Assembly (NCBI GenBank): GCA_965208615.1
Contig: CBDBPB010000002.1
Coordinates: 92,666-156,665, forward strand
DNA length: 64,000 nucleotides
Direction of reading: 5' to 3'
Source of the DNA: Spirochaetota bacterium
Lineage (GTDB): Bacteria > Spirochaetota > UBA6919 > CBDBPB01
In this document: positions 1 to 64,000 of the stretch, piece by piece
How the letters are laid out: the number at the start of each line of letters is the position of its first letter
How positions within the stretch are numbered: the first letter of the stretch is position 1
Notes under the pieces: model-generated
The model's input: the letters and a program-made list of their open reading frames with translations, nothing else
Told to the model about the DNA's origin: nothing
Database searches by the model: none
Position numbers and translations under genes: made by a program

Positions 1-1432
1 TTCTTTGGATGAGTGTAGTAAAATTACTGGGGTTAGTAAGGATAAGATTATTAAGGCGGCAGAGTGGGCTTATAAGTCTAAAAAGTCTGGTCATAGACCG
101 CGAACAATGCATGCTTATGAAAAAGGTATTATATGGGGTAATGATAATTATCATATACAGGTGTCATTAGTGGATCTTGTATTGGCTACTCATAATGTGG
201 GACGTCGTGGTACTGGGGTTGTTAGATTAGGCGGACATCAAGAGGGATATGCTAGACCTCCATATCCGGGTCCTCGTCCTGCTCCGTATATAGATAAAGA
301 AATTATCAATGGTAATGGTAAGATGCTTACTGTTTGGGCGTGTAATTCGTTGCAGACAACTTGTAATGCGGATACTTATAAAAAAGCAATATTAAAAAGG
401 TCTAATATAGTTAGGGATGCTCTATCTAGGTTAACTGCACCGTCTTTAAATAAGGTGGTAGATACCATATATAGTGCTATTAACAGAGGTGGACTTTTTA
501 TTACTACTATTGATATTTATCCTACTAAGTTTGCTGAAGTTGGACATCTTGTTATGCCGGGTGCTCATCCTGGTGAAATGAATTTAACATCCATGAATGG
601 TGAAAGAAGAATGCGTCTTTCTGAGCGATTTATGGATCCTCCTGGTCTTGCTAAACCTGACTGTCTTATAGCGGCAGATATTGCTAATAAAATTAAGGCC
701 TTATATGCTAAAGAAGGTAATAATGAAATGGCTGATCGCTTTTCTGACTTTGACTGGAAGACAGAAGAAGATGTATTTAATGCTGGATTTAGAAAACCAA
801 AAGGTATAGATAGTCAGGGGGGTGGAACAGGTAATATAGCTAGTTATGAGCGTCTTAAGGCTATGGGTAATGACGGTGTTCAGTTGCCAATTAAGGAATA
901 TAAGGATGGTAAGCTAGTTGGAACAGAAATGATTTATTCTGATTATAAGTTTTCTACCAAAGATGGTAAGGCTCATTTTATGAGTTCTCCTTGGAAGGGA
1001 TTACATCCTACTGTAGCTAAACAAAAGAAAAAGTATAACTTTTGGATAAACAATGGTCGTAATAATCAGATATGGCAGAGTGCTTATCATGATAGGTATA
1101 TGGAGTTTAGAAAAAACCGTTATCCTATGGCGCCTGTTGAGATTAATCCTGTTGATGCTAAAAAGCTCAATATAAAAAGTAGTGATATAGTTGAGATATA
1201 TAATGATTTTGGTTCAACTTATGCTATGGCATATTTAGAAGAGGATATAAAGCAGGGTCATGTATTTATGATGTTTGCATATCATAATGGTACAGCCGGG
1301 GATATTACCACTGATGCTGTTGATGAGAATATTGTCCCTTATTATAAAGGTACATGGGCAAACATTCGTAGGTTTGGTACTATGGCTGAATATGAAAAAA
1401 CTGTTAGTTTTAAGTCGAGAAGATATAGTTAG
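1..1432 (+). CDS. Molybdopterin (DMSO-reductase family) oxidoreductase catalytic subunit, C-terminal part; 5' end lies outside the window
   Basis: ORF open to the window edge. C-terminal region ([33 protein letters not shown]...[10 protein letters not shown]) looks like a molybdopterin dinucleotide-binding domain. Substrate specificity not assignable by eye. Confidence 0.6.
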
Positions 1433-1445
1433 TAATGTATAATAT

Positions 1446-1478
1446 GCCTTCTTCTATTTCTGAAGAAGGCTTTTTTTA
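1446..1478 (+). terminator. Rho-independent terminator between convergent genes
   Basis: Inverted repeat gccttcttc / gaagaaggc followed by a run of seven T. Confidence 0.55.
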
Positions 1479-1502
1479 ATATTTAAGTAAACCGAGAATG
1501 AA

Positions 1503-2417
1503 CTATTGTTTATGAGCTACGTGGGTAAAATGCTCTGTTACACCACTAGTTTGTGCAGTCCATGTTATACCATCGGTTGATGCTATAATTGTTCCGGCAT
1601 TTCCTACAGCAACCCATTTATTATTATAATAAGTGATACCATTAATTTGGTTTGTTATACCACTAACTATACTGCTCCAGGTTGTTCCATTGGATGATCC
1701 TATTAAGGTTCCATCAGCTCCGCCAGCAATCCACTTGTTACCATAAGCAATGCTATGTAGTTGTTTTGATGTACCACTAGTTAGGTTAGACCAGCTAGTT
1801 CCATTAGTTGATGTTATCATAGCACCATACCATCCAGCGGCAACCCATTTGCTATTACCATAGGCTACTGCAAAAAAATTAGTTAGTGAACCAATTTGTT
1901 GTGTCCATGTTGTTCCATCAGATGAAGTTTTAAGCATTGTTGCATTTCCAACCACAACCCATTTATCGCCATAGGCTAATTCATAAAGTATATTTACACC
2001 CTGATTTTGTGAAGACCATGTTGTTCCATCACTTGATGTTAGAATGATGCCAGCATTACCCACAGAGACCCATTGGTTATTAGCATAACTTATGTTGTGA
2101 AGAGTCTCTGTTGTACCACTGGTTACTGGACTCCATGTAACTCCATCAGTTGATGTTAGCATTAGCCCTGTATTTCCAACAGCAATCCATTTACCATTGC
2201 CATAGGCTATACTTATAATATTTTTAATTGTGTTAGAGTTTTGTGATGTCCATTTAGACCCGTCAACTGATGTTGTAATAGTACCATTATTACCTACAGC
2301 AGTCCAAAATATCTCTTCAGTACTGTTTCCTGTAACTGACTCAGATACATTATCACCACATGCCATTATAAACAAAAACATGCCTATCATAGCCATCAAA
2401 ATAACTTTTGATTTCAT
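1503..2417 (-). CDS. Lipoprotein built from about seven beta-propeller-like repeats
   Basis: N-terminal signal peptide with lipobox (IMAC-G). Repeated ~40 aa units of the form Y/A-G-N-x-K-W-V/I-A-V-G-x-x-G-x-I-x-T-S-x-D-G-x-T-W. Confidence 0.55.
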   Translation of the reverse strand: MKSKVILMAMIGMFLFIMACGDNVSESVTGNSTEEIFWTAVGNNGTITTSVDGSKWTSQNSNTIKNIISIAYGNGKWIAVGNTGLMLTSTDGVTWSPVTSGTTETLHNISYANNQWVSVGNAGIILTSSDGTTWSSQNQGVNILYELAYGDKWVVVGNATMLKTSSDGTTWTQQIGSLTNFFAVAYGNSKWVAAGWYGAMITSTNGTSWSNLTSGTSKQLHSIAYGNKWIAGGADGTLIGSSNGTTWSSIVSGITNQINGITYYNNKWVAVGNAGTIIASTDGITWTAQTSGVTEHFTHVAHKQ

Positions 2418-2788
2418 AATAGTCTCCTTACATTTTATTTTAGTTTAATAAATATCTTATCAATTATAATTATAACCCAATTTTAATATATAACTAATAT
2501 TAGGCTAAAGTAATCAGTTTGTTTCAAAGCAATTTAAACTGTACTTTAAATGATTATTTATAACTATAGTTAACTTTTATATTTGTCATAATGTGATAAT
2601 ATATTTTTATTCTAATTATTAATGATTGTTTAAAAAGTGGTTTGATATTTTCGTATAGTTTATTAAGTTTATAGTCTAATATATTTATAAGCTGTTGTAT
2701 TTCTCTGATATAATAGTAAATAGTTATGCCATATTTAACTGTAATACAATCCAAATATAAAGATATATCCATTACTAAATTAATCTAA

Positions 2789-4144
<1,356 letters not shown>

Positions 4145-4166
4145 TAACTAATATAAGGCTTAAAAT

Positions 4167-5342
4167 ATGAATGAAATAGACTTTCTAACAAAATCCGTTC
4201 ACGCTGGTGAAGAAAAGCTAAAAGCAAAAGATTCCTTAACTAATCCAATATATAATACTTCAACCTATACATTTAGGAATACCTCTGACCTTTGTGACTA
4301 TATGGATAAAAAAAAAGTTAGGGAAGAATATGGTAGATACGGAAATCCAACTGTAGAAGTAGCACAGAATAAACTAGCTGAACTAGATAATGGTCAATGG
4401 GCTTTACTTTTTTCTAGCGGCATGAGTGCTATTTGTATAACATTATTTACTTTATTAGAAAAAGACTCTCACATAATAATTACCAGCGATTCTTATAGGC
4501 GAACTAGACAGTTTGTTAGAGAGGTTTTACCTAAGTTTGGAGTAGAGTTTTCTATTGTATCGCCTAATTCTAAGGCTATAGAAAGTAATATCAAGGATAA
4601 TACTGAAATTATTATATCAGAATCGCCGACTAATCCTTATCTTAGGGTGTTGGATATACCAAAAATAGTTAATATTGCTAAAAACCATAATATTATAACC
4701 ATGATTGATAGTACTCTTGCAAGTCCTTATAATCAAAGGCCTATAGAAATGGGAATAGATTTAGTAATCCACTCTGCTACTAAATACTTAGGCGGACACA
4801 ATGACTTAATTGCAGGAACTGTAATAGGTAATTCTGATCTATTATTAGAGCAAATAAAGCAATATAGGGATATTATAGGGGGAATACCAGACCCAAATAC
4901 GTCATACCTGCTTGTTAGAGGGCTTAAGACCTTTGGCCTTAGACTAAAACAACAAAATCAGAGTGCATTAAAGTTAGCTGAGTTTTTAGAATCCCATTCA
5001 AAAATTGATAAGGTATACTACCCCGGATTAAAGTCTCATCCTGACTATGACATAGCTAAAGAACAGCTTAGTGGTTTTGGTGGACTAATGAGCTTTGAAA
5101 TTAAGGGCGATCTGAAAAAAACCAGTAAGTTTATTGATTTGGTAGAAATACCCTTTATAGCTCCGAGTCTTGGAGGCGTAGAGACATTAATAGAACAGGT
5201 AAGCCTTGTATCATACTATGATTTAACAACAGAAGAACGCCTTAAACTGGGAATTAAAGATAATCTTGTACGATTATCCATTGGTATAGAGAATGTTGAT
5301 GATCTAATAGCTGATATTAATGGAGCATTAAATAAGATATAG
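4167..5342 (+). CDS. Cys/Met-metabolism PLP-dependent enzyme (cystathionine gamma-synthase / beta-lyase family)
   Basis: Family-typical motifs including HSATKYLGGH with the PLP-binding lysine; length 391 aa. Confidence 0.7.
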   Translation: MNEIDFLTKSVHAGEEKLKAKDSLTNPIYNTSTYTFRNTSDLCDYMDKKKVREEYGRYGNPTVEVAQNKLAELDNGQWALLFSSGMSAICITLFTLLEKDSHIIITSDSYRRTRQFVREVLPKFGVEFSIVSPNSKAIESNIKDNTEIIISESPTNPYLRVLDIPKIVNIAKNHNIITMIDSTLASPYNQRPIEMGIDLVIHSATKYLGGHNDLIAGTVIGNSDLLLEQIKQYRDIIGGIPDPNTSYLLVRGLKTFGLRLKQQNQSALKLAEFLESHSKIDKVYYPGLKSHPDYDIAKEQLSGFGGLMSFEIKGDLKKTSKFIDLVEIPFIAPSLGGVETLIEQVSLVSYYDLTTEERLKLGIKDNLVRLSIGIENVDDLIADINGALNKI

Positions 5343-5428
5343 TTATAATGCGGCTATTGATAATACGTATAATCCTTTATGTGTTTTTAAGTATAGTATC
5401 TTTTAATTAGTTTTTCATTAATTTAAAA

Positions 5429-5893
5429 ATGGTCATGGATAAAAAATTAATTATGAGCCTAAATAAAAAGAATATAATGGGATCAGTAGTACAAAAAGGG
5501 TTTAGCTGTAAGCCAAAGGAGAAAGATCCTAATAAACCAATAATGTTTTATAAATCCCATATAATATTCTGTATGGATGAAAGGTGTAAGCCCTGTTATA
5601 AAGGTGATGATAGGCTAAATGAGCTAAGAGAGCTAATAAAAACCCTTAAACTTAATAAAGGACATAAACGAATTAAGATTACAAGGTCATTTTGTTTTGG
5701 TGCGTGTAGGTTTAGGAGTGTGTCTTTAATATATAGCTCCGGTGATAAGCAGGTTAATAACTGTATTTGGCTAAAACAGAGCCATAAACTATCAAAAGAA
5801 AAATGGACTAGTATATTTAACTCCCTATCTAATGATGTACCAATAACAAAACAACTAAATAATAACCTAATACCCATTAACGTATATGAGTGA
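5429..5893 (+). CDS. Thioredoxin-like [2Fe-2S] ferredoxin, CbiW-like
   Basis: Cysteine pattern HIIFCMDERCKPC ... CFGAC typical of thioredoxin-like ferredoxins; sits immediately upstream of cbiD. The true start may be an internal Met. Confidence 0.4.
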   Translation: MVMDKKLIMSLNKKNIMGSVVQKGFSCKPKEKDPNKPIMFYKSHIIFCMDERCKPCYKGDDRLNELRELIKTLKLNKGHKRIKITRSFCFGACRFRSVSLIYSSGDKQVNNCIWLKQSHKLSKEKWTSIFNSLSNDVPITKQLNNNLIPINVYE

Positions 5894-7085
5894 TATAAAC
5901 TTAGCCCATTTAGTATATGGCTATACCACTGGTACTCATACAACTGCCATTGTAAAATCGGCAATAGAACTATATTGCAACAAAATAAATGAATCTAAAT
6001 ATCTCTGTAAAACTCCCCTAGCCAATGGAGAACTGGTAGATATATTAGTAAATACCTATAAGCTAAATAATAAACTAATAGTATCCTCAACTAAGAAAAC
6101 CTATAACGATGACTATGATGTTAGCAAGGGCTGTATTATAACCTGTTATATAATAGAGGATTACCAAATAGTTAAAAAATATTTATCCAAGATTAAGCAT
6201 AAGCCATATATAATCGAATTAAACAGTATAACTACGTATATATATGCAGGTAAGGGGCTTGGTATAGTATCAAAGCCTGGATTAAAGGCTTTAGTTGGTT
6301 ATCCAGCGATCAATCCCGTACCACTAAGCACTATAACAAAGGTTATTAAGGAATCCTTATTCTCATTGGCTAAGGCAGGTAATATTTATATTGTTATATC
6401 CATAGATAATGGAGAAGAACTGGCTAATAAAACAGCTAATCCTAAAGTTGGTGTAATAGGCGGACTCTCTATATTAGGCTCAACCGGAATTGTAAAACCA
6501 CTATCTATTGATAGATATTTAAAATCCATAAAGTCAGAACTACTAGTGGCAAAAGCAAGTGGTATACCAACCATTGTTTATACCATAGGTAATACAGCGA
6601 ATAACTTTGCCAAAACAGCAATGCTAATACCAAATGAATGCTTTATAGAAATAGGTAATTTTATTCATAAGTCAATAAGCCTTTTATCAGAATACTCTTT
6701 TAGAGAACTGTATATTATATCTGGACCAGGTAAAATGGCAAAAATAGCACAAGGATTTGATAATACTCATAATCGTAACGGATTTATAAACTTTAACGTT
6801 ATTATAGACTGGATAATAGATGATAATCCCAAATATAGTGATAAGCTATATAATAAAAGTTTTAATACCATAAGAGAAATGGCTAACACCTTGGCCTCAT
6901 TAGATAAAACTAAAATACTTAAAAAAAAGCTTTACTTAATGTTATGTCATAAGGCACTAAAACAGATAGAGTTATGGTTTATTAGTCCGCCTAATAATAG
7001 GGTTTTTGGCTTGGATATGATTAATATTATATGTCTGGATGAGGTAACTAATATTAAATATTCAAAATCATATACAAAGGTATAA
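5886..7085 (+). CDS. cbiD: Cobalt-precorrin-5B (C1)-methyltransferase
   Basis: N-terminal GYTTGT motif characteristic of CbiD; ~400 aa; clustered with cbiET and cbiF. Confidence 0.75.
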   Translation: MSDINLAHLVYGYTTGTHTTAIVKSAIELYCNKINESKYLCKTPLANGELVDILVNTYKLNNKLIVSSTKKTYNDDYDVSKGCIITCYIIEDYQIVKKYLSKIKHKPYIIELNSITTYIYAGKGLGIVSKPGLKALVGYPAINPVPLSTITKVIKESLFSLAKAGNIYIVISIDNGEELANKTANPKVGVIGGLSILGSTGIVKPLSIDRYLKSIKSELLVAKASGIPTIVYTIGNTANNFAKTAMLIPNECFIEIGNFIHKSISLLSEYSFRELYIISGPGKMAKIAQGFDNTHNRNGFINFNVIIDWIIDDNPKYSDKLYNKSFNTIREMANTLASLDKTKILKKKLYLMLCHKALKQIELWFISPPNNRVFGLDMINIICLDEVTNIKYSKSYTKV

Positions 7086-7087
7086 TC

Positions 7088-8335
7088 ATGTTAACTGTTG
7101 CTGGTACGGGTATGTCAGAATATAATACATCATTAATTGAGGGCTTAGTCGACTTTTATGACTTTGACTATATTGTCCTCGATAAGAACTATCTTATTGC
7201 CAATAGAAATCCAACACTAAATACTTTATCTCCTATGCTAATGAGTGACTCATTTGATAAGCAAAAGCTTTTTATAAGGGATAAGTTGGCTGAGGGCATG
7301 TCTATTTTATATATTGTATCAGGTAGTCCATACTTTTTTTCTGGTGCATCGGTTGTCATAAAGTATCTCAGTAGTTGTTTGACTAGTTTTAACCTCCATA
7401 AAGACCTCTTAATTATAAATAATCTATCCTGTAAGGACTATCTAATAAATAAACTTATGATATCCGAGCAGGATATTTATAGCTTATCCCTACATGGCAG
7501 GGCTAATATAGATCTTACTAACTTTATGACTAAGCCCTATACCTTTATACTGTCTGACTCCGAGACTCTATCAAAGGTAAGGGATATTATTAAATATATT
7601 GACAAAAGGGATATTAATATTATTATGGCGTCAAAGCTTGGCTACAGCTCTGAGAGAATACTATCTATAACCGATATAGACTTATTTTTATCGGGGCATT
7701 CAATTAGTGATTTTGAGCCGTATGTATTATTACTTAAAAAGCAATTTAAGGATAATCCCTCTTATTCTGACTCCAAAGACTTTGAACAGGATAAGGGTAT
7801 GATTACAAAAAACTTTAAACGTAATCTAACCATCCAGGAGCTGGAATTAAAATCCAATTTAGTATTATGGGATGTTGGAGCTGGTAGTGGTTCTGTTGGT
7901 ATAGAGGCATATAAGCGTTTTAGGGTTAGGACTGTCTTTTTTGAGAGGGATAAAAAGCGTTTATCGGATATTAAAAAAAATCTAAATAATAATAAGGTTA
8001 TGGGAGCAAGATTAGTAAGTGGAAATGTTATCCATAGTCATAAAGATGAGTTAGAGCTACCTGATAGGATATTCATTGGTGGAGGGGGAGAGTTAATTGC
8101 AAAAAACGTTAATTTATTTTATAATAAGCTTAAACCCTCTGGACTTATAATTGCTAATTACGTATCACTAAAAGACTTTATAACAATGATTAACTCTCTT
8201 ATGACATATAATATTCCATTTTCTATTCGTTCTATATCCCTAACGACTTTTAAGAATAACGATTTACTCTTTAGTGAGCCTGAGAGGTTAGTCTTTCAAA
8301 TAACCATTAAAAAGGATAAAGACTATGATCAATAA
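7088..8335 (+). CDS. cbiET: Cobalt-precorrin-6B/7 methyltransferase-decarboxylase (CbiE-CbiT fusion)
   Basis: C-terminal class I SAM-methyltransferase motif LWDVGAGSGSVGIEA (CbiT part); N-terminal tetrapyrrole-methylase-like part. Confidence 0.7.
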   Translation: MLTVAGTGMSEYNTSLIEGLVDFYDFDYIVLDKNYLIANRNPTLNTLSPMLMSDSFDKQKLFIRDKLAEGMSILYIVSGSPYFFSGASVVIKYLSSCLTSFNLHKDLLIINNLSCKDYLINKLMISEQDIYSLSLHGRANIDLTNFMTKPYTFILSDSETLSKVRDIIKYIDKRDINIIMASKLGYSSERILSITDIDLFLSGHSISDFEPYVLLLKKQFKDNPSYSDSKDFEQDKGMITKNFKRNLTIQELELKSNLVLWDVGAGSGSVGIEAYKRFRVRTVFFERDKKRLSDIKKNLNNNKVMGARLVSGNVIHSHKDELELPDRIFIGGGGELIAKNVNLFYNKLKPSGLIIANYVSLKDFITMINSLMTYNIPFSIRSISLTTFKNNDLLFSEPERLVFQITIKKDKDYDQ

Positions 8336-9065
8336 AAATACTGTTTACTTTATTGGAGCAGGACCTGGTGACCCTGAGTTAGTTACAGTTAAGGCTAGGT
8401 CTATTATTGAGGTGGCTGACTCAATATTATATACTGGATCTTTAGTTCCTAAGGAAGTTTTAAAGTGGGCAAAGCCTAACGCTATTATAAAGTCTTCGGC
8501 TAAGATGACTTATCCCGATATATTTTCTTTCTTTGATCAGCACGCTAAAAAAGGAGTATTTGTTAGACTACATACAGGTGATCCGTCAATATACTCCACC
8601 ATGGCAAGGCAAATTGAATATTTAAAAGAGAATAATATCAAATATCAGGTTATACCCGGTGTAACAGCCGCCTTTGCTGCTGCTGCCAGTTTGGGGATAG
8701 AGTATACCATACCTGGTGTATCACAAACTCTTATTATATCTAAGGTACCGGGTAATACTCCTAATCCTGAGCCATTAAAGCATATTTTAAATTGTAAAAA
8801 CTCATCAGTGGTATTATATTTATCGATTACCCTAATAGATAAACTACAGGATGTTGCAATAAATAATTGTTATTATAGTCCAGATACTCCATGTTGGGTT
8901 ATAGAAAAGGCATCATGGCCCGATGAGCAAATCATAAAAGGTACAATAGGTAATATTGTGGATAAACTAAAAAATACTAATATTAAAGGTATTGCTCTTA
9001 TACTTTTTGGTAGCTTTCTTAATCAGAGTCCATCTGACTTATCTGTATTGTACGGTCATAAATAG
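8325..9065 (+). CDS. cbiF: Cobalt-precorrin-4 C11-methyltransferase
   Basis: Tetrapyrrole methylase N-terminus VYFIGAGPGDPELVTVKA; start overlaps the cbiET stop (translational coupling). Confidence 0.75.
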   Translation: MINKNTVYFIGAGPGDPELVTVKARSIIEVADSILYTGSLVPKEVLKWAKPNAIIKSSAKMTYPDIFSFFDQHAKKGVFVRLHTGDPSIYSTMARQIEYLKENNIKYQVIPGVTAAFAAAASLGIEYTIPGVSQTLIISKVPGNTPNPEPLKHILNCKNSSVVLYLSITLIDKLQDVAINNCYYSPDTPCWVIEKASWPDEQIIKGTIGNIVDKLKNTNIKGIALILFGSFLNQSPSDLSVLYGHK

Positions 9066-9318
9066 CAGGACTATTATTTTAGGACAGTGTTAGCATAGCT
9101 CTTAATATCCAACTTTACTATACATTTATGTTATCTGTAAGATAGTCTGAAAAACCTTTGTTAGAACACTTATACAGCCTAAATAATTATACGATAACTT
9201 GGTTGACTAATCATAATAAATTGATTAATCTTTCTTTTAATATGGGTTAAGAATATAGAAAATACTTTATATAGAGTATATTTAGGTGTTGGATACTATT
9301 ATTATATGGGAGTATTAA

Positions 9319-10332
9319 ATGGAAAATGCTAATGATATAAAAGATAATAATATAAAGGCTAGGAGGCTTAGTTCAAACGTTATTATAATAAACGTTTTAT
9401 TGGTATTATCAATAGTTTTAGCTATTACTTTGTCCTTTAGGGATAGTAAACCCGTTGTTAAGCAAAAAAAGACTGCTATTAGTTTTATTAGTGGTGGTCC
9501 TTCTGTTAAGGTTATAGATGTTTATGGTATTATAGAATATCAAAAGATGGTTAGTCATATATCCCTTAGGTTAAAGAGTGCCGAGAAGAACGACAATATT
9601 AAGGCTGTTATTCTTAGGATAAACTCTGGTGGCGGTACTGTTGGGGCAAGCCAGGCTATTTATAGGCAAATACATGATTTTAAAAAGAAAACTAAGAAGC
9701 CAGTTGTTGCTGTAATAGGGGATATTGCCGCATCTGGTGGATATTATATAGCTTCTGCGGCTGATAGTATTATAGCTGGTAGAGGGTCTCTTACTGGGAG
9801 TATTGGGGTTATTATTATTAGTTTTAGTTTTAAGGATTTGTTTAAGAAACTTGGTATAAAGCAAGACATTATCAAAAGCGGAGAGTTTAAGGATATTATG
9901 ACTGCAATTGGCAGGGATAAAACTCCTGCTGAGCTTAAACTTTTACAAAGGTCTATTGACAGCGTTTATAAGCAGTTTTTTGATGCTGTTTTAGCTAATA
10001 GAGAGGGTAAAAAGGGCTTAACGGATAAAATACTAAAAGCCTATGCAGATGGTAGAGTTATAATAGGTAGTGAGGCTAATGATCTTGGACTTGTTGATAG
10101 CTTAGGGGGTATGAAAGAGGCTATAAAGTATATCAAGGATAAGCTTAAGATAAAGGGTGAGTTAAAGGTTATTTATGATTCGAAGTCTATTTTTGATAAG
10201 ATATTTAGTACTTTGGGTGTTAATAACGAGTCTTTGTTTATGGACGAACCTTTATCTATAGAGAAGTTTTTAAAGTTCCACTCTACTAGTGGTTTACCTC
10301 TTTATCTTTATGTTGGAGGTAATGGACTATGA
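9319..10332 (+). CDS. sppA: Signal peptide peptidase SppA (S49 family)
   Basis: N-terminal membrane anchor; S49 motif GDIAASGGYYIASAADSIIA. Confidence 0.8.
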   Translation: MENANDIKDNNIKARRLSSNVIIINVLLVLSIVLAITLSFRDSKPVVKQKKTAISFISGGPSVKVIDVYGIIEYQKMVSHISLRLKSAEKNDNIKAVILRINSGGGTVGASQAIYRQIHDFKKKTKKPVVAVIGDIAASGGYYIASAADSIIAGRGSLTGSIGVIIISFSFKDLFKKLGIKQDIIKSGEFKDIMTAIGRDKTPAELKLLQRSIDSVYKQFFDAVLANREGKKGLTDKILKAYADGRVIIGSEANDLGLVDSLGGMKEAIKYIKDKLKIKGELKVIYDSKSIFDKIFSTLGVNNESLFMDEPLSIEKFLKFHSTSGLPLYLYVGGNGL

Positions 10333-10949
10333 GATTATTTATGATGTCATTACACGGGCTTATACTTAATCCCACTAGTTATTTATCTGATATAATAGAG
10401 AATAGTAAAGCTGGTATAGTTAATTTTTCTATTATGTTAATTTTGTTAATTGCTTCAGCGCAATACATCGGCTTTAATAATAGTACTGGGATTACGTTAT
10501 CCCCATTTTTTTATATTATTTTGATGTTGTTTTACGTATCATTTTTTCTACTTATGATATTTATAGAGAGTGCAATTACGTCTTTTTTTCTTAAGAGTCG
10601 TAATGTAACACCGTTTACTTTTGGCTCTAAGCAAGTTTTTGCTATTATATCCTTTTCTTATTTTCCTTATTTGTTATTTCCGGCATTATCTATTATATCC
10701 CTTAGTTTGGGAGGTATAATTTATTTTATTGCTATGATAGTTCTTTTTGTTATGGTTATAAGGTTGAGAAAGGGCTTTTTGGACCGCTATATATCTTATT
10801 TTAGTATATTGTCGCCTTTTAGTCTTGCGATTATCCCATTAGTTATACAGGTGGTTTTGGGGTTTTTATTATTCTTTTTTACAGCCTCTATGTTCGGGAT
10901 TTTATTTATTAATCAGGTTAGTAATTTAATCTCAGTTGCTAAGTGGTAA
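10329..10949 (+). CDS. Polytopic membrane protein of unknown function
   Basis: Several hydrophobic segments; start overlaps sppA stop; no motif recognised. Confidence 0.4.
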   Translation: MRLFMMSLHGLILNPTSYLSDIIENSKAGIVNFSIMLILLIASAQYIGFNNSTGITLSPFFYIILMLFYVSFFLLMIFIESAITSFFLKSRNVTPFTFGSKQVFAIISFSYFPYLLFPALSIISLSLGGIIYFIAMIVLFVMVIRLRKGFLDRYISYFSILSPFSLAIIPLVIQVVLGFLLFFFTASMFGILFINQVSNLISVAKW

Positions 10950-11142
10950 TTCGTTATAAATGCTATAATTTAAAAAAGATAAAAGAATCTCATTGTACAG
11001 TTTCTTATTAGAATAAGTAATATCTAAACTAGTAATATGATATTTATTAAGCTATCTTAAAAAGGCTTTATAGTATTGACATTTTGAATAATTCATATTA
11101 GTTTTTTTAAACAACTCTGTGTATTAGTATAGTTAATGTATA

Positions 11143-11577
11143 ATGAGTTCTTTTGTAAAACATATAAGCGAGTCTTATGATGAAACTATAGGCGTTGCTA
11201 AGCTTATAGGTAAATCATTATGCGGTGGTGAGGTCATATTTCTAAAAGGGGAGCTTGGTACTGGTAAAACCTGCTTTACCAAAGGGCTAGCAATAGGATT
11301 AGATATTGAGGATATTATTACAAGTCCTAGCTTTTCTATAATGAATATTTATGAGGGTAAGGGTTTAACTTTGTGTCATCTTGATCTTTATAGGCTAAAC
11401 TCTTTGGATGAGTTTTTAGACCTTGGTATTGATGATTATATTAGTCCGAAGTCTGTTATGGTGATAGAGTGGGGTAATAGGTTTATTGATGAGTTTTTAA
11501 GTTATTATGCCATAATAGAGCTAAAAATTATTGACAATGGCTATAGGGAAATTATTATCACAAAAAAGCCTAACTAA
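11143..11577 (+). CDS. tsaE: tRNA threonylcarbamoyladenosine biosynthesis ATPase TsaE
   Basis: P-loop GELGTGKT and YjeE-like length (144 aa). Confidence 0.8.
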   Translation: MSSFVKHISESYDETIGVAKLIGKSLCGGEVIFLKGELGTGKTCFTKGLAIGLDIEDIITSPSFSIMNIYEGKGLTLCHLDLYRLNSLDEFLDLGIDDYISPKSVMVIEWGNRFIDEFLSYYAIIELKIIDNGYREIIITKKPN

Positions 11578-11602
11578 TTAAACAAATCAAAATTGTTTTA
11601 AG
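11574..11602 (+). repeat. 29-bp direct repeat, copy 1 (ctaattaaacaaatcaaaattgttttaag), overlapping the tsaE stop
   Basis: Read directly; identical to copy 2 at 12052-12080. Contains the inverted pair aaacaa / ttgttt. Confidence 0.8.
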
Positions 11603-11694
11603 GAAGTTTATTTATCTAAATACTGTTTTATAATAATTCTTTATTTAACTGTTAGAATAATAGCTACAACATTATTAACTATTAGTATAAGGGT

Positions 11695-12033
11695 ATGAAA
11701 ATGATAAGTGAAGAGTTAAAACAAGAAATAAAAAAGGAAGTGGCTATAGCTGTCCATGAGATTGAGATTACTGACATTAAAGTCGAGAAGCTTAGGAATG
11801 AGATAGCTAATGTAAAGTCAGAGCTTAAAAATGAAATAACTGGAGTTGAATCAAGGCTAAGAGTAGAATTAAAAGCAGTAGAAAACAGACTTGACAATAA
11901 AATATCAGATGTTAAAATCACTTTCGAGAATAGAATTAGTAAGCTCGAAGGTATGATGAAAGTTATTATAACAATAACATCAGCAACAGCAATAGGTATT
12001 GTAATGCTAATGCTTAAAGACATTTTTAAATAG
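11695..12033 (+). CDS. Small coiled-coil protein with C-terminal transmembrane anchor
   Basis: 112-aa ORF: heptad-like charged region followed by a hydrophobic tail (VIITITSATAIGIVMLMLK). Bracketed by the two 29-bp repeats. Confidence 0.45.
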   Translation: MKMISEELKQEIKKEVAIAVHEIEITDIKVEKLRNEIANVKSELKNEITGVESRLRVELKAVENRLDNKISDVKITFENRISKLEGMMKVIITITSATAIGIVMLMLKDIFK

Positions 12034-12051
12034 TTATTGTTAAGGATTATT

Positions 12052-12080
12052 CTAATTAAACAAATCAAAATTGTTTTAAG
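12052..12080 (+). repeat. 29-bp direct repeat, copy 2, immediately upstream of thiF
   Basis: Identical 29/29 to copy 1. Confidence 0.8.
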
Positions 12081-12084
12081 TTAA

Positions 12085-12897
12085 ATGATTAAAATTAATG
12101 AACAGTTTATAGAGTATAAAAGTGATATAAGCCTTTTTGACCTTAGGGATAAGTTTAAGCCAGAGGCTGATATTATGATATACAACGGATTCCCTATTAG
12201 TGAAGACAGGTTTTTGGCTGATGGTGATGAGGTTGTATTTATTAAGCGGGGTGAAGTGCCTTCTAAAGACGATCTTGAAGGTTTAATGCTATCCCGTCAT
12301 ACACCTGGTGTACATAAAAGGCTTAAGGCTAGTGTGGTTGGTGTCGCTGGCATAGGTGGATTAGGTTCATCTGTGGCTATTGCATTAGCGAGGATAGGCA
12401 TTGGGAAGCTTATATTAGCTGATTTTGATATAGTGGAGCCTAGTAATTTAAATAGGCAACAGTATTTTATTAATCAGATTGGTATGCCTAAGGTTCATGC
12501 TATGCGGGATAATTTAAGGCAGATTAATCCTTATGTTGAGGTTGATATATATCAGGTAATTCTTGATGAGGCTAATGTACCTGATATTTTTAGTGGGGTT
12601 AATGTATTGGTTGAGGCTTTTGATAGGCCTGATATGAAGTCTATGTTGATTAATTCTTTTTTGGATAGTTATCCAGAGGGATATGTAGTTAGTGCATCTG
12701 GCTTAGCTGGCTATGATAGTGCTAATTTAATTAAGACCCATTGTTTTGGTGATAGGCTATTTGTTGTGGGGGATAGGGTATCGGCTGCTATGCCTGGTAG
12801 GGGGCTTATGGCTCCTAGAGTTGGTGTTGCTGCACATCATCAGGCTAATAAGGTTTTAGAGATAATATTAGGAGATGGTTATGAACATAGTGGTTAA
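12085..12897 (+). CDS. thiF: Sulfur-carrier adenylyltransferase ThiF with N-terminal ThiS-like extension
   Basis: E1-like nucleotide-binding motif GVAGIGGLGSSVAIALARIG...ILADFDIVEPSNLNRQ. First ~60 aa resemble a ThiS/MoaD beta-grasp (INEQF...DGDEVVFI). Confidence 0.75.
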   Translation: MIKINEQFIEYKSDISLFDLRDKFKPEADIMIYNGFPISEDRFLADGDEVVFIKRGEVPSKDDLEGLMLSRHTPGVHKRLKASVVGVAGIGGLGSSVAIALARIGIGKLILADFDIVEPSNLNRQQYFINQIGMPKVHAMRDNLRQINPYVEVDIYQVILDEANVPDIFSGVNVLVEAFDRPDMKSMLINSFLDSYPEGYVVSASGLAGYDSANLIKTHCFGDRLFVVGDRVSAAMPGRGLMAPRVGVAAHHQANKVLEIILGDGYEHSG

Positions 12898-13078
12898 CGG
12901 AGAGGATAGATTGATTAAGGGTTTAACGGTTAATGATCTTTTGGATGAGCTATGTATTTCCAGGGTAAATATAGCTGTGGAGCTTAATAAGAGTATTGTT
13001 CCAAAGGGTCAGTTTGATAGTGTTAACTTGGCTGATGGGGATAAAATAGAGATTGTACAATTTGTTGGTGGTGGATAA
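12875..13078 (+). CDS. thiS: Sulfur carrier protein ThiS
   Basis: 67 aa, MVMNIVVNGE start and C-terminal GG; overlaps thiF stop. Confidence 0.8.
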   Translation: MVMNIVVNGEDRLIKGLTVNDLLDELCISRVNIAVELNKSIVPKGQFDSVNLADGDKIEIVQFVGGG

Positions 13079-13097
13079 ATAGATTAGGGAGATATTT

Positions 13098-13874
13098 ATG
13101 TCGAAAAAAGATAATTTAGTTATTGCTAACAGGGAGTTTAGTTCAAGGTTATTTGTGGGTACTGGAAAGTACAATAGTTTTGAGCTTATGAAGGAGGCTT
13201 TTGAGGCCTCAGGTTCTGATGTTATTACTGTTGCTGTACGAAGGATTGATCTTAAGGCTAAGGGTGATAATTTACTTAGTCATATTGATCTTAGTAAATA
13301 TAAGCTTTTGCCAAACACTGCTGGATGCTATACGGCTGAGGATGCCATTAGATATGCACGGCTGGCAAGGGAAGTGGGCATGAGTGATATGGTTAAACTT
13401 GAGGTTATTGGTGATGAAAAAACATTATTCCCTGATAATGAAGCTACATTAGAGGCCGCCAAGGTATTAGTGAAAGAGGGTTTTATAGTGTTGCCTTATA
13501 CATCCGATGATCCCATTATGGCTAAGAAGCTTGAGGATATTGGATGTTCTGCTGTTATGCCATTGGCTGCACCTATTGGTTCTGGGCTTGGTATAAGAAA
13601 TCCATATAATATTAAGATAATACTTGAGACTGTTAACTTACCTGTTATTGTGGATGCTGGAGTAGGTACTGCTTCTGACGTTGCTATTGCTATGGAATTA
13701 GGTTGTGATGCTGTACTTATGAATACGGGTATTGCTGGTGCTAGTGATCCTGTTGCTATGGCAAGGGCTATGAATTATGGTGTTAAGGCTGGTAGGCTTT
13801 CATACTTAGCTGGACGTATCCCTAAAAAGCTTTATGCAAGTGCCAGTACGACATTTGAGGGTATGCTTAATTAG
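13098..13874 (+). CDS. thiG: Thiazole synthase
   Basis: ThiG length and motifs ([26 protein letters not shown]). Confidence 0.85.
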
Positions 13875-13877
13875 TGT

Positions 13878-14492
13878 ATGACTTTACCTAAGTTATACCT
13901 CATAACCGATAGAACCCTTTGTAAGAATATCTTTTACACTATTGAACAGGCTCTTATTGCTGGTGTCAGGATGATACAGCTTAGGGAGAAGGATTTATCA
14001 TCGGCTGAGCTTTATAATATGGCGTATAAGATGAGGGAGCTAACCAATAAGTATAATGCCATGCTTATAATAAACGATAGGGTGGATATTGCTTTATCCG
14101 TTGATGCTGATGGCATTCATGTTGGGAAGGATAGTTTGAGTATACCTATTATAAAAAATGTGCTTTATAGGGCTAATAAACAGCTACTTATTGGTTATTC
14201 TGCTCATTCTCTAAAAGAAAGCATTATGGTTGAGGATCATGGTGCAAACTGGATAACATTTAGTCCTATTTATTATACTAGGTCTAAGATGCTTTATGGT
14301 AGGCCTCAGGGGATAGATAGATTAATTGAGATTACATCTAGGATAAGTATACCGGTTTATGCTCTTGGAGGGATAAACAATTTTAACGCTGTTGAGGTTT
14401 CTAAGGTTGCCTATGGTATTGCTCTTATTTCTCAGATAATCGGTTCTACGGACCCTAAACATAGTGCAGAAGAGATGTTAGACATTATTTAA
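13878..14492 (+). CDS. thiE: Thiamine-phosphate synthase
   Basis: TMP-TENI family features (IQLREKDLS, INDRVDIAL, ALGGIN); operon position after thiG. Confidence 0.8.
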   Translation: MTLPKLYLITDRTLCKNIFYTIEQALIAGVRMIQLREKDLSSAELYNMAYKMRELTNKYNAMLIINDRVDIALSVDADGIHVGKDSLSIPIIKNVLYRANKQLLIGYSAHSLKESIMVEDHGANWITFSPIYYTRSKMLYGRPQGIDRLIEITSRISIPVYALGGINNFNAVEVSKVAYGIALISQIIGSTDPKHSAEEMLDII

Positions 14493-14596
14493 TATATCAT
14501 ACTAATTATTCTAAAATAGCTTATAATACTTTTGACCTATACTATTATAACAATTAATAATACTTCTATATAAACTTTTTATATAAATAGTAATAA

Positions 14597-15229
14597 TTAG
14601 AATTCTTTAAGAAGTGCCTTCCTAACCCTTATATCATTACGAAACTCTTTTTGAAAGTCCTTTTTTACCTTTTCAAAGTCATCAATAAGCGTAGTCTTGG
14701 TTATACTATAAAACTCATTATGGTCAAACTTAAGAGTACCTATATATACAGCTTTGTCATTAGGCTTAATCTTAACCATAGCCCTAATAGGAATTATAAG
14801 TTTGTTCGTATTTAAATTCCGAGTACCCTTATTAACATACTCACACTCCTGTAAGATAAACATCTCAAGTATATAAAAAGATTTTCTTTTAAACTTGATA
14901 TAAAAATCATTGTTAAGCCTAGCAATAATCCTATTAGTAAAATAGAATCCCATAGATGAATTATAAGTTTTTTCTGTAGGAGGATCTTGTATTTTTTCAT
15001 CAATCCAAATATGAATCTTATCTTTAAACTCGTAAGGAAAACAATTACGAGAGTCGCTAATATTATAAAAGCTATCCCCAAGAGGAGGGTCAAAAATAAT
15101 CTTTCCAATAACTAAAACTTCATTATCCTTTAAGTTGGAATCTTTCTCAAAATGTTCAACTTTATTAGGTAAGCTTGAACAACCCATAAATACTAATAAA
15201 ACTAAACATATAAACTTTATCTTATTCAT
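14597..15229 (-). CDS. Lipoprotein of unknown function
   Basis: Signal peptide with lipobox (VFMGC-SS). Confidence 0.45.
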   Translation of the reverse strand: MNKIKFICLVLLVFMGCSSLPNKVEHFEKDSNLKDNEVLVIGKIIFDPPLGDSFYNISDSRNCFPYEFKDKIHIWIDEKIQDPPTEKTYNSSMGFYFTNRIIARLNNDFYIKFKRKSFYILEMFILQECEYVNKGTRNLNTNKLIIPIRAMVKIKPNDKAVYIGTLKFDHNEFYSITKTTLIDDFEKVKKDFQKEFRNDIRVRKALLKEF

Positions 15230-15233
15230 AAAA

Positions 15234-15815
15234 CTAACCTTCAGTTTTTAAATTATCAGTAATCATTTTAATTTGTTTAGAATACTTATTCTTATCCATT
15301 TTTATAAACATAGTCCTTAACCTAATTAATAGATCCTTCTTTGATGGATTGGTAATAGTTATAAGGTCATAATCACTTCTTTTGTTTTTTAACATTACAT
15401 ATCTATATGAACCCATAAAATAAATACCAGGCTTTTTAACTCTTATAGCAGTTTTATTTTCACTAATAGAAAAATTATATACATAACTACCAAATTCCAA
15501 AGTCTCTTGAATAAAATCATAAGAGTAAAACTCCTCAATCTGATAAGGTCCAGGCTTAACTACAGAACTATACCAAAATAAATTACCTTTATCTATCTCA
15601 AAATCAAGATATATCTTTGGCTTAAAAGGATATCTACGAGCATGTATACCAGTTAGCTCTTTTCCAGGTGCATTTTTCATATCAATATAACCAAAAATAA
15701 GGGAACTCTTAAGAGAACTATTAGTATTATGAGATTCCTTTTTAGACACAGAATTACTGCAGTCAATAATAAAAAACGCCGCTATTAGTATTATAACTAT
15801 TAGTCTGAAATACAT
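15234..15815 (-). CDS. Putative exported protein or lipoprotein of unknown function
   Basis: Hydrophobic N-terminus with Cys shortly after (FFIIDCSN); same strand as and adjacent to the previous lipoprotein gene. Confidence 0.4.
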   Translation of the reverse strand: MYFRLIVIILIAAFFIIDCSNSVSKKESHNTNSSLKSSLIFGYIDMKNAPGKELTGIHARRYPFKPKIYLDFEIDKGNLFWYSSVVKPGPYQIEEFYSYDFIQETLEFGSYVYNFSISENKTAIRVKKPGIYFMGSYRYVMLKNKRSDYDLITITNPSKKDLLIRLRTMFIKMDKNKYSKQIKMITDNLKTEG

Positions 15816-16216
15816 TTTATCTCCAAAATAAGTAAAACTATACTTAATAGTTTATCTATTAGGATTCTCACATTTTTATAGCTAAAAACTTACTAAAAGC
15901 CAAGTAAATAGTTAATATTAGACATACTTTAAAAATATGCCTAAGCTTATATTTAATAGATAATAACTTAAGTATTCTAATATGTAAAACCTTGCCCTAC
16001 AGATAACGTCAATCTATAAAAGTTTAACAATTTAAACTAGTTCTCTTTTTCAAAGAGATGTAAAATACATTTATCTGAAGTTATATGTTTTATCATAAGA
16101 TATATACTTTTTAATCGACCTACTAAGAAATTAAAATAATATTTTTTTTATTATAAAAAAAGTGTTTACTATTGTTAACTCGATCTTAAAATAAGATTAA
16201 ATGAGGGTATAAAGTT

Positions 16217-18034
16217 ATGAATATTATTAGAATAGTTCTTTGTTTTGGACTAATTGGCATACTACAATGCAATACCAGTAAGGTTAATTCAAAACAAAAA
16301 AAAGTTATAAGTGGTAATAAACATCTATTTGAACAGCTTGTTAAAGAAAAAGATGGATCAAAAACAAATATAGAATACATAAATAGAGAAGGAATTATTA
16401 GAACCGATGTAATTGTAACTAATCCTATTACCAATGTTAGCGTTAGAGACTTTAATGTTAGAATAACTCAAATTGATAATAGTAGATTTCCAGAGGTTAC
16501 CCTACTAGTAAGCGTAACTGATAAATATGGTAATCCCCTTATTGTTAGCAATAAAGACTACTTTCAGATTGAAGAGCATGGTTTACCTGTTAAGAAAGAT
16601 AATATTATAAGAATTATCCAAAAGAAAGATATAAATGAAAAAGCAAATAAAATACCACTAAATACTGTACTCGCAATAGATAAAAGCGGTTCTATGAATG
16701 GAGGGCTAACCGAAGAAGAAAAACAACCTTTATGGTTTGCTAAAAGGGCCGCTGTTGACTTTATAAATAAGGTAAAGGATGATGATCTTGTTAGAGTTAT
16801 AGCTTTTGATGGTGATATACACTCCCTAGGGTCAAATAAAGAGGCTGTATCAATGATAGACCTGCTAAAACCTAAAGGTTCAACCGCCTTATATGGAGCA
16901 TTATTTATTGGAGTTAAAAAGCTTGAACTTGGATCTGGTATAAAAGCTATGATATTATTGAGCGATGGTAGAAATGATACAAGGGGTACTGTTAGTAATA
17001 CAATAAAGAAGATTACCTTGCAATATGGTATACATGCGGCTGAACAGTTTGCTATTCCTGTTTTTACGATAGGCTTTGGACAAGACTTTGATGAATATAC
17101 CTTAAGGAAAATCGCTAATGATACTCATGCACTATTCTTTAAAACCGCTAATAAAGAAGAAATAAATAAACTATATACGCAAATAAGACAAATTATTACT
17201 ACTCAATATTTAATTACTTATAAGTCTGAGTCATTAGAAGCAGTGACTAATGTTACCGCAAGACTTGGTAAATATGAAGATCACAGACAGTTCATCACTC
17301 CGGAACACGTTATTGAGAGAGAAAAAAAACTTATAAAAGAAATTAATATTGTTGCCAAAGAAAAGTTCCGCTTGGGAAAGGCCAATGAGGATATAAATAA
17401 ACAGATTGCTAACCTTAATCATAGAATGAAGGAATTGGATAAAAAAATACTTATACTAAAAGAAAAAGAGGATCTACTATCTTTAACCTCTAATAAAATA
17501 AACGAAAGAGAAAGTAGGCTAATTAGTTATAATAAAAGTATTAAAGAACTAGAAAATAAGACTAACGAAGATAAAATTAAGCTAAAACAAGAAAAGCAAT
17601 ATCTGGATAATATAAAATCCCAGCTAAATGAAAATAAAATCAGACTGGAAGAAAGAAAGGAAGCATTAGCACAACGTGAAAAAGATATTGATAATAAAAC
17701 TAATCAGCTAAATAATAAAGAAAATGGTTTAGAACAAAAGCTATCAAAACTGGATCAAAAAGAAAATAAAATTAAAGAAGAAGAAGCAAGAATCACCCAG
17801 CTAAAGGCTATGCTAGAAAGCAAAGAAATTGAGTTAAATAGCAAATTAAAAAAGAACGAAAAAATAGAAGTTAATCTTGAAAAAGAAAACAAAGAAATTA
17901 AGCTAAAACAACAAAAACTAAATGAACTAAAAAAACTAATAACTAGCCTATTAAAGCAGATAAAAGTAGAATATGAAGAGTCAATTGATGACCTAGTAAA
18001 ACAAAAAAAAGAATTGGATACAATTAAACCTTAA
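16217..18034 (+). CDS. VWA-domain lipoprotein with long C-terminal coiled coil
   Basis: Lipobox ILQC; MIDAS-type motif LAIDKSGSM; C-terminal ~250 aa highly charged Lys/Glu-rich heptad region. Confidence 0.6.
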   Translation: MNIIRIVLCFGLIGILQCNTSKVNSKQKKVISGNKHLFEQLVKEKDGSKTNIEYINREGIIRTDVIVTNPITNVSVRDFNVRITQIDNSRFPEVTLLVSVTDKYGNPLIVSNKDYFQIEEHGLPVKKDNIIRIIQKKDINEKANKIPLNTVLAIDKSGSMNGGLTEEEKQPLWFAKRAAVDFINKVKDDDLVRVIAFDGDIHSLGSNKEAVSMIDLLKPKGSTALYGALFIGVKKLELGSGIKAMILLSDGRNDTRGTVSNTIKKITLQYGIHAAEQFAIPVFTIGFGQDFDEYTLRKIANDTHALFFKTANKEEINKLYTQIRQIITTQYLITYKSESLEAVTNVTARLGKYEDHRQFITPEHVIEREKKLIKEINIVAKEKFRLGKANEDINKQIANLNHRMKELDKKILILKEKEDLLSLTSNKINERESRLISYNKSIKELENKTNEDKIKLKQEKQYLDNIKSQLNENKIRLEERKEALAQREKDIDNKTNQLNNKENGLEQKLSKLDQKENKIKEEEARITQLKAMLESKEIELNSKLKKNEKIEVNLEKENKEIKLKQQKLNELKKLITSLLKQIKVEYEESIDDLVKQKKELDTIKP

Positions 18035-18038
18035 CTTT

Positions 18039-19676
18039 TTATTTATCTGTGATAATTTGTGGAGAAGCTCCATAAAGTTCTCCCTCGGTTAATAAATACC
18101 TGAAATATGCTATAAAGCTATAACAATAACTTATAGCTTGAGAAGAGTTTGTTCCTTCCAATCTTTTTTTGCCGTCGATGGTATCAAAATATAGTTTTTC
18201 ACTACTATTTTGCGTTACAGAATCACTATTGTTAATCCAGGATAGTATTTTTTCAAGTTTTTTAGTTATGTCTGTTAGCCTTACACGGATAATATTACTA
18301 ATTCTGGTTTGATTATCTTCGAAGGTTAATAGCATCTCATTCTTTTTATAAGTGGATAAGCTAGAATTAATTTCTATATCATTTATCTCTTTTAGTATAG
18401 TAGTATAATCTTTAATTAGGTCATGGCATGAGTTAATGCCTAAGTATAGGTCGCTAAATTCTTTTTTAGTGTCAACCTTTTTTCCATCAAGAAGATCAAT
18501 ATTAAATTTTATTTTATTTGAGGTTAGGATAAAGGAGAACTCTTTTTCAAACTCTTCTAAAATAACATAAACTTTGAATATCTTATCGTTTTTATTAAAA
18601 TAAGCTATATTTCCTTTATCTTTAACAGTTTCATTTGTATAGTCGAGTTTATCTATCCATTCTTTTCCTTCTTTAAGTGATTCTGGTAGTTCTTCTTGTT
18701 TTTTTTCTTTTAGTTTTTCTTCATCATTTTTGTTTGTGGATAATGATTTTTGTTTATTAGTTTTAGTTTTTTTTCTTTCTTTTATTGCCTGTTTAATACG
18801 ATATTCAACTGTCTCACCTTCGTGTATATGCAATAGACCATATATTCTGCTTTGATCTTGGATATAAATATGTTCCATAAAGAGGTTAGAAATAGCATAG
18901 TGTAGTTTGTGAAGGCAGTTATGATAAATAATATCAATAGCTTTTTTTGATTTAGCCATATAATCTTTATAGCTTTGATCGTCTATAAGTTTTAAATCTT
19001 TTTTAATACTTAATGCTAGTTCAACTGCGTCTATAAGTTCGCTATAATAATGTCTAAATAAGTAAAGCCTACGATAAATCTTTTTTATAGGTTCTTCAAT
19101 AGCAATAAAGTCAATATTTCCTATACTATTTTCAGCTATTTTAGAGAAATGTTTAACGTCCTCGGCATTATAAAGATGGCTAGATATTCTTAATAGTTCA
19201 TATAGGTATATATTTTTTTTTATCATAAGAGTTATAAAAGTTTTATATTTAGCTTTTTTGGGATTTAAAATAAATTTTATTACATTATCAAGGTAATATA
19301 GTTCAGTGTTTAATAGAGTTTTTTGTTCGTTAATAAAAGTTTCTTTAAACTGATCCCCAAAAATAGTTTTTACTCCAACAAAAGTCGAAGCCAAATAAAG
19401 TGCAAGCTTATCAAAGAAGCTGTTGTGAGCAATAACTGGAACTCTATCTTCACTTTTTTGTTCTTCTTTATTTTCTTCACCTGCTAATTCTTTAAGTTTT
19501 CGTTTTTCTGATCCACCTATAATATGTTTACTATCTTTTACCTTTGTTTTTTTAACAGGAGGTTTAATAATCTTTCCACCATGATCAATAAATTTATCAA
19601 ATAGTTTTTTTTGTTCTTTTTTATTGAGTTTATCAGCTCCAATTTGTTTATGCAGTTTATCAAATTCGTTTTCCAT
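18039..19676 (-). CDS. Hypothetical protein (545 aa), Lys/Glu-rich
   Basis: Long ORF convergent with the VWA gene; no motif recognised. Confidence 0.4.
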   Translation of the reverse strand: MENEFDKLHKQIGADKLNKKEQKKLFDKFIDHGGKIIKPPVKKTKVKDSKHIIGGSEKRKLKELAGEENKEEQKSEDRVPVIAHNSFFDKLALYLASTFVGVKTIFGDQFKETFINEQKTLLNTELYYLDNVIKFILNPKKAKYKTFITLMIKKNIYLYELLRISSHLYNAEDVKHFSKIAENSIGNIDFIAIEEPIKKIYRRLYLFRHYYSELIDAVELALSIKKDLKLIDDQSYKDYMAKSKKAIDIIYHNCLHKLHYAISNLFMEHIYIQDQSRIYGLLHIHEGETVEYRIKQAIKERKKTKTNKQKSLSTNKNDEEKLKEKKQEELPESLKEGKEWIDKLDYTNETVKDKGNIAYFNKNDKIFKVYVILEEFEKEFSFILTSNKIKFNIDLLDGKKVDTKKEFSDLYLGINSCHDLIKDYTTILKEINDIEINSSLSTYKKNEMLLTFEDNQTRISNIIRVRLTDITKKLEKILSWINNSDSVTQNSSEKLYFDTIDGKKRLEGTNSSQAISYCYSFIAYFRYLLTEGELYGASPQIITDK

Positions 19677-20119
19677 AATGAGTTGTCCTATGTTTATGAT
19701 ATTAAAAAAGCTAAACTATAGTTGTAGATACTGTAACATATAATTTTATAATAACAACTTTTCATTGCAAAAAAGTTTATTATATTATAATTTTATTATA
19801 AGTAAAAACCAATATAAAATTAGTAATTTATATAAAAGTTGTTAGATTTTATACTATATTATATTTAAATATTTTGATAGCTATAAAGAGTTAATTTCAG
19901 TCATATTCAAGGCATATAACCCATTTAAAATCCTCAATAATAAAGATAAAAATAATAAATAAACATCTTTTTGATAAGGTGAAGTTATTATTTTTTATTC
20001 ATATTTTAATGTCTTTTATTTTAATGTCTTTTATTATCAGGTTATATTTTAATAATTATAGTATTAAAGTTTAATAGTTTTCCGAAAATTAATTTTAGAA
20101 ATTATGGAAAGGGATTCTT

Positions 20120-21209
20120 ATGATCATAAGTAGCAAAGGGAATAGATTAAATATTAGAGCTTTGTTTTCTTTAAACAAGATTTTTATATTTGTCTTTATT
20201 TTTTTTATGTTTGTGTTAACCATGTTATTCTTCTCTAAGGAAGTTTTATCTCAGGATAGACACAGAATAGATTTTTTAAATAAAAATATAGTCAAAGGTA
20301 TTAATATAGGGGATAATTATTATAGTGAAGATAATGAGAATCTTTTGTATGCCTTAGCTCGTTTTGAGTTGAAGAACAAACAGTTTTTAATTGACGATAA
20401 TATTGTAGACTATAAAGGATATTTTAAACAGTTAAAGTTCCGGACTTATACAATTAAAAAGCGTGATACTCTTAGTAGTATTTCAAGGAAGTTTAATATA
20501 AATATTGCTACTTTAGTAAGTTTTAATAACATAGAGGTTGATAAGGCTTTAAGGATTAATAATCAGCTTTTTATTCCGAGTATGGATGGGATTTTATATT
20601 CTGTTAAAAAAGAGGATAGTTTAAGAGGTATTGTAAAGAAGTACTCAAAATATAATGTTAAGTTAGGCGACATAATTTATTTAAATAATATAGTAAATAA
20701 CAAGATAATAGAGAAAGAGCGTCTTTTTATTCCTGGAGCAAAAATAGCTAAGAATCTTCTTATTAAGAAGTTAGAGCATACTTTTGCAATACCGGCAAAA
20801 GGTAGGATAACATCATTAGTGGGGATGAGGCCTAGTATTTTTAAGGGTCCCCAAAAAGGGTTATGAATTTCATCCAGGGGTTGATATAAAGGCCTATTAT
20901 GGTTCACCTGTGAGGGCGGCCAAAAGTGGACGAATAAAGTTAGCAGGTAGAGTTAAGGGATATGGAAAAGTAATTTTCATTAACCATGGTAATGGTTTAC
21001 AGACTAGATATGGTCATTTATCCCGGATATTGGTAAAACGTGGAGAGAGGGTAAGGAAGAGGCAGGTAATTGGGAAGGTAGGCAGTACTGGCAATTCTAC
21101 AGGTCCACATCTTCATTTTGAAGTGAGAAAGTATGGTAAGGTAGTTAATCTTACTCGTAAGTTTAAGGGATTAAGGTTAAAGCGTGGCGGATACTGGAAG
21201 TGGAATTAA
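20120..21209 (+). CDS. LysM-domain M23 metallopeptidase, interrupted by a +1 shift near 20849-20860
   Basis: Two LysM-like segments in ORF 20120-20866. M23 signature continues in the next frame (EFHPGVDI...GSTGNSTGPHLHFEV) in ORF 20910-21209. Shift sits in a C4-A5-G3 run. Confidence 0.65.
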
Positions 21210-21240
21210 TTTTATAATTTGTAGACATATTATAGTTTTT

Positions 21241-21480
21241 ACTCATAGGGGATTAGGCATACTTTTTTTAGATTTACTGTGTGTTATCAAAGGTATTACT
21301 ATGCTATTGTAAAGAGGTTTTGCTAGTTTACTTTTTATAATTGTTGTTTATTTATAGGGGATTAGGCATACTTTTTTTAGATTTACTGTGTGTTATCAAA
21401 GGTATTACTATGCTATTGTAAAGAGGTTTTGCTAGTTTACTTTTTATAATTGTTGTTTACTCATAGGGGATTAGGTATAC
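21241..21480 (+). repeat. Tandem repeat, ~110 bp unit, about 2.2 copies
   Basis: Unit starting ...ataggggattaggcatactttttttagatttactgtg... recurs at 21241, 21351 and partially at 21459. Confidence 0.75.
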
Positions 21481-21859
21481 TTTTTTGAAGTTTTACACAT
21501 AACGTCAATATCTAATATTTAAATAATCCGCTCTACACCTTTATGGAACTGCAAATCCGTTAACACTTAATAAGGGTCTATAATCCTTAGTCTCAGTAAG
21601 GGATTCTTAATAGCTCCCGTAATGATGACTACTTGCATAAAAAGTGATATTTTGTGTTAATTACTAAGGCATTTAAACAGCACTTAAAGAGCATATAGGG
21701 ATAACCTGCTTGACACAGGAAAATAACTTTTCCATAAATATTTTAACTTTCCTGTTCCACAAAGAGATATAAAATACATCTGCCTTTACGTTATATGTCT
21801 TGCTTTTTACCTTGTAGACTTTGTCATAACTATGTCATAAAATGACAACTGAATTATTA
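21481..21859 (+). repeat. Conserved noncoding block, copy A (paired with 58116-58570)
   Basis: Near-identical long stretch in both loci (e.g. ...ccgctctacacctttatggaactgcaaatccgttaacactt...cttgacacaggaaaataacttttcc...); no ORF of 60 aa or more in any frame. Confidence 0.7.
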
Positions 21860-22712
21860 AATAATATCCCTTTAGCCTTAACAAAAAATAAATATACTTA
21901 CTCGTCTGACTTAAAGTCTAAGCGTACAAGTTTATATGCATGTCTATTTTCAACAACCTAAACTTGATGGAGTATCCGTTATACTAAACCATAAAAAAGA
22001 AAAACTATATTCCCTTTAACCTCAACAAAAAATAAATATACCTACCAGCCCTAACTCAAGGTCTGAGCGTACAAGTTTATATGCATGTCTATTGTCAACA
22101 ACCTAAACTTGATAGAGTGCCTGTTATACTAAACCATAAAAAAGAAAAACTATATTCCCCTTAGCCTCAACAAAAAATAAATATACTTACTCGCCTGACT
22201 TAAAGTCTAAGCGTACAAGTTTATATGCATGTCTATTGTCAACAACCTAAACTTGATGAAGTATCCGTTATACTAAACCATAAAAAAGAAAAACTATATT
22301 CCCCTTAGCCTCAACAAAAAATAAATATACTTACTCGCCTGACTTAAAGTCTAAGCGTACAAGTTTATATGCATGTCTATTGTCAACAACCTAAACTTGA
22401 TGAAGTATCCGTTATACTAAACCATAAAAAAGAAAAACTATATTCCCCTTAGCCTTAACAAAAAATAAATATACTTACCCGCCTGACTTAAAGTCTAAGC
22501 GTACAAGTTTATATGCATGTCTATTGCCAACAACCTAAACTTGATGGAGTGCCTGTTATACTAAACCATAAAAAAGAAAAGCTATATTCCCCTTAGCCTT
22601 AACAAAAAATAAATATACTTACTCGCCTGACTCAAGGTCTGAGCGTACAAGTTTATATGCATGTCTATTGTCAACAACCTAAACTTGATGAAGTATCCGT
22701 TATACTAAATTA
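21860..22712 (+). repeat. Tandem array, 144-145 bp unit, about 6 copies
   Basis: Landmark acaaaaaata recurs at 21881, 22025, 22170, 22314, 22458, 22602. Unit contains ...gtctaagcgtacaagtttatatgcatgtctattgtcaacaacctaaacttgatg.... Confidence 0.85.
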
Positions 22713-23070
22713 TCACATATTATGTATAGGTATGGCAATTGGGAATATTAAAACCTCTTATTAAAATATAGCTATCCCCTTTGAAATAGGTTTAAGTACT
22801 TTTTCAGGATGCGGAGAGGATGATATATCCTGTGAGGCTCTGGGTGATTGTGATAAAAATGTTGAAAGTCAGCTAGAGAAAGCAAAAGATGAGGTTACAG
22901 CTGCAAATAAAGAGGTTAACGATGCAAAGAAAGAGGTTAAAAAGGATAAAAAATTAACGCCTGAAGAATTAGAAGAAGCAAGAAAAAAATTAGAAGAAGC
23001 AAGAAAAAAATTAGAAGAAGCAGAAAAAAGATTAAAAGAAGCAAAAAAGATATTAGAAAAGCTAGAAGAT

Positions 23071-25524
23071 ATGTTCCTTAAGGTTTGCAAGGTAACAAGA
23101 ACTACGGATGCTTATATTAACGCTGTTACTTGTAATAAGACTCTCGAGGATAAGTGTAATGGTGAGTGGGATTCACAAGACTGTATAGCGTCTCTTGGTA
23201 CGGCAATTGGGGTATGTAGAGTAGAAAAAGATACAACTACTCGTACTGACGTTGTTACTTGTAATACGATGGTTCAAAGTGAGTGTGATGACAAACTAGG
23301 TGAGTGGGGCTTGCAAAGCTGTACTACAAATCCTGGTACTAAAAGGCTAAAAGCAGTGCCAGAAGCAATATGCAAGGTAATTAGAGATACAGCTTCTCAT
23401 GCTAATGTAGTTACTTGTAATACAATGGTTCAAAGTGAGTGTAGTAAAAGTAAAAGAAAAGGTAATTGGAATCCACAAATCTGTAATCCAGATATTGGTA
23501 CGCCAATAAGTAAAACCTGTAAGATAATAAAAGATTCGGATACTCATACTGATGTTGTTACTTGTCAGACTACTACTAAGGCTGATTGTCCAAGTCCAAG
23601 TGTGTGGGATCCAAAAACCTGTATTCCGTCTATTGGTAATACATGTAAGATAACAGAAAATACGGATAGTCATACCGGCGTTGTTACTTGTAAAAAAACT
23701 ACTAAGGATGATTGTCAAGGTGAGGGGCGTGCGTGGGGTCTACTAGCCTGTACTGAGTCTATTGGTACTCCAATAACTAAGACATGCAAAGTGGAAAAAG
23801 ATACGGATAGTCATACCGGCGTTGTTACTTGTGATAAAACTACTAAAACTCAGTGTGATACTGATAAGGGTACCTGGGACCCACCAAGCTGTGAGCCGTC
23901 TGATGGTACAAAAAGGCAAACACCAGTGGAAGAAAAGGTTTGTAAGATAACAAAAGATACGGATACTCATACAGGCGTTGTTACTTGCGATAAGAATATT
24001 AAGACTGAGTGTGATACTAAACAAGGTGAGTGGGATCCACAAACCTGTACTCCGTTTACTGGTCAGCCCAAGACTAAGATTTGTAAGATAACAACAGAGA
24101 CGTATACTCATACAGGCGTTGTTACTTGTGATACAACTACTAAGGCTCAGTGTGATACTGATAATGGTGATTGGGACTCACAAAGCTGTACTACAAATCC
24201 TGGTACGCCTAAGACTAAGGTTTGCAAGATAACAGAAAATACGCCTACTCGTAGAGGTGTTGTTACTTGTGATACAGCTACTAAAACTCAGTGTGATACT
24301 GATAAGGGTGAGTGGGGCTTAAAAAGTTGTACTCCATCTAAGGGTAAGGCAATTAAGGTTTGTAAGATAACAACAGAGACGCCTAGTCATACAGGCGTTG
24401 TTACTTGTGAGAAAACTACTAAAACTAAGTGTGATACTAAACATGGTGAGTGGGACTCAACAAACTGTACTCCGTCTGCTGGTACGCCCATACCAAATGG
24501 TACGCCCATACCACCTGGGGTTGTTTTTGTAAAAGCTGGAACTCGTACTACTAAAAATGGGAAATCCTGGAATACTGCTTATAGTGATCTTCAAAAAGGT
24601 ATTGAGGAAGCCTCAGAAAAGTTTAAGTCTACTAAAAAACCTGTTAAGGTATATGTAGCCCAAGGGACTTATAAGCCTCAGAGTAGGCCAAATGGTGGTA
24701 CTAGTGATCGTCATAACCATTTTTCATTAAGGAATGGTGTAGAGGTTATTGGGGGTTTTCCTGGTCTAATTACTGGTGAGTCTAATAATCCTAACTACTA
24801 TAAGACTGTCCTAAGCGGTGATATCAGAAGAGTGGGCGATGATAGTGATAACGCCTATCATGTTTTTTATCATCCAGCTACTGCAAAGCTAGATAACACT
24901 GCAAAGTTAGTAGGGGTTATAATTACCAAAGGCAATACTAATACTAGTAGTAATTCCCATAGTTCTGGAGGAGGCATGTTTAATTATGAGAGCTCTCCAA
25001 CGTTAACAAATGTGGAGTTTAATAGTAATACGGCATCATACGGAGGGGGCATGGATAATACTAGTAGTAGCTCTCCAACGTTAACAAATGTGGAGTTTAA
25101 TAGTAATACGGCATCATACGGAGGGGGCATGTTTAATTTTAATAATAGCTCTCCAACGTTAAAAGATGTGACTTTTACTAGTAATACGGCTACTTATAGA
25201 GGAGGGGGCATGTATAATTATAATGAGAGCTCTCCCACTTTAACAAATGTGACTTTTACTAGTAATACGGCTAATAGGTACGGAGGGGGCATGGTTAATT
25301 GGGGTAATAGCAAGCCCACTTTAGATAATACGGTGATTTTTAATAAAAACATTGCTGGTAGTGTTGCTAATAGCCAAATAGGCAAAGGCGGGGCTATTTA
25401 TAATTATTCCTCAAGCATAACAGGCACACCAACCTATGGAACGGGTACTAATGAAAATAAAAAGGTTGTCAAAAATAATAATGGCACATATAAACTTATA
25501 AAGTCAAACCTTGACTCAGACTAA
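23071..25524 (+). CDS. Pmp-like repeat surface protein, paralog 1; lacks signal peptide
   Basis: About ten Cys-rich ~47-51 aa modules (CKITKDTDTHTGVVTCDKTTKTxCDTDKGxWDPxSC), then a choice-of-anchor / beta-helix-like region and five or more GGGM-Y/F-N...VTFTSN units. The frame is open upstream to 22765 but has no ATG/GTG/TTG before 23071. Confidence 0.6.
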   Translation: MFLKVCKVTRTTDAYINAVTCNKTLEDKCNGEWDSQDCIASLGTAIGVCRVEKDTTTRTDVVTCNTMVQSECDDKLGEWGLQSCTTNPGTKRLKAVPEAICKVIRDTASHANVVTCNTMVQSECSKSKRKGNWNPQICNPDIGTPISKTCKIIKDSDTHTDVVTCQTTTKADCPSPSVWDPKTCIPSIGNTCKITENTDSHTGVVTCKKTTKDDCQGEGRAWGLLACTESIGTPITKTCKVEKDTDSHTGVVTCDKTTKTQCDTDKGTWDPPSCEPSDGTKRQTPVEEKVCKITKDTDTHTGVVTCDKNIKTECDTKQGEWDPQTCTPFTGQPKTKICKITTETYTHTGVVTCDTTTKAQCDTDNGDWDSQSCTTNPGTPKTKVCKITENTPTRRGVVTCDTATKTQCDTDKGEWGLKSCTPSKGKAIKVCKITTETPSHTGVVTCEKTTKTKCDTKHGEWDSTNCTPSAGTPIPNGTPIPPGVVFVKAGTRTTKNGKSWNTAYSDLQKGIEEASEKFKSTKKPVKVYVAQGTYKPQSRPNGGTSDRHNHFSLRNGVEVIGGFPGLITGESNNPNYYKTVLSGDIRRVGDDSDNAYHVFYHPATAKLDNTAKLVGVIITKGNTNTSSNSHSSGGGMFNYESSPTLTNVEFNSNTASYGGGMDNTSSSSPTLTNVEFNSNTASYGGGMFNFNNSSPTLKDVTFTSNTATYRGGGMYNYNESSPTLTNVTFTSNTANRYGGGMVNWGNSKPTLDNTVIFNKNIAGSVANSQIGKGGAIYNYSSSITGTPTYGTGTNENKKVVKNNNGTYKLIKSNLDSD

Positions 25525-25554
25525 TAAGTATATTTATTTAGTCCGTTAAAATTA

Positions 25555-25580
25555 AGGGGAGTATAGCTCCTCTTTTTTTT
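25555..25580 (+). terminator. Rho-independent terminator shared by the paralog family
   Basis: aaggggagtatagctcctc followed by T8; same element after all three paralogs. Confidence 0.7.
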
Positions 25581-25762
25581 ATGGTTTTTATAACAAAGTA
25601 GCATAAATAGCAGTTATAGCATAGATAGACTTGACTTATCCTTCTATAAATATTATCCTATGTGATAGAACAAGTTAATTTACTTTTAATTCTATAGTTT
25701 TTAATAAAAAGTTGTTTTTTGTTTAGTTTGAGTTATCTTATAAAAAAACAAGGAATTAAGTT

Positions 25763-27136
25763 ATGACAAAAAAGAATTATTTAAACATTTTAATAATACT
25801 ATTAATTAGTATTTCGTTAGTTAGGGGCAAGTGCGATTCCGATAAGGTAATAAGTCCTCCTTCTGATGGTACAGAAAGGCCAGAACCAGTGGAAGAAAAG
25901 GTTTGTAAGATAACAACAGATACGGATACTCGTAGAGGTGTTGTTACTTGTGAAAAGAATACTACTAATTGTCAAGGTGAGTGGGTCGTAGGATGTCGTC
26001 CATCTAACGGTATACTTATTCCAAAAGCTCAAAAAGATCAAATTTTTGTAAAAGCTTTAAACCAAGATGAAAGGCGCTCTAATGAAGATGGAAAGTCCTG
26101 GACAACTGCCTTTAGTGATCTTCAAAAAGGTATTAAGTATGCTTTTGAGAATAATAAAAAGATGGTATATGTAGCCCAAGGGACTTATAAGCCTACTAGT
26201 TATCCAAATGGTGGTAGTGGTGATGATCGTTATAAGCATTTTTCATTAAGGAATGGTATAGAGGTTATTGGAGGCTTTCCCGGTGAAAAGCTTGATGAGC
26301 CTAATAATCCTGAGCAATATGAGACTATTCTAAGCGGTGATATTGGAACTAAAGATGATAGAGATAACGTCTATCATGTTTTTTATCATCCTGATGGTAC
26401 AAACCTAAATAACTCAGCAAAGCTAGCTGGGGTTACAATTACCCAAGGCTATGCTTATTTTGCGTCTCCTGATGTTAATGAGCCTCGTAAGTTAGGAGGG
26501 GGCATGTATAATTTTAAGAGCTCTCCAACGTTAACAACTGTGACTTTTCGTAATAATACGGCTAGAGATGGAGGGGGCATGTATAATTTTAAGAGCTCTC
26601 CAACGTTAACAGGTGTGGCTTTTACTGAAAATACGGCTATTACCGGAGGGGGCATGCGTAATTATAAGGATAGCTCCCCAACGTTAAAAGATGTGACTTT
26701 TACTAAAAATGAGGCTACTGTTAACGGAGGGGGCATGCATAATTGGGATAATAGCTCTCCAAAGTTAACAGATGTGACTTTTACTAAGAATAAGGCTACT
26801 ATTAACGGAGGGGGCGGCATGTATAATTATTATTATAGCTCCCCAAAGTTAACAGGTGTGACTTTTAATAGTAATACGGCTAGTAGGTACGGAGGGGGCA
26901 TGTTTAATTTTGTTGGTTGCTCTCCAGAGTTCATAAGTAATGTGGTTTTTAATAAAAACATTGTTGGTAGTGTTGGTAGTGACCTAATAAGCTACGGCGG
27001 GGCTATTTATAATAGTAAGACTTCAGCCATAACAGGCACTCCAACCTATGGAACGGGTGATGATGAAAATAAAAAGGTTGTCAAAAATACAGATGGCACA
27101 TATAGTTTTGTAAAGTCAAACAGTTGGCCATGGTAA
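25763..27136 (+). CDS. Pmp-like repeat surface protein, paralog 2 (short form)
   Basis: Own N-terminal hydrophobic leader; one Cys module, then the same beta-helix-like region and about seven GGGM units; same C-terminal segment (ITGTPTYGTG.DENKKVVKN) and 3' flank as paralog 1. Confidence 0.7.
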   Translation: MTKKNYLNILIILLISISLVRGKCDSDKVISPPSDGTERPEPVEEKVCKITTDTDTRRGVVTCEKNTTNCQGEWVVGCRPSNGILIPKAQKDQIFVKALNQDERRSNEDGKSWTTAFSDLQKGIKYAFENNKKMVYVAQGTYKPTSYPNGGSGDDRYKHFSLRNGIEVIGGFPGEKLDEPNNPEQYETILSGDIGTKDDRDNVYHVFYHPDGTNLNNSAKLAGVTITQGYAYFASPDVNEPRKLGGGMYNFKSSPTLTTVTFRNNTARDGGGMYNFKSSPTLTGVAFTENTAITGGGMRNYKDSSPTLKDVTFTKNEATVNGGGMHNWDNSSPKLTDVTFTKNKATINGGGGMYNYYYSSPKLTGVTFNSNTASRYGGGMFNFVGCSPEFISNVVFNKNIVGSVGSDLISYGGAIYNSKTSAITGTPTYGTGDDENKKVVKNTDGTYSFVKSNSWPW

Positions 27137-27165
27137 TAAGTATATTTATTTAGTCCGTTAAAATT

Positions 27166-27192
27166 AAGGGGAGCATAGCTCCTCTTTTTTTT
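27166..27192 (+). terminator. Rho-independent terminator (family 3' flank)
   Basis: ggggagcatagctcctc hairpin followed by T-run. Confidence 0.7.
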
Positions 27193-27293
27193 ATGGTTTT
27201 TATAACAAAGTAGCATAAATAGCAGTTATAGCATAGATAGACTTGACTATATATTTAATTTTGATATATATTTTTATAGTGCATAGAAGACTA

Positions 27294-27488
27294 TTAAGCT
27301 TTAAGATTTATCATATTGCTTAGCCAAGGAATGATATTACTATTAATTTGTGGGGCTTGAGCCTGTTTTTTTATAAGGTGCAAAGCAAGGTCATGTTTAA
27401 TTTGGATAGCTTTTTCAATTGTATTTAGTTGAGCTTGTTGATGGGCATTTTGCATAGCTACTGCATTAGTTGTTTGTACAATATTCAT
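27294..27488 (-). CDS. Small hypothetical protein (64 aa), Gln/Ala-rich
   Basis: ORF only; no motif recognised; could be spurious. Confidence 0.2.
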   Translation of the reverse strand: MNIVQTTNAVAMQNAHQQAQLNTIEKAIQIKHDLALHLIKKQAQAPQINSNIIPWLSNMINLKA

Positions 27489-27752
27489 TTTAACTCCTTT
27501 TTATAATTAAAGTATCGGTAATATATAATTTAATACAAGGATTATAATATAAAAATAAATTTTATATACTTGTTAAATTATGTTTAGATAGCTTATAATA
27601 AATCTTATTTTTTTTTAAATTAACTTGTATTATGTTGTATTTCTTTTTATAATTTACGAGTTAAGTAATTTTAAATATTATTGTATACAAAGCTATTTAA
27701 CTATAATAAAGCTATTTAACTATAATAAAGCTAATATGAGTTAACAGAGTTT

Positions 27753-28110
27753 ATGAGAGAAGAATTTATACCTATTGTTATATATACGGCTTTAGTTGTT
27801 GGTTTAGGTCTTTTATTTTTACTTATGTCGAGGTATATTGGGCCAATAAAAAAGTCTAAGCAGAAGTATGATCCTTATGAGTGTGGAGTAGAGCCAATAG
27901 ATTCTTTAAGAAAGAGGTTTCATATAAGGTTTTTACTTAATAGCTGCGTTATTTATTTTGTTTGACATTGAAACTGTATTTTTATTGCCATGGGCGGTAA
28001 CTTTTGCTGATATGACTATATTAGCTATAGTTGAGGTTGTTGTATTCATAGGTATTTTGGCTATTGGACTATTATATATTATTAAAAAGAAGGTATTTCA
28101 ATGGGATTAG
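27753..28110 (+). CDS. nuoA: NADH-quinone oxidoreductase subunit A, with apparent +1 shift in a T5 run at 27930-27934
   Basis: N-terminal part ...YECGVEPIDS...RFHIRF in one frame; conserved continuation YLIAALFILFDIETVFLLPWAV... in the next frame, ending at 28110. Confidence 0.75.
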
Positions 28111-28587
28111 AGTCTCATTTACATGGTTTTATTACTACTAAGCTTGACAAGCTGGTTAATTGGGGACGAAAGAACTCATTATGGGCCTATGCCTTTTGGG
28201 GTAGCATGTTGTGCAATAGAGTTTATGGGTTTACTTTGTTCACGGTTTGATTTAGCTCGATTTGGAGCTGAGGTAATACGTTTTTCTCCAAGACAGTCTG
28301 ATTTACTTATTATATCTGGTAGGATATCTATCAAGATGTTGCCTGTTCTAATAAAGATTTATGAGCAGATGCCTGCACCAAAGTGGGTTATTAGTGTTGG
28401 AGCTTGTTGTTCATCTGGGGGAGTGTTTGATACATATACTCTTATACAGGGTGTGGATCAGTTTATACCTGTTGATTGTTATGTACCTGGTTGTCCACCA
28501 AGGCCAGAGGCATTTATAGAGGCTCTTATGTTCATTCAGAAAAAGATAGACAGCGAAAGAATACAGGATAACATACACGGAAAGTAA
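28101..28587 (+). CDS. nuoB: NADH-quinone oxidoreductase subunit B, with apparent +1 shift (tggg) near 28180-28195
   Basis: N-terminus LDKLVNWGRKNSLW in the frame from ATG 28101; conserved continuation PMPFGVACCAIEFM...GCPPRPE in the ORF 28123-28587 frame. Confidence 0.8.
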
Positions 28588-28589
28588 TT

Positions 28590-29120
28590 ATGGATAATGA
28601 TTCGGTAATTCAGCTATTAAAGTATAATTTAAACGATAAGATTATTAACCACTCTATATTTAGGGGGCTTTTGTCTATAGATATTATGGCTAGTTCTATT
28701 TTAGATATGGTATCTTTACTTAGGGCTAATGAGAAGTTAGATTTTTCTATGTTGATTGACATATCTGGGGTGGACTATTCTGACTTTACTGATGATTTAC
28801 CTGTTAACAGTCGTTTTGGGGTTATTTATATATTTTATTCTTTTGCAAATGATTTAAGGATTAAGGTTAGGGCATTTATACCTGATGATAAGCCTGAGAT
28901 AGATTCTATTTATGGTGAGTTTAAGGGTGCGGATTGGACTGAGAGAGAGATTTATGATATGTATGGTATTAGTTTTAGGGGGCATCCTAACTTGGAGCGT
29001 ATACTAATGCCAGATTATTATAAACATCACCCACTACGTAAGGACTATCCTCTTAGGGGATTGGGAGAGAGAACTAACTTTCCTAAATATAACATATATG
29101 ACAAGTTGAATAGAGAGTAA
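28590..29120 (+). CDS. nuoC: NADH-quinone oxidoreductase subunit C
   Basis: 30-kDa subunit length and motifs (ERxxYDMYGIxFxGHP); operon position. Confidence 0.8.
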   Translation: MDNDSVIQLLKYNLNDKIINHSIFRGLLSIDIMASSILDMVSLLRANEKLDFSMLIDISGVDYSDFTDDLPVNSRFGVIYIFYSFANDLRIKVRAFIPDDKPEIDSIYGEFKGADWTEREIYDMYGISFRGHPNLERILMPDYYKHHPLRKDYPLRGLGERTNFPKYNIYDKLNRE

Positions 29121-29125
29121 TATGA

Positions 29126-30331
29126 GTGGTTATATTTTTTGACATAGAAGAAGAGATTGACTCTACCATTACAATTAATGTTGGGCCTAATCATCCTGCG
29201 ACTCATGGTACTCTTAGGCTTAAGGTTGAGATGGATGGTGAGCGTATTATAAACTGTGAGCCAGAGATAGGTTTTTTACATACTGGTTTTGAGAAGCTTG
29301 CAGAGGATCGTAGTTACAATCAGTTTATAACTATGACTGATCGTATGAATTATATATCCCCTCTTAATAATAACATAGGTTTTGCTATTGCTGCAGAGGA
29401 GCTTTTAGCTATTGAAGTACCTGAGAGAGCCCAAATTATACGGGTTATTATGGCGGAGCTATCTAGGATATCTGATCATATAATATGCGTTGGTTTACAG
29501 GGTATGGACCTTGGTGCATTTAGTGTATTTTTATGGACTATGGTAGAGAGGGAGAGGTTATATGATATATTTGAGCTTGTTACTGGTGCAAGACTGACTA
29601 CTAGTTACACTCGTGTAGGGGGTTTAGCTTTTGATGTACCTTCTGACTTTGCTGAGAGAGTATTAAAGACCCTTGTTACTATAGAGAAGTGCATTGCCGA
29701 GATTGAGCTTATGCTATCCAAGAATAGGCTTTTTATTGACCGTTGCAAGGGTATTGGTTATTTGTCTAAGGAGGATGCTCTTAGTTATGGTATTACTGGT
29801 CCTATATTACGGGCTAGTGGCGTAAATTATGATATTAGGAAGGTTAAGCCTTATTCGTCTTATGATAGGTTTGATTTTCTTATACCTGTTGAGCATGCTG
29901 GTGATAGTTATGCACGTTATATTGTTCGCATAGAGGAGATGAAGCAGAGTGTGAGTATTGTAAGGCAGGCTTTAAAGGTTTTACCTGGTGGAGAGGTTAA
30001 TTATTTTAACAAGAAGCACATATTACCGAATAAGGATAAAACTTATAATGATATGGAGTCACTGATTCATCATTTTAAGGTAATAATGCCAGATGGAGAT
30101 CATGGTATACATCCACCTATTGGAGAGGTATACTCATCTACTGAGGTACCCAATGGAGAACTAGGTTTTCATGTTGTTAGTGATGGGACTTATAAGCCTT
30201 ATAGGTTAAGGGTTAGGCCTCCATCTATTTTTAACTATCAGTGTTTTGATAAGTTATCAAAAGGACATTTAGTTGCAGATATACCTGCTATTCTTAGTAG
30301 TTTAAAATATCGTAGCTGGCGAATTAGATAG
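29126..30331 (+). CDS. nuoD: NADH-quinone oxidoreductase subunit D
   Basis: 49-kDa subunit motifs (INVGPNHPATHGTLRL). An ATG at 29122 would be in frame if the T6 run at 29135-29140 carries one extra T. Confidence 0.8.
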   Translation: MVIFFDIEEEIDSTITINVGPNHPATHGTLRLKVEMDGERIINCEPEIGFLHTGFEKLAEDRSYNQFITMTDRMNYISPLNNNIGFAIAAEELLAIEVPERAQIIRVIMAELSRISDHIICVGLQGMDLGAFSVFLWTMVERERLYDIFELVTGARLTTSYTRVGGLAFDVPSDFAERVLKTLVTIEKCIAEIELMLSKNRLFIDRCKGIGYLSKEDALSYGITGPILRASGVNYDIRKVKPYSSYDRFDFLIPVEHAGDSYARYIVRIEEMKQSVSIVRQALKVLPGGEVNYFNKKHILPNKDKTYNDMESLIHHFKVIMPDGDHGIHPPIGEVYSSTEVPNGELGFHVVSDGTYKPYRLRVRPPSIFNYQCFDKLSKGHLVADIPAILSSLKYRSWRIR

Positions 30332-30348
30332 ATAAAGGTTTTAGGACG

Positions 30349-30822
30349 ATGCTAAAAGAGTTTTCCAAAGAGATGAGAGAAGAGTTAGACAGGCTTATAA
30401 CTGTATTACCTAATAAGAAGGCGGTGTTATTACCTGCACTTCGTATTGCTGAGGAAAAGTTTGGCTTTGTTGATAGTGAGTCTTGTAAGTTAGTGGCTGG
30501 TATTTTAGGCTTATCTCCTTCTTATGTATACGGTACTCTTACCTTTTATACTCATTATAAGAGGGAGTTTCATGGTAAGTATAGGATTATGGTATGCAGT
30601 ACTTTGATGTGTTCTTTAAGGAATAGCAAGGGTATTTTAGAACATATAAAGGCTAGGCTGGGTATTGATGTTGGTGAAAAGACTGAGGATGGTAAGTTTT
30701 CTATAGAGAAGGTTGAGTGCCTAGCTAGTTGTGGTACTGCTCCTTCCATACAAATAAATGATGATTTTTACGAGAATATGACTATAGAGAAGGTAGATGA
30801 GATATTAGATAGTTTGGATTAG
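30349..30822 (+). CDS. nuoE: NADH-quinone oxidoreductase subunit E
   Basis: 24-kDa thioredoxin-like [2Fe-2S] subunit; cysteines spaced C-x4-C...C-x3-C. Confidence 0.8.
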   Translation: MLKEFSKEMREELDRLITVLPNKKAVLLPALRIAEEKFGFVDSESCKLVAGILGLSPSYVYGTLTFYTHYKREFHGKYRIMVCSTLMCSLRNSKGILEHIKARLGIDVGEKTEDGKFSIEKVECLASCGTAPSIQINDDFYENMTIEKVDEILDSLD

Positions 30823-30873
30823 TGGGTCATAGTTTAATTAAGTTATGGTGATATTAGTTTTGAGGTAATAGAG

Positions 30874-32118
30874 TTGGCATTTGAACCTATTTTATTAAAG
30901 AATATTAAGCTAGGCGGGGCTTTAGGCATTGAGTCTTATATGTCAGGTGGGGGATATAAAGCGGCAAAGAAGGCTATAGCAATGGACCCTAAGGCTGTGA
31001 CTAAAGAGGTTAAAGACTCTGGCTTAAGGGGACGTGGTGGTGCTGGTTTCCCTACTGGTATGAAGTGGAGTTTTGTTCCTGATAATATTAAGCCTGTTTA
31101 TCTTGCTTGTAATGCCGATGAGAGTGAGCCTGGAACGTTTAAGGATAGGTATATAATAGAGAAAGACCCTCATCAACTTATTGAGGGTATTATTATTTGT
31201 TGTTGGGCTATACAATCTAACACGGCATTTATATATATACGGGGTGAGTTCCCTTATGGTGCTAGGGTATTAAAGAACGCTATACAAGAGGCTAAAAATA
31301 AGGGTTTTGTTGGTAGTAATATATTTGATAGTGGTTTTGATTTAGATATTATTGTTGTACGGGGTGCTGGAGCTTATATTTGTGGTGAGGAGACTGCATT
31401 ATTGACGTCTATAGAGGGTTCAAGAGGTTATCCTAAATTGAAGCCTCCTTTTCCTGCTGTAGTGGGTTTATTTAAGAAGCCTACAATTATTAATAATGTT
31501 GAGACTCTTGCCAATCTACCTCATATTATTAACAATGGGGCAAAGTGGCATAAGAGTTTTGGTACTGAGAAGAGTCCTGGCTTTAAGATATTTTGTGTTA
31601 GTGGTCTTGTTAATAAGCCTGGGGTATATGAGTTGCCATTGGGTACTCCGTTAAGAGAGATTATATACGATCATGCAGGGGGAGTATTAAACAACAAAAA
31701 GATTAAGGCGGTTATACCAGGGGGATCATCCACACCTATTCTTACTGAGGATCAGTTAGATACAGCTATGGATTATGAGTCTTTACAAGAGGCTGGATCT
31801 ATGTTGGGTTCTGGTGGTATTACTGTTTTAGATGAGAGCAACTGCATGGTGGATGCAATTTTTAATTTAATTAGGTTTTACCATCATGAGTCATGTGGGC
31901 AGTGTACCCCTTGTCGTGAGGGTACTGGTTGGCTTGAGAAGATTATATCCAGGATAAAAAATGGAAGTGGTCTTAAAGAGGATATTGATCTAATACTGGA
32001 AATATGTGATAATATGGAGGGTAAAACTATTTGTCCTTTATCTGATGCTGCGGTTATGCCGACTAGGAGCTATGTTCAAAGGTTTAGGCACGAGTTTGAA
32101 GCGTATATAAAAGAATAG
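30874..32118 (+). CDS. nuoF: NADH-quinone oxidoreductase subunit F
   Basis: 51-kDa subunit; glycine-rich FMN/NADH-binding motifs (GRGGAGFPTG) and C-terminal ESCGQCTPCREG 4Fe-4S motif; TTG start. Confidence 0.85.
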   Translation: MAFEPILLKNIKLGGALGIESYMSGGGYKAAKKAIAMDPKAVTKEVKDSGLRGRGGAGFPTGMKWSFVPDNIKPVYLACNADESEPGTFKDRYIIEKDPHQLIEGIIICCWAIQSNTAFIYIRGEFPYGARVLKNAIQEAKNKGFVGSNIFDSGFDLDIIVVRGAGAYICGEETALLTSIEGSRGYPKLKPPFPAVVGLFKKPTIINNVETLANLPHIINNGAKWHKSFGTEKSPGFKIFCVSGLVNKPGVYELPLGTPLREIIYDHAGGVLNNKKIKAVIPGGSSTPILTEDQLDTAMDYESLQEAGSMLGSGGITVLDESNCMVDAIFNLIRFYHHESCGQCTPCREGTGWLEKIISRIKNGSGLKEDIDLILEICDNMEGKTICPLSDAAVMPTRSYVQRFRHEFEAYIKE

Positions 32119-32136
32119 CGTTAAGGGTTTGTTTAA

Positions 32137-33625
32137 ATGCCAGAGGTAAATAAGTTATTAAGTGTTACAATTGACGGTCAGAAGTATGAGGTTAAGGAAG
32201 GTTTAACTGTACTACAGGCATGTTTAGATTTTGGTATTGATGTGCCTTATTTTTGTTATCATCCTTGTTTATCTACTGCTGGTAATTGTAGGATGTGTTT
32301 AGTTAAAATAGATAAAATACCTAAGCTTGCTATATCATGTGCTACTATGGTTGCTGAGGGGATGAACATATACACTAAAGACCCAGAGGTAATTAAGGCT
32401 CGTAATGCTATTATGGAGTTTTTATTAATAAATCATCCACTTGACTGTCCTGTATGTGATCAGGCTGGTGAATGTACTTTACAGGACTACTCATACCGAC
32501 ATGGGAGAGATTCGGGCAGGTTTACCGAAGAGCGTAATGTTAGGCACAAAAAAGACTTTGGGCCAAATGTCAAATATTGGGGTAGTCGGTGTATTATGTG
32601 TACAAGGTGTATACGTTTTTGTCAGGAGGTTAGTGGTACTGACGAGTTATACGCTTTTAACAGAGGGGATCGTTCTGTAATTGATATATTCCCTGGCATA
32701 GAGCTTAATAATCCATTATCTATGAATGTGGTTGATATTTGTCCTGTTGGAGCTTTAGTTAGTTCTCATTTTTTATATCAGGCACGGGTATGGAATATGG
32801 AGCAAAGGCATAGCCTATGTATAGAGTGTTCTACTGGATGTCATAACTAGGGTTGATTCTTTAGGCAATAGGATTAAGCGTATAGTACCTAGTTCAAATG
32901 ATCGATTTATGTGTGATCATGGTAGGCTAAGTTATGGATATATGTATTCTGAGGATAGGCTTCGTTATCCTTTGGTTAATGGGGATAAGTTAGCTTCGTG
33001 GTCAAAGGTAATGTCCGTATTTAGGGATAAGATAAGACGGTATGCTAGTAAGTCTAGTAGGTTAGCTTTTTTGATTTCTGCATGGAATACTAATGAGGCT
33101 ATGTTTATGGTTAACAGGCTTAAGGATAGTTGCTTAGACAAGAGTGACGTCTATTTGTATTATAAGCCTGATGAAGAGGATAAGGTTTTTCCTAAGTTTA
33201 GGATTAGTGGTGATCGTAATCCTAATATAAATGGTTTTAAGGCGGTTTTTAAAACGGGTGACATTAAAAAGCACTCAGTTAATTTATTAGTAGATAGGGT
33301 TAAGGCTAAAGAGGTTGATGTAGTTATAATAATAGGGGGTATATCCAGTGGATATATGCCTGAGAGTATTACTAATGTTTTATCTGATCTTAAAGATGTT
33401 ATTGTAATAGATTATATTAGTTCATCTTTTAGTAAGGCTGCGAGTTTGGTTTTACCTTCACTTAGTTATGCTGAGAAGGCTGGTAGTTATGTTAATGATC
33501 AGCTTAAGGTTAAAGCTGTTAAGCCTGTTATCAATCCTTTTACCCCTGGTAAGTCAGAAGATGTTATTTTACAAGAGCTTATCATTGCCCTATCAGAAAA
33601 AGGTGAGGTTTTTATCTACTGCTGA
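32137..33625 (+). CDS. nuoG: NADH-quinone oxidoreductase subunit G (short form), with apparent +1 shift near 32845-32852
   Basis: N-terminal 2Fe-2S / 4Fe-4S cysteine clusters in ORF 32137-32850. Continuation ...RVDSLGNRIKRIVPSSNDRFMCDHGR... in the next frame (ORF 32909-33625). Confidence 0.75.
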
Positions 33626-33735
33626 TATATTTGATGAGATGAATAGACAAGGAGTTTTTGATAGTTTAGTTAGTGAAGTAGGAGTAAAGAGCTAGCATTA
33701 AGTATTTAATTTTTGTTATATAGGGGTTTAGTAAC

Positions 33736-35359
33736 TTGGGACAACAGTTAAACTTGTTAGATATTGATAATGATAATAATTATATAACTATTAGTGAGGC
33801 ATCTAAGTGGGCAAGTGAATACTTGAACAGAAGTGTGACTAAGTCTCAAATATCATATTTAATAAATTATGCTAGGGTAGGGTCAATTAAGATTGATAGA
33901 AAAAATCATATAAACCTTAATGAGCTAAAAAATTATTATGACAATAGAAGTGAGAATGAAAAAAATAAGATTCTTAATGGGTTAAGTAAAGACGTTAACC
34001 TGTCCCTTTCATTTTCTGAATATAATGAATATGAGAGGACAAAGCATGTTCATAGGTTGCATCCATATAAAGGCAAATTTATTACTCAGCTGGTGGAGTA
34101 TTTTTTAAGTAATCATACTGACGGCTTTAAAAAAGAGGTTTTCTTTAAACAGGGAGATATTGTATTAGATCCTTTTGCAGGCTCTGGAACTACTTTAGTT
34201 CAAGCTAATGAGTTAGGAATACATTCTATTGGTATTGAGCTTTCTAGTTATAATGCTATTATTTCTAGAGTAAAGACTGAAAGCTATGAAATGGACAAAA
34301 TGAGACAAGAAGGTGATAGAATTATAGAGCTATTATATCACCTTAAAAAAGAGACTACTGCTTATTATGATGAGTTAGATAAGCTTATTAGGTTATATAA
34401 TGAAAAGTACTTCCCATCTCCTAAATATCGAAAGGCTATACATGCTAAAGAGATTAATGAAAAGAGCTATGGGAAAGAAGTATTAGGTAAATTTAACTTT
34501 GATTATGAAAAAGCTATTAAAAAAGTTTAATAAAATACACCCAGATAAATTATTTGAGAATAAAAGTCATCATAGTTTTTTAGAGTATTGGCTTACAGAG
34601 GATATCCAAAAAGAGATTAAAGTTATAAAAGAGATAATTGAGCTTATCAAAGATGAGAAGTTAAAATATCTTTTTATGGTTATATTGGGCAGGGCTGTTA
34701 GATCGTGTAGAGCAACAAAACATATAGATTTAGCAACTTTAACAAAGCCTCAATTTGCTCCTTATTATTGTGAGAGAAAGCATTTTAAATTGTGTAGACC
34801 AGTAAATAGTTTATTAAGTCATTTTAAGAAATATTATTTGGATTCGATTAGAAGGATTAAAAGTTTTAGTATGCTTAAAACTAACGCTTTAAATCTTGTT
34901 TTAGAAGGTGACTCATATAGTATTGAGCTTGATAAGGTGTTGGAGGTTAAGTCTTTTTTTAATAAAGCAGGTAAATATAAAATTGATGGGATATTCACAT
35001 CACCTCCTTATGTTGGTCAAATTGATTATCATGAGCAACATCTATATGCTTATGAGATTTTTAATTTGCCTATGAAAAAGGATAGAGAAATAGGGATATT
35101 AGGTCTTGGTAAAAGTAAAAAGGCAAGGGATCAATATTCTAAGGGTATTACAAAAGTATTTAGAAATTTGAAATCTTATTTAAAACCTTATGCTAACTGC
35201 TTTATAGTTGCTAATGATCGGTTGCAATTGTATCCAGATATAATAAATAAGTCAGGATATGAGCTTGTAAATGAGTTTAAGAGACCTGTACTAAATAGAG
35301 TTGAGAAAGATAGACGAGTATATGAAGAAAGTATTTTTCATATAAGGCCTAAAAGTTAA
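33736..35359 (+). CDS. DNA amino-methyltransferase (N6-A or N4-C), read as one gene with +1 shift in an A6 run near 34523-34528
   Basis: First ORF carries HRLHPYKGKF and SAM motif VLDPFAGSGTT; second ORF carries catalytic motif TSPPY. The second frame is open from 34487, so one extra A joins them. Confidence 0.65.
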
Positions 35360-35361
35360 AT

Positions 35362-35844
35362 ATGTCATTATCAGGTGAAACACATTATCAGATTGCTGGG
35401 CTACTTAAAAAGGCAGTTATAAAAAAGTTAGATAGTTATGCGATGTATTCATTTATTCACTCGATGAACACAACCCTTGGAATGTCAATATGGGAGCAGA
35501 TAGCTAAAATATTAGCTAAAGGTGCTGGAATGGAAGTTAAACGACAATATAAACTATTAGGTGAAATAGATAAACCTACTGAAGCTTTAATTGATGACAA
35601 TGCACAAGTTGAAACGAATTTAGCTATTCCCTATAATCCTTATCATCCTAAACCTTATGAAAGGTGGACTCTTGTTGGCCTTTTTGATTTAGACAGGGAA
35701 CTGTACGCAGGAGAAGATTTCTGGAACTTTGTAGCTAATGATGACATTTATAATGAATTATTAAATGTTTTTGAAGAAGTTGGTAATGAGTTAAGGCCTA
35801 AAATTGATAATAGATTTGCCCAATTTAGAGTCAATTACAATTAA
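35362..35844 (+). CDS. Hypothetical protein (160 aa) immediately downstream of the methyltransferase
   Basis: ORF only; no nuclease motif recognised by eye. Confidence 0.4.
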   Translation: MSLSGETHYQIAGLLKKAVIKKLDSYAMYSFIHSMNTTLGMSIWEQIAKILAKGAGMEVKRQYKLLGEIDKPTEALIDDNAQVETNLAIPYNPYHPKPYERWTLVGLFDLDRELYAGEDFWNFVANDDIYNELLNVFEEVGNELRPKIDNRFAQFRVNYN

Positions 35845-35868
35845 GTTTTGGGGATAAAGTGAGGGATA

Positions 35869-36906
35869 ATGCTTGAATCAGTATTAATTATGTCAATAAA
35901 GCCCTTATTAGTGGTATTTATGGTGGTTAACACTTGTGCGGTGGGTGTTTATCTTGAGCGTAGAATATCTGCATTTATACAGATGAGGCTTGGACCAAAT
36001 AGGGTTGGCCCTTTTGGTGTACTACAACCTTTAGCTGACGTTATCAAGTTTATTTTTAAAGAAGACATAATACCAAAAGACGCTAATAAAATATTATATA
36101 ATTTAGGTCCTTTTATAGCTTTTGCACCTGGTTTAATTGTTTTTGGTGTAATCCCATTTGGCACTATTGATTGGTATGATCCAAGTGCTAGTTTAGCTGT
36201 AGGTGATATTGGAGTGGGTTTATTATTTGTTCTTGCCATAAGTTCTTTGACTACTTATGGTTTGGCTTATGGAGGCTGGGCATCATATAGTAAATATTCG
36301 GTTTTAGGTGGGCTAAGGGCTTCGGCACAGATGATTAGTTTTGAGATAGCTATGGGGCTATCGTTAATAAGCATAATTATGACAGCTGGGTCGGTTAATT
36401 TAAATGAGATGGTTATCAGTCAGACAGGTACTATTTGGGGTTTTTTACCTAATTGGCTTTGTTTTAAGCAGCCGCTTGCATTTTTAATATTTTTTATAAC
36501 TGCTTTTGCAGAGACTAACCGCTTACCTTTTGACATGCCAGAGGCTGAACCAGAGATAGTGGGGGGGTATCACACTGAGTATAGTGGACTTAAGTTTGCA
36601 CTTTATATGCTTGGTGAGTATGCCGCTATGGTTACTATGTCTGCGGTTATTACGACGTTATTTCTTGGTGGATGGTCATTACCTTTTGTAGATAGTTTAT
36701 TTTCTTCATCTGGTCCTGTGGTTATTGCTATTGTATCCATAAGTATTTTCTCAGCAAAGACTGGTTTTTTAATATTCTTTTTCATGTGGGTCAGGTGGAC
36801 TCTACCACGTACCAGGTGGGATCAATTAATGAAGTTAGGTTGGCATATATTAATTCCTTTGGCACTTTTAAACATAGTGTTAACGGCTATCTTATTGAAG
36901 GTTTAG
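35869..36906 (+). CDS. nuoH: NADH-quinone oxidoreductase subunit H
   Basis: Polytopic membrane protein with conserved ND1-like segments (GYHTEYSGLKFALYMLGEY). Confidence 0.85.
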   Translation: MLESVLIMSIKPLLVVFMVVNTCAVGVYLERRISAFIQMRLGPNRVGPFGVLQPLADVIKFIFKEDIIPKDANKILYNLGPFIAFAPGLIVFGVIPFGTIDWYDPSASLAVGDIGVGLLFVLAISSLTTYGLAYGGWASYSKYSVLGGLRASAQMISFEIAMGLSLISIIMTAGSVNLNEMVISQTGTIWGFLPNWLCFKQPLAFLIFFITAFAETNRLPFDMPEAEPEIVGGYHTEYSGLKFALYMLGEYAAMVTMSAVITTLFLGGWSLPFVDSLFSSSGPVVIAIVSISIFSAKTGFLIFFFMWVRWTLPRTRWDQLMKLGWHILIPLALLNIVLTAILLKV

Positions 36907-36916
36907 GTAAGGATTT

Positions 36917-37390
36917 ATGGCAAATAGTGCAACTTATAAGAGTAAAGATCATGAGATGGCTTTTTGGGAGAAGTTATATATTCCTGCTATAGTTAAAGGG
37001 CTTATAAATACTTTGCGTCATCTTTTCATGAAGAAGTTTACCACACCTTATCCAGAGAAGCGTTTAACCTTTTCTGATCGTTTTAGAGGTGAGCATAGGC
37101 TTAAAAAGGATGAGAAAGGACGTATTAAATGTGTTGCTTGTTATATGTGTTCTACGGCTTGTCCGTCAAATTGTATTATTATTGAGGCGGCGGAATGTCC
37201 TTCTGACTATGGTGATGATAGAGAAAAGTATCCATCTTCGTTTATAATAGATGAGTTACGGTGTATTTACTGTGGTTTTTGTGAAGAGGCATGTCCTAAG
37301 GATGCCATAGAGTTAACGAGGAAGTTGCCAAGGGTATATGGTTCACGGGCTGAGTTTATGTATGATAGAGAAAAGCTTTTAAATAACTAA
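36917..37390 (+). CDS. nuoI: NADH-quinone oxidoreductase subunit I
   Basis: Two 4Fe-4S ferredoxin motifs (CVACYMCSTACP, CIYCGFCEEACP). Confidence 0.85.
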   Translation: MANSATYKSKDHEMAFWEKLYIPAIVKGLINTLRHLFMKKFTTPYPEKRLTFSDRFRGEHRLKKDEKGRIKCVACYMCSTACPSNCIIIEAAECPSDYGDDREKYPSSFIIDELRCIYCGFCEEACPKDAIELTRKLPRVYGSRAEFMYDREKLLNN

Positions 37391-37405
37391 ACGGAGACGA
37401 TTAGC

Positions 37406-37936
37406 GTGGACATTTTACTGACTGATATAATATTTTTAATTTGTTCGGTACTGGCTATTATTTTTAGTCTTTTGGTTGTAATATCTAGGAATCCTATTTA
37501 TAGTTCACTTTTTTTAGTTGGATCATTTATACCCATTGCTGTTATATATATACTTATGTACGCACCATTTATTGCGGCTATTCAGATAATTGTATATGCT
37601 GGTGCAATTATGGTACTTTTTACATTTGTTATAATGATGGTCTATATTGACAGAGAGAATATAAAGATTGATAAGAGTAAGGGATTTAGGATATTATCGA
37701 TTTTTTTTGTAGTGGGTTTTTTGTTAACTTTTTTACTGAGTAATATAATTAGTGATAAGTCTTACAATCCTAATCCTGATGAAGACTTTGGATCAACTAA
37801 AGCAATAGGAAAGTTAATTTTTGGTTTACCTGATAACACTTTAGAGAGTACACAGGTTATTTCTTTTGAGCTAACTTCAATTTTGATAATGGTTGCCATA
37901 ATAGGTGCTTTAGTTCTTGCTAAGAAGAGGACATAG
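37406..37936 (+). CDS. nuoJ: NADH-quinone oxidoreductase subunit J
   Basis: Small hydrophobic subunit; operon position. Confidence 0.75.
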   Translation: MDILLTDIIFLICSVLAIIFSLLVVISRNPIYSSLFLVGSFIPIAVIYILMYAPFIAAIQIIVYAGAIMVLFTFVIMMVYIDRENIKIDKSKGFRILSIFFVVGFLLTFLLSNIISDKSYNPNPDEDFGSTKAIGKLIFGLPDNTLESTQVISFELTSILIMVAIIGALVLAKKRT

Positions 37937-37939
37937 ACT

Positions 37940-38260
37940 ATGACATTTTTCACGCTTACCAACTCATTGATATTGGGTTTAATATTATTTAGTATTGGGA
38001 TTTATGGGGTATTAGCTAAAAGGAATCTTTTGGTTATCATGATGTCTTTAGAGATCATGTTTAATTCGGCTAACATAGTATTTATATCGTTTAATTATTT
38101 TAAGTATAGTCAGGCTGGTAATGAGTTTGGTCATTATTTTGTACTTCTTGTTATAGCGGTGGCTGCTGCTGAGGCGGCTATTGGTTTGGCTATATTAGTT
38201 ACTATTTATAGAAACAGAAAGAAAGTTGATTCTGCTGATCTTACTGAGATGAAGGGATAA
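37940..38260 (+). CDS. nuoK: NADH-quinone oxidoreductase subunit K
   Basis: ~100 aa, three hydrophobic helices; operon position. Confidence 0.8.
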   Translation: MTFFTLTNSLILGLILFSIGIYGVLAKRNLLVIMMSLEIMFNSANIVFISFNYFKYSQAGNEFGHYFVLLVIAVAAAEAAIGLAILVTIYRNRKKVDSADLTEMKG

Positions 38261-38263
38261 ATA

Positions 38264-40213
38264 ATGTCTGACTTTATTAGCCAACTTGATAATTATATTT
38301 TTTTAATACCTCTTGCGCCGTTAATAGGTTTTTTGATTAATGGTATTATTGCTAAGAAGTTAAACCGTAGGGCAGTACATTTTGTAGGAGTATTTTCTGT
38401 TTTTATATCGGCTGTTATATCGGCGTTGGCTTTGTATAAGGTGGTTATTACTGATAATGCCATAGTTTATAATGGATATACATGGTTTTCGTCTGGCGGA
38501 TTAGATGTATCTGTTGGGTTTAGGGTTGATCAGTTATCGGCTATAATGATAAACATAGTTAGTGGGATAGGACTGCTAATTCACATATACTCTGTTGGGT
38601 ATATGAAAGAGGATAAGGGTGGAGCAAGGTTTTTTGCATATATGAACTTATTCACTTTTGCCATGTTGATATTGGTTATGGCGGATAATATATTGTTATT
38701 ATTCCTTGGTTGGGAAGGAGTAGGGCTTTGTTCATATTTGCTTATTGGTTTTTGGTATAAGAATGAGGAGTATGCCTCAGCTGGTAAGAAGGCATTTATA
38801 GTTAATCGCATAGGGGACTTTGGTTTTTTATTGGGTATATTTTTAATTTTCATTCACATTGGGACACTAACATTTTCGGAGATGCCTGCGGCTATATTTG
38901 CTAGTTCAGGGCTTAGTAGTTTAAGTAGTGAAACAGTTACGATTATAACTTTGTTATTATTTGTGGGAGCAGTAGGTAAGTCTGCACAGATACCGTTATA
39001 CGTATGGTTACCTGATGCAATGGCTGGACCTACACCTGTTAGTGCATTGATCCACGCGGCTACTATGGTGACTGCTGGGGTTTATATGATAGGCAGACTG
39101 CACTTTTTATTTGTCATGTCAGAAGTGACAATGCTTATTATATTGGTTGTTAGCGGTTTTACGGCACTTTATGCTGGGACTATTGGTATAACCCAGAATG
39201 ACATTAAGAAGGTATTGGCATACTCTACTGTTAGTCAGTTGGGATATATGTTTATGGCAATGGCGGTTGGTGCATTTTCTGTGGGGATATTTCATTTACT
39301 TACCCATGCTTTTTTTAAGGCATTATTGTTTTTAGGTTCTGGATCGGTTATTATAGCCTGTCATCATGAGCAGGACATGACCAAGATGGGGGGTTTAGCT
39401 ACGAAACTACCAATAACCTATAGGGCAATGTTTATAGGGATGCTTGCTCTTAGTGGCGTTGTACCGTTTATATCTGGGTTTTTGAGTAAGGATTTGGTAT
39501 TAGAGAAGGTATTCGAGTTTAGTGTATTCAACATAGGTATTGGCCCTATATTTTGGATAGTTGGAGTTTTAGCTGCTGCTTGTACTGCGTTTTATAGTTT
39601 TAGGTTATTGGGTATGACATTTTGGGGCAGGACTAACATGACCGATGAAGACTATCATCATGTAAAAGAGCCTTCTAAGAGTATGTCTGGGGTATTAGTT
39701 GTATTAGCTATACTATCGGTTTTTGGTGGATTAGTTGGTGTACCTGCCTTACTTGGTGGTAATAATTATATTCATTCATTTTTGGGTGGTGTATTTGGAG
39801 AGACTGTCCAGGCTGGCCATCATGGATATTTACCTTATGTACTTATGGTTATATCCACGTCTATAGGGATTATTATTGCTTTTAGTGCTGCTAAGATTTA
39901 TGCTAGCAGTTCGTCCATACCTGATAGCTTTGTTCAAAGTGGCATTGGCAAGTTATTGTATAAGTTTTCGTACAACAAGTATTATGTGGATGAGGTTTAT
40001 GATTTTCTTATAGTTAAACCTTTTACTAGGGCGTCTTATTATTTATGGAAGTTTTTTGATGTGCTAGTAATAGATGGTATTGTAAATGGTTTGGCGTATA
40101 TTTCAAGGGGTTTTGGGGATATTGCTAGAAAGATGAACACTGGTAGTATAAATACTTATGCACTATCCATATTGATTGGCGTAATTGCTTTACTGATATA
40201 TCTTATAGTTTAA
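38264..40213 (+). CDS. nuoL: NADH-quinone oxidoreductase subunit L
   Basis: Antiporter-like subunit motifs (WLPDAMAGPTPVSALIHAATMV). Confidence 0.85.
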   Translation: MSDFISQLDNYIFLIPLAPLIGFLINGIIAKKLNRRAVHFVGVFSVFISAVISALALYKVVITDNAIVYNGYTWFSSGGLDVSVGFRVDQLSAIMINIVSGIGLLIHIYSVGYMKEDKGGARFFAYMNLFTFAMLILVMADNILLLFLGWEGVGLCSYLLIGFWYKNEEYASAGKKAFIVNRIGDFGFLLGIFLIFIHIGTLTFSEMPAAIFASSGLSSLSSETVTIITLLLFVGAVGKSAQIPLYVWLPDAMAGPTPVSALIHAATMVTAGVYMIGRLHFLFVMSEVTMLIILVVSGFTALYAGTIGITQNDIKKVLAYSTVSQLGYMFMAMAVGAFSVGIFHLLTHAFFKALLFLGSGSVIIACHHEQDMTKMGGLATKLPITYRAMFIGMLALSGVVPFISGFLSKDLVLEKVFEFSVFNIGIGPIFWIVGVLAAACTAFYSFRLLGMTFWGRTNMTDEDYHHVKEPSKSMSGVLVVLAILSVFGGLVGVPALLGGNNYIHSFLGGVFGETVQAGHHGYLPYVLMVISTSIGIIIAFSAAKIYASSSSIPDSFVQSGIGKLLYKFSYNKYYVDEVYDFLIVKPFTRASYYLWKFFDVLVIDGIVNGLAYISRGFGDIARKMNTGSINTYALSILIGVIALLIYLIV

Positions 40214-40231
40214 GTTAAAAGTGAGTGTAAG

Positions 40232-41740
40232 ATGAGTTTTCCATTAATTAGTTTAGTTCTTTTTCTACCTGCCGTTGGGGGATTATTAACTGTACTCATA
40301 CCATCTGACAGGGAAAGGGCTATTAAGATAAGCGGTATATTATTTTCTGTTATAACTTTTATTTTATCCATACCGTTATTCACCCAGTTTGGCATTGATA
40401 ATGGTCTTTTTGAGGAGAAGTATTATTGGATTGATCAAAGTATTATTAACACGTCTTATCACTTAAAGGTTGATGGGATAAGCTTATTAATTATACTACT
40501 AACAACTTTCATAACGCCAATAACCATTTTAGCGTCGTGGAACTCGATTAATATAAGGGTTAAAGAGTTTATTATATCCATGCTTGTGTTAGAGACGGGT
40601 ATGATAGGGGCTTTAGTTGCATGGGACTTATTATTATTTTACGTATTTTGGGAAGTTATGCTAATCCCTATGTATTTTATTATTGGTATATGGGGTGGTG
40701 AGCGTAAGATTTATGCGGCTGTCAAGTTTTTTATATATACGATGGTTGGCAGTTTGCTCATGTTTTTGGCCATATTGTGGATATATATAGAGGTTGGTTC
40801 ATTTGATTTTAATGCTATATACAAGGCTGATATTGTAGCTGATGTTCAGACGATACTTTTTATTGCATTTGGATTATCTTTTGCTATAAAGGTACCTATA
40901 TTCCCATTTCACACGTGGTTACCTGATGCTCATGTTCAGGCGCCTACTGCTGGCAGTGTAATATTAGCTGGGGTACTTTTAAAGATGGGTACCTATGGAT
41001 TTATTAGGTTAGCCATACCTATTTTCCCTGATGCTACGGCTGAGTATTCTTATGTGCTATCTATATTGGCTATAATAGGTATTATTTATGGTGCTATGAT
41101 GGCTTTAGCCCAGACTGACATTAAAAAGCTTATTGCATATTCGTCCATAAGTCATTTGGGATTTGTTATGCTTGGACTTTTTGCTTTTAGTTTAGGCGAG
41201 ATGGGCAGGTATGAGATAGCTTATCAGAGTATACAGGGTGCTATTTACCAGATGATAAATCACGGTATTAGTACAGGGGCTTTGTTTTTGTTAGTGGGGA
41301 TGATATATGAAAGACGGCATACAAAAGAGATGAGTGAGTTTGGTGGTTTAGCAAAGGTTATGCCCATATATGCTGTTGTATTTATGATTACGACATTGTC
41401 GTCTATAGGATTACCTGGCTTAAATGGTTTTATTGGTGAGTTTCTTATTTTGATTGGTAGTTTTAAGGCTAATTGGGTATATGGTACTTTAGCATCTAGT
41501 GGAGTGATTTTAGGTGCTGTTTATATGTTAGTTCTTTATCAGAAGGTTTTTTTGGGGGATTGTACTAATGAGAAGAACCACTCATTAAAAGACTTATCCA
41601 TAAGAGAGATTGTTATAATGTTACCCTTAATAGTTATGATGGTGGTTATGGGAGTTATACCTGGGTATTTTCTTGATAAGATAGAGATTAGTTTAAACAG
41701 TTTTTTTGATAATATAGCGAATATTGGGTGGATGCCATGA
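40232..41740 (+). CDS. nuoM: NADH-quinone oxidoreductase subunit M
   Basis: Antiporter-like subunit motifs (HTWLPDAHVQAPTAGSVILAG). Confidence 0.85.
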   Translation: MSFPLISLVLFLPAVGGLLTVLIPSDRERAIKISGILFSVITFILSIPLFTQFGIDNGLFEEKYYWIDQSIINTSYHLKVDGISLLIILLTTFITPITILASWNSINIRVKEFIISMLVLETGMIGALVAWDLLLFYVFWEVMLIPMYFIIGIWGGERKIYAAVKFFIYTMVGSLLMFLAILWIYIEVGSFDFNAIYKADIVADVQTILFIAFGLSFAIKVPIFPFHTWLPDAHVQAPTAGSVILAGVLLKMGTYGFIRLAIPIFPDATAEYSYVLSILAIIGIIYGAMMALAQTDIKKLIAYSSISHLGFVMLGLFAFSLGEMGRYEIAYQSIQGAIYQMINHGISTGALFLLVGMIYERRHTKEMSEFGGLAKVMPIYAVVFMITTLSSIGLPGLNGFIGEFLILIGSFKANWVYGTLASSGVILGAVYMLVLYQKVFLGDCTNEKNHSLKDLSIREIVIMLPLIVMMVVMGVIPGYFLDKIEISLNSFFDNIANIGWMP

Positions 41741-43194
41741 TAGATGTACTAGAATACACAAAGATACTCATACCGGTTATAATACTGACCATTTCTGCAC
41801 TTTTAGTTATGGTAGTGGAAGTTTTATTTAGTGAGGCATTGAAAAGGATAGTATCATTTTGCTTATCTATATTGGCTATATTTTTAGCTTTAGTGGTTTT
41901 ATTGATTCAGGCGTTTGAGATTGGGTCTAGTGAGGTTATGATATTTGGTGGGTCTTTGTTGATAGACAAGTGGGCTATTGGATTTTCTATAGTTATAGTT
42001 TTGGGTGCATTTATGGTACTTGTTGCCTCATACGACTATATTGGGCGTATAAACAGTAAGTTGGGGGAGTATTATAGTTTAATATTGTTTGCTGTTGTGG
42101 GGATGATATTTTTGGTTATGTCCAATGATATGATGACATTTTTCATTAGTTTTGAGGTTATGTCCATAGCAGTTTTTGTATTAGCTGGATTTAATGTTGT
42201 TAATATAAGGTCTAACGAGTCGGCGTTCAAGTATTTTATATTGGGGGTATTTGCAACGGCTTTTATGATTATGGGCATTGCATTTATTTATGGTGCTACT
42301 GGTGAGATGAGATTCCAGGAGATTAGTCATATACTTGTTGGTATAGATGGGGTTGATTATTATTTTGGTTTATTTGGATTAGGTTTAATATTGGTTGGAT
42401 TTTTATTTAAGGTTGGCACTTTCCCTTTTCACCAGTGGATACCTGATGTATATGAGGGTGCACCTACATCGGTTACTGCATTTATGTCTACTGTGGTTAA
42501 GGTTGCTGGTTTTGCTATTATTATAAGGGTACTATTTATAGTTTTCAGTTATGAGGCTTACAGTGAGAAGTGGATTAATATTTTGACTGTTGTTAGCATT
42601 TTAACAATGATAGCTGGTAATTTTATGGCACTTGTACAGGATAACATAAAGCGTCTTTTGGCCTATTCTGGTATTGCACATAGCGGATATATACTTTTAG
42701 CTGTTATTGCTGCTAAGGTGGGTGGTGGTGATATTAGTCCTGTTATATTTTATTTATTGACTTACACGATAATGACAATTGGTGCATTTGTTGTACTTAT
42801 TGGTGCTGGGGATAAGGGTTGTGATGTTGAGAATATTGATGAGATAAGGGGTCTTGGATATAAGAATAAGTTTTTAGGATTTTCCATGTCATTTTTCTTT
42901 TTTTCATTAGCGGGTATACCGTCTACGGCTGGGTTTATGGCTAAGTTTTTTATATTTAAGAGTGTTATAGGTTCTGGCTTATATATGCTTGCGGTTATAG
43001 GTATACTTACTGCCATAGTTTCGGTTTATTATTATATTAGGGTAGTTGTTTATCTTTACATGAAGGATGAGGCTAGTAACTTTACTTATCACAAGCCATC
43101 TTTTGGGTATAGTTTTATTACTTTTATGGCTATAATTTTAACATTTCTTTTTGGTATATTACCCCAGTTTGGTTTTTATTTTCTTCACATTTAG
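41728..43194 (+). CDS. nuoN: NADH-quinone oxidoreductase subunit N
   Basis: Antiporter-like subunit; last gene of the operon; overlaps the nuoM stop. Confidence 0.8.
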   Translation: MDAMIDVLEYTKILIPVIILTISALLVMVVEVLFSEALKRIVSFCLSILAIFLALVVLLIQAFEIGSSEVMIFGGSLLIDKWAIGFSIVIVLGAFMVLVASYDYIGRINSKLGEYYSLILFAVVGMIFLVMSNDMMTFFISFEVMSIAVFVLAGFNVVNIRSNESAFKYFILGVFATAFMIMGIAFIYGATGEMRFQEISHILVGIDGVDYYFGLFGLGLILVGFLFKVGTFPFHQWIPDVYEGAPTSVTAFMSTVVKVAGFAIIIRVLFIVFSYEAYSEKWINILTVVSILTMIAGNFMALVQDNIKRLLAYSGIAHSGYILLAVIAAKVGGGDISPVIFYLLTYTIMTIGAFVVLIGAGDKGCDVENIDEIRGLGYKNKFLGFSMSFFFFSLAGIPSTAGFMAKFFIFKSVIGSGLYMLAVIGILTAIVSVYYYIRVVVYLYMKDEASNFTYHKPSFGYSFITFMAIILTFLFGILPQFGFYFLHI

Positions 43195-43369
43195 TAACTT
43201 CACTATTACTTTGTGGCTAACAGTTAATTAAGCATATCATTATTTTTTTATAAAATGTAGAATGTATAGCATAAATAGCATAACTAAACTTGCCTTAGTG
43301 TATTTTTCTGTTAGCTTTTATATGGGTTATGTGATCTTTGGATTTATATTTTATTAAAGGTTAGATTTT

Positions 43370-45785
43370 ATGAGTGGTGTTAGTTGTAGTCATTGTTTAT
43401 TACCTTTCCCAGAGAGGGATGCGGTTTATGCTAATGGGGATGATAAAAAGGTTTTTTGTTGTCATGGATGTTTAACTGTGTATGATATTATTAATAGTGA
43501 GGGGCTTAGTGATTTTTATGAAAAGAGGGATTGGGATAGTAATACTATTAAGTTTGACTTTAAGAAGGATATTGATATAAAGTCTTTTGTCCAATATGTT
43601 ATAGACAAAGGGGATAAAAAAGAGATAAACATATTTATTGAGGGTATACACTGTTCATCTTGTGTTTGGCTTAACGAAAAGATACTTACCAGGACTGATG
43701 GTATTGAGTATGCTATGGTTAACTATGCTAGTCATAGGGCGAAGATTATTTGGGATCCTAATATTATAGGGCTTAAGGCTATTTTAGATAGGATTATGTC
43801 CATAGGTTATGTACCAAAGGTTTATTCTGAGTCTGAGAAGATTAAGCTTCAGAAAGCCGAAAATAGGACTTTGTTGATAAGGTTGGGTACGGCTATTTTT
43901 CTATCCATGCAGCTTATGTTGTATAGTGTTGCGTTGTACGCTGGTTTTTTTCATGGTATTGATTATAGTTATAAGCTTACTTTTGAGTTAATAGCTTTAG
44001 TTATAACAACGCCAATATTGTTTTATTCTGGTATGCCGTTTATGAGGTCTACGGTAAGGGCGTTTAGGCGTTTAAGGTTTAATATGGACTCCCTTATTGT
44101 GATAGGTTCTGGTTCTGCATATTTGTATAGTATATATCAGATAACTGTGGGGGGAAAGGTATATTTTGACACATCTGCAATGATTATAACGTTAATCCTT
44201 GTTGGCAGGTATTTAGAGTCATTGGCTAAGGAGAGTGCGTCTAAGACAATAGAAAAGCTTATTAATCTTAGTCCAAAGGAAGCTAGACTTATTAGTGGTG
44301 ATAAACGGGATATGGTACTACTCACTTTCCTTAAGGTGGGGGATGTAGTTGAGGTTTTACCTGGTGAGAAAGTCCCTACTGATGGGGTTATAGTTAGTGG
44401 TGAGTCTGAGGTTAACGAGTCTATTATCACTGGGGAGTCTAAGCCTATACAGAAGGTCATTGGGGATAAGGTTATTGGTGGTACTATAAACATGTATGGG
44501 GTTATAAGGTTTGAGGTTAGCAGTGTTCTTGAGAATACAGTACTTTTTGGTATTATTAGGGCTGTTGAGGATGCTCAAGCACGAAAGCCTAAGATACAGT
44601 CTATTGCTGATCGTATAGTGGGAGTTTTTGTACCCTTTATATTAATTTTGTCGTTATCTACTATTATTACTTATATTGTGCTTGGTACTACTATTCACGA
44701 GGCATTACTTACGGGTATATCTATTTTAGTTATTGCATGTCCGTGTAGTTTGGGATTGGCCACTCCATTGGCTGTATTGGTATTTACTAACTCTGCGTCA
44801 TCAAGGGGTATACTTATTAAGGGTGGTGAGGTTATAGAGAATGTTAGTAGGCTTAGTCACATTGTTTTTGACAAGACTGGTACCATTACCTTAGGCAAGC
44901 CTAAACTAAAAGAGATCATATTATACGATGATAATATAAATCAGGATTATCTTTTATCTATTACGGCATCTATAGAGAGGTTATCCGAGCATAGTATTGC
45001 TCATGCTATTAATGACAGTGCTTTTGATGTTGATTTATTTGATGTGGATAGTTTTAAGGCTTTACCGGGTAGTGGGGTACGGGGTATTGTTAAAGGCAAG
45101 GAAGTTTTTATTGGTAATAGGGAGCTTATGGATGGCATAGGTATTAATAGTTCATACTTGGATAGGGATGATATTATACATAATTTTGAGTCTTGTGGTA
45201 ATACTGTTATATTTACGGCATGGGCTAATGTAGTTAGGGGAGCATTTATTATATCTGACGTTATTAGGGATGAGGCTAAGGCTGTTATTGATGATCTTAA
45301 GCTTAGATTTAATTTATCCATAGTCAGTGGGGATAATAGACTAACCACTACTGCTATTGCTAATGAGGTTGGTATAAAGAGTATTATATCTGAGGCTTCA
45401 CCTATTAAAAAAAGGGAGTTTATTCATAATTTACAGGCTGATAAACATAGGGTTATGATGGTTGGGGATGGGATTAATGATGCACCTGGATTAACTGAGT
45501 CGGCTGTTGGCATTGCAATGGGTCGGGGTACTGATATTGCTATGGACAGTGCTGATGCTGTATTAATTAGGGATAGTCTTTCAGTTATTCCTTATTTTAA
45601 TTAGGTTATCGTCATATACCTTTGGGATTATAAAGCAGAACATATTTTGGGCATTTTTTTATAATGTTATAGCCATACCTTTAGCGGTTATGAATATATT
45701 GCATCCAATAGTGGCAGCAGCCGCTATGGTGACCAGCTCATTATTTGTGGTATTCAATTCTCTTAGGATCAGGTTAAAGGATTAG
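43370..45785 (+). CDS. ccoI: P1B-type heavy-metal ATPase, CcoI/FixI-like, with apparent +1 shift in a T4 run near 45595
   Basis: Cys-rich N-terminus (CSHC...CCHGC), CPC motif (IACPCSLGLATP), phosphorylation site DKTGTIT. Conserved C-terminus IKQNIFWAFFYNVIAIPLAV...SSLFVVFNSLR continues in the next frame to 45785. Confidence 0.7.
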
Positions 45786-45805
45786 TTTTATTTTACGGAG
45801 GTTGT

Positions 45806-45946
45806 ATGTGGACAATATTTTATTTAATAGGGGTTTCGTTAGTACTTGGTATAGGTGTATGGTTATTTTTCATGTGGGCGGTTAAGAGTGGTCAGTTTGA
45901 GGATTCTGAGGATGCAAAGTATAGGATGCTTGATGATGATGATTGA
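45806..45946 (+). CDS. ccoS: cbb3 oxidase maturation protein CcoS/FixS (46 aa; not in the ORF track)
   Basis: MWTIFYLIGVSLVLGIGVWLFFMWAVKSGQFEDSEDAKYRMLDDDD; RBS ggagg 6 nt upstream; directly downstream of ccoI. Confidence 0.65.
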   Translation: MWTIFYLIGVSLVLGIGVWLFFMWAVKSGQFEDSEDAKYRMLDDDD

Positions 45947-46402
45947 CATTATATAAGTGGGTTTATAACTATTTATTAGAGTAGTTTTTATGAATGATAG
46001 TTTATTATTAGAACAGTAGGGTGCTGATGTTGTTATTGCAAGGGATAGTAAAGTGTTTATAGCTGATAAACTATCAAAAGTAAATAAAAGACAACTAAAT
46101 GAGCTTTTTGTTCTTTGAATTGAACTTCGTGGTAATAGCGGTTACAAGAGGTTTGGAGAGGTGCTTGACAAGCTTAGCATTCCATATAATAGTTTAGATA
46201 ATGGTCTTAATTCATTAGATAGTATATTTACTAAAGTTTTTTAAATAGTTGTTTTCTTTATTATATTGACCTTTTATATAGATATTACTATCTTTATTTT
46301 TCAATAAATAGTATTTGAAAATATATTCTTTATACTATATTTTATATATTATTATTCATTTGCATAATTTATTAACTGCATAAGGCAGGGGCGAGAGTAT
46401 TT

Positions 46403-48088
46403 ATGGAAAAGACAGGAGCACAGATTACCATAGACTTTTTAAAGCATCATAAGGTTGAGGTTATATTTGGTATACCGGGTGGAGCTACCTTACCTATTTA
46501 TGATGAGCTTTATAAGGCTGATATAAGGCATATTCTAACGAGGCATGAGCAGGGTGCAATACATGCGGCTGAGGGTTATGCTAAGGCAACTGGTAAGGTT
46601 GGAGTTTGTTTAGCAACATCAGGTCCAGGGGCTACTAATTTAGTTACTGGATTAGCTGATGCTAAAATGGATTCTGTTCCTATATTGGCTATTACTGGAC
46701 AGGTTGCAACGGGGTTTATAGGGACTGATGCCTTTCAGGAGGCTGATATTTATGGTATTAGCACTCCCATAACTAAGTATAACAAGTTGGTTAAGGATGT
46801 GGATGAGTTGGCATCCACTTTAGAAGAGGCATATTTTATAGCTGGTTCGAGGCGTCCAGGTCCTGTTTTGGTAGATATTCCAAAGGATATTCAAATTGCA
46901 AAGACCAGGAAGGTTAAGTATGTTAATGCTTTACCATTTGTTATACGTGAGCGTTATGAGAATATTGAGCCTGTGGGTAATTTTAAGGCTCTTGCTACGG
47001 CGATTAATGAGGCTAAGAGGCCTCTTATTTATGTTGGTGGTGGTGGGGTAATATCTGGTGCTGATAAAGAGATTATTGCTTTGGCTGAGAAAGCTAACAT
47101 ACCAGTTACTACAACCTTAAAGGGTTTGGGTGCTTTTCCTAGTGCACATAAACTGTATCTTGGTATGCTTGGTATGCATGGTACAAGGGCCGCTAATAAT
47201 GCTGTATGTCAGTGTGATTTATTAATTGCTTTAGGGGCTAGGTTTGATGATAGGGTTACTGGTAAGTTGGATGCATTTGCTAGGCAGGCTAAAATTATTC
47301 ATATTGATATTGACAAGGCTGAGTTAGGTAAGCTTATTACCCCTACTTACTCTATTGTAGGGGATCTTAAAAAGGCATTATATATTATTCTTCCTTATAT
47401 TGATCTTAAGGATAGGGCTGAATGGGTTGCTCAGACTTATAAGTGGAAGAGTGATTATCCTCTAACCTATGACAGAGAGGATAAGGATAATATAAAGCCT
47501 CAGTATTTTTTAGAGGAGCTTAGTGAGACTATAAAGGCTGATAACTTTATTATATCAACGGATGTTGGACAGCATCAGATGTGGTCAGCACAGTTTATTC
47601 AGTTTTCCAATACCAGGACTTTTTTAACATCAGGTGGATTGGGTACAATGGGTTATGGGTTTCCAGCGGCTATGGGTGCAAAAGTGGGTTGTCCTGACTC
47701 TAATGTTATTCTTATTGCTGGAGATGGTAGTATTCAGATGAACATTCAGGAATTAGCCACAGTAGCTAGCGAGAATATAGCTGTAAAAATAGTTATTTTG
47801 AATAATGGTGTTTTAGGCATGGTTCATCAGTGGCAGGATATGTTTTTTGAAAAGCGTTATTCTCATTCGGAGTTTAAGGGTATACCTGATTTTGTTAAGC
47901 TTGCTGAAGCTTATGGTTTAAATGCTAAGCGTATAACTAATAAGAGTGAGGTTAAAGAGGGCATTGACTTTCTTTTAAACTCTGAGAAAACGGTTATATT
48001 GGATGTAATTATACCTTCTAATGAGATGGTTTTTCCTATGGTACCTGTTGGAGCCTCTTTACACGAAATGATTGATTATCAGGAGTAG
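46403..48088 (+). CDS. ilvB: Acetolactate synthase large subunit
   Basis: TPP-enzyme family architecture; N-terminal GIPGGATLPIYDEL; followed by ilvN. Confidence 0.85.
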   Translation: MEKTGAQITIDFLKHHKVEVIFGIPGGATLPIYDELYKADIRHILTRHEQGAIHAAEGYAKATGKVGVCLATSGPGATNLVTGLADAKMDSVPILAITGQVATGFIGTDAFQEADIYGISTPITKYNKLVKDVDELASTLEEAYFIAGSRRPGPVLVDIPKDIQIAKTRKVKYVNALPFVIRERYENIEPVGNFKALATAINEAKRPLIYVGGGGVISGADKEIIALAEKANIPVTTTLKGLGAFPSAHKLYLGMLGMHGTRAANNAVCQCDLLIALGARFDDRVTGKLDAFARQAKIIHIDIDKAELGKLITPTYSIVGDLKKALYIILPYIDLKDRAEWVAQTYKWKSDYPLTYDREDKDNIKPQYFLEELSETIKADNFIISTDVGQHQMWSAQFIQFSNTRTFLTSGGLGTMGYGFPAAMGAKVGCPDSNVILIAGDGSIQMNIQELATVASENIAVKIVILNNGVLGMVHQWQDMFFEKRYSHSEFKGIPDFVKLAEAYGLNAKRITNKSEVKEGIDFLLNSEKTVILDVIIPSNEMVFPMVPVGASLHEMIDYQE

Positions 48089-48094
48089 AATATA

Positions 48095-48586
48095 ATGAAA
48101 CACACTATATTATTGAGGGTTTTAAATAGTGCTGGGGTAATGTCTCATGTAGTTGGTTTATTTGCAAGACGTGGATATAATATTGATAGTATTGCTGTTG
48201 GAGTATGTGATGACCCTAGTGAAAGTGTTATTACCTTTGTAGTGGATGATAAGGGTAGTTATGATATAATAAAGCAGGTTGATAGTCAACTTCAGAAGTT
48301 ACCTGGGGTAATAAGTGTTAGGGACTTTTTATATAATGAGTCTGTTAATCGTGAATTAGCACTTATACTTGTTAGGTTTAAGAACAAAGAGGAGCAGTTA
48401 GAGGCTCTTGAGATTGTAAATGCTTTTGGGGCTAATGTTGAGGATATGACTGAGGATACTCTTTTAATAGACATAGCTAGTTTGAGTAGAAAGGTACGTG
48501 CACTTATTGGCATATTGTCTAAGAAGTTTGAGATTATAGAGATGGCAAGAACGGGTGAGATTGCTCTTCCATATCAGACTGGATAG
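48095..48586 (+). CDS. ilvN: Acetolactate synthase small (regulatory) subunit
   Basis: ACT-domain N-terminus (HTILLRVLNSAGVMSHVVGLFARRGYNIDSI). Confidence 0.8.
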   Translation: MKHTILLRVLNSAGVMSHVVGLFARRGYNIDSIAVGVCDDPSESVITFVVDDKGSYDIIKQVDSQLQKLPGVISVRDFLYNESVNRELALILVRFKNKEEQLEALEIVNAFGANVEDMTEDTLLIDIASLSRKVRALIGILSKKFEIIEMARTGEIALPYQTG

Positions 48587-48587
48587 A

Positions 48588-48992
48588 TTATTTAATTCCT
48601 TTTAAGTGTAAGAATGATATATATTGTTTATCTACTACTTTTATATGGTTTAGTAGCCAATCTATTAAGAACCTTCCGATTTGTGGTATTAGGAATTTGT
48701 TATCTCCGTTATTAAGTTTACTTTTAAAGTCTTTTATTTTGTTTTTAAAGGTATTATGGATTTCTTTATGCTCGTCAAATTCGGGATAGTTATTTTCAGA
48801 TAATAGATTTTCTTCGTACGCAAGGTGATAATCCATATAATTAAATAAGGAGTCTATTATATTTTTTATTTTACTATTATTATGTCTACTTATTAGTAAT
48901 TCATTAATTAACTCTACTAGTTTTTTATGTTGCTTATCAATTTCTTTTATATCGATGTTATAACTTTTATCCCAATCGATTACTAGTTTCAT
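48588..48992 (-). CDS. Hemerythrin-like metal-binding protein
   Basis: Spacing of His/Glu ligands typical of bacteriohemerythrin (IDxQHKxL...H...EE...H). Confidence 0.6.
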   Translation of the reverse strand: MKLVIDWDKSYNIDIKEIDKQHKKLVELINELLISRHNNSKIKNIIDSLFNYMDYHLAYEENLLSENNYPEFDEHKEIHNTFKNKIKDFKSKLNNGDNKFLIPQIGRFLIDWLLNHIKVVDKQYISFLHLKGIK

Positions 48993-49404
48993 TTATTAGT
49001 TGCCCTCCTTTTGCGGTTTAAAACTGAACTTAGTATTATATTGAGTTTTTAAAATTATAATTTTGTTTTTGTATTAGGAAATACAATATAATAACTAAAA
49101 AAAGTAAATCAATATGATCATTGTTATTTTATAAAATATTTGTTAGTCAATCTATTTTTTTATTAAATGTTATAGATATTAAAACGTTTACATAATATTT
49201 ACATCTACCACCCAATAACTAAATCATTAACCAATACTAACTCTGAATTGTTAAATTATCCTAAAACATTTTTTATTATATTTATCCGCAATCTTGTTAA
49301 AAAAAGTGTTAATTAAAATATAGTAAAAATGCTTTAATTAATAACTATATCCACTTGTTTACTAAACCAATTTATAACTATAAAATAACTAAAGGCTATC
49401 AACA

Positions 49405-51021
49405 ATGAAAAGTAAAATAATTGCTTTAAAATTAACTATACTACTTATTATGGGATGTAGTGATACTAAACATTCTCCAACATATTATTCTCCTAAAAAA
49501 AAAGATAGTAGTGCCTTATTTAGTAATAGATATTCTGAAAAAAAAGCATACCTCAATGAAAAAAGAGTCTTGCCCCCTGAGCTAAAGGATAGAGAAAAAT
49601 ATGAGTATTACGGCGAGAACCCCAGAACCAGTCCACTGATTAATCCTGTTAGCACTTTCAGCATTGACGTGGATACTGCTAGCTATACAAATGCAAGAAG
49701 ATATATTAATAGAATGAATAAACTACCTCCAAAGTCGTCTATCAGAGTGGAAGAGTTCATAAACTATTTTGACTATAATTATCCTCTACCAAAAAGTAAT
49801 AATCCCTTTTCGATTAACTTTGAACTTGCTCAGTCCCCCTTTGACAACAATAGACTATTACTGCATATAGGCCTTAAGGGCAAGGAAATACCATTCGAAA
49901 AAAGACCTGCATCTAATTTGGTATTTCTTCTGGATGTATCTGGATCTATGAACTCAGAGTTTAAGCTGGGACTGCTTAAAAAAGCACTTATTATGCTTAC
50001 TGATCAGATGACTGAAAAAGATAAAGTTAGTATTGTTGTATACGCTGGTTCATCCGGAGTTGTTCTACTACCCACTAATGGTAATAAAAAAGCTGAAATT
50101 AAAAATGCTCTTAATAGGCTAAGTGCTGGTGGTAGTACTGCTGGATCAGAGGGTATTCAGTTGGCGTATAAAATGGCTGAAAGGGCTTATATAAAAAACG
50201 GCATTAATCGTGTTATCCTTGCCACTGATGGGGATTTTAACGTTGGTATAACAGATCACAAGGAACTTATTACTCTTATTGAAAATAAAAGAAAATCTGG
50301 GATAGCCTTAACTGTTTTGGGTTTTGGTATGTGGAACCTTAATGATAGAACTATGGAACAGCTAGCTAATAAGGGTAATGGTAACTATTTCTATATTGAT
50401 AGCTCAAACGAAGCAAAAAAAGTATTGGTTAATGAATTAGGCTCTACCCTTCAGATTATTGCTAAGGACGTTAAAGTTCAGATCGAGTTTAATCCTAAGT
50501 ATATATCCTCTTATAGGCTTATTGGATATGAAAATAGAAAGCTATCCAAAGAGCAGTTTGACGATGACACCGTTGATGCTGGGGATATTGGTGCAGGACA
50601 TAGTATAACAGCTATTTATGAGCTTACTATGACCAGTAGAGCTAAGGATCAGATGAATCTACGCTATGGTGAGGAGCATAGCACTATTAAAAAAGGTATT
50701 AAAAAAACTAATACCACCTTTAAAGATGAAATTGCCTTTTTTAAACTTAGGTATAAGCCTGATAACGGCAAGGTTAGCAAGTTGATTACAAAACCTTTGT
50801 TAAAAAGTGATCTTATTACTAATAAGCCCAGTAATAATTTTATTTTCTCAGCGTCTGTGGCATACTTTGCTCAAAAGCTTAGGGAGAGCAAGTATTCTAA
50901 GGGTATAGGTTATAATAAGATTCTTAATATGATGGCTAGTAGTAAAGGTGAGGATAAATGGGGATATAGACAAGAATGCGAAAACCTTATTAGAAAAGCA
51001 AAGACTATATCAAAGGGATAA
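49405..51021 (+). CDS. VWA-domain lipoprotein (YfbK-like)
   Basis: Lipobox IMGC; MIDAS motif LLDVSGSMN with downstream SAGGSTAGSEG and ATDGDFNVG. Confidence 0.65.
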   Translation: MKSKIIALKLTILLIMGCSDTKHSPTYYSPKKKDSSALFSNRYSEKKAYLNEKRVLPPELKDREKYEYYGENPRTSPLINPVSTFSIDVDTASYTNARRYINRMNKLPPKSSIRVEEFINYFDYNYPLPKSNNPFSINFELAQSPFDNNRLLLHIGLKGKEIPFEKRPASNLVFLLDVSGSMNSEFKLGLLKKALIMLTDQMTEKDKVSIVVYAGSSGVVLLPTNGNKKAEIKNALNRLSAGGSTAGSEGIQLAYKMAERAYIKNGINRVILATDGDFNVGITDHKELITLIENKRKSGIALTVLGFGMWNLNDRTMEQLANKGNGNYFYIDSSNEAKKVLVNELGSTLQIIAKDVKVQIEFNPKYISSYRLIGYENRKLSKEQFDDDTVDAGDIGAGHSITAIYELTMTSRAKDQMNLRYGEEHSTIKKGIKKTNTTFKDEIAFFKLRYKPDNGKVSKLITKPLLKSDLITNKPSNNFIFSASVAYFAQKLRESKYSKGIGYNKILNMMASSKGEDKWGYRQECENLIRKAKTISKG

Positions 51022-51026
51022 TTAAC

Positions 51027-52094
51027 CTATCTTATAAATCCTTTAGTTTTGTTAAACTCTTTTATAAACATGGATATTCCTTTTGCTATACCTGATGCAC
51101 TATTATTTTGGTAGGTTCTAGTTTTTATATATTTAGCTTCTTTTTTATTTGATAAAAATCCTACCTCTACTAGGATAGAAGGAAGATTATTATAGGTGAT
51201 AACAAAAAAAGGTTTACGAGCCTTAATACCGCGATTAATAGTATACCTTTTTACTTTTTTATATAGCTCATTATTAACAAGCTCTGCTAATCTGTATGAT
51301 TCTTTACTAATTTCCAGATTATACATTTGAGTAATGATACTCCTAGCTTCTTTGTTATAGGAAAGAGGTTTTACTAGTTTTGTTATATAAGTTATCCTGT
51401 CTTTTCTCTTATCATTAACTTTGGAAGAATAAAAAAAGGTCTCAATACCGTAGCTATCCTTATTCAGTGAGGCATTGGCGTGTATGCTTACGAATAAACC
51501 ATGGTTATTTGACTTAGTAAGTTTAATTGCCATAAGGTTTCTTTTCTCTAAGGACAAAAATCTATCATCTTGTCTGGTAAGGATTATTGGTATATTTGGA
51601 TTAGAACGTTGTAAAAGCTTTTTTACCCTTTTTGCTATGGATAAATTTATATGTTTTTCTTTTATACCGTTATTAATGTTACCTGGGTCTTTACCGCCGT
51701 GTCCTGGATCAATTAGTATAAACTTGATTTTAGTATTTTTATCTTTTGCTTTATAAGCCGGATTAGCATATTTAGTTTTTAGAGACTTTAACCTATGAAT
51801 AAACATCTTAGGTAGTATTATTCGTCCATTTTTAGTGGTAATGGGGTAGTCTAATAGCCATATTTGTTGTTTTCCATTTAGACCTTTCACAATGGTGGAT
51901 CTTGAGTTTAAAAGAAAGTGTATTTTGTATAAGTTATTTTTTAGGATAAAGCTTTCTTTTTGGATGTTAATTTCTAGTTTAAATCTGTTTTTTTTCAAAA
52001 AAGCTTTTAGGTATATATAACTGCTATTTTTGCCTTGTACTACATTTACCAGTAATAAAGTAATAATGATTAAGGTTATCTTTTTTAGAACCAA
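51027..52094 (-). CDS. N-acetylmuramoyl-L-alanine amidase (Amidase_3 family)
   Basis: Catalytic-domain motif ILIDPGHGGKDPGN; signal peptide. Confidence 0.7.
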   Translation of the reverse strand: MVLKKITLIIITLLLVNVVQGKNSSYIYLKAFLKKNRFKLEINIQKESFILKNNLYKIHFLLNSRSTIVKGLNGKQQIWLLDYPITTKNGRIILPKMFIHRLKSLKTKYANPAYKAKDKNTKIKFILIDPGHGGKDPGNINNGIKEKHINLSIAKRVKKLLQRSNPNIPIILTRQDDRFLSLEKRNLMAIKLTKSNNHGLFVSIHANASLNKDSYGIETFFYSSKVNDKRKDRITYITKLVKPLSYNKEARSIITQMYNLEISKESYRLAELVNNELYKKVKRYTINRGIKARKPFFVITYNNLPSILVEVGFLSNKKEAKYIKTRTYQNNSASGIAKGISMFIKEFNKTKGFIR

Positions 52095-52225
52095 TTATAA
52101 TTCCCCTTATAAAATAAGGGATCGGGATTTTATCTTGTTAGTTTAAGGCGTGAAGGATATTTTAACTTAAATATATAAAACTATAGCTTAATATTAAAAG
52201 ATATTGCTAGCTTTATACTTATACA

Positions 52226-52807
52226 TTAATCATGGCTATACATTCTTTGTTCTTTATCTATTTTTGGTAGTCTTAATAGTTGTTTTTCTATTGGTTTTTT
52301 TAACTCAGCTTCTATATACTTAGCACGATCGGCAATAGTGGGAGGATCTTTATCAATACCCCTTAGGAACTTCCATAGCCATCCTGGCCCTTCACTAATT
52401 TCTGGATTTAATTTTATAGCTTTCTTATAATCTGCTACTGCGAGTTTGTATTCACCCATATAGTCGTTTACTATACCCCTATTGGCATAGGCGCCAGCAA
52501 ACTCACTATCAATATCTATAGCCTTATCTATGTTCTTAAGAGCCATATCAAGCTTATTTAACTTTAGATAAGCTATACCTAAACCAAGATAGGCATTAGG
52601 ATGTTTAGGATTAACTTTAATAGCTTCTTTAAACTCGTCTATTGCCTCGTTAAAATTACCATCTTCTAAACGATGATTACCAGATTTAACATGATAATCT
52701 CCTGGTGTATCGTCTCTGTTAACGTAAAAATAAGCCACAATTCCAATACCAATTAATATAATAACAGCTAATATACCGCTATATGAACTTTTACCAAAAC
52801 CAGTCAT
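52226..52807 (-). CDS. TPR-repeat protein with N-terminal membrane anchor
   Basis: Three or more TPR-like units (AYLGLGIAYLKLNKLDMALKNIDKAIDID...). Confidence 0.6.
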   Translation of the reverse strand: MTGFGKSSYSGILAVIILIGIGIVAYFYVNRDDTPGDYHVKSGNHRLEDGNFNEAIDEFKEAIKVNPKHPNAYLGLGIAYLKLNKLDMALKNIDKAIDIDSEFAGAYANRGIVNDYMGEYKLAVADYKKAIKLNPEISEGPGWLWKFLRGIDKDPPTIADRAKYIEAELKKPIEKQLLRLPKIDKEQRMYSHD

Positions 52808-53053
52808 TTAGTTTGAACCTCCAAAGGTTTTATAAATTATTACTCGGGTAAATAAAAAAGCAAATGTCATTGATATAATAGCAGCAAAATATAAAGCTCT
52901 TTTTGTTACTTTTTCTAATTCTTCCTTAGATATTGCCCTATTATTCTTCTTCTGAAACCGGTTTATGCCCATATTAGTTATAAGCTTTCTAATAGGAAAA
53001 AATAATGCAGTGCCTAATAAAATAGACGAAATTGTGTACCATGCTGTTAGCAA
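52808..53053 (-). CDS. Small two-helix membrane protein (81 aa)
   Basis: ORF abutting the TPR gene start, downstream of the SSS transporter. Confidence 0.4.
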   Translation of the reverse strand: MLTAWYTISSILLGTALFFPIRKLITNMGINRFQKKNNRAISKEELEKVTKRALYFAAIISMTFAFLFTRVIIYKTFGGSN

Positions 53054-53178
53054 TGAAATCTCCTTTAGTTTTATTATTTGTAATAAGTATAATAAAAGAT
53101 TTAATATTAAGAAGTGAAAGTGTAAGGTAATAAAAATGTTTAGATAAGAGGGGCTAAGCCCCTCTTAATTATAGTTTA

Positions 53179-55143
53179 TTATGGTTTATCAGTATCCATT
53201 CTAGCGGAGTCTACATCTCCAATATCTTCAACCATGGCTACAACCTCTGTATCAGGAACAGTAGATAGTTGCATTTTATAGGCTAAGAACCACATCATAA
53301 AAATACCAACAAATAGCCAAATAATGTGCCATACCCATATAGAAGGCATACCAAATACCCATGTGCTATAGTTATTAGGATCACCAAAAAGAGTATTACC
53401 TATAACAGCACCAGGCCCTATTCCAAAGAAGAACCATACAATAGTTATGATCCATGCAGTAGGTACCAACGATTTTTTCTCAGCAGGTACACCAGCATGC
53501 TCTTTAAGATAGTCATGGTACTTCATTCTGTGTTTTGTTTCGTTATTATCTTGAGTAAAGAAACTAACAATTACAGCAGTACCAAAGTTAAAGAAAAACC
53601 CCCAGAATGCAGAGTGCATAGTAAGAGGCCATCTTCCCCATGGGTTTATTCCAATAGCTTTAAACAAGCTAGCACCAATGCTCTCAGTTAAGGTAACAGC
53701 AATTAACCCAAGAATTAGACCAAGAGTAACTCCTTGTCTTGTTAGCCATGGCCACCAACATATTCCAATAAGAGCAGGCCACATTTGAAAGCCATAAGCT
53801 ACAGCTAAACCACCAAGTAGCACCAAAGCGTCTTTAGAGAATGTCGCCACAATAAGAGCTAGTCCAGTAATAATAGCTACACCTATTCTACCAAATAGTT
53901 TTTGTGTTCCATGACCAGCCTTAGGATTAAGGAACCTTTTATAAATATCTCTGGTTAACATACCACCAGCGGTTGACATATAAGCCGCACCAGTGGACTG
54001 CATTGCCGCAAGAGCACAGACAGCTAATAAACCAACTAACCATGGAGCGCCAGTACTCATTAGGTGTATGAGTTCTGGTACTAATTGTCCTTGTTTACCC
54101 CATGGAAGGTCTTTTATTACATTAGAAATACCATTAGCCGAAGCCCATTCTATCATGCTTTTATCTGCGCCAAGTAAGTGAGCTCCCATACCCTGAATAG
54201 CAGTAAATACTATCAATATAATACCAATACCAGCAGAAGAAGCCCATACTTGCTGAGGAGCAAATGGCTTTGGATTCTTATTGGAAAAAGACCACATTGA
54301 GAACGCAGGAGCTGATTGAATACCCATAAGAGCAAACATATATGTTAATACCATAACTCCAGTCCATGCACCTCCACTAGCTTTGGCCAAGCTTGCACCA
54401 GACTTGACAAACTGTATCACCCCGGGTATGGCAATATAATGACTATAACCATCTATAGTTCTATTTGTGTCTACTTTTGCTAGTTCAGCAATACCTATGT
54501 TTAGCTTTTCAAAGCCACCAACAAAGGTTAGGGTAATAATACCTATTGCCACAATACCAAGAGCTAATAATACCCCTTGAGCAGTATCCACATATGCTAC
54601 AGCTCTTAAGCCTCCTGAAGCAACATAGATTACAACTACAATAGATAAAAGCCACATTCCAGCGGTAACAGGGAATAAGCCATCGGTTAACACGTTAAAA
54701 AGGAACCCAGATGCACGTAACTGTAGTCCTAAATATGGCACAGAAAATATTAACGCCACAATTACAGTTAGAATACGCATTGTATCAGACTTAAAGTAGT
54801 CAGAATACATCTCACCGGGAGTAATGTATCCAAAACGTTTACCTAATATCCATTGTCTCTTTAAAAAGAGTACCCCAGTAAACGGAATGGTGATAGCATA
54901 AAAAGATGCGTATGCATATTGAAAGCCGTCACGAAATACTAGACCAGGGTGTCCAACAAAAGTCCAGCCTGAAAAGGACGTTGCTGTTGCCGCTAATACA
55001 AATACCCATATTGGGATAGTTCGCCCTGCAATAAAGTAGTCAGAAGCTGTTTTTGCAGTTTTGGCTCCCTTAAAACCCCAGTATAGACAATATGCCCAAT
55101 ACAAGATAACAAACACAAATAACCAAATTACATGTGCTTTCAT
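53179..55143 (-). CDS. Sodium:solute symporter family transporter
   Basis: 654 aa, about 13-15 hydrophobic helices, SSS-family segments (GRTIPIWVFVLAATATSFSGWTFVGHPG). Substrate unknown. Confidence 0.75.
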   Translation of the reverse strand: MKAHVIWLFVFVILYWAYCLYWGFKGAKTAKTASDYFIAGRTIPIWVFVLAATATSFSGWTFVGHPGLVFRDGFQYAYASFYAITIPFTGVLFLKRQWILGKRFGYITPGEMYSDYFKSDTMRILTVIVALIFSVPYLGLQLRASGFLFNVLTDGLFPVTAGMWLLSIVVVIYVASGGLRAVAYVDTAQGVLLALGIVAIGIITLTFVGGFEKLNIGIAELAKVDTNRTIDGYSHYIAIPGVIQFVKSGASLAKASGGAWTGVMVLTYMFALMGIQSAPAFSMWSFSNKNPKPFAPQQVWASSAGIGIILIVFTAIQGMGAHLLGADKSMIEWASANGISNVIKDLPWGKQGQLVPELIHLMSTGAPWLVGLLAVCALAAMQSTGAAYMSTAGGMLTRDIYKRFLNPKAGHGTQKLFGRIGVAIITGLALIVATFSKDALVLLGGLAVAYGFQMWPALIGICWWPWLTRQGVTLGLILGLIAVTLTESIGASLFKAIGINPWGRWPLTMHSAFWGFFFNFGTAVIVSFFTQDNNETKHRMKYHDYLKEHAGVPAEKKSLVPTAWIITIVWFFFGIGPGAVIGNTLFGDPNNYSTWVFGMPSIWVWHIIWLFVGIFMMWFLAYKMQLSTVPDTEVVAMVEDIGDVDSARMDTDKP

Positions 55144-55547
55144 ATGATAAAGTACCTCCTTAGAAGTTTTACTATAATTAATGTATTTAATGATTAATTT
55201 AGAGATACTGATTATATTTTAAATTTTAGCTAAGACTATTTTTTATGGTGAGTTTGATTAATTTGCTTAAACCTAAAATCACATCAGTATAACTACACAA
55301 CTTATACAATATAATATAAAATATTTATTTATACAAGTAAAAAAGAAAAAATGTGCTTTAGGTTAGGGCTGACATGTGATTATTTTGATTAACATAAAAA
55401 AGGGATAACTATTTATATTTTATAATATAAATTTAATAAGTTTTGGTATATTTAAAGCTTTATTTTTTTTGGTAAAAAAATATTATATCGAATAATTGAC
55501 TATTAATTTTGAGTTATTAATAGTATATAATCATAATTTAGCAGAGG

Positions 55548-57392
55548 ATGTCTATGAAAAATACTAAATCTACAAACAGGAGATCATTTATATTATCTGT
55601 ATCACCGTTTAACATATTAAGTAGTTCAGAAGTTGAGCTACTTATACCTTCTATAAAGGAATTTACCTTTGAAGAAGATCAAATTATTGCAAAGGAAGGA
55701 GGAGAACCTGAGTTTTTTTATTTAGTTGTTTATGGAGTAGTTAAAAAGCGTTGTGATAGGGATGACATTTTGTATTACTATCCAGGGGATAGTTTTGATG
55801 TTACCTCACTTATTAATAATATAAATGAACATACCTTCGACGCTGACGAAAAGACTTTATGTATTGCTATACCTAAGGATACATTTCTTAAGTTGATGTC
55901 TATCAACAGTGCTTTTGAGAAGTACTATCTTCAGGACTTATCACAAAAGATACACTCTATGATAAACAAGGATGTTAATCAAGAGCTGGCATCATTTATG
56001 GCGGCTAAGGTGGAGGATAGTCTTATACACCCTGCAATTTGTGTTAGTGAGAAGACATCCATTTATGATGCTGTTAAGAAGATGAGTGAAAATCATATAT
56101 CTAGTATATTGGTCGATTGTCCAAACTGTAAGGGGGGATATGGTATAGTTACTGATACTGATCTTCGTAAAAAGGTGATATTAGAGAATCGGTCTTACGA
56201 AGATGATATAGGTAATATTACTACTAATAAGTTAATCAGCATTGATAAAGAGGATTTTCTTTATAATGCATTACTGCTTATGACAGAACACTCAGTAAAG
56301 CGTCTTATTGTTAAGGATGACAATAAGATAGTGGGTACTTTGGAGCAGATAGATGTACTTAGTACAATATCTCATAGATCTAGATTATTCCACGTTCGTA
56401 TTAACAGGGCTACTAGTGTTGAGGAGTTAAAGACAGCTAGTAAGGAGTCTATTTATATGATTAAGGCTTTGCTTAGTCAGGGAGTTAAGGTAATTAATAT
56501 AACGAAGCTCTTGTCTCAGTTGTACTCTCAGTTATTTAGGAAGCTTTTTGAGATATTGGCACCTAAGGATTTGATTGATAATTCATGTTTAGTAGTTTTG
56601 GGTAGTGAGGGTAGGGGGGAGCAGATTCTCAAAACTGATCAGGATAACGCTATTATACTAAGAGACGGATATAGAAATGATAATTTTAGGGAGATAATGA
56701 ATGCTTTTACTAATGCTTTGCTGGAGTGTGGTTATCCAAGGTGCAAGGGTAATATTATGGTATCCAATCCATATTGGGCAAAGTCTCTTAGGGAGTATGA
56801 GACTGAGATTAAGAACTGGATGGTAAATCTAAAGAATGAGGATATAATTAATATAGCGGCTTTATACGATGGTATTGCTGTAGCGGGGGACAAATTACTT
56901 TTGGATGAGTTAAAGGAGAGGTTTTTGCTATTGAGGAAGGATAAGAATTTATTATCCCAGTTTGCTTATCCAACAGTATATATAGCTACACCTCTTTCAT
57001 TTTTCAACAAGTTTATTTTGGATAAGGGTCACAATGATATGCTTGATATTAAGAAGGGTGGGATATTTCCGATAGTTCATGGTATTAGGAGTTTTGCGTT
57101 GGAGGCGAATCTTAGTGAGACTAATACTTTTGAGCGTATTGAGAAGATTAGTGAAATGGGGATTATAAAGAAAGACATAGCAGATGAGCTTATAGAGGCA
57201 TTAAACTTTTTATTAACTATTAGGTTAAGGGTTAGGCTGGATAAGACGGATAAGGGAGAAAAGCTTGATAATTATATTGATCCTAGGGTATTATCCAAGT
57301 TGGAGCAGGATGTATTAAGAGATATTTTAAAGATAGTCAAGCGTTTTAAGGAGTTAGTTAGTTATCATTTTAGGTTAGACAGTCTTGGATGA
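55548..57392 (+). CDS. cNMP-binding / tandem CBS / DUF294 nucleotidyltransferase-domain signalling protein
   Basis: cNMP-binding-like N-terminus, CBS pair, nucleotidyltransferase signature LVVLGSEGRGEQILKTDQDNAIIL. Confidence 0.7.
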   Translation: MSMKNTKSTNRRSFILSVSPFNILSSSEVELLIPSIKEFTFEEDQIIAKEGGEPEFFYLVVYGVVKKRCDRDDILYYYPGDSFDVTSLINNINEHTFDADEKTLCIAIPKDTFLKLMSINSAFEKYYLQDLSQKIHSMINKDVNQELASFMAAKVEDSLIHPAICVSEKTSIYDAVKKMSENHISSILVDCPNCKGGYGIVTDTDLRKKVILENRSYEDDIGNITTNKLISIDKEDFLYNALLLMTEHSVKRLIVKDDNKIVGTLEQIDVLSTISHRSRLFHVRINRATSVEELKTASKESIYMIKALLSQGVKVINITKLLSQLYSQLFRKLFEILAPKDLIDNSCLVVLGSEGRGEQILKTDQDNAIILRDGYRNDNFREIMNAFTNALLECGYPRCKGNIMVSNPYWAKSLREYETEIKNWMVNLKNEDIINIAALYDGIAVAGDKLLLDELKERFLLLRKDKNLLSQFAYPTVYIATPLSFFNKFILDKGHNDMLDIKKGGIFPIVHGIRSFALEANLSETNTFERIEKISEMGIIKKDIADELIEALNFLLTIRLRVRLDKTDKGEKLDNYIDPRVLSKLEQDVLRDILKIVKRFKELVSYHFRLDSLG

Positions 57393-58111
57393 CAGGGGTT
57401 AGTAAAAAGGTTATATCTTTGCATTGTATGTTATATATATATAGATATCGCATGGGTTCAATTATCTTTGATGTTGGAGCAGGATGTATTAAGAGATATT
57501 TTAAAGATAGTCAAGCGTTTTAAGGAGTTAGTTAGTTATCATTTTAGGGTTAGACAGTCTTGGGATGACAGGGGTTAGTAAAAAGGTTATATCTTTGCAT
57601 TGTATGTTATATATATATAGGTATTGCATGGGTTCAATTATCTTTGATGTTGGAGCAGGATGTATTAAGAGATATTTTAAAGATAGTCAAGCGTTTTAAG
57701 GAGTTAGTTAGTTATCATTTTAGGGTTAGACAGTCTTGGATGACAGGGGTTAGTAAAAAGGTTATATCTTTGCATTGTATGTTATATATATATAGGTATC
57801 GCATGGGTTCAATTATCTTTGATGTTGGAGCAGGATGTATTAAGAGATATTTTAAAGATAGTCAAGCGTTTTAAGGAGTTAGTTAGTTATCATTTTAGGT
57901 TAGACAGTCTTGGGATGACAGGGGTTAGTAAAAAGGTTATATCTTTGCATTGTATGTTATATATATATAGGTATCGCATGGGTTCAATTATCTTTGATGT
58001 TGGAGCAGGATGTATTAAGAGATATTTTAAAGATAGTCAAGCGTTTTAAGGAGTTAGTTAGTTATCATTTTAGGGTTAGACAGTCTTGGATGACAGGGGT
58101 TAGTAAAAAGG
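57299..58111 (+). repeat. Tandem array, ~175 bp unit, about 4.6 copies, reiterating the 3' end of the DUF294 gene
   Basis: Landmark tggagcaggatgtattaaga recurs at 57301, 57475, 57651, 57826, 58001. Copies differ mainly in G-run length. Confidence 0.85.
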
Positions 58112-58115
58112 TTCT

Positions 58116-58570
58116 ATCAGTCATTTTATTAGTGAAGATTTCAGTAGTTTACTTTTTATAGTTGTTATTTATCATAGAGGATTAGGCATACTTTTTTGAA
58201 GTTTTACACATAACGTCAACATGTAATATTTAAATAATCCGCTCTACGCCTTTATGGGACTGCAAATCCGTTAACACTTAATAAAGGTCTATAATTCTTA
58301 GTTCCAGTAAGGGATTCTTAATAGCTCCCGTAATGATGACTACTTGCATAAAAAGTGATATTTTGTGTTAATTACTAAGGCATTTAAACAGCACTTAAAG
58401 AGCATATAGGGGTAACCTGCTTGACACAGGAAAATAACTTTTCCATGAATATCTTAACTTTCCTGTTCCACAAAGAGATATAAAATACATCTGCCTTTAC
58501 GTTATATGTCTTCATTTTGCCTTGTATCCCTCGTCATTACTACGTCATAAAATGATAACTAAATTATCAT
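58116..58570 (+). repeat. Conserved noncoding block, copy B (paired with 21440-21859)
   Basis: Near-identical to copy A over its length, with scattered substitutions. Confidence 0.7.
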
Positions 58571-58860
58571 AAAAAAGAAGAGCCGTCCTCCCCTTAATTT
58601 TAACAAAAAAATAAACTATACTTACTAACTTTACTCAAAGTCTAAGCGTACAAGTTTATATGCATGTCTATTTTCAACAACCTAAACTTGATGGAGTGCC
58701 TGTTATACTAAACCATAAAAAAGAAAAGCTATATTCCCCTTAGCCTTAACAAAAAATAAATATACCTACCAGCCCTAACTCAAGGTCTGAGCGTACAAGT
58801 TTATATGCATGTCTATTGTCAACAACCTAAACTTGATGAAGTATCCGTTATACTAAATTA
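58571..58860 (+). repeat. Tandem array, 144-146 bp unit, about 2 copies
   Basis: Same unit family as 21860-22712. Confidence 0.75.
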
Positions 58861-59076
58861 TTACATATTATGTATAGGTATGCCAATTGGGAATATTAAA
58901 ACCTCTTATTAAAATATAGCTATCCCCTTTGAAATAGGTTTAAGTACTTTTTTTAGTTGTATTTTTCTTTGAGATTGATTACCTTATAGTAGATTTATTT
59001 TTAAATGATATAGCTTTATATGCGTTGGCCTATTAGAGCTTAACGTTTTAAGCTAAAAAAAACAATAGGGGGAATC

Positions 59077-61743
59077 ATGAAGAAAGTATTCTTTATTTTA
59101 CTAACTTTAGCTTTATTAACAGGATGCGGAGAGGATGATATATCCTGTGAGGCTCTGGGTGATTGTGATAAAAATGTTGAAAGTCAGCTAGACAAAGCAG
59201 ATAAAGATGTTGCAGCTGCAGAGGAAGAGCTAAATAAATTAGAAGTAGATGGGATAAATGATGGAAATAAAGAAGAGGTAGTAGGAAAAGTAGAAGATAT
59301 AGCAACAGGAGTACAGAAAGCAGTAGATAGCTTAAAAGATGTAGTCGAAGAAGAAAAACTAAAAAATATAAAAAATAAACTTATAACAATATTAAATAGT
59401 TTAACAGACGCAGACACAAAAAAAGTAAGAGAAATAGTAAATGTGCTAAAAACAGCAGTAAAAGGCCTAAAAACAGCAGTAGAAGCTTTAAAAGGCTTAG
59501 TAGACGAGGGAAAAGGAAAAAAGACCTGTAAGGTAACAAGTAATACGGATACTCATAGAGGCGTTGTTACTTGTGATAAAACTACTAAAACTAAGTGTGA
59601 TACTGATAAGGGTACCTGGGACCCACCAAGCTGTGAGCCGTCTGCTGGTACAGAAAGGCAAACACCAGTGGAAGAAAAGGTTTGTAAGGTAACAAAAGAT
59701 ACGGATACTCATACAGGCGTTGTTACTTGTGATAAAACTACTAAAACTAAGTGTGATACTGATAAGGGTACCTGGGACCCACCAAGCTGTGAGCCGTCTG
59801 CTGGTAAGGCAATTAAGGTTTGTAAGGTAACAAAAGATACGGATACTCATGCTAACGTTATTACTTGTGATACAATGGTTCAAAGTGAGTGTAGTAAAAG
59901 AGATGGTGAGTGGGGAGTGCAATGTACTAAATCTAATGGTATGCCTAAGATTAGGCTTTGTAAGGTAAAAAAAGATACGGATGATTATATCGGCGTTATT
60001 ACTTGTGATACAACTACTAAGGCTAATTGTCAAGGTGAGTGGGATTCACAAGACTGTAGGCCATCTGATGGTACTCCAATTAAGATATGTAAAGTAAAAA
60101 AAGATACGACTACTCATATCGGCATTGTTACTTGTAAGAAGACTACTAAAACTAAGTGTAATACTGATAAGGGTACCTGGGGGTCCACCAAGCTGTAATC
60201 AAAATCCTGGAGCTCTCATACCAGCTGGGGTTGTTTTTGTAAAAGCTGGAACTCGTACTACTAAAAACGGTAAAACCTGGAAAAACTGCTTATAGTGACC
60301 TACAAAAGGCTATTGATGAAGCTAAGAAAGCTAATAAACCTAAGGTATATGTAGCCCAAGGGACTTACAAGCCTACTGGTCATCCAAATGGTGGTAATGG
60401 TGGACGTGAAAAGCATTTTTCATTAAGGAATGGTGTAGAGGTTATTGGTGGTTATAAAGGTGAAAAGGTTGATGAGTCTAATAATCCTAACTACTATAAG
60501 ACTATCCTAAGCGGTGATAATAACGCCTATCATGTTTTTTATCATCCCGCTATTGCAAACTTAGATAAAACAGCAAAGTTAGTGGAGGTTACTATTACCA
60601 AAGGCAATGCTAATGGTAGTGATCCTCATGAATACGGAGGGGGCATGTATAATTATAATAGCCATCCCACTTTAACAACTGTGATTTTTGAGAGTAATAA
60701 GGCCGGATGGGGAGGGGGCATGTATAATGAGTATAGCTCTCCAGAGTTAAGAAATGTGACTTTTGAGAGTAATAAGGCCGGATGGGGAGGGGGCATGTAT
60801 AATAAGGATAATAGCAAGCCAAAGTTAACAAATGTGACTTTTACTTAGTAATGAGGCCTCATACGGAGGGGGCATGTTTAATATTAATAGTTCTCCAGAG
60901 TTAAAAGATGTGACTTTTGATAGCAATGAGGCTAAGCAATACGGAGGGGGCATGTATAATAAGGATAATAGCAAGCCAAAGTTAACAAATGTGACTTTTA
61001 CTAGTAATGAGGCCTCATACGGAGGGGGCATGTTTAATATTAATAGTTCTCCAGAGTTAAAAGATGTGACTTTTGATAGCAATGAGGCTAAGCAATACGG
61101 AGGGGGCATGGGTAATGAGAAGAGCTCTCCCACTTTAAAAGATGTGGAGTTTACTAGTAATACGGCCGACTTAGGAGGGGGCATGTATAATAATAATAGC
61201 TCTCCCAAGTTAACAAATGTGACTTTTACTAGTAATACGGCTAATAGGTACGGAGGGGGCATGTTTAATAGTGATAGCTATCCAACGTTAAGAAATGTGA
61301 CTTTTACTAGTAATGAGGCCTCATACGGAGGGGGCATGACTAATTATAAAACCTTTCCCACTTTAAAAGATGTGACTTTTACTAGTAATACGGCTACTAA
61401 AGGAGGGGGCATGTATAATTATAAAACCTTTCCCACTTTAAAAGATGTGACTTTTAATAGCAATGAGGCTAAGCAATACGGAGGGGGCATGTATAATAGT
61501 GATAATAGCAAGCCCACTTTAGATAATACGGTGATTTTTAATAAAAACATTGCTGGTAGCATTGAAGATAAAAAAGAAGGAAAAGGCGGGGCTATTTATA
61601 ATGTTGTTGGTAAAGATAATATTCCTGACTCAAGCATAACAGGCACACCAACCTATGGAACGGGTACTAATGAAAATAAAAAGGTTGTCAAAGTGGGTAA
61701 TACATATAAACTTGTACAGTCAAACCTTGAGTCAGGCCAGTAA
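59077..61743 (+). CDS. Pmp-like repeat surface lipoprotein, paralog 3, interrupted by three +1 shifts (about 60183, 60275, 60848)
   Basis: RBS plus lipoprotein signal peptide MKKVFFILLTLALLTGC. Six Cys modules, then the beta-helix-like region and about twelve GGGM units across three consecutive frames (ORFs 59077-60198, 60582-60848, 60874-61743). Confidence 0.65.
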
Positions 61744-61771
61744 GTATATTTATTTAGTCCGTTAAAATTAA

Positions 61772-61797
61772 GGGGAGCATAGCTCCTCTTTTTTTTA
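61772..61797 (+). terminator. Rho-independent terminator (family 3' flank)
   Basis: ggggagcatagctcctc followed by T8. Confidence 0.7.
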
Positions 61798-61847
61798 TTG
61801 GTTTTAATAACATTGAAATATTTATAGATGTAGGTTATATTTACTTA

Positions 61848-62397
61848 ATGGAGGAGCTTATGTTTAATATAAAAAACAGTATCTTACTTGTAATAGATGT
61901 ACAAACTAGACTAGCTAATGTAATGCATGATCTAAACATCTTAATTCATAATTTAAAGCGGATCATTAATGGAGCTAAAATTCTTGGCTTACCTATTATT
62001 GTTACTGAACAATATCCTGAGGGTATTGGCCATACTATAGAAGAAATAGAACAGCTTTTACCTAAGAATCCTATATCAAAGTTAACTTTTAGTTGTTGTG
62101 AGGATCAAAGGTTTATAGAAGAACTTGAAAAACATAATAGAAAACAGGTTATTGTATGCGGTATAGAAACTCATATATGCGTATACCAAAACCGTGGTTA
62201 GCCTTATTGAGAGAGGTTATGAGGTGCAGGTTATATCCGATGGGGTATCATCTAGAAAACTGGATAATAAGATAATCGGCCTTGAGCTTATGAGAGATTG
62301 TGGGGCTAAACTTACCTGCATAGAAACCATTTTATTTGAACTTCTAAAGTTAGCATCGGGTGATAAATTTAAAGAAATACTAAAAATTGTTAAATAG
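61848..62397 (+). CDS. Isochorismatase-family hydrolase, with apparent +1 shift in an A4 run near 62187-62190
   Basis: LLVIDVQ start and GIETHICVYQ in the first frame; continuation ...VVSLIERGYEVQVISDGVSS in the next frame. Confidence 0.65.
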
Positions 62398-62629
62398 TAT
62401 AGTTTTATAATTACTTAGTATTAACTTACTTAACGGTGCTTAGCTAACAGGCTTATTGCCTGGTAGATTATATGGCTTAGTGGACAACTTAAATTATATC
62501 ATTTTGATTTGTCTTAGATGGACTATTTTATTATACTAAGGGCTAGATATTTATATAATATTTTATATTCACAGAAATAGTTTATCTATATTTATTAAGT
62601 TGTATATAAAATAGATTAGGGTTATAAAG

Positions 62630-63481
62630 TTGAGATTTAGTTATAACGTTGGTTTTGGAAAACAAAGTATCACTCCTGGTATTAAATGGATTATGATTAT
62701 AACAGGAGTTTGTTATTTAATTGAATTAATATCCCCAGATTTTACTCTTTGGTGGTTTAGGCTTAATCCTGCTGGAAGTAACGAAGCAGGTACTGTTAGT
62801 AATTTTCAGATATGGCAACCTATTACATATATGTTTCTTCATAATCCTGGTAGTTTTCTTCATATACTATTTAATATGTTTGCCCTTTGGATGTTTGGTA
62901 TTTCCTATGAGAGACAGTTTGGTACTAAAGATTTTTTAAAGCTATACTTTATATCTGGTATTGGAACAGGGATTATCCTATCATTTTTCTTAACTAATGT
63001 ATTAGGAGCCTCAGCCGCTGTTTTTGCTGTATTAGTATCATTTGCATATATGTGGCCTAATGCACAGGTACTTTTAATGTTTGTTATCCCTGTTAGAGCT
63101 AAGACCGCTGTAATTGTCTTTATAGTCCTCGAGTTATTTTTTACCATTCAGACCGCTAAAAGTAATATTGCTCATTCGGGGCATTTATTAGGTGCTTTAA
63201 TAGGATTTATCTATTTACAAGCGGTACACAAACGCTATAACTTATTTAGTTCTTTTTTTACATGGTATCATAACTTATTTTACAAGACTAAATCATCAGT
63301 TAAGGCCAAAAGTAAGGCTAAAATTATAAAAAAAGAACAGTGGACAAAAGATAAGGTTAATTTACTACTAGAAAAAATATCTAAACATGGTATAAGCTCT
63401 CTCACAAAAGAAGAAAAAGATTTTCTTGATAGGGTTAGCTCAGAATACAAAAGTGATTCTTATAAAAGTGATCTAGACTAA
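62630..63481 (+). CDS. Rhomboid-family intramembrane serine protease
   Basis: Multi-pass membrane protein with catalytic Ser segment (GASAAVFAVLVSFAY) and His segment (AHSGHLLGALIG). Confidence 0.7.
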   Translation: MRFSYNVGFGKQSITPGIKWIMIITGVCYLIELISPDFTLWWFRLNPAGSNEAGTVSNFQIWQPITYMFLHNPGSFLHILFNMFALWMFGISYERQFGTKDFLKLYFISGIGTGIILSFFLTNVLGASAAVFAVLVSFAYMWPNAQVLLMFVIPVRAKTAVIVFIVLELFFTIQTAKSNIAHSGHLLGALIGFIYLQAVHKRYNLFSSFFTWYHNLFYKTKSSVKAKSKAKIIKKEQWTKDKVNLLLEKISKHGISSLTKEEKDFLDRVSSEYKSDSYKSDLD

Positions 63482-63555
63482 TAATGGCTCCTAATTAAGT
63501 TAAATAGCATAAGTTTTTTAATAGCTTTAATAATATCAAAAAGGAATATGAGCTT

Positions 63556-63978
63556 ATGGAAAATAAAAAAAAGCCTAAGTATATGATACTTGTTATAGTA
63601 TTCGTTGTAATATTTTTACTATCCTTTGCTATACTAATTCTTATTGAAATCAAAGACCCTAATCATGGTATTATTAAGCGTTTAACTATATCCAAAGAGG
63701 TTTTGTTTAGTAAGGATTGGTTAAAAAAATATTATGTATACGAAGAACTTTTAAAAGAGGTCAAGGATAAAGATGCAAGGCTTAAAAGCATAGATAAAGA
63801 AATTAAAACAAAAAAGGATATTTTAAGTAATATAGACAGCTTAATCGAATTACGTGTTCCCCTTTTAAAGAGCAAGGTAGAGGTATTAAGTAACAAAGTA
63901 GACGTATTAAATAATAGAGTTCCTAGTCACAATAAAAAAAGTAGTCGTACAAAGGCTAAAAAGCCAACCAGTAAATAA
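63556..63978 (+). CDS. Hypothetical membrane-anchored coiled-coil protein
   Basis: N-terminal hydrophobic helix, then a charged Lys-rich region; no motif recognised. Confidence 0.4.
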   Translation: MENKKKPKYMILVIVFVVIFLLSFAILILIEIKDPNHGIIKRLTISKEVLFSKDWLKKYYVYEELLKEVKDKDARLKSIDKEIKTKKDILSNIDSLIELRVPLLKSKVEVLSNKVDVLNNRVPSHNKKSSRTKAKKPTSK

Positions 63979-64000
63979 TAACCAACTTATAAAAGACCTA

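Follow-up and report, generated by a model that had tools for sequence, protein, structure and literature searches.

Unequal crossing-over and slippage are the standard route by which long-period tandem arrays grow. In Ehrlichia ruminantium, such repeats are said (work by Collins et al. in 2005) to duplicate gene ends and to create gene fragments and pseudo-ORFs. Integrative elements also duplicate gene ends: they copy the ends of tRNA genes on integration, and the att copies formed at tRNA, tmRNA or protein-gene ends flank a kilobase-scale element which encodes an integrase. The periods of the VNTR loci of Wolbachia are about 105 and 141 bp. These Wolbachia loci are intergenic, long-period tandem arrays used as strain markers (PMC3287509). 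The long-period tandem repeats of E. ruminantium gain and lose whole units in non-coding DNA (PMC10710844). Large tandem repeats are found mostly in non-coding regions, and they break assemblies (PMC7343930).

Here we describe a 175-bp tandem array at the 3' end of a DUF294-family gene in the window, by which we mean the whole 64-kb stretch of DNA that was analysed. By analogy, the closest known phenomenon is that of the E. ruminantium repeats: in both cases head-to-tail, near-identical units of about 150-200 bp lie in or at the edge of intergenic DNA and give rise to spurious ORFs. The E. ruminantium repeats are spread genome-wide through a reduced obligate intracellular alphaproteobacterium and change copy number between strains, whereas here a single array is seen in one assembly. 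The Wolbachia arrays have a similar period, but they do not derive from the coding end of a gene and their copy-number polymorphism is documented, while the 175-bp array is gene-derived and comes from one assembly. An att duplication resembles this locus in that a gene 3' end occurs in more than one copy, the first of which leaves the gene whole, but the copies in this array are contiguous, with gaps of 55 nt, and the neighbouring module is unflanked. Judged from its sequence, the array has the structure of a VNTR-type repeat, being head-to-tail and of high identity.

The window has a GC content of about 33% with a very strong GC skew, and no rRNA or tRNA genes were found in its 64 kb. Its genes include an arsenite oxidase, a 14-gene nuo operon, and genes for cobalamin, thiamine and branched-chain amino-acid synthesis, a content which indicates a free-living organism. 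The best named relatives of its NuoG are from a "Spirochaetota bacterium" (54%) and a "Leptospirales bacterium" (47%). The DNA probably comes from a deep-branching, sparsely sampled lineage that resembles the spirochaetes.

TRF places the array at 57299-58118, with a period of 175, 4.7 copies, 98% matches, 1% indels and a score of 1587, the top score of all arrays in the window. In a self-BLAST, 57299-57943 aligns to 57473-58118 at 98.3% over 649 nt with E = 0, and shifted self-alignments at this E value exclude chance. Each 175-bp unit is made up of the final 94 nt of the DUF294-family gene, including the stop, and 81 nt of 3' DNA: the first base of the array is the third of codon 584 in the 614-codon ORF, so every unit takes in the 30 final codons (LEQDVLRDILKIVKRFKELVSYHFRLDSLG) and their TGA stop, with the 81 nt that follow. 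The units are contiguous and head-to-tail, with start-to-start spacings of 174, 176, 175 and 175 nt. The layout can be written as (A-B)x4-A, where A is about 115-120 nt (the gene end and about 21-26 nt more) and B is about 55 nt. Differences between units are limited to GG versus GGG at two G runs and two substitutions, and all four GG/GGG combinations are present among the five units. Unit 5 agrees with the others without a mismatch as far as 58113, carries C in place of A at 58114, matches again over TATC at 58115-58118, and diverges from 58119.

The original prediction held that the gene end is reiterated in tandem, and TRF, self-BLAST and the unit alignment all bear this out. Its count of about 4.6 copies, with about 85 bp of 3' DNA and an end at 58111, becomes 4.7 copies, 81 nt and an end 2-7 nt further on, the last of these an immaterial change. 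The two ORFs it had placed inside the array, at 57644-57874 and 57819-58049, both exist, and the conserved paralog block that it had put next to the array does begin there, 22-27 nt past the array end. The features of the locus are collected in Table 1.

Table 1. Positions, within the window, of the array, the features around it and the disrupted reading frames.
Feature	Position	Strand	Description
Intact DUF294-family gene	55548..57392	+	ORF, Pfam domains, homologue alignment
Unit 1	57299..57472	+	174 nt; native last 30 codons, TGA stop (57390-57392), 80 nt of 3' DNA
Unit 2	57473..57648	+	176 nt; GGG at both G runs; one C>T substitution
Unit 3	57649..57823	+	175 nt; first G run GGG, second GG
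Unit 4	57824..57998	+	175 nt; first G run GG, second GGG
Unit 5, partial	57999..58118	+	120 nt; gene-end part and 21-26 nt
ORFs made by the reiteration	57389-57523, 57565-57699, 57644-57874, 57819-58049, 57994-58161	+	From the ORF list
Short junction, array to paralog block	58119..58140	.	No second copy within the window
Conserved 5' block of paralog locus	58141..59076	+	91-93% identical to 21433-22804; 145-bp x2 array at 58568-58857
Surface lipoprotein / Chlam_PMP-repeat gene	59077..61743	+	Three +1 frameshifts; Cys-rich and Chlam_PMP repeats
+1 frameshift	near 20850		LysM-M23 peptidase
+1 frameshifts	32846 and 33598		NuoG
+1 frameshifts	60177, 60270, 60845		Lipoprotein/PMP gene
+1 frameshift	near 62190		Isochorismatase

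Unit 1 is the sole copy joined to the DUF294 gene, and comparison with homologues indicates the direction in which the sequence was copied. The encoded protein has a cNMP-binding domain, two CBS domains, a DUF294 nucleotidyltransferase domain and a DUF294_C domain, the last of which matches residues 468-608 of 614 (Pfam). The public annotation starts the gene at 55554 (612 aa), and that protein (P0001) is 100% identical. Identity to DUF294 homologues is 52% at best overall, and at most 44% in species-representative genomes. The protein is colinear with 12 homologues (43-52% identity) to the very last residue, and the stretch that the unit encodes includes residues conserved across the family, the consensus being LERDLLRDVFKIV..FKKFI.YHFKL in the alignment of the 12. 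Because the tail in unit 1 matches the family C-terminus and ends at the natural stop, unit 1 is native and the other units were copied from the gene. No pre-existing repeat was captured by the gene; the copying went from gene to array. Since unit 1 retains the native tail and stop, the DUF294 gene is unaffected by the array.

The public annotation of the source contig calls four of the array ORFs as proteins. Two protein entries (P0121, 75 aa, 2 members; P0122, 44 aa, 2 members) both come from one 168,053-bp NCBI/ENA contig only, and in a collection of 15 billion proteins no array-derived ORF was found from any other assembly.

Gene order around DUF294 was compared with that at 81 other loci in total; a profile scan of species-representative genomes gave 80 loci, all at 44% identity or less. 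On the contig of the closest homologue (P0002, 52% identity), the order is DUF4212, symporter, DUF294 and an RNase_T-type exonuclease. An exonuclease match follows DUF294 in 70 of the 81 loci and almost always starts about 0-130 nt from the DUF294 end. In the window, the symporter gene is divergent from DUF294 and not co-directional with it, and the RNase_T-type exonuclease gene is absent from the whole 64 kb. With the exonuclease gone, synteny breaks at the 3' flank of DUF294. In none of the 81 loci does a long-period array touch the end of DUF294, and long-period arrays of any kind occur in just one, a Thiomargarita MAG, where they lie elsewhere within the locus. No close relative turned up when genome and metagenome collections were scanned with single proteins. 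The 44-aa ORF, whose ATG overlaps the stop (ATGA), was considered as a remnant of the lost exonuclease and rejected: it scored -1.8 bits against a profile of 59 exonuclease N-termini, and 165 of 392 scored shuffles did at least as well.

The reading we favour, and think likely, is that the array is a young VNTR/minisatellite-type amplification at a rearrangement breakpoint, that it has no function, and that copies 2-5 are untranslated relics. One illegitimate event would have made two copies of the gene end, about 120 nt long, with about 55 nt between them, and homologous unequal crossing-over or replication slippage between the copies would then have brought the number to 4.7. The last copy may be partial because the junction event cut it, or because the first duplication spanned just that part. 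A non-integer array requires at least two steps, and two histories can be drawn. In the first, A-B would have been amplified before the final B and the DNA following it were removed at the junction, where there is a TATC microhomology (58115-58118). In the second, the module would already have stood about 48 nt after the stop, as it does at locus 1, when a 115-120-nt piece was duplicated along with some 55 nt of filler; the A copies would next have recombined by unequal crossing-over, which added units. The two histories fit equally, since B has no source in the window and there is no ancestral state to compare.

Slipped or unequal recombination at a junction, possibly an insertion boundary of the paralog module, had been proposed from the outset. 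The true head-to-tail reiteration and the breakpoint at the gene's 3' flank both stand, and slippage or unequal exchange is a reasonable mechanism; that the array marks the insertion of the paralog module, or was caused by its arrival, is plausible but unproven. How the array originated, and that it is neutral, are inferences; it is probably still a substrate for expansion and contraction.

The figure of 4.7 copies comes from a single assembly, and one alternative is that this number is an assembly artefact, with a real repeat of 2-3 copies which G-run errors or strain variants unrolled to 4.7 units. The presence of all four G-run combinations among only five units fits this idea, as does the state of other genes: at least seven reading frames in the window are disrupted, each by a +1 insertion in a short homopolymer run (Table 1). 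With the two extra bases taken out, 97-98% of NuoG lines up colinearly with homologues of 522-532 aa. Protein look-ups returned no match to identical truncated products or to intact versions, and the intact neighbour nuoE was likewise unmatched. The frameshifts are either homopolymer insertion errors in the consensus or many fresh genomic frameshifts. The G-run differences between units may be sequencing errors as well; they are of the same kind as the seven +1 frameshifts, the assembly may be unreliable on precisely this point, and we do not use them to judge age or function. Should they be errors, the units would hardly differ at all, and the array would be very young or undergoing homogenisation.

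Public read assemblies bear on the same question. The DUF294 protein occurs in one NCBI/ENA contig only in the exact protein collection. Exact look-up of the neighbouring symporter protein retrieved a Logan k=31 contig from run ERR12408773 (L082) which is 100% identical to window positions 46051-57328, that is over 11,278 nt with no mismatch or gap. This contig ends at 57328, exactly 30 nt (k-1) into the array, and its last 30-mer is found once in every unit, which makes five occurrences in the window. If the reads hold both the gene-to-A and the B-to-A contexts, a de Bruijn contig is expected to stop at 57328. A plain SNP at 57298 would leave an identical signature, but the stop coincides with the predicted boundary, and given that coincidence a repeat is the parsimonious reading. 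At least one duplication junction, with at least two left contexts, is thereby supported by the reads of ERR12408773. By exact-protein look-up, no independent contig across the array or its right edge is on record. The remaining ends of the two recovered Logan contigs, at 46051 and 62779, are not at window-internal repeats, and contigs therefore also end for other reasons.

The collapse of the k=31 assembly at the array, and the confinement of array-derived ORFs to the source contig, could both be counted in favour of an artefact. Against it, the k-1 break shows at least one B-to-A junction in the reads, other arrays on the same contig (144 bp x5.8 and 75 bp x11) were resolved with ordinary divergence between units, and the two Logan contigs, 12.5 kb together, match the window throughout without one difference. 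We regard an inflated copy number as rather unlikely, and return to the array as a young amplification at a breakpoint.

The surroundings of the array are rich in repeats of a similar kind. All of the window's long-period arrays (109, 141-144, 145, 75-81 and 153-165 bp) lie inside two paralog regions, the 175-bp array stands directly against one of these, and the other roughly 50 kb of the 64 kb have no long-period arrays. The conserved 5' block next to the array matches the other paralog region in two stretches, 58145-58857 against 21433-22133 at 91% and 58568-58952 against 22423-22804 at 93%; past the lipoprotein/PMP gene there is a terminator at 61770-61790. At paralog locus 1 the block starts about 19-29 nt past the stop of an upstream peptidase gene and opens with its own 109-bp x2.3 array. 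The left edge of the module is thus twice paired with a tandem duplication, which points to a locally recombination-prone neighbourhood.

The paralog-block arrays (109 bp x2.3, 144 bp x5.8 and 145 bp x2) are like the 175-bp array in period class and neighbourhood, and their copy number varies between the paralog loci. They differ from it in being older (84-96% identity) and non-coding, and in deriving partly from an inverted, terminator-bearing gene tail; they have no similarity to the 175-bp unit. Together with the 175-bp array, they suggest a common local propensity for tandem duplication. A recombination core shared by the unit and the left end of the paralog block was also considered and rejected: despite a suggestive gapped alignment, the best local alignment scored 23, where shuffles averaged 20.8 +/- 3.2 and 259 of 1000 did equally well.

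The same setting allows a more dynamic reading, in which the array is a live, copy-number-variable by-product of the recombination that, in a deep-branching, spirochaete-like lineage, reshuffles the surface-lipoprotein/PMP loci. The flanks of these loci are conserved on both the 5' and the 3' side, their arrays differ in copy number, and one copy of the locus lacks a start codon. If this were so, the array boundary would be the start of conversion tracts or template switches, and the array's length could vary in the population, which might alter the DUF294 tail or the read-through into the surface-protein locus. We think this improbable.

Slightly more doubtful still is a role as a functional cis-element. 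Here the array would supply binding sites, a length-variable spacer or a 3' UTR, and its copy number would be the variable that tunes DUF294, or the lipoprotein gene some 960 nt downstream. It does immediately precede the conserved 5' block of what is probably a surface-protein locus, the block's own arrays differ in copies (144 bp x5.8 versus 145 bp x2), and the near-identity of the units would be compatible with homogenisation. Most of the unit, however, is plain coding sequence of the adjoining gene, the other paralog locus has no array of the 175-bp type, and the 55-nt non-coding part has no other copy in the window or in viral contigs. A search of the units gave neither a sigma-70-like promoter on the + strand nor an intrinsic terminator. 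The unit has no stable fold and does worse than shuffled controls (z = +1.99 as RNA, z = +1.05 as DNA), and Rfam gave no match at gathering thresholds in the whole window or at E <= 1 in 57200-59100. The absence of consensus promoter, terminator and fold signals leaves room for a protein-binding or spacing role.

Searches for the unit in other places were likewise negative: the window has no second copy of the unit or of its non-coding part of 55-80 nt, the non-coding part matched no viral contigs, the coding part matched no JGI metagenome contigs, and the motif of the paralog block was absent from viral contigs.

Very unlikely, in our estimate, is that the array is a site-specific integration footprint, with the gene's 3' end serving as an attachment site that is duplicated at each integration. 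The duplicated piece is indeed a gene 3' end, and it sits beside a module that was possibly inserted. However, the copies are 55 nt apart with no element between them, and past 58118, on the other side of the module, there is no further unit copy. The interval from DUF294 to the isochorismatase gene has no integrase-sized ORF, the ORFs in 58119-61812 being lipoprotein/PMP only, and the similarity of the unit to the left end of the module is at the chance level given above.

Programmed C-terminal variation, in which unequal exchange would lengthen the DUF294 protein or replace its last 6-8 residues, can be set aside as the least credible reading: joining units 2, 3 or 5 to the gene would turn ...HFRLDSLG* into ...HFRVRQSW..., but the G-run differences behind this are possibly errors, and the variant tails are out-of-frame nonsense without a homologue while the native tail is family-conserved. 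A silent-cassette or shufflon system for switching the C-terminus was rejected, as the copies are direct and about 98-100% identical and there are no inverted repeats in 57000-59100. A CRISPR array was rejected too, for the whole 175-nt unit repeats without a unique spacer.

Most likely a young amplification at a breakpoint, the array is real and fairly ordinary; its practical value is modest, and by itself it raises no new biological question. It is probably functionless, and its value lies in annotation clean-up and in possible use as a strain marker. It explains four spurious protein calls in the public record, and it marks a place at which assemblies of this organism will break or give a wrong length. 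It also pinpoints a synteny breakpoint, the loss of DUF294's exonuclease partner, beside a repeat-rich surface-protein locus. If the copy number proves variable, the array would be a handy strain marker for a poorly sampled lineage, and it would hint that the adjacent lipoprotein loci are recombinationally active.

The two loci that carry paralogous surface-lipoprotein/Chlam_PMP genes, locus 1 and locus 3, have in common a conserved 5' block of about 930 bp (91-93% identity) and a conserved 3' tail of about 110 nt. Repeat number within the 5' block differs between them: one array has 5.8 copies of a 144-bp unit in locus 1 and 2 copies of a 145-bp unit in locus 3, and a 109-bp unit is present 2.3 times and once, respectively. 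These 144/145-bp units are degenerate inverted copies of the terminator-bearing tails found 3' of the PMP genes. In locus 3, a 167-bp segment contains the ribosome-binding region and the ATG, together with most of the signal peptide of the lipoprotein; locus 1 lacks this segment. The first gene of locus 1 therefore keeps its conserved upstream block and has no start codon. This copy may be silent or dead.

Features of the window, in window coordinates
Feature	Position	Strand	Remark
Paralog locus 1	21228-27252
144-bp units	21864-22709	+
Point of the 167-bp gap, locus 1	22804/22805
PMP tails	25487-25639, 27100-27252, 61700-61812
Methylase and endonuclease genes, between nuoG and nuoH	33736-35844
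First endonuclease ORF	34499-35359
Second endonuclease ORF	35362-35844
Paralog locus 3	58141-61812
145-bp units	58568-58857	+
167-bp segment, locus 3	58953-59119
Intrinsic terminator	61770-61790	+	good
Break, LysM-M23 peptidase	about 20850		+1 in homopolymer
Breaks, NuoG	32846, 33598		+1 in homopolymer
Breaks, lipoprotein/PMP gene	60177, 60270, 60845		+1 in homopolymer
Break, isochorismatase	about 62190		+1 in homopolymer

Reading frames are broken at seven places in the window, every time by a single-base insertion within a short homopolymer run. This points either to systematic errors in the consensus of the source assembly or to unusually fresh gene decay.

Within the nuo operon, genes for a DNA methylase and for a TdeIII-type restriction endonuclease lie between nuoG and nuoH. 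The endonuclease seems to be split over two ORFs; we infer the split, because the TdeIII Pfam match falls on the second ORF only and the first has none.

The DUF294 gene, whose 3' end is repeated in tandem, and its associated sodium:solute symporter gene are arranged divergently rather than co-directionally (region 53179-57392). An RNase_T-type exonuclease gene follows DUF294 in 70 of the 81 other genomes compared; none occurs anywhere in the 64-kb window. The contig's public annotation places four small proteins within 57389-58161, a pair of 75 aa and a pair of 44 aa, which do no more than read out the reiterated 3' end of the gene.

Across positions 1-64000 the GC skew stays very strong and almost uniform (+0.2 to +0.4), and GC content is about 33%. 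No close genome to the source was found in the collections searched. The closest named relatives of its NuoG, from Spirochaetota and Leptospirales, are 47-54% identical, and the source organism therefore belongs to a poorly sampled lineage.
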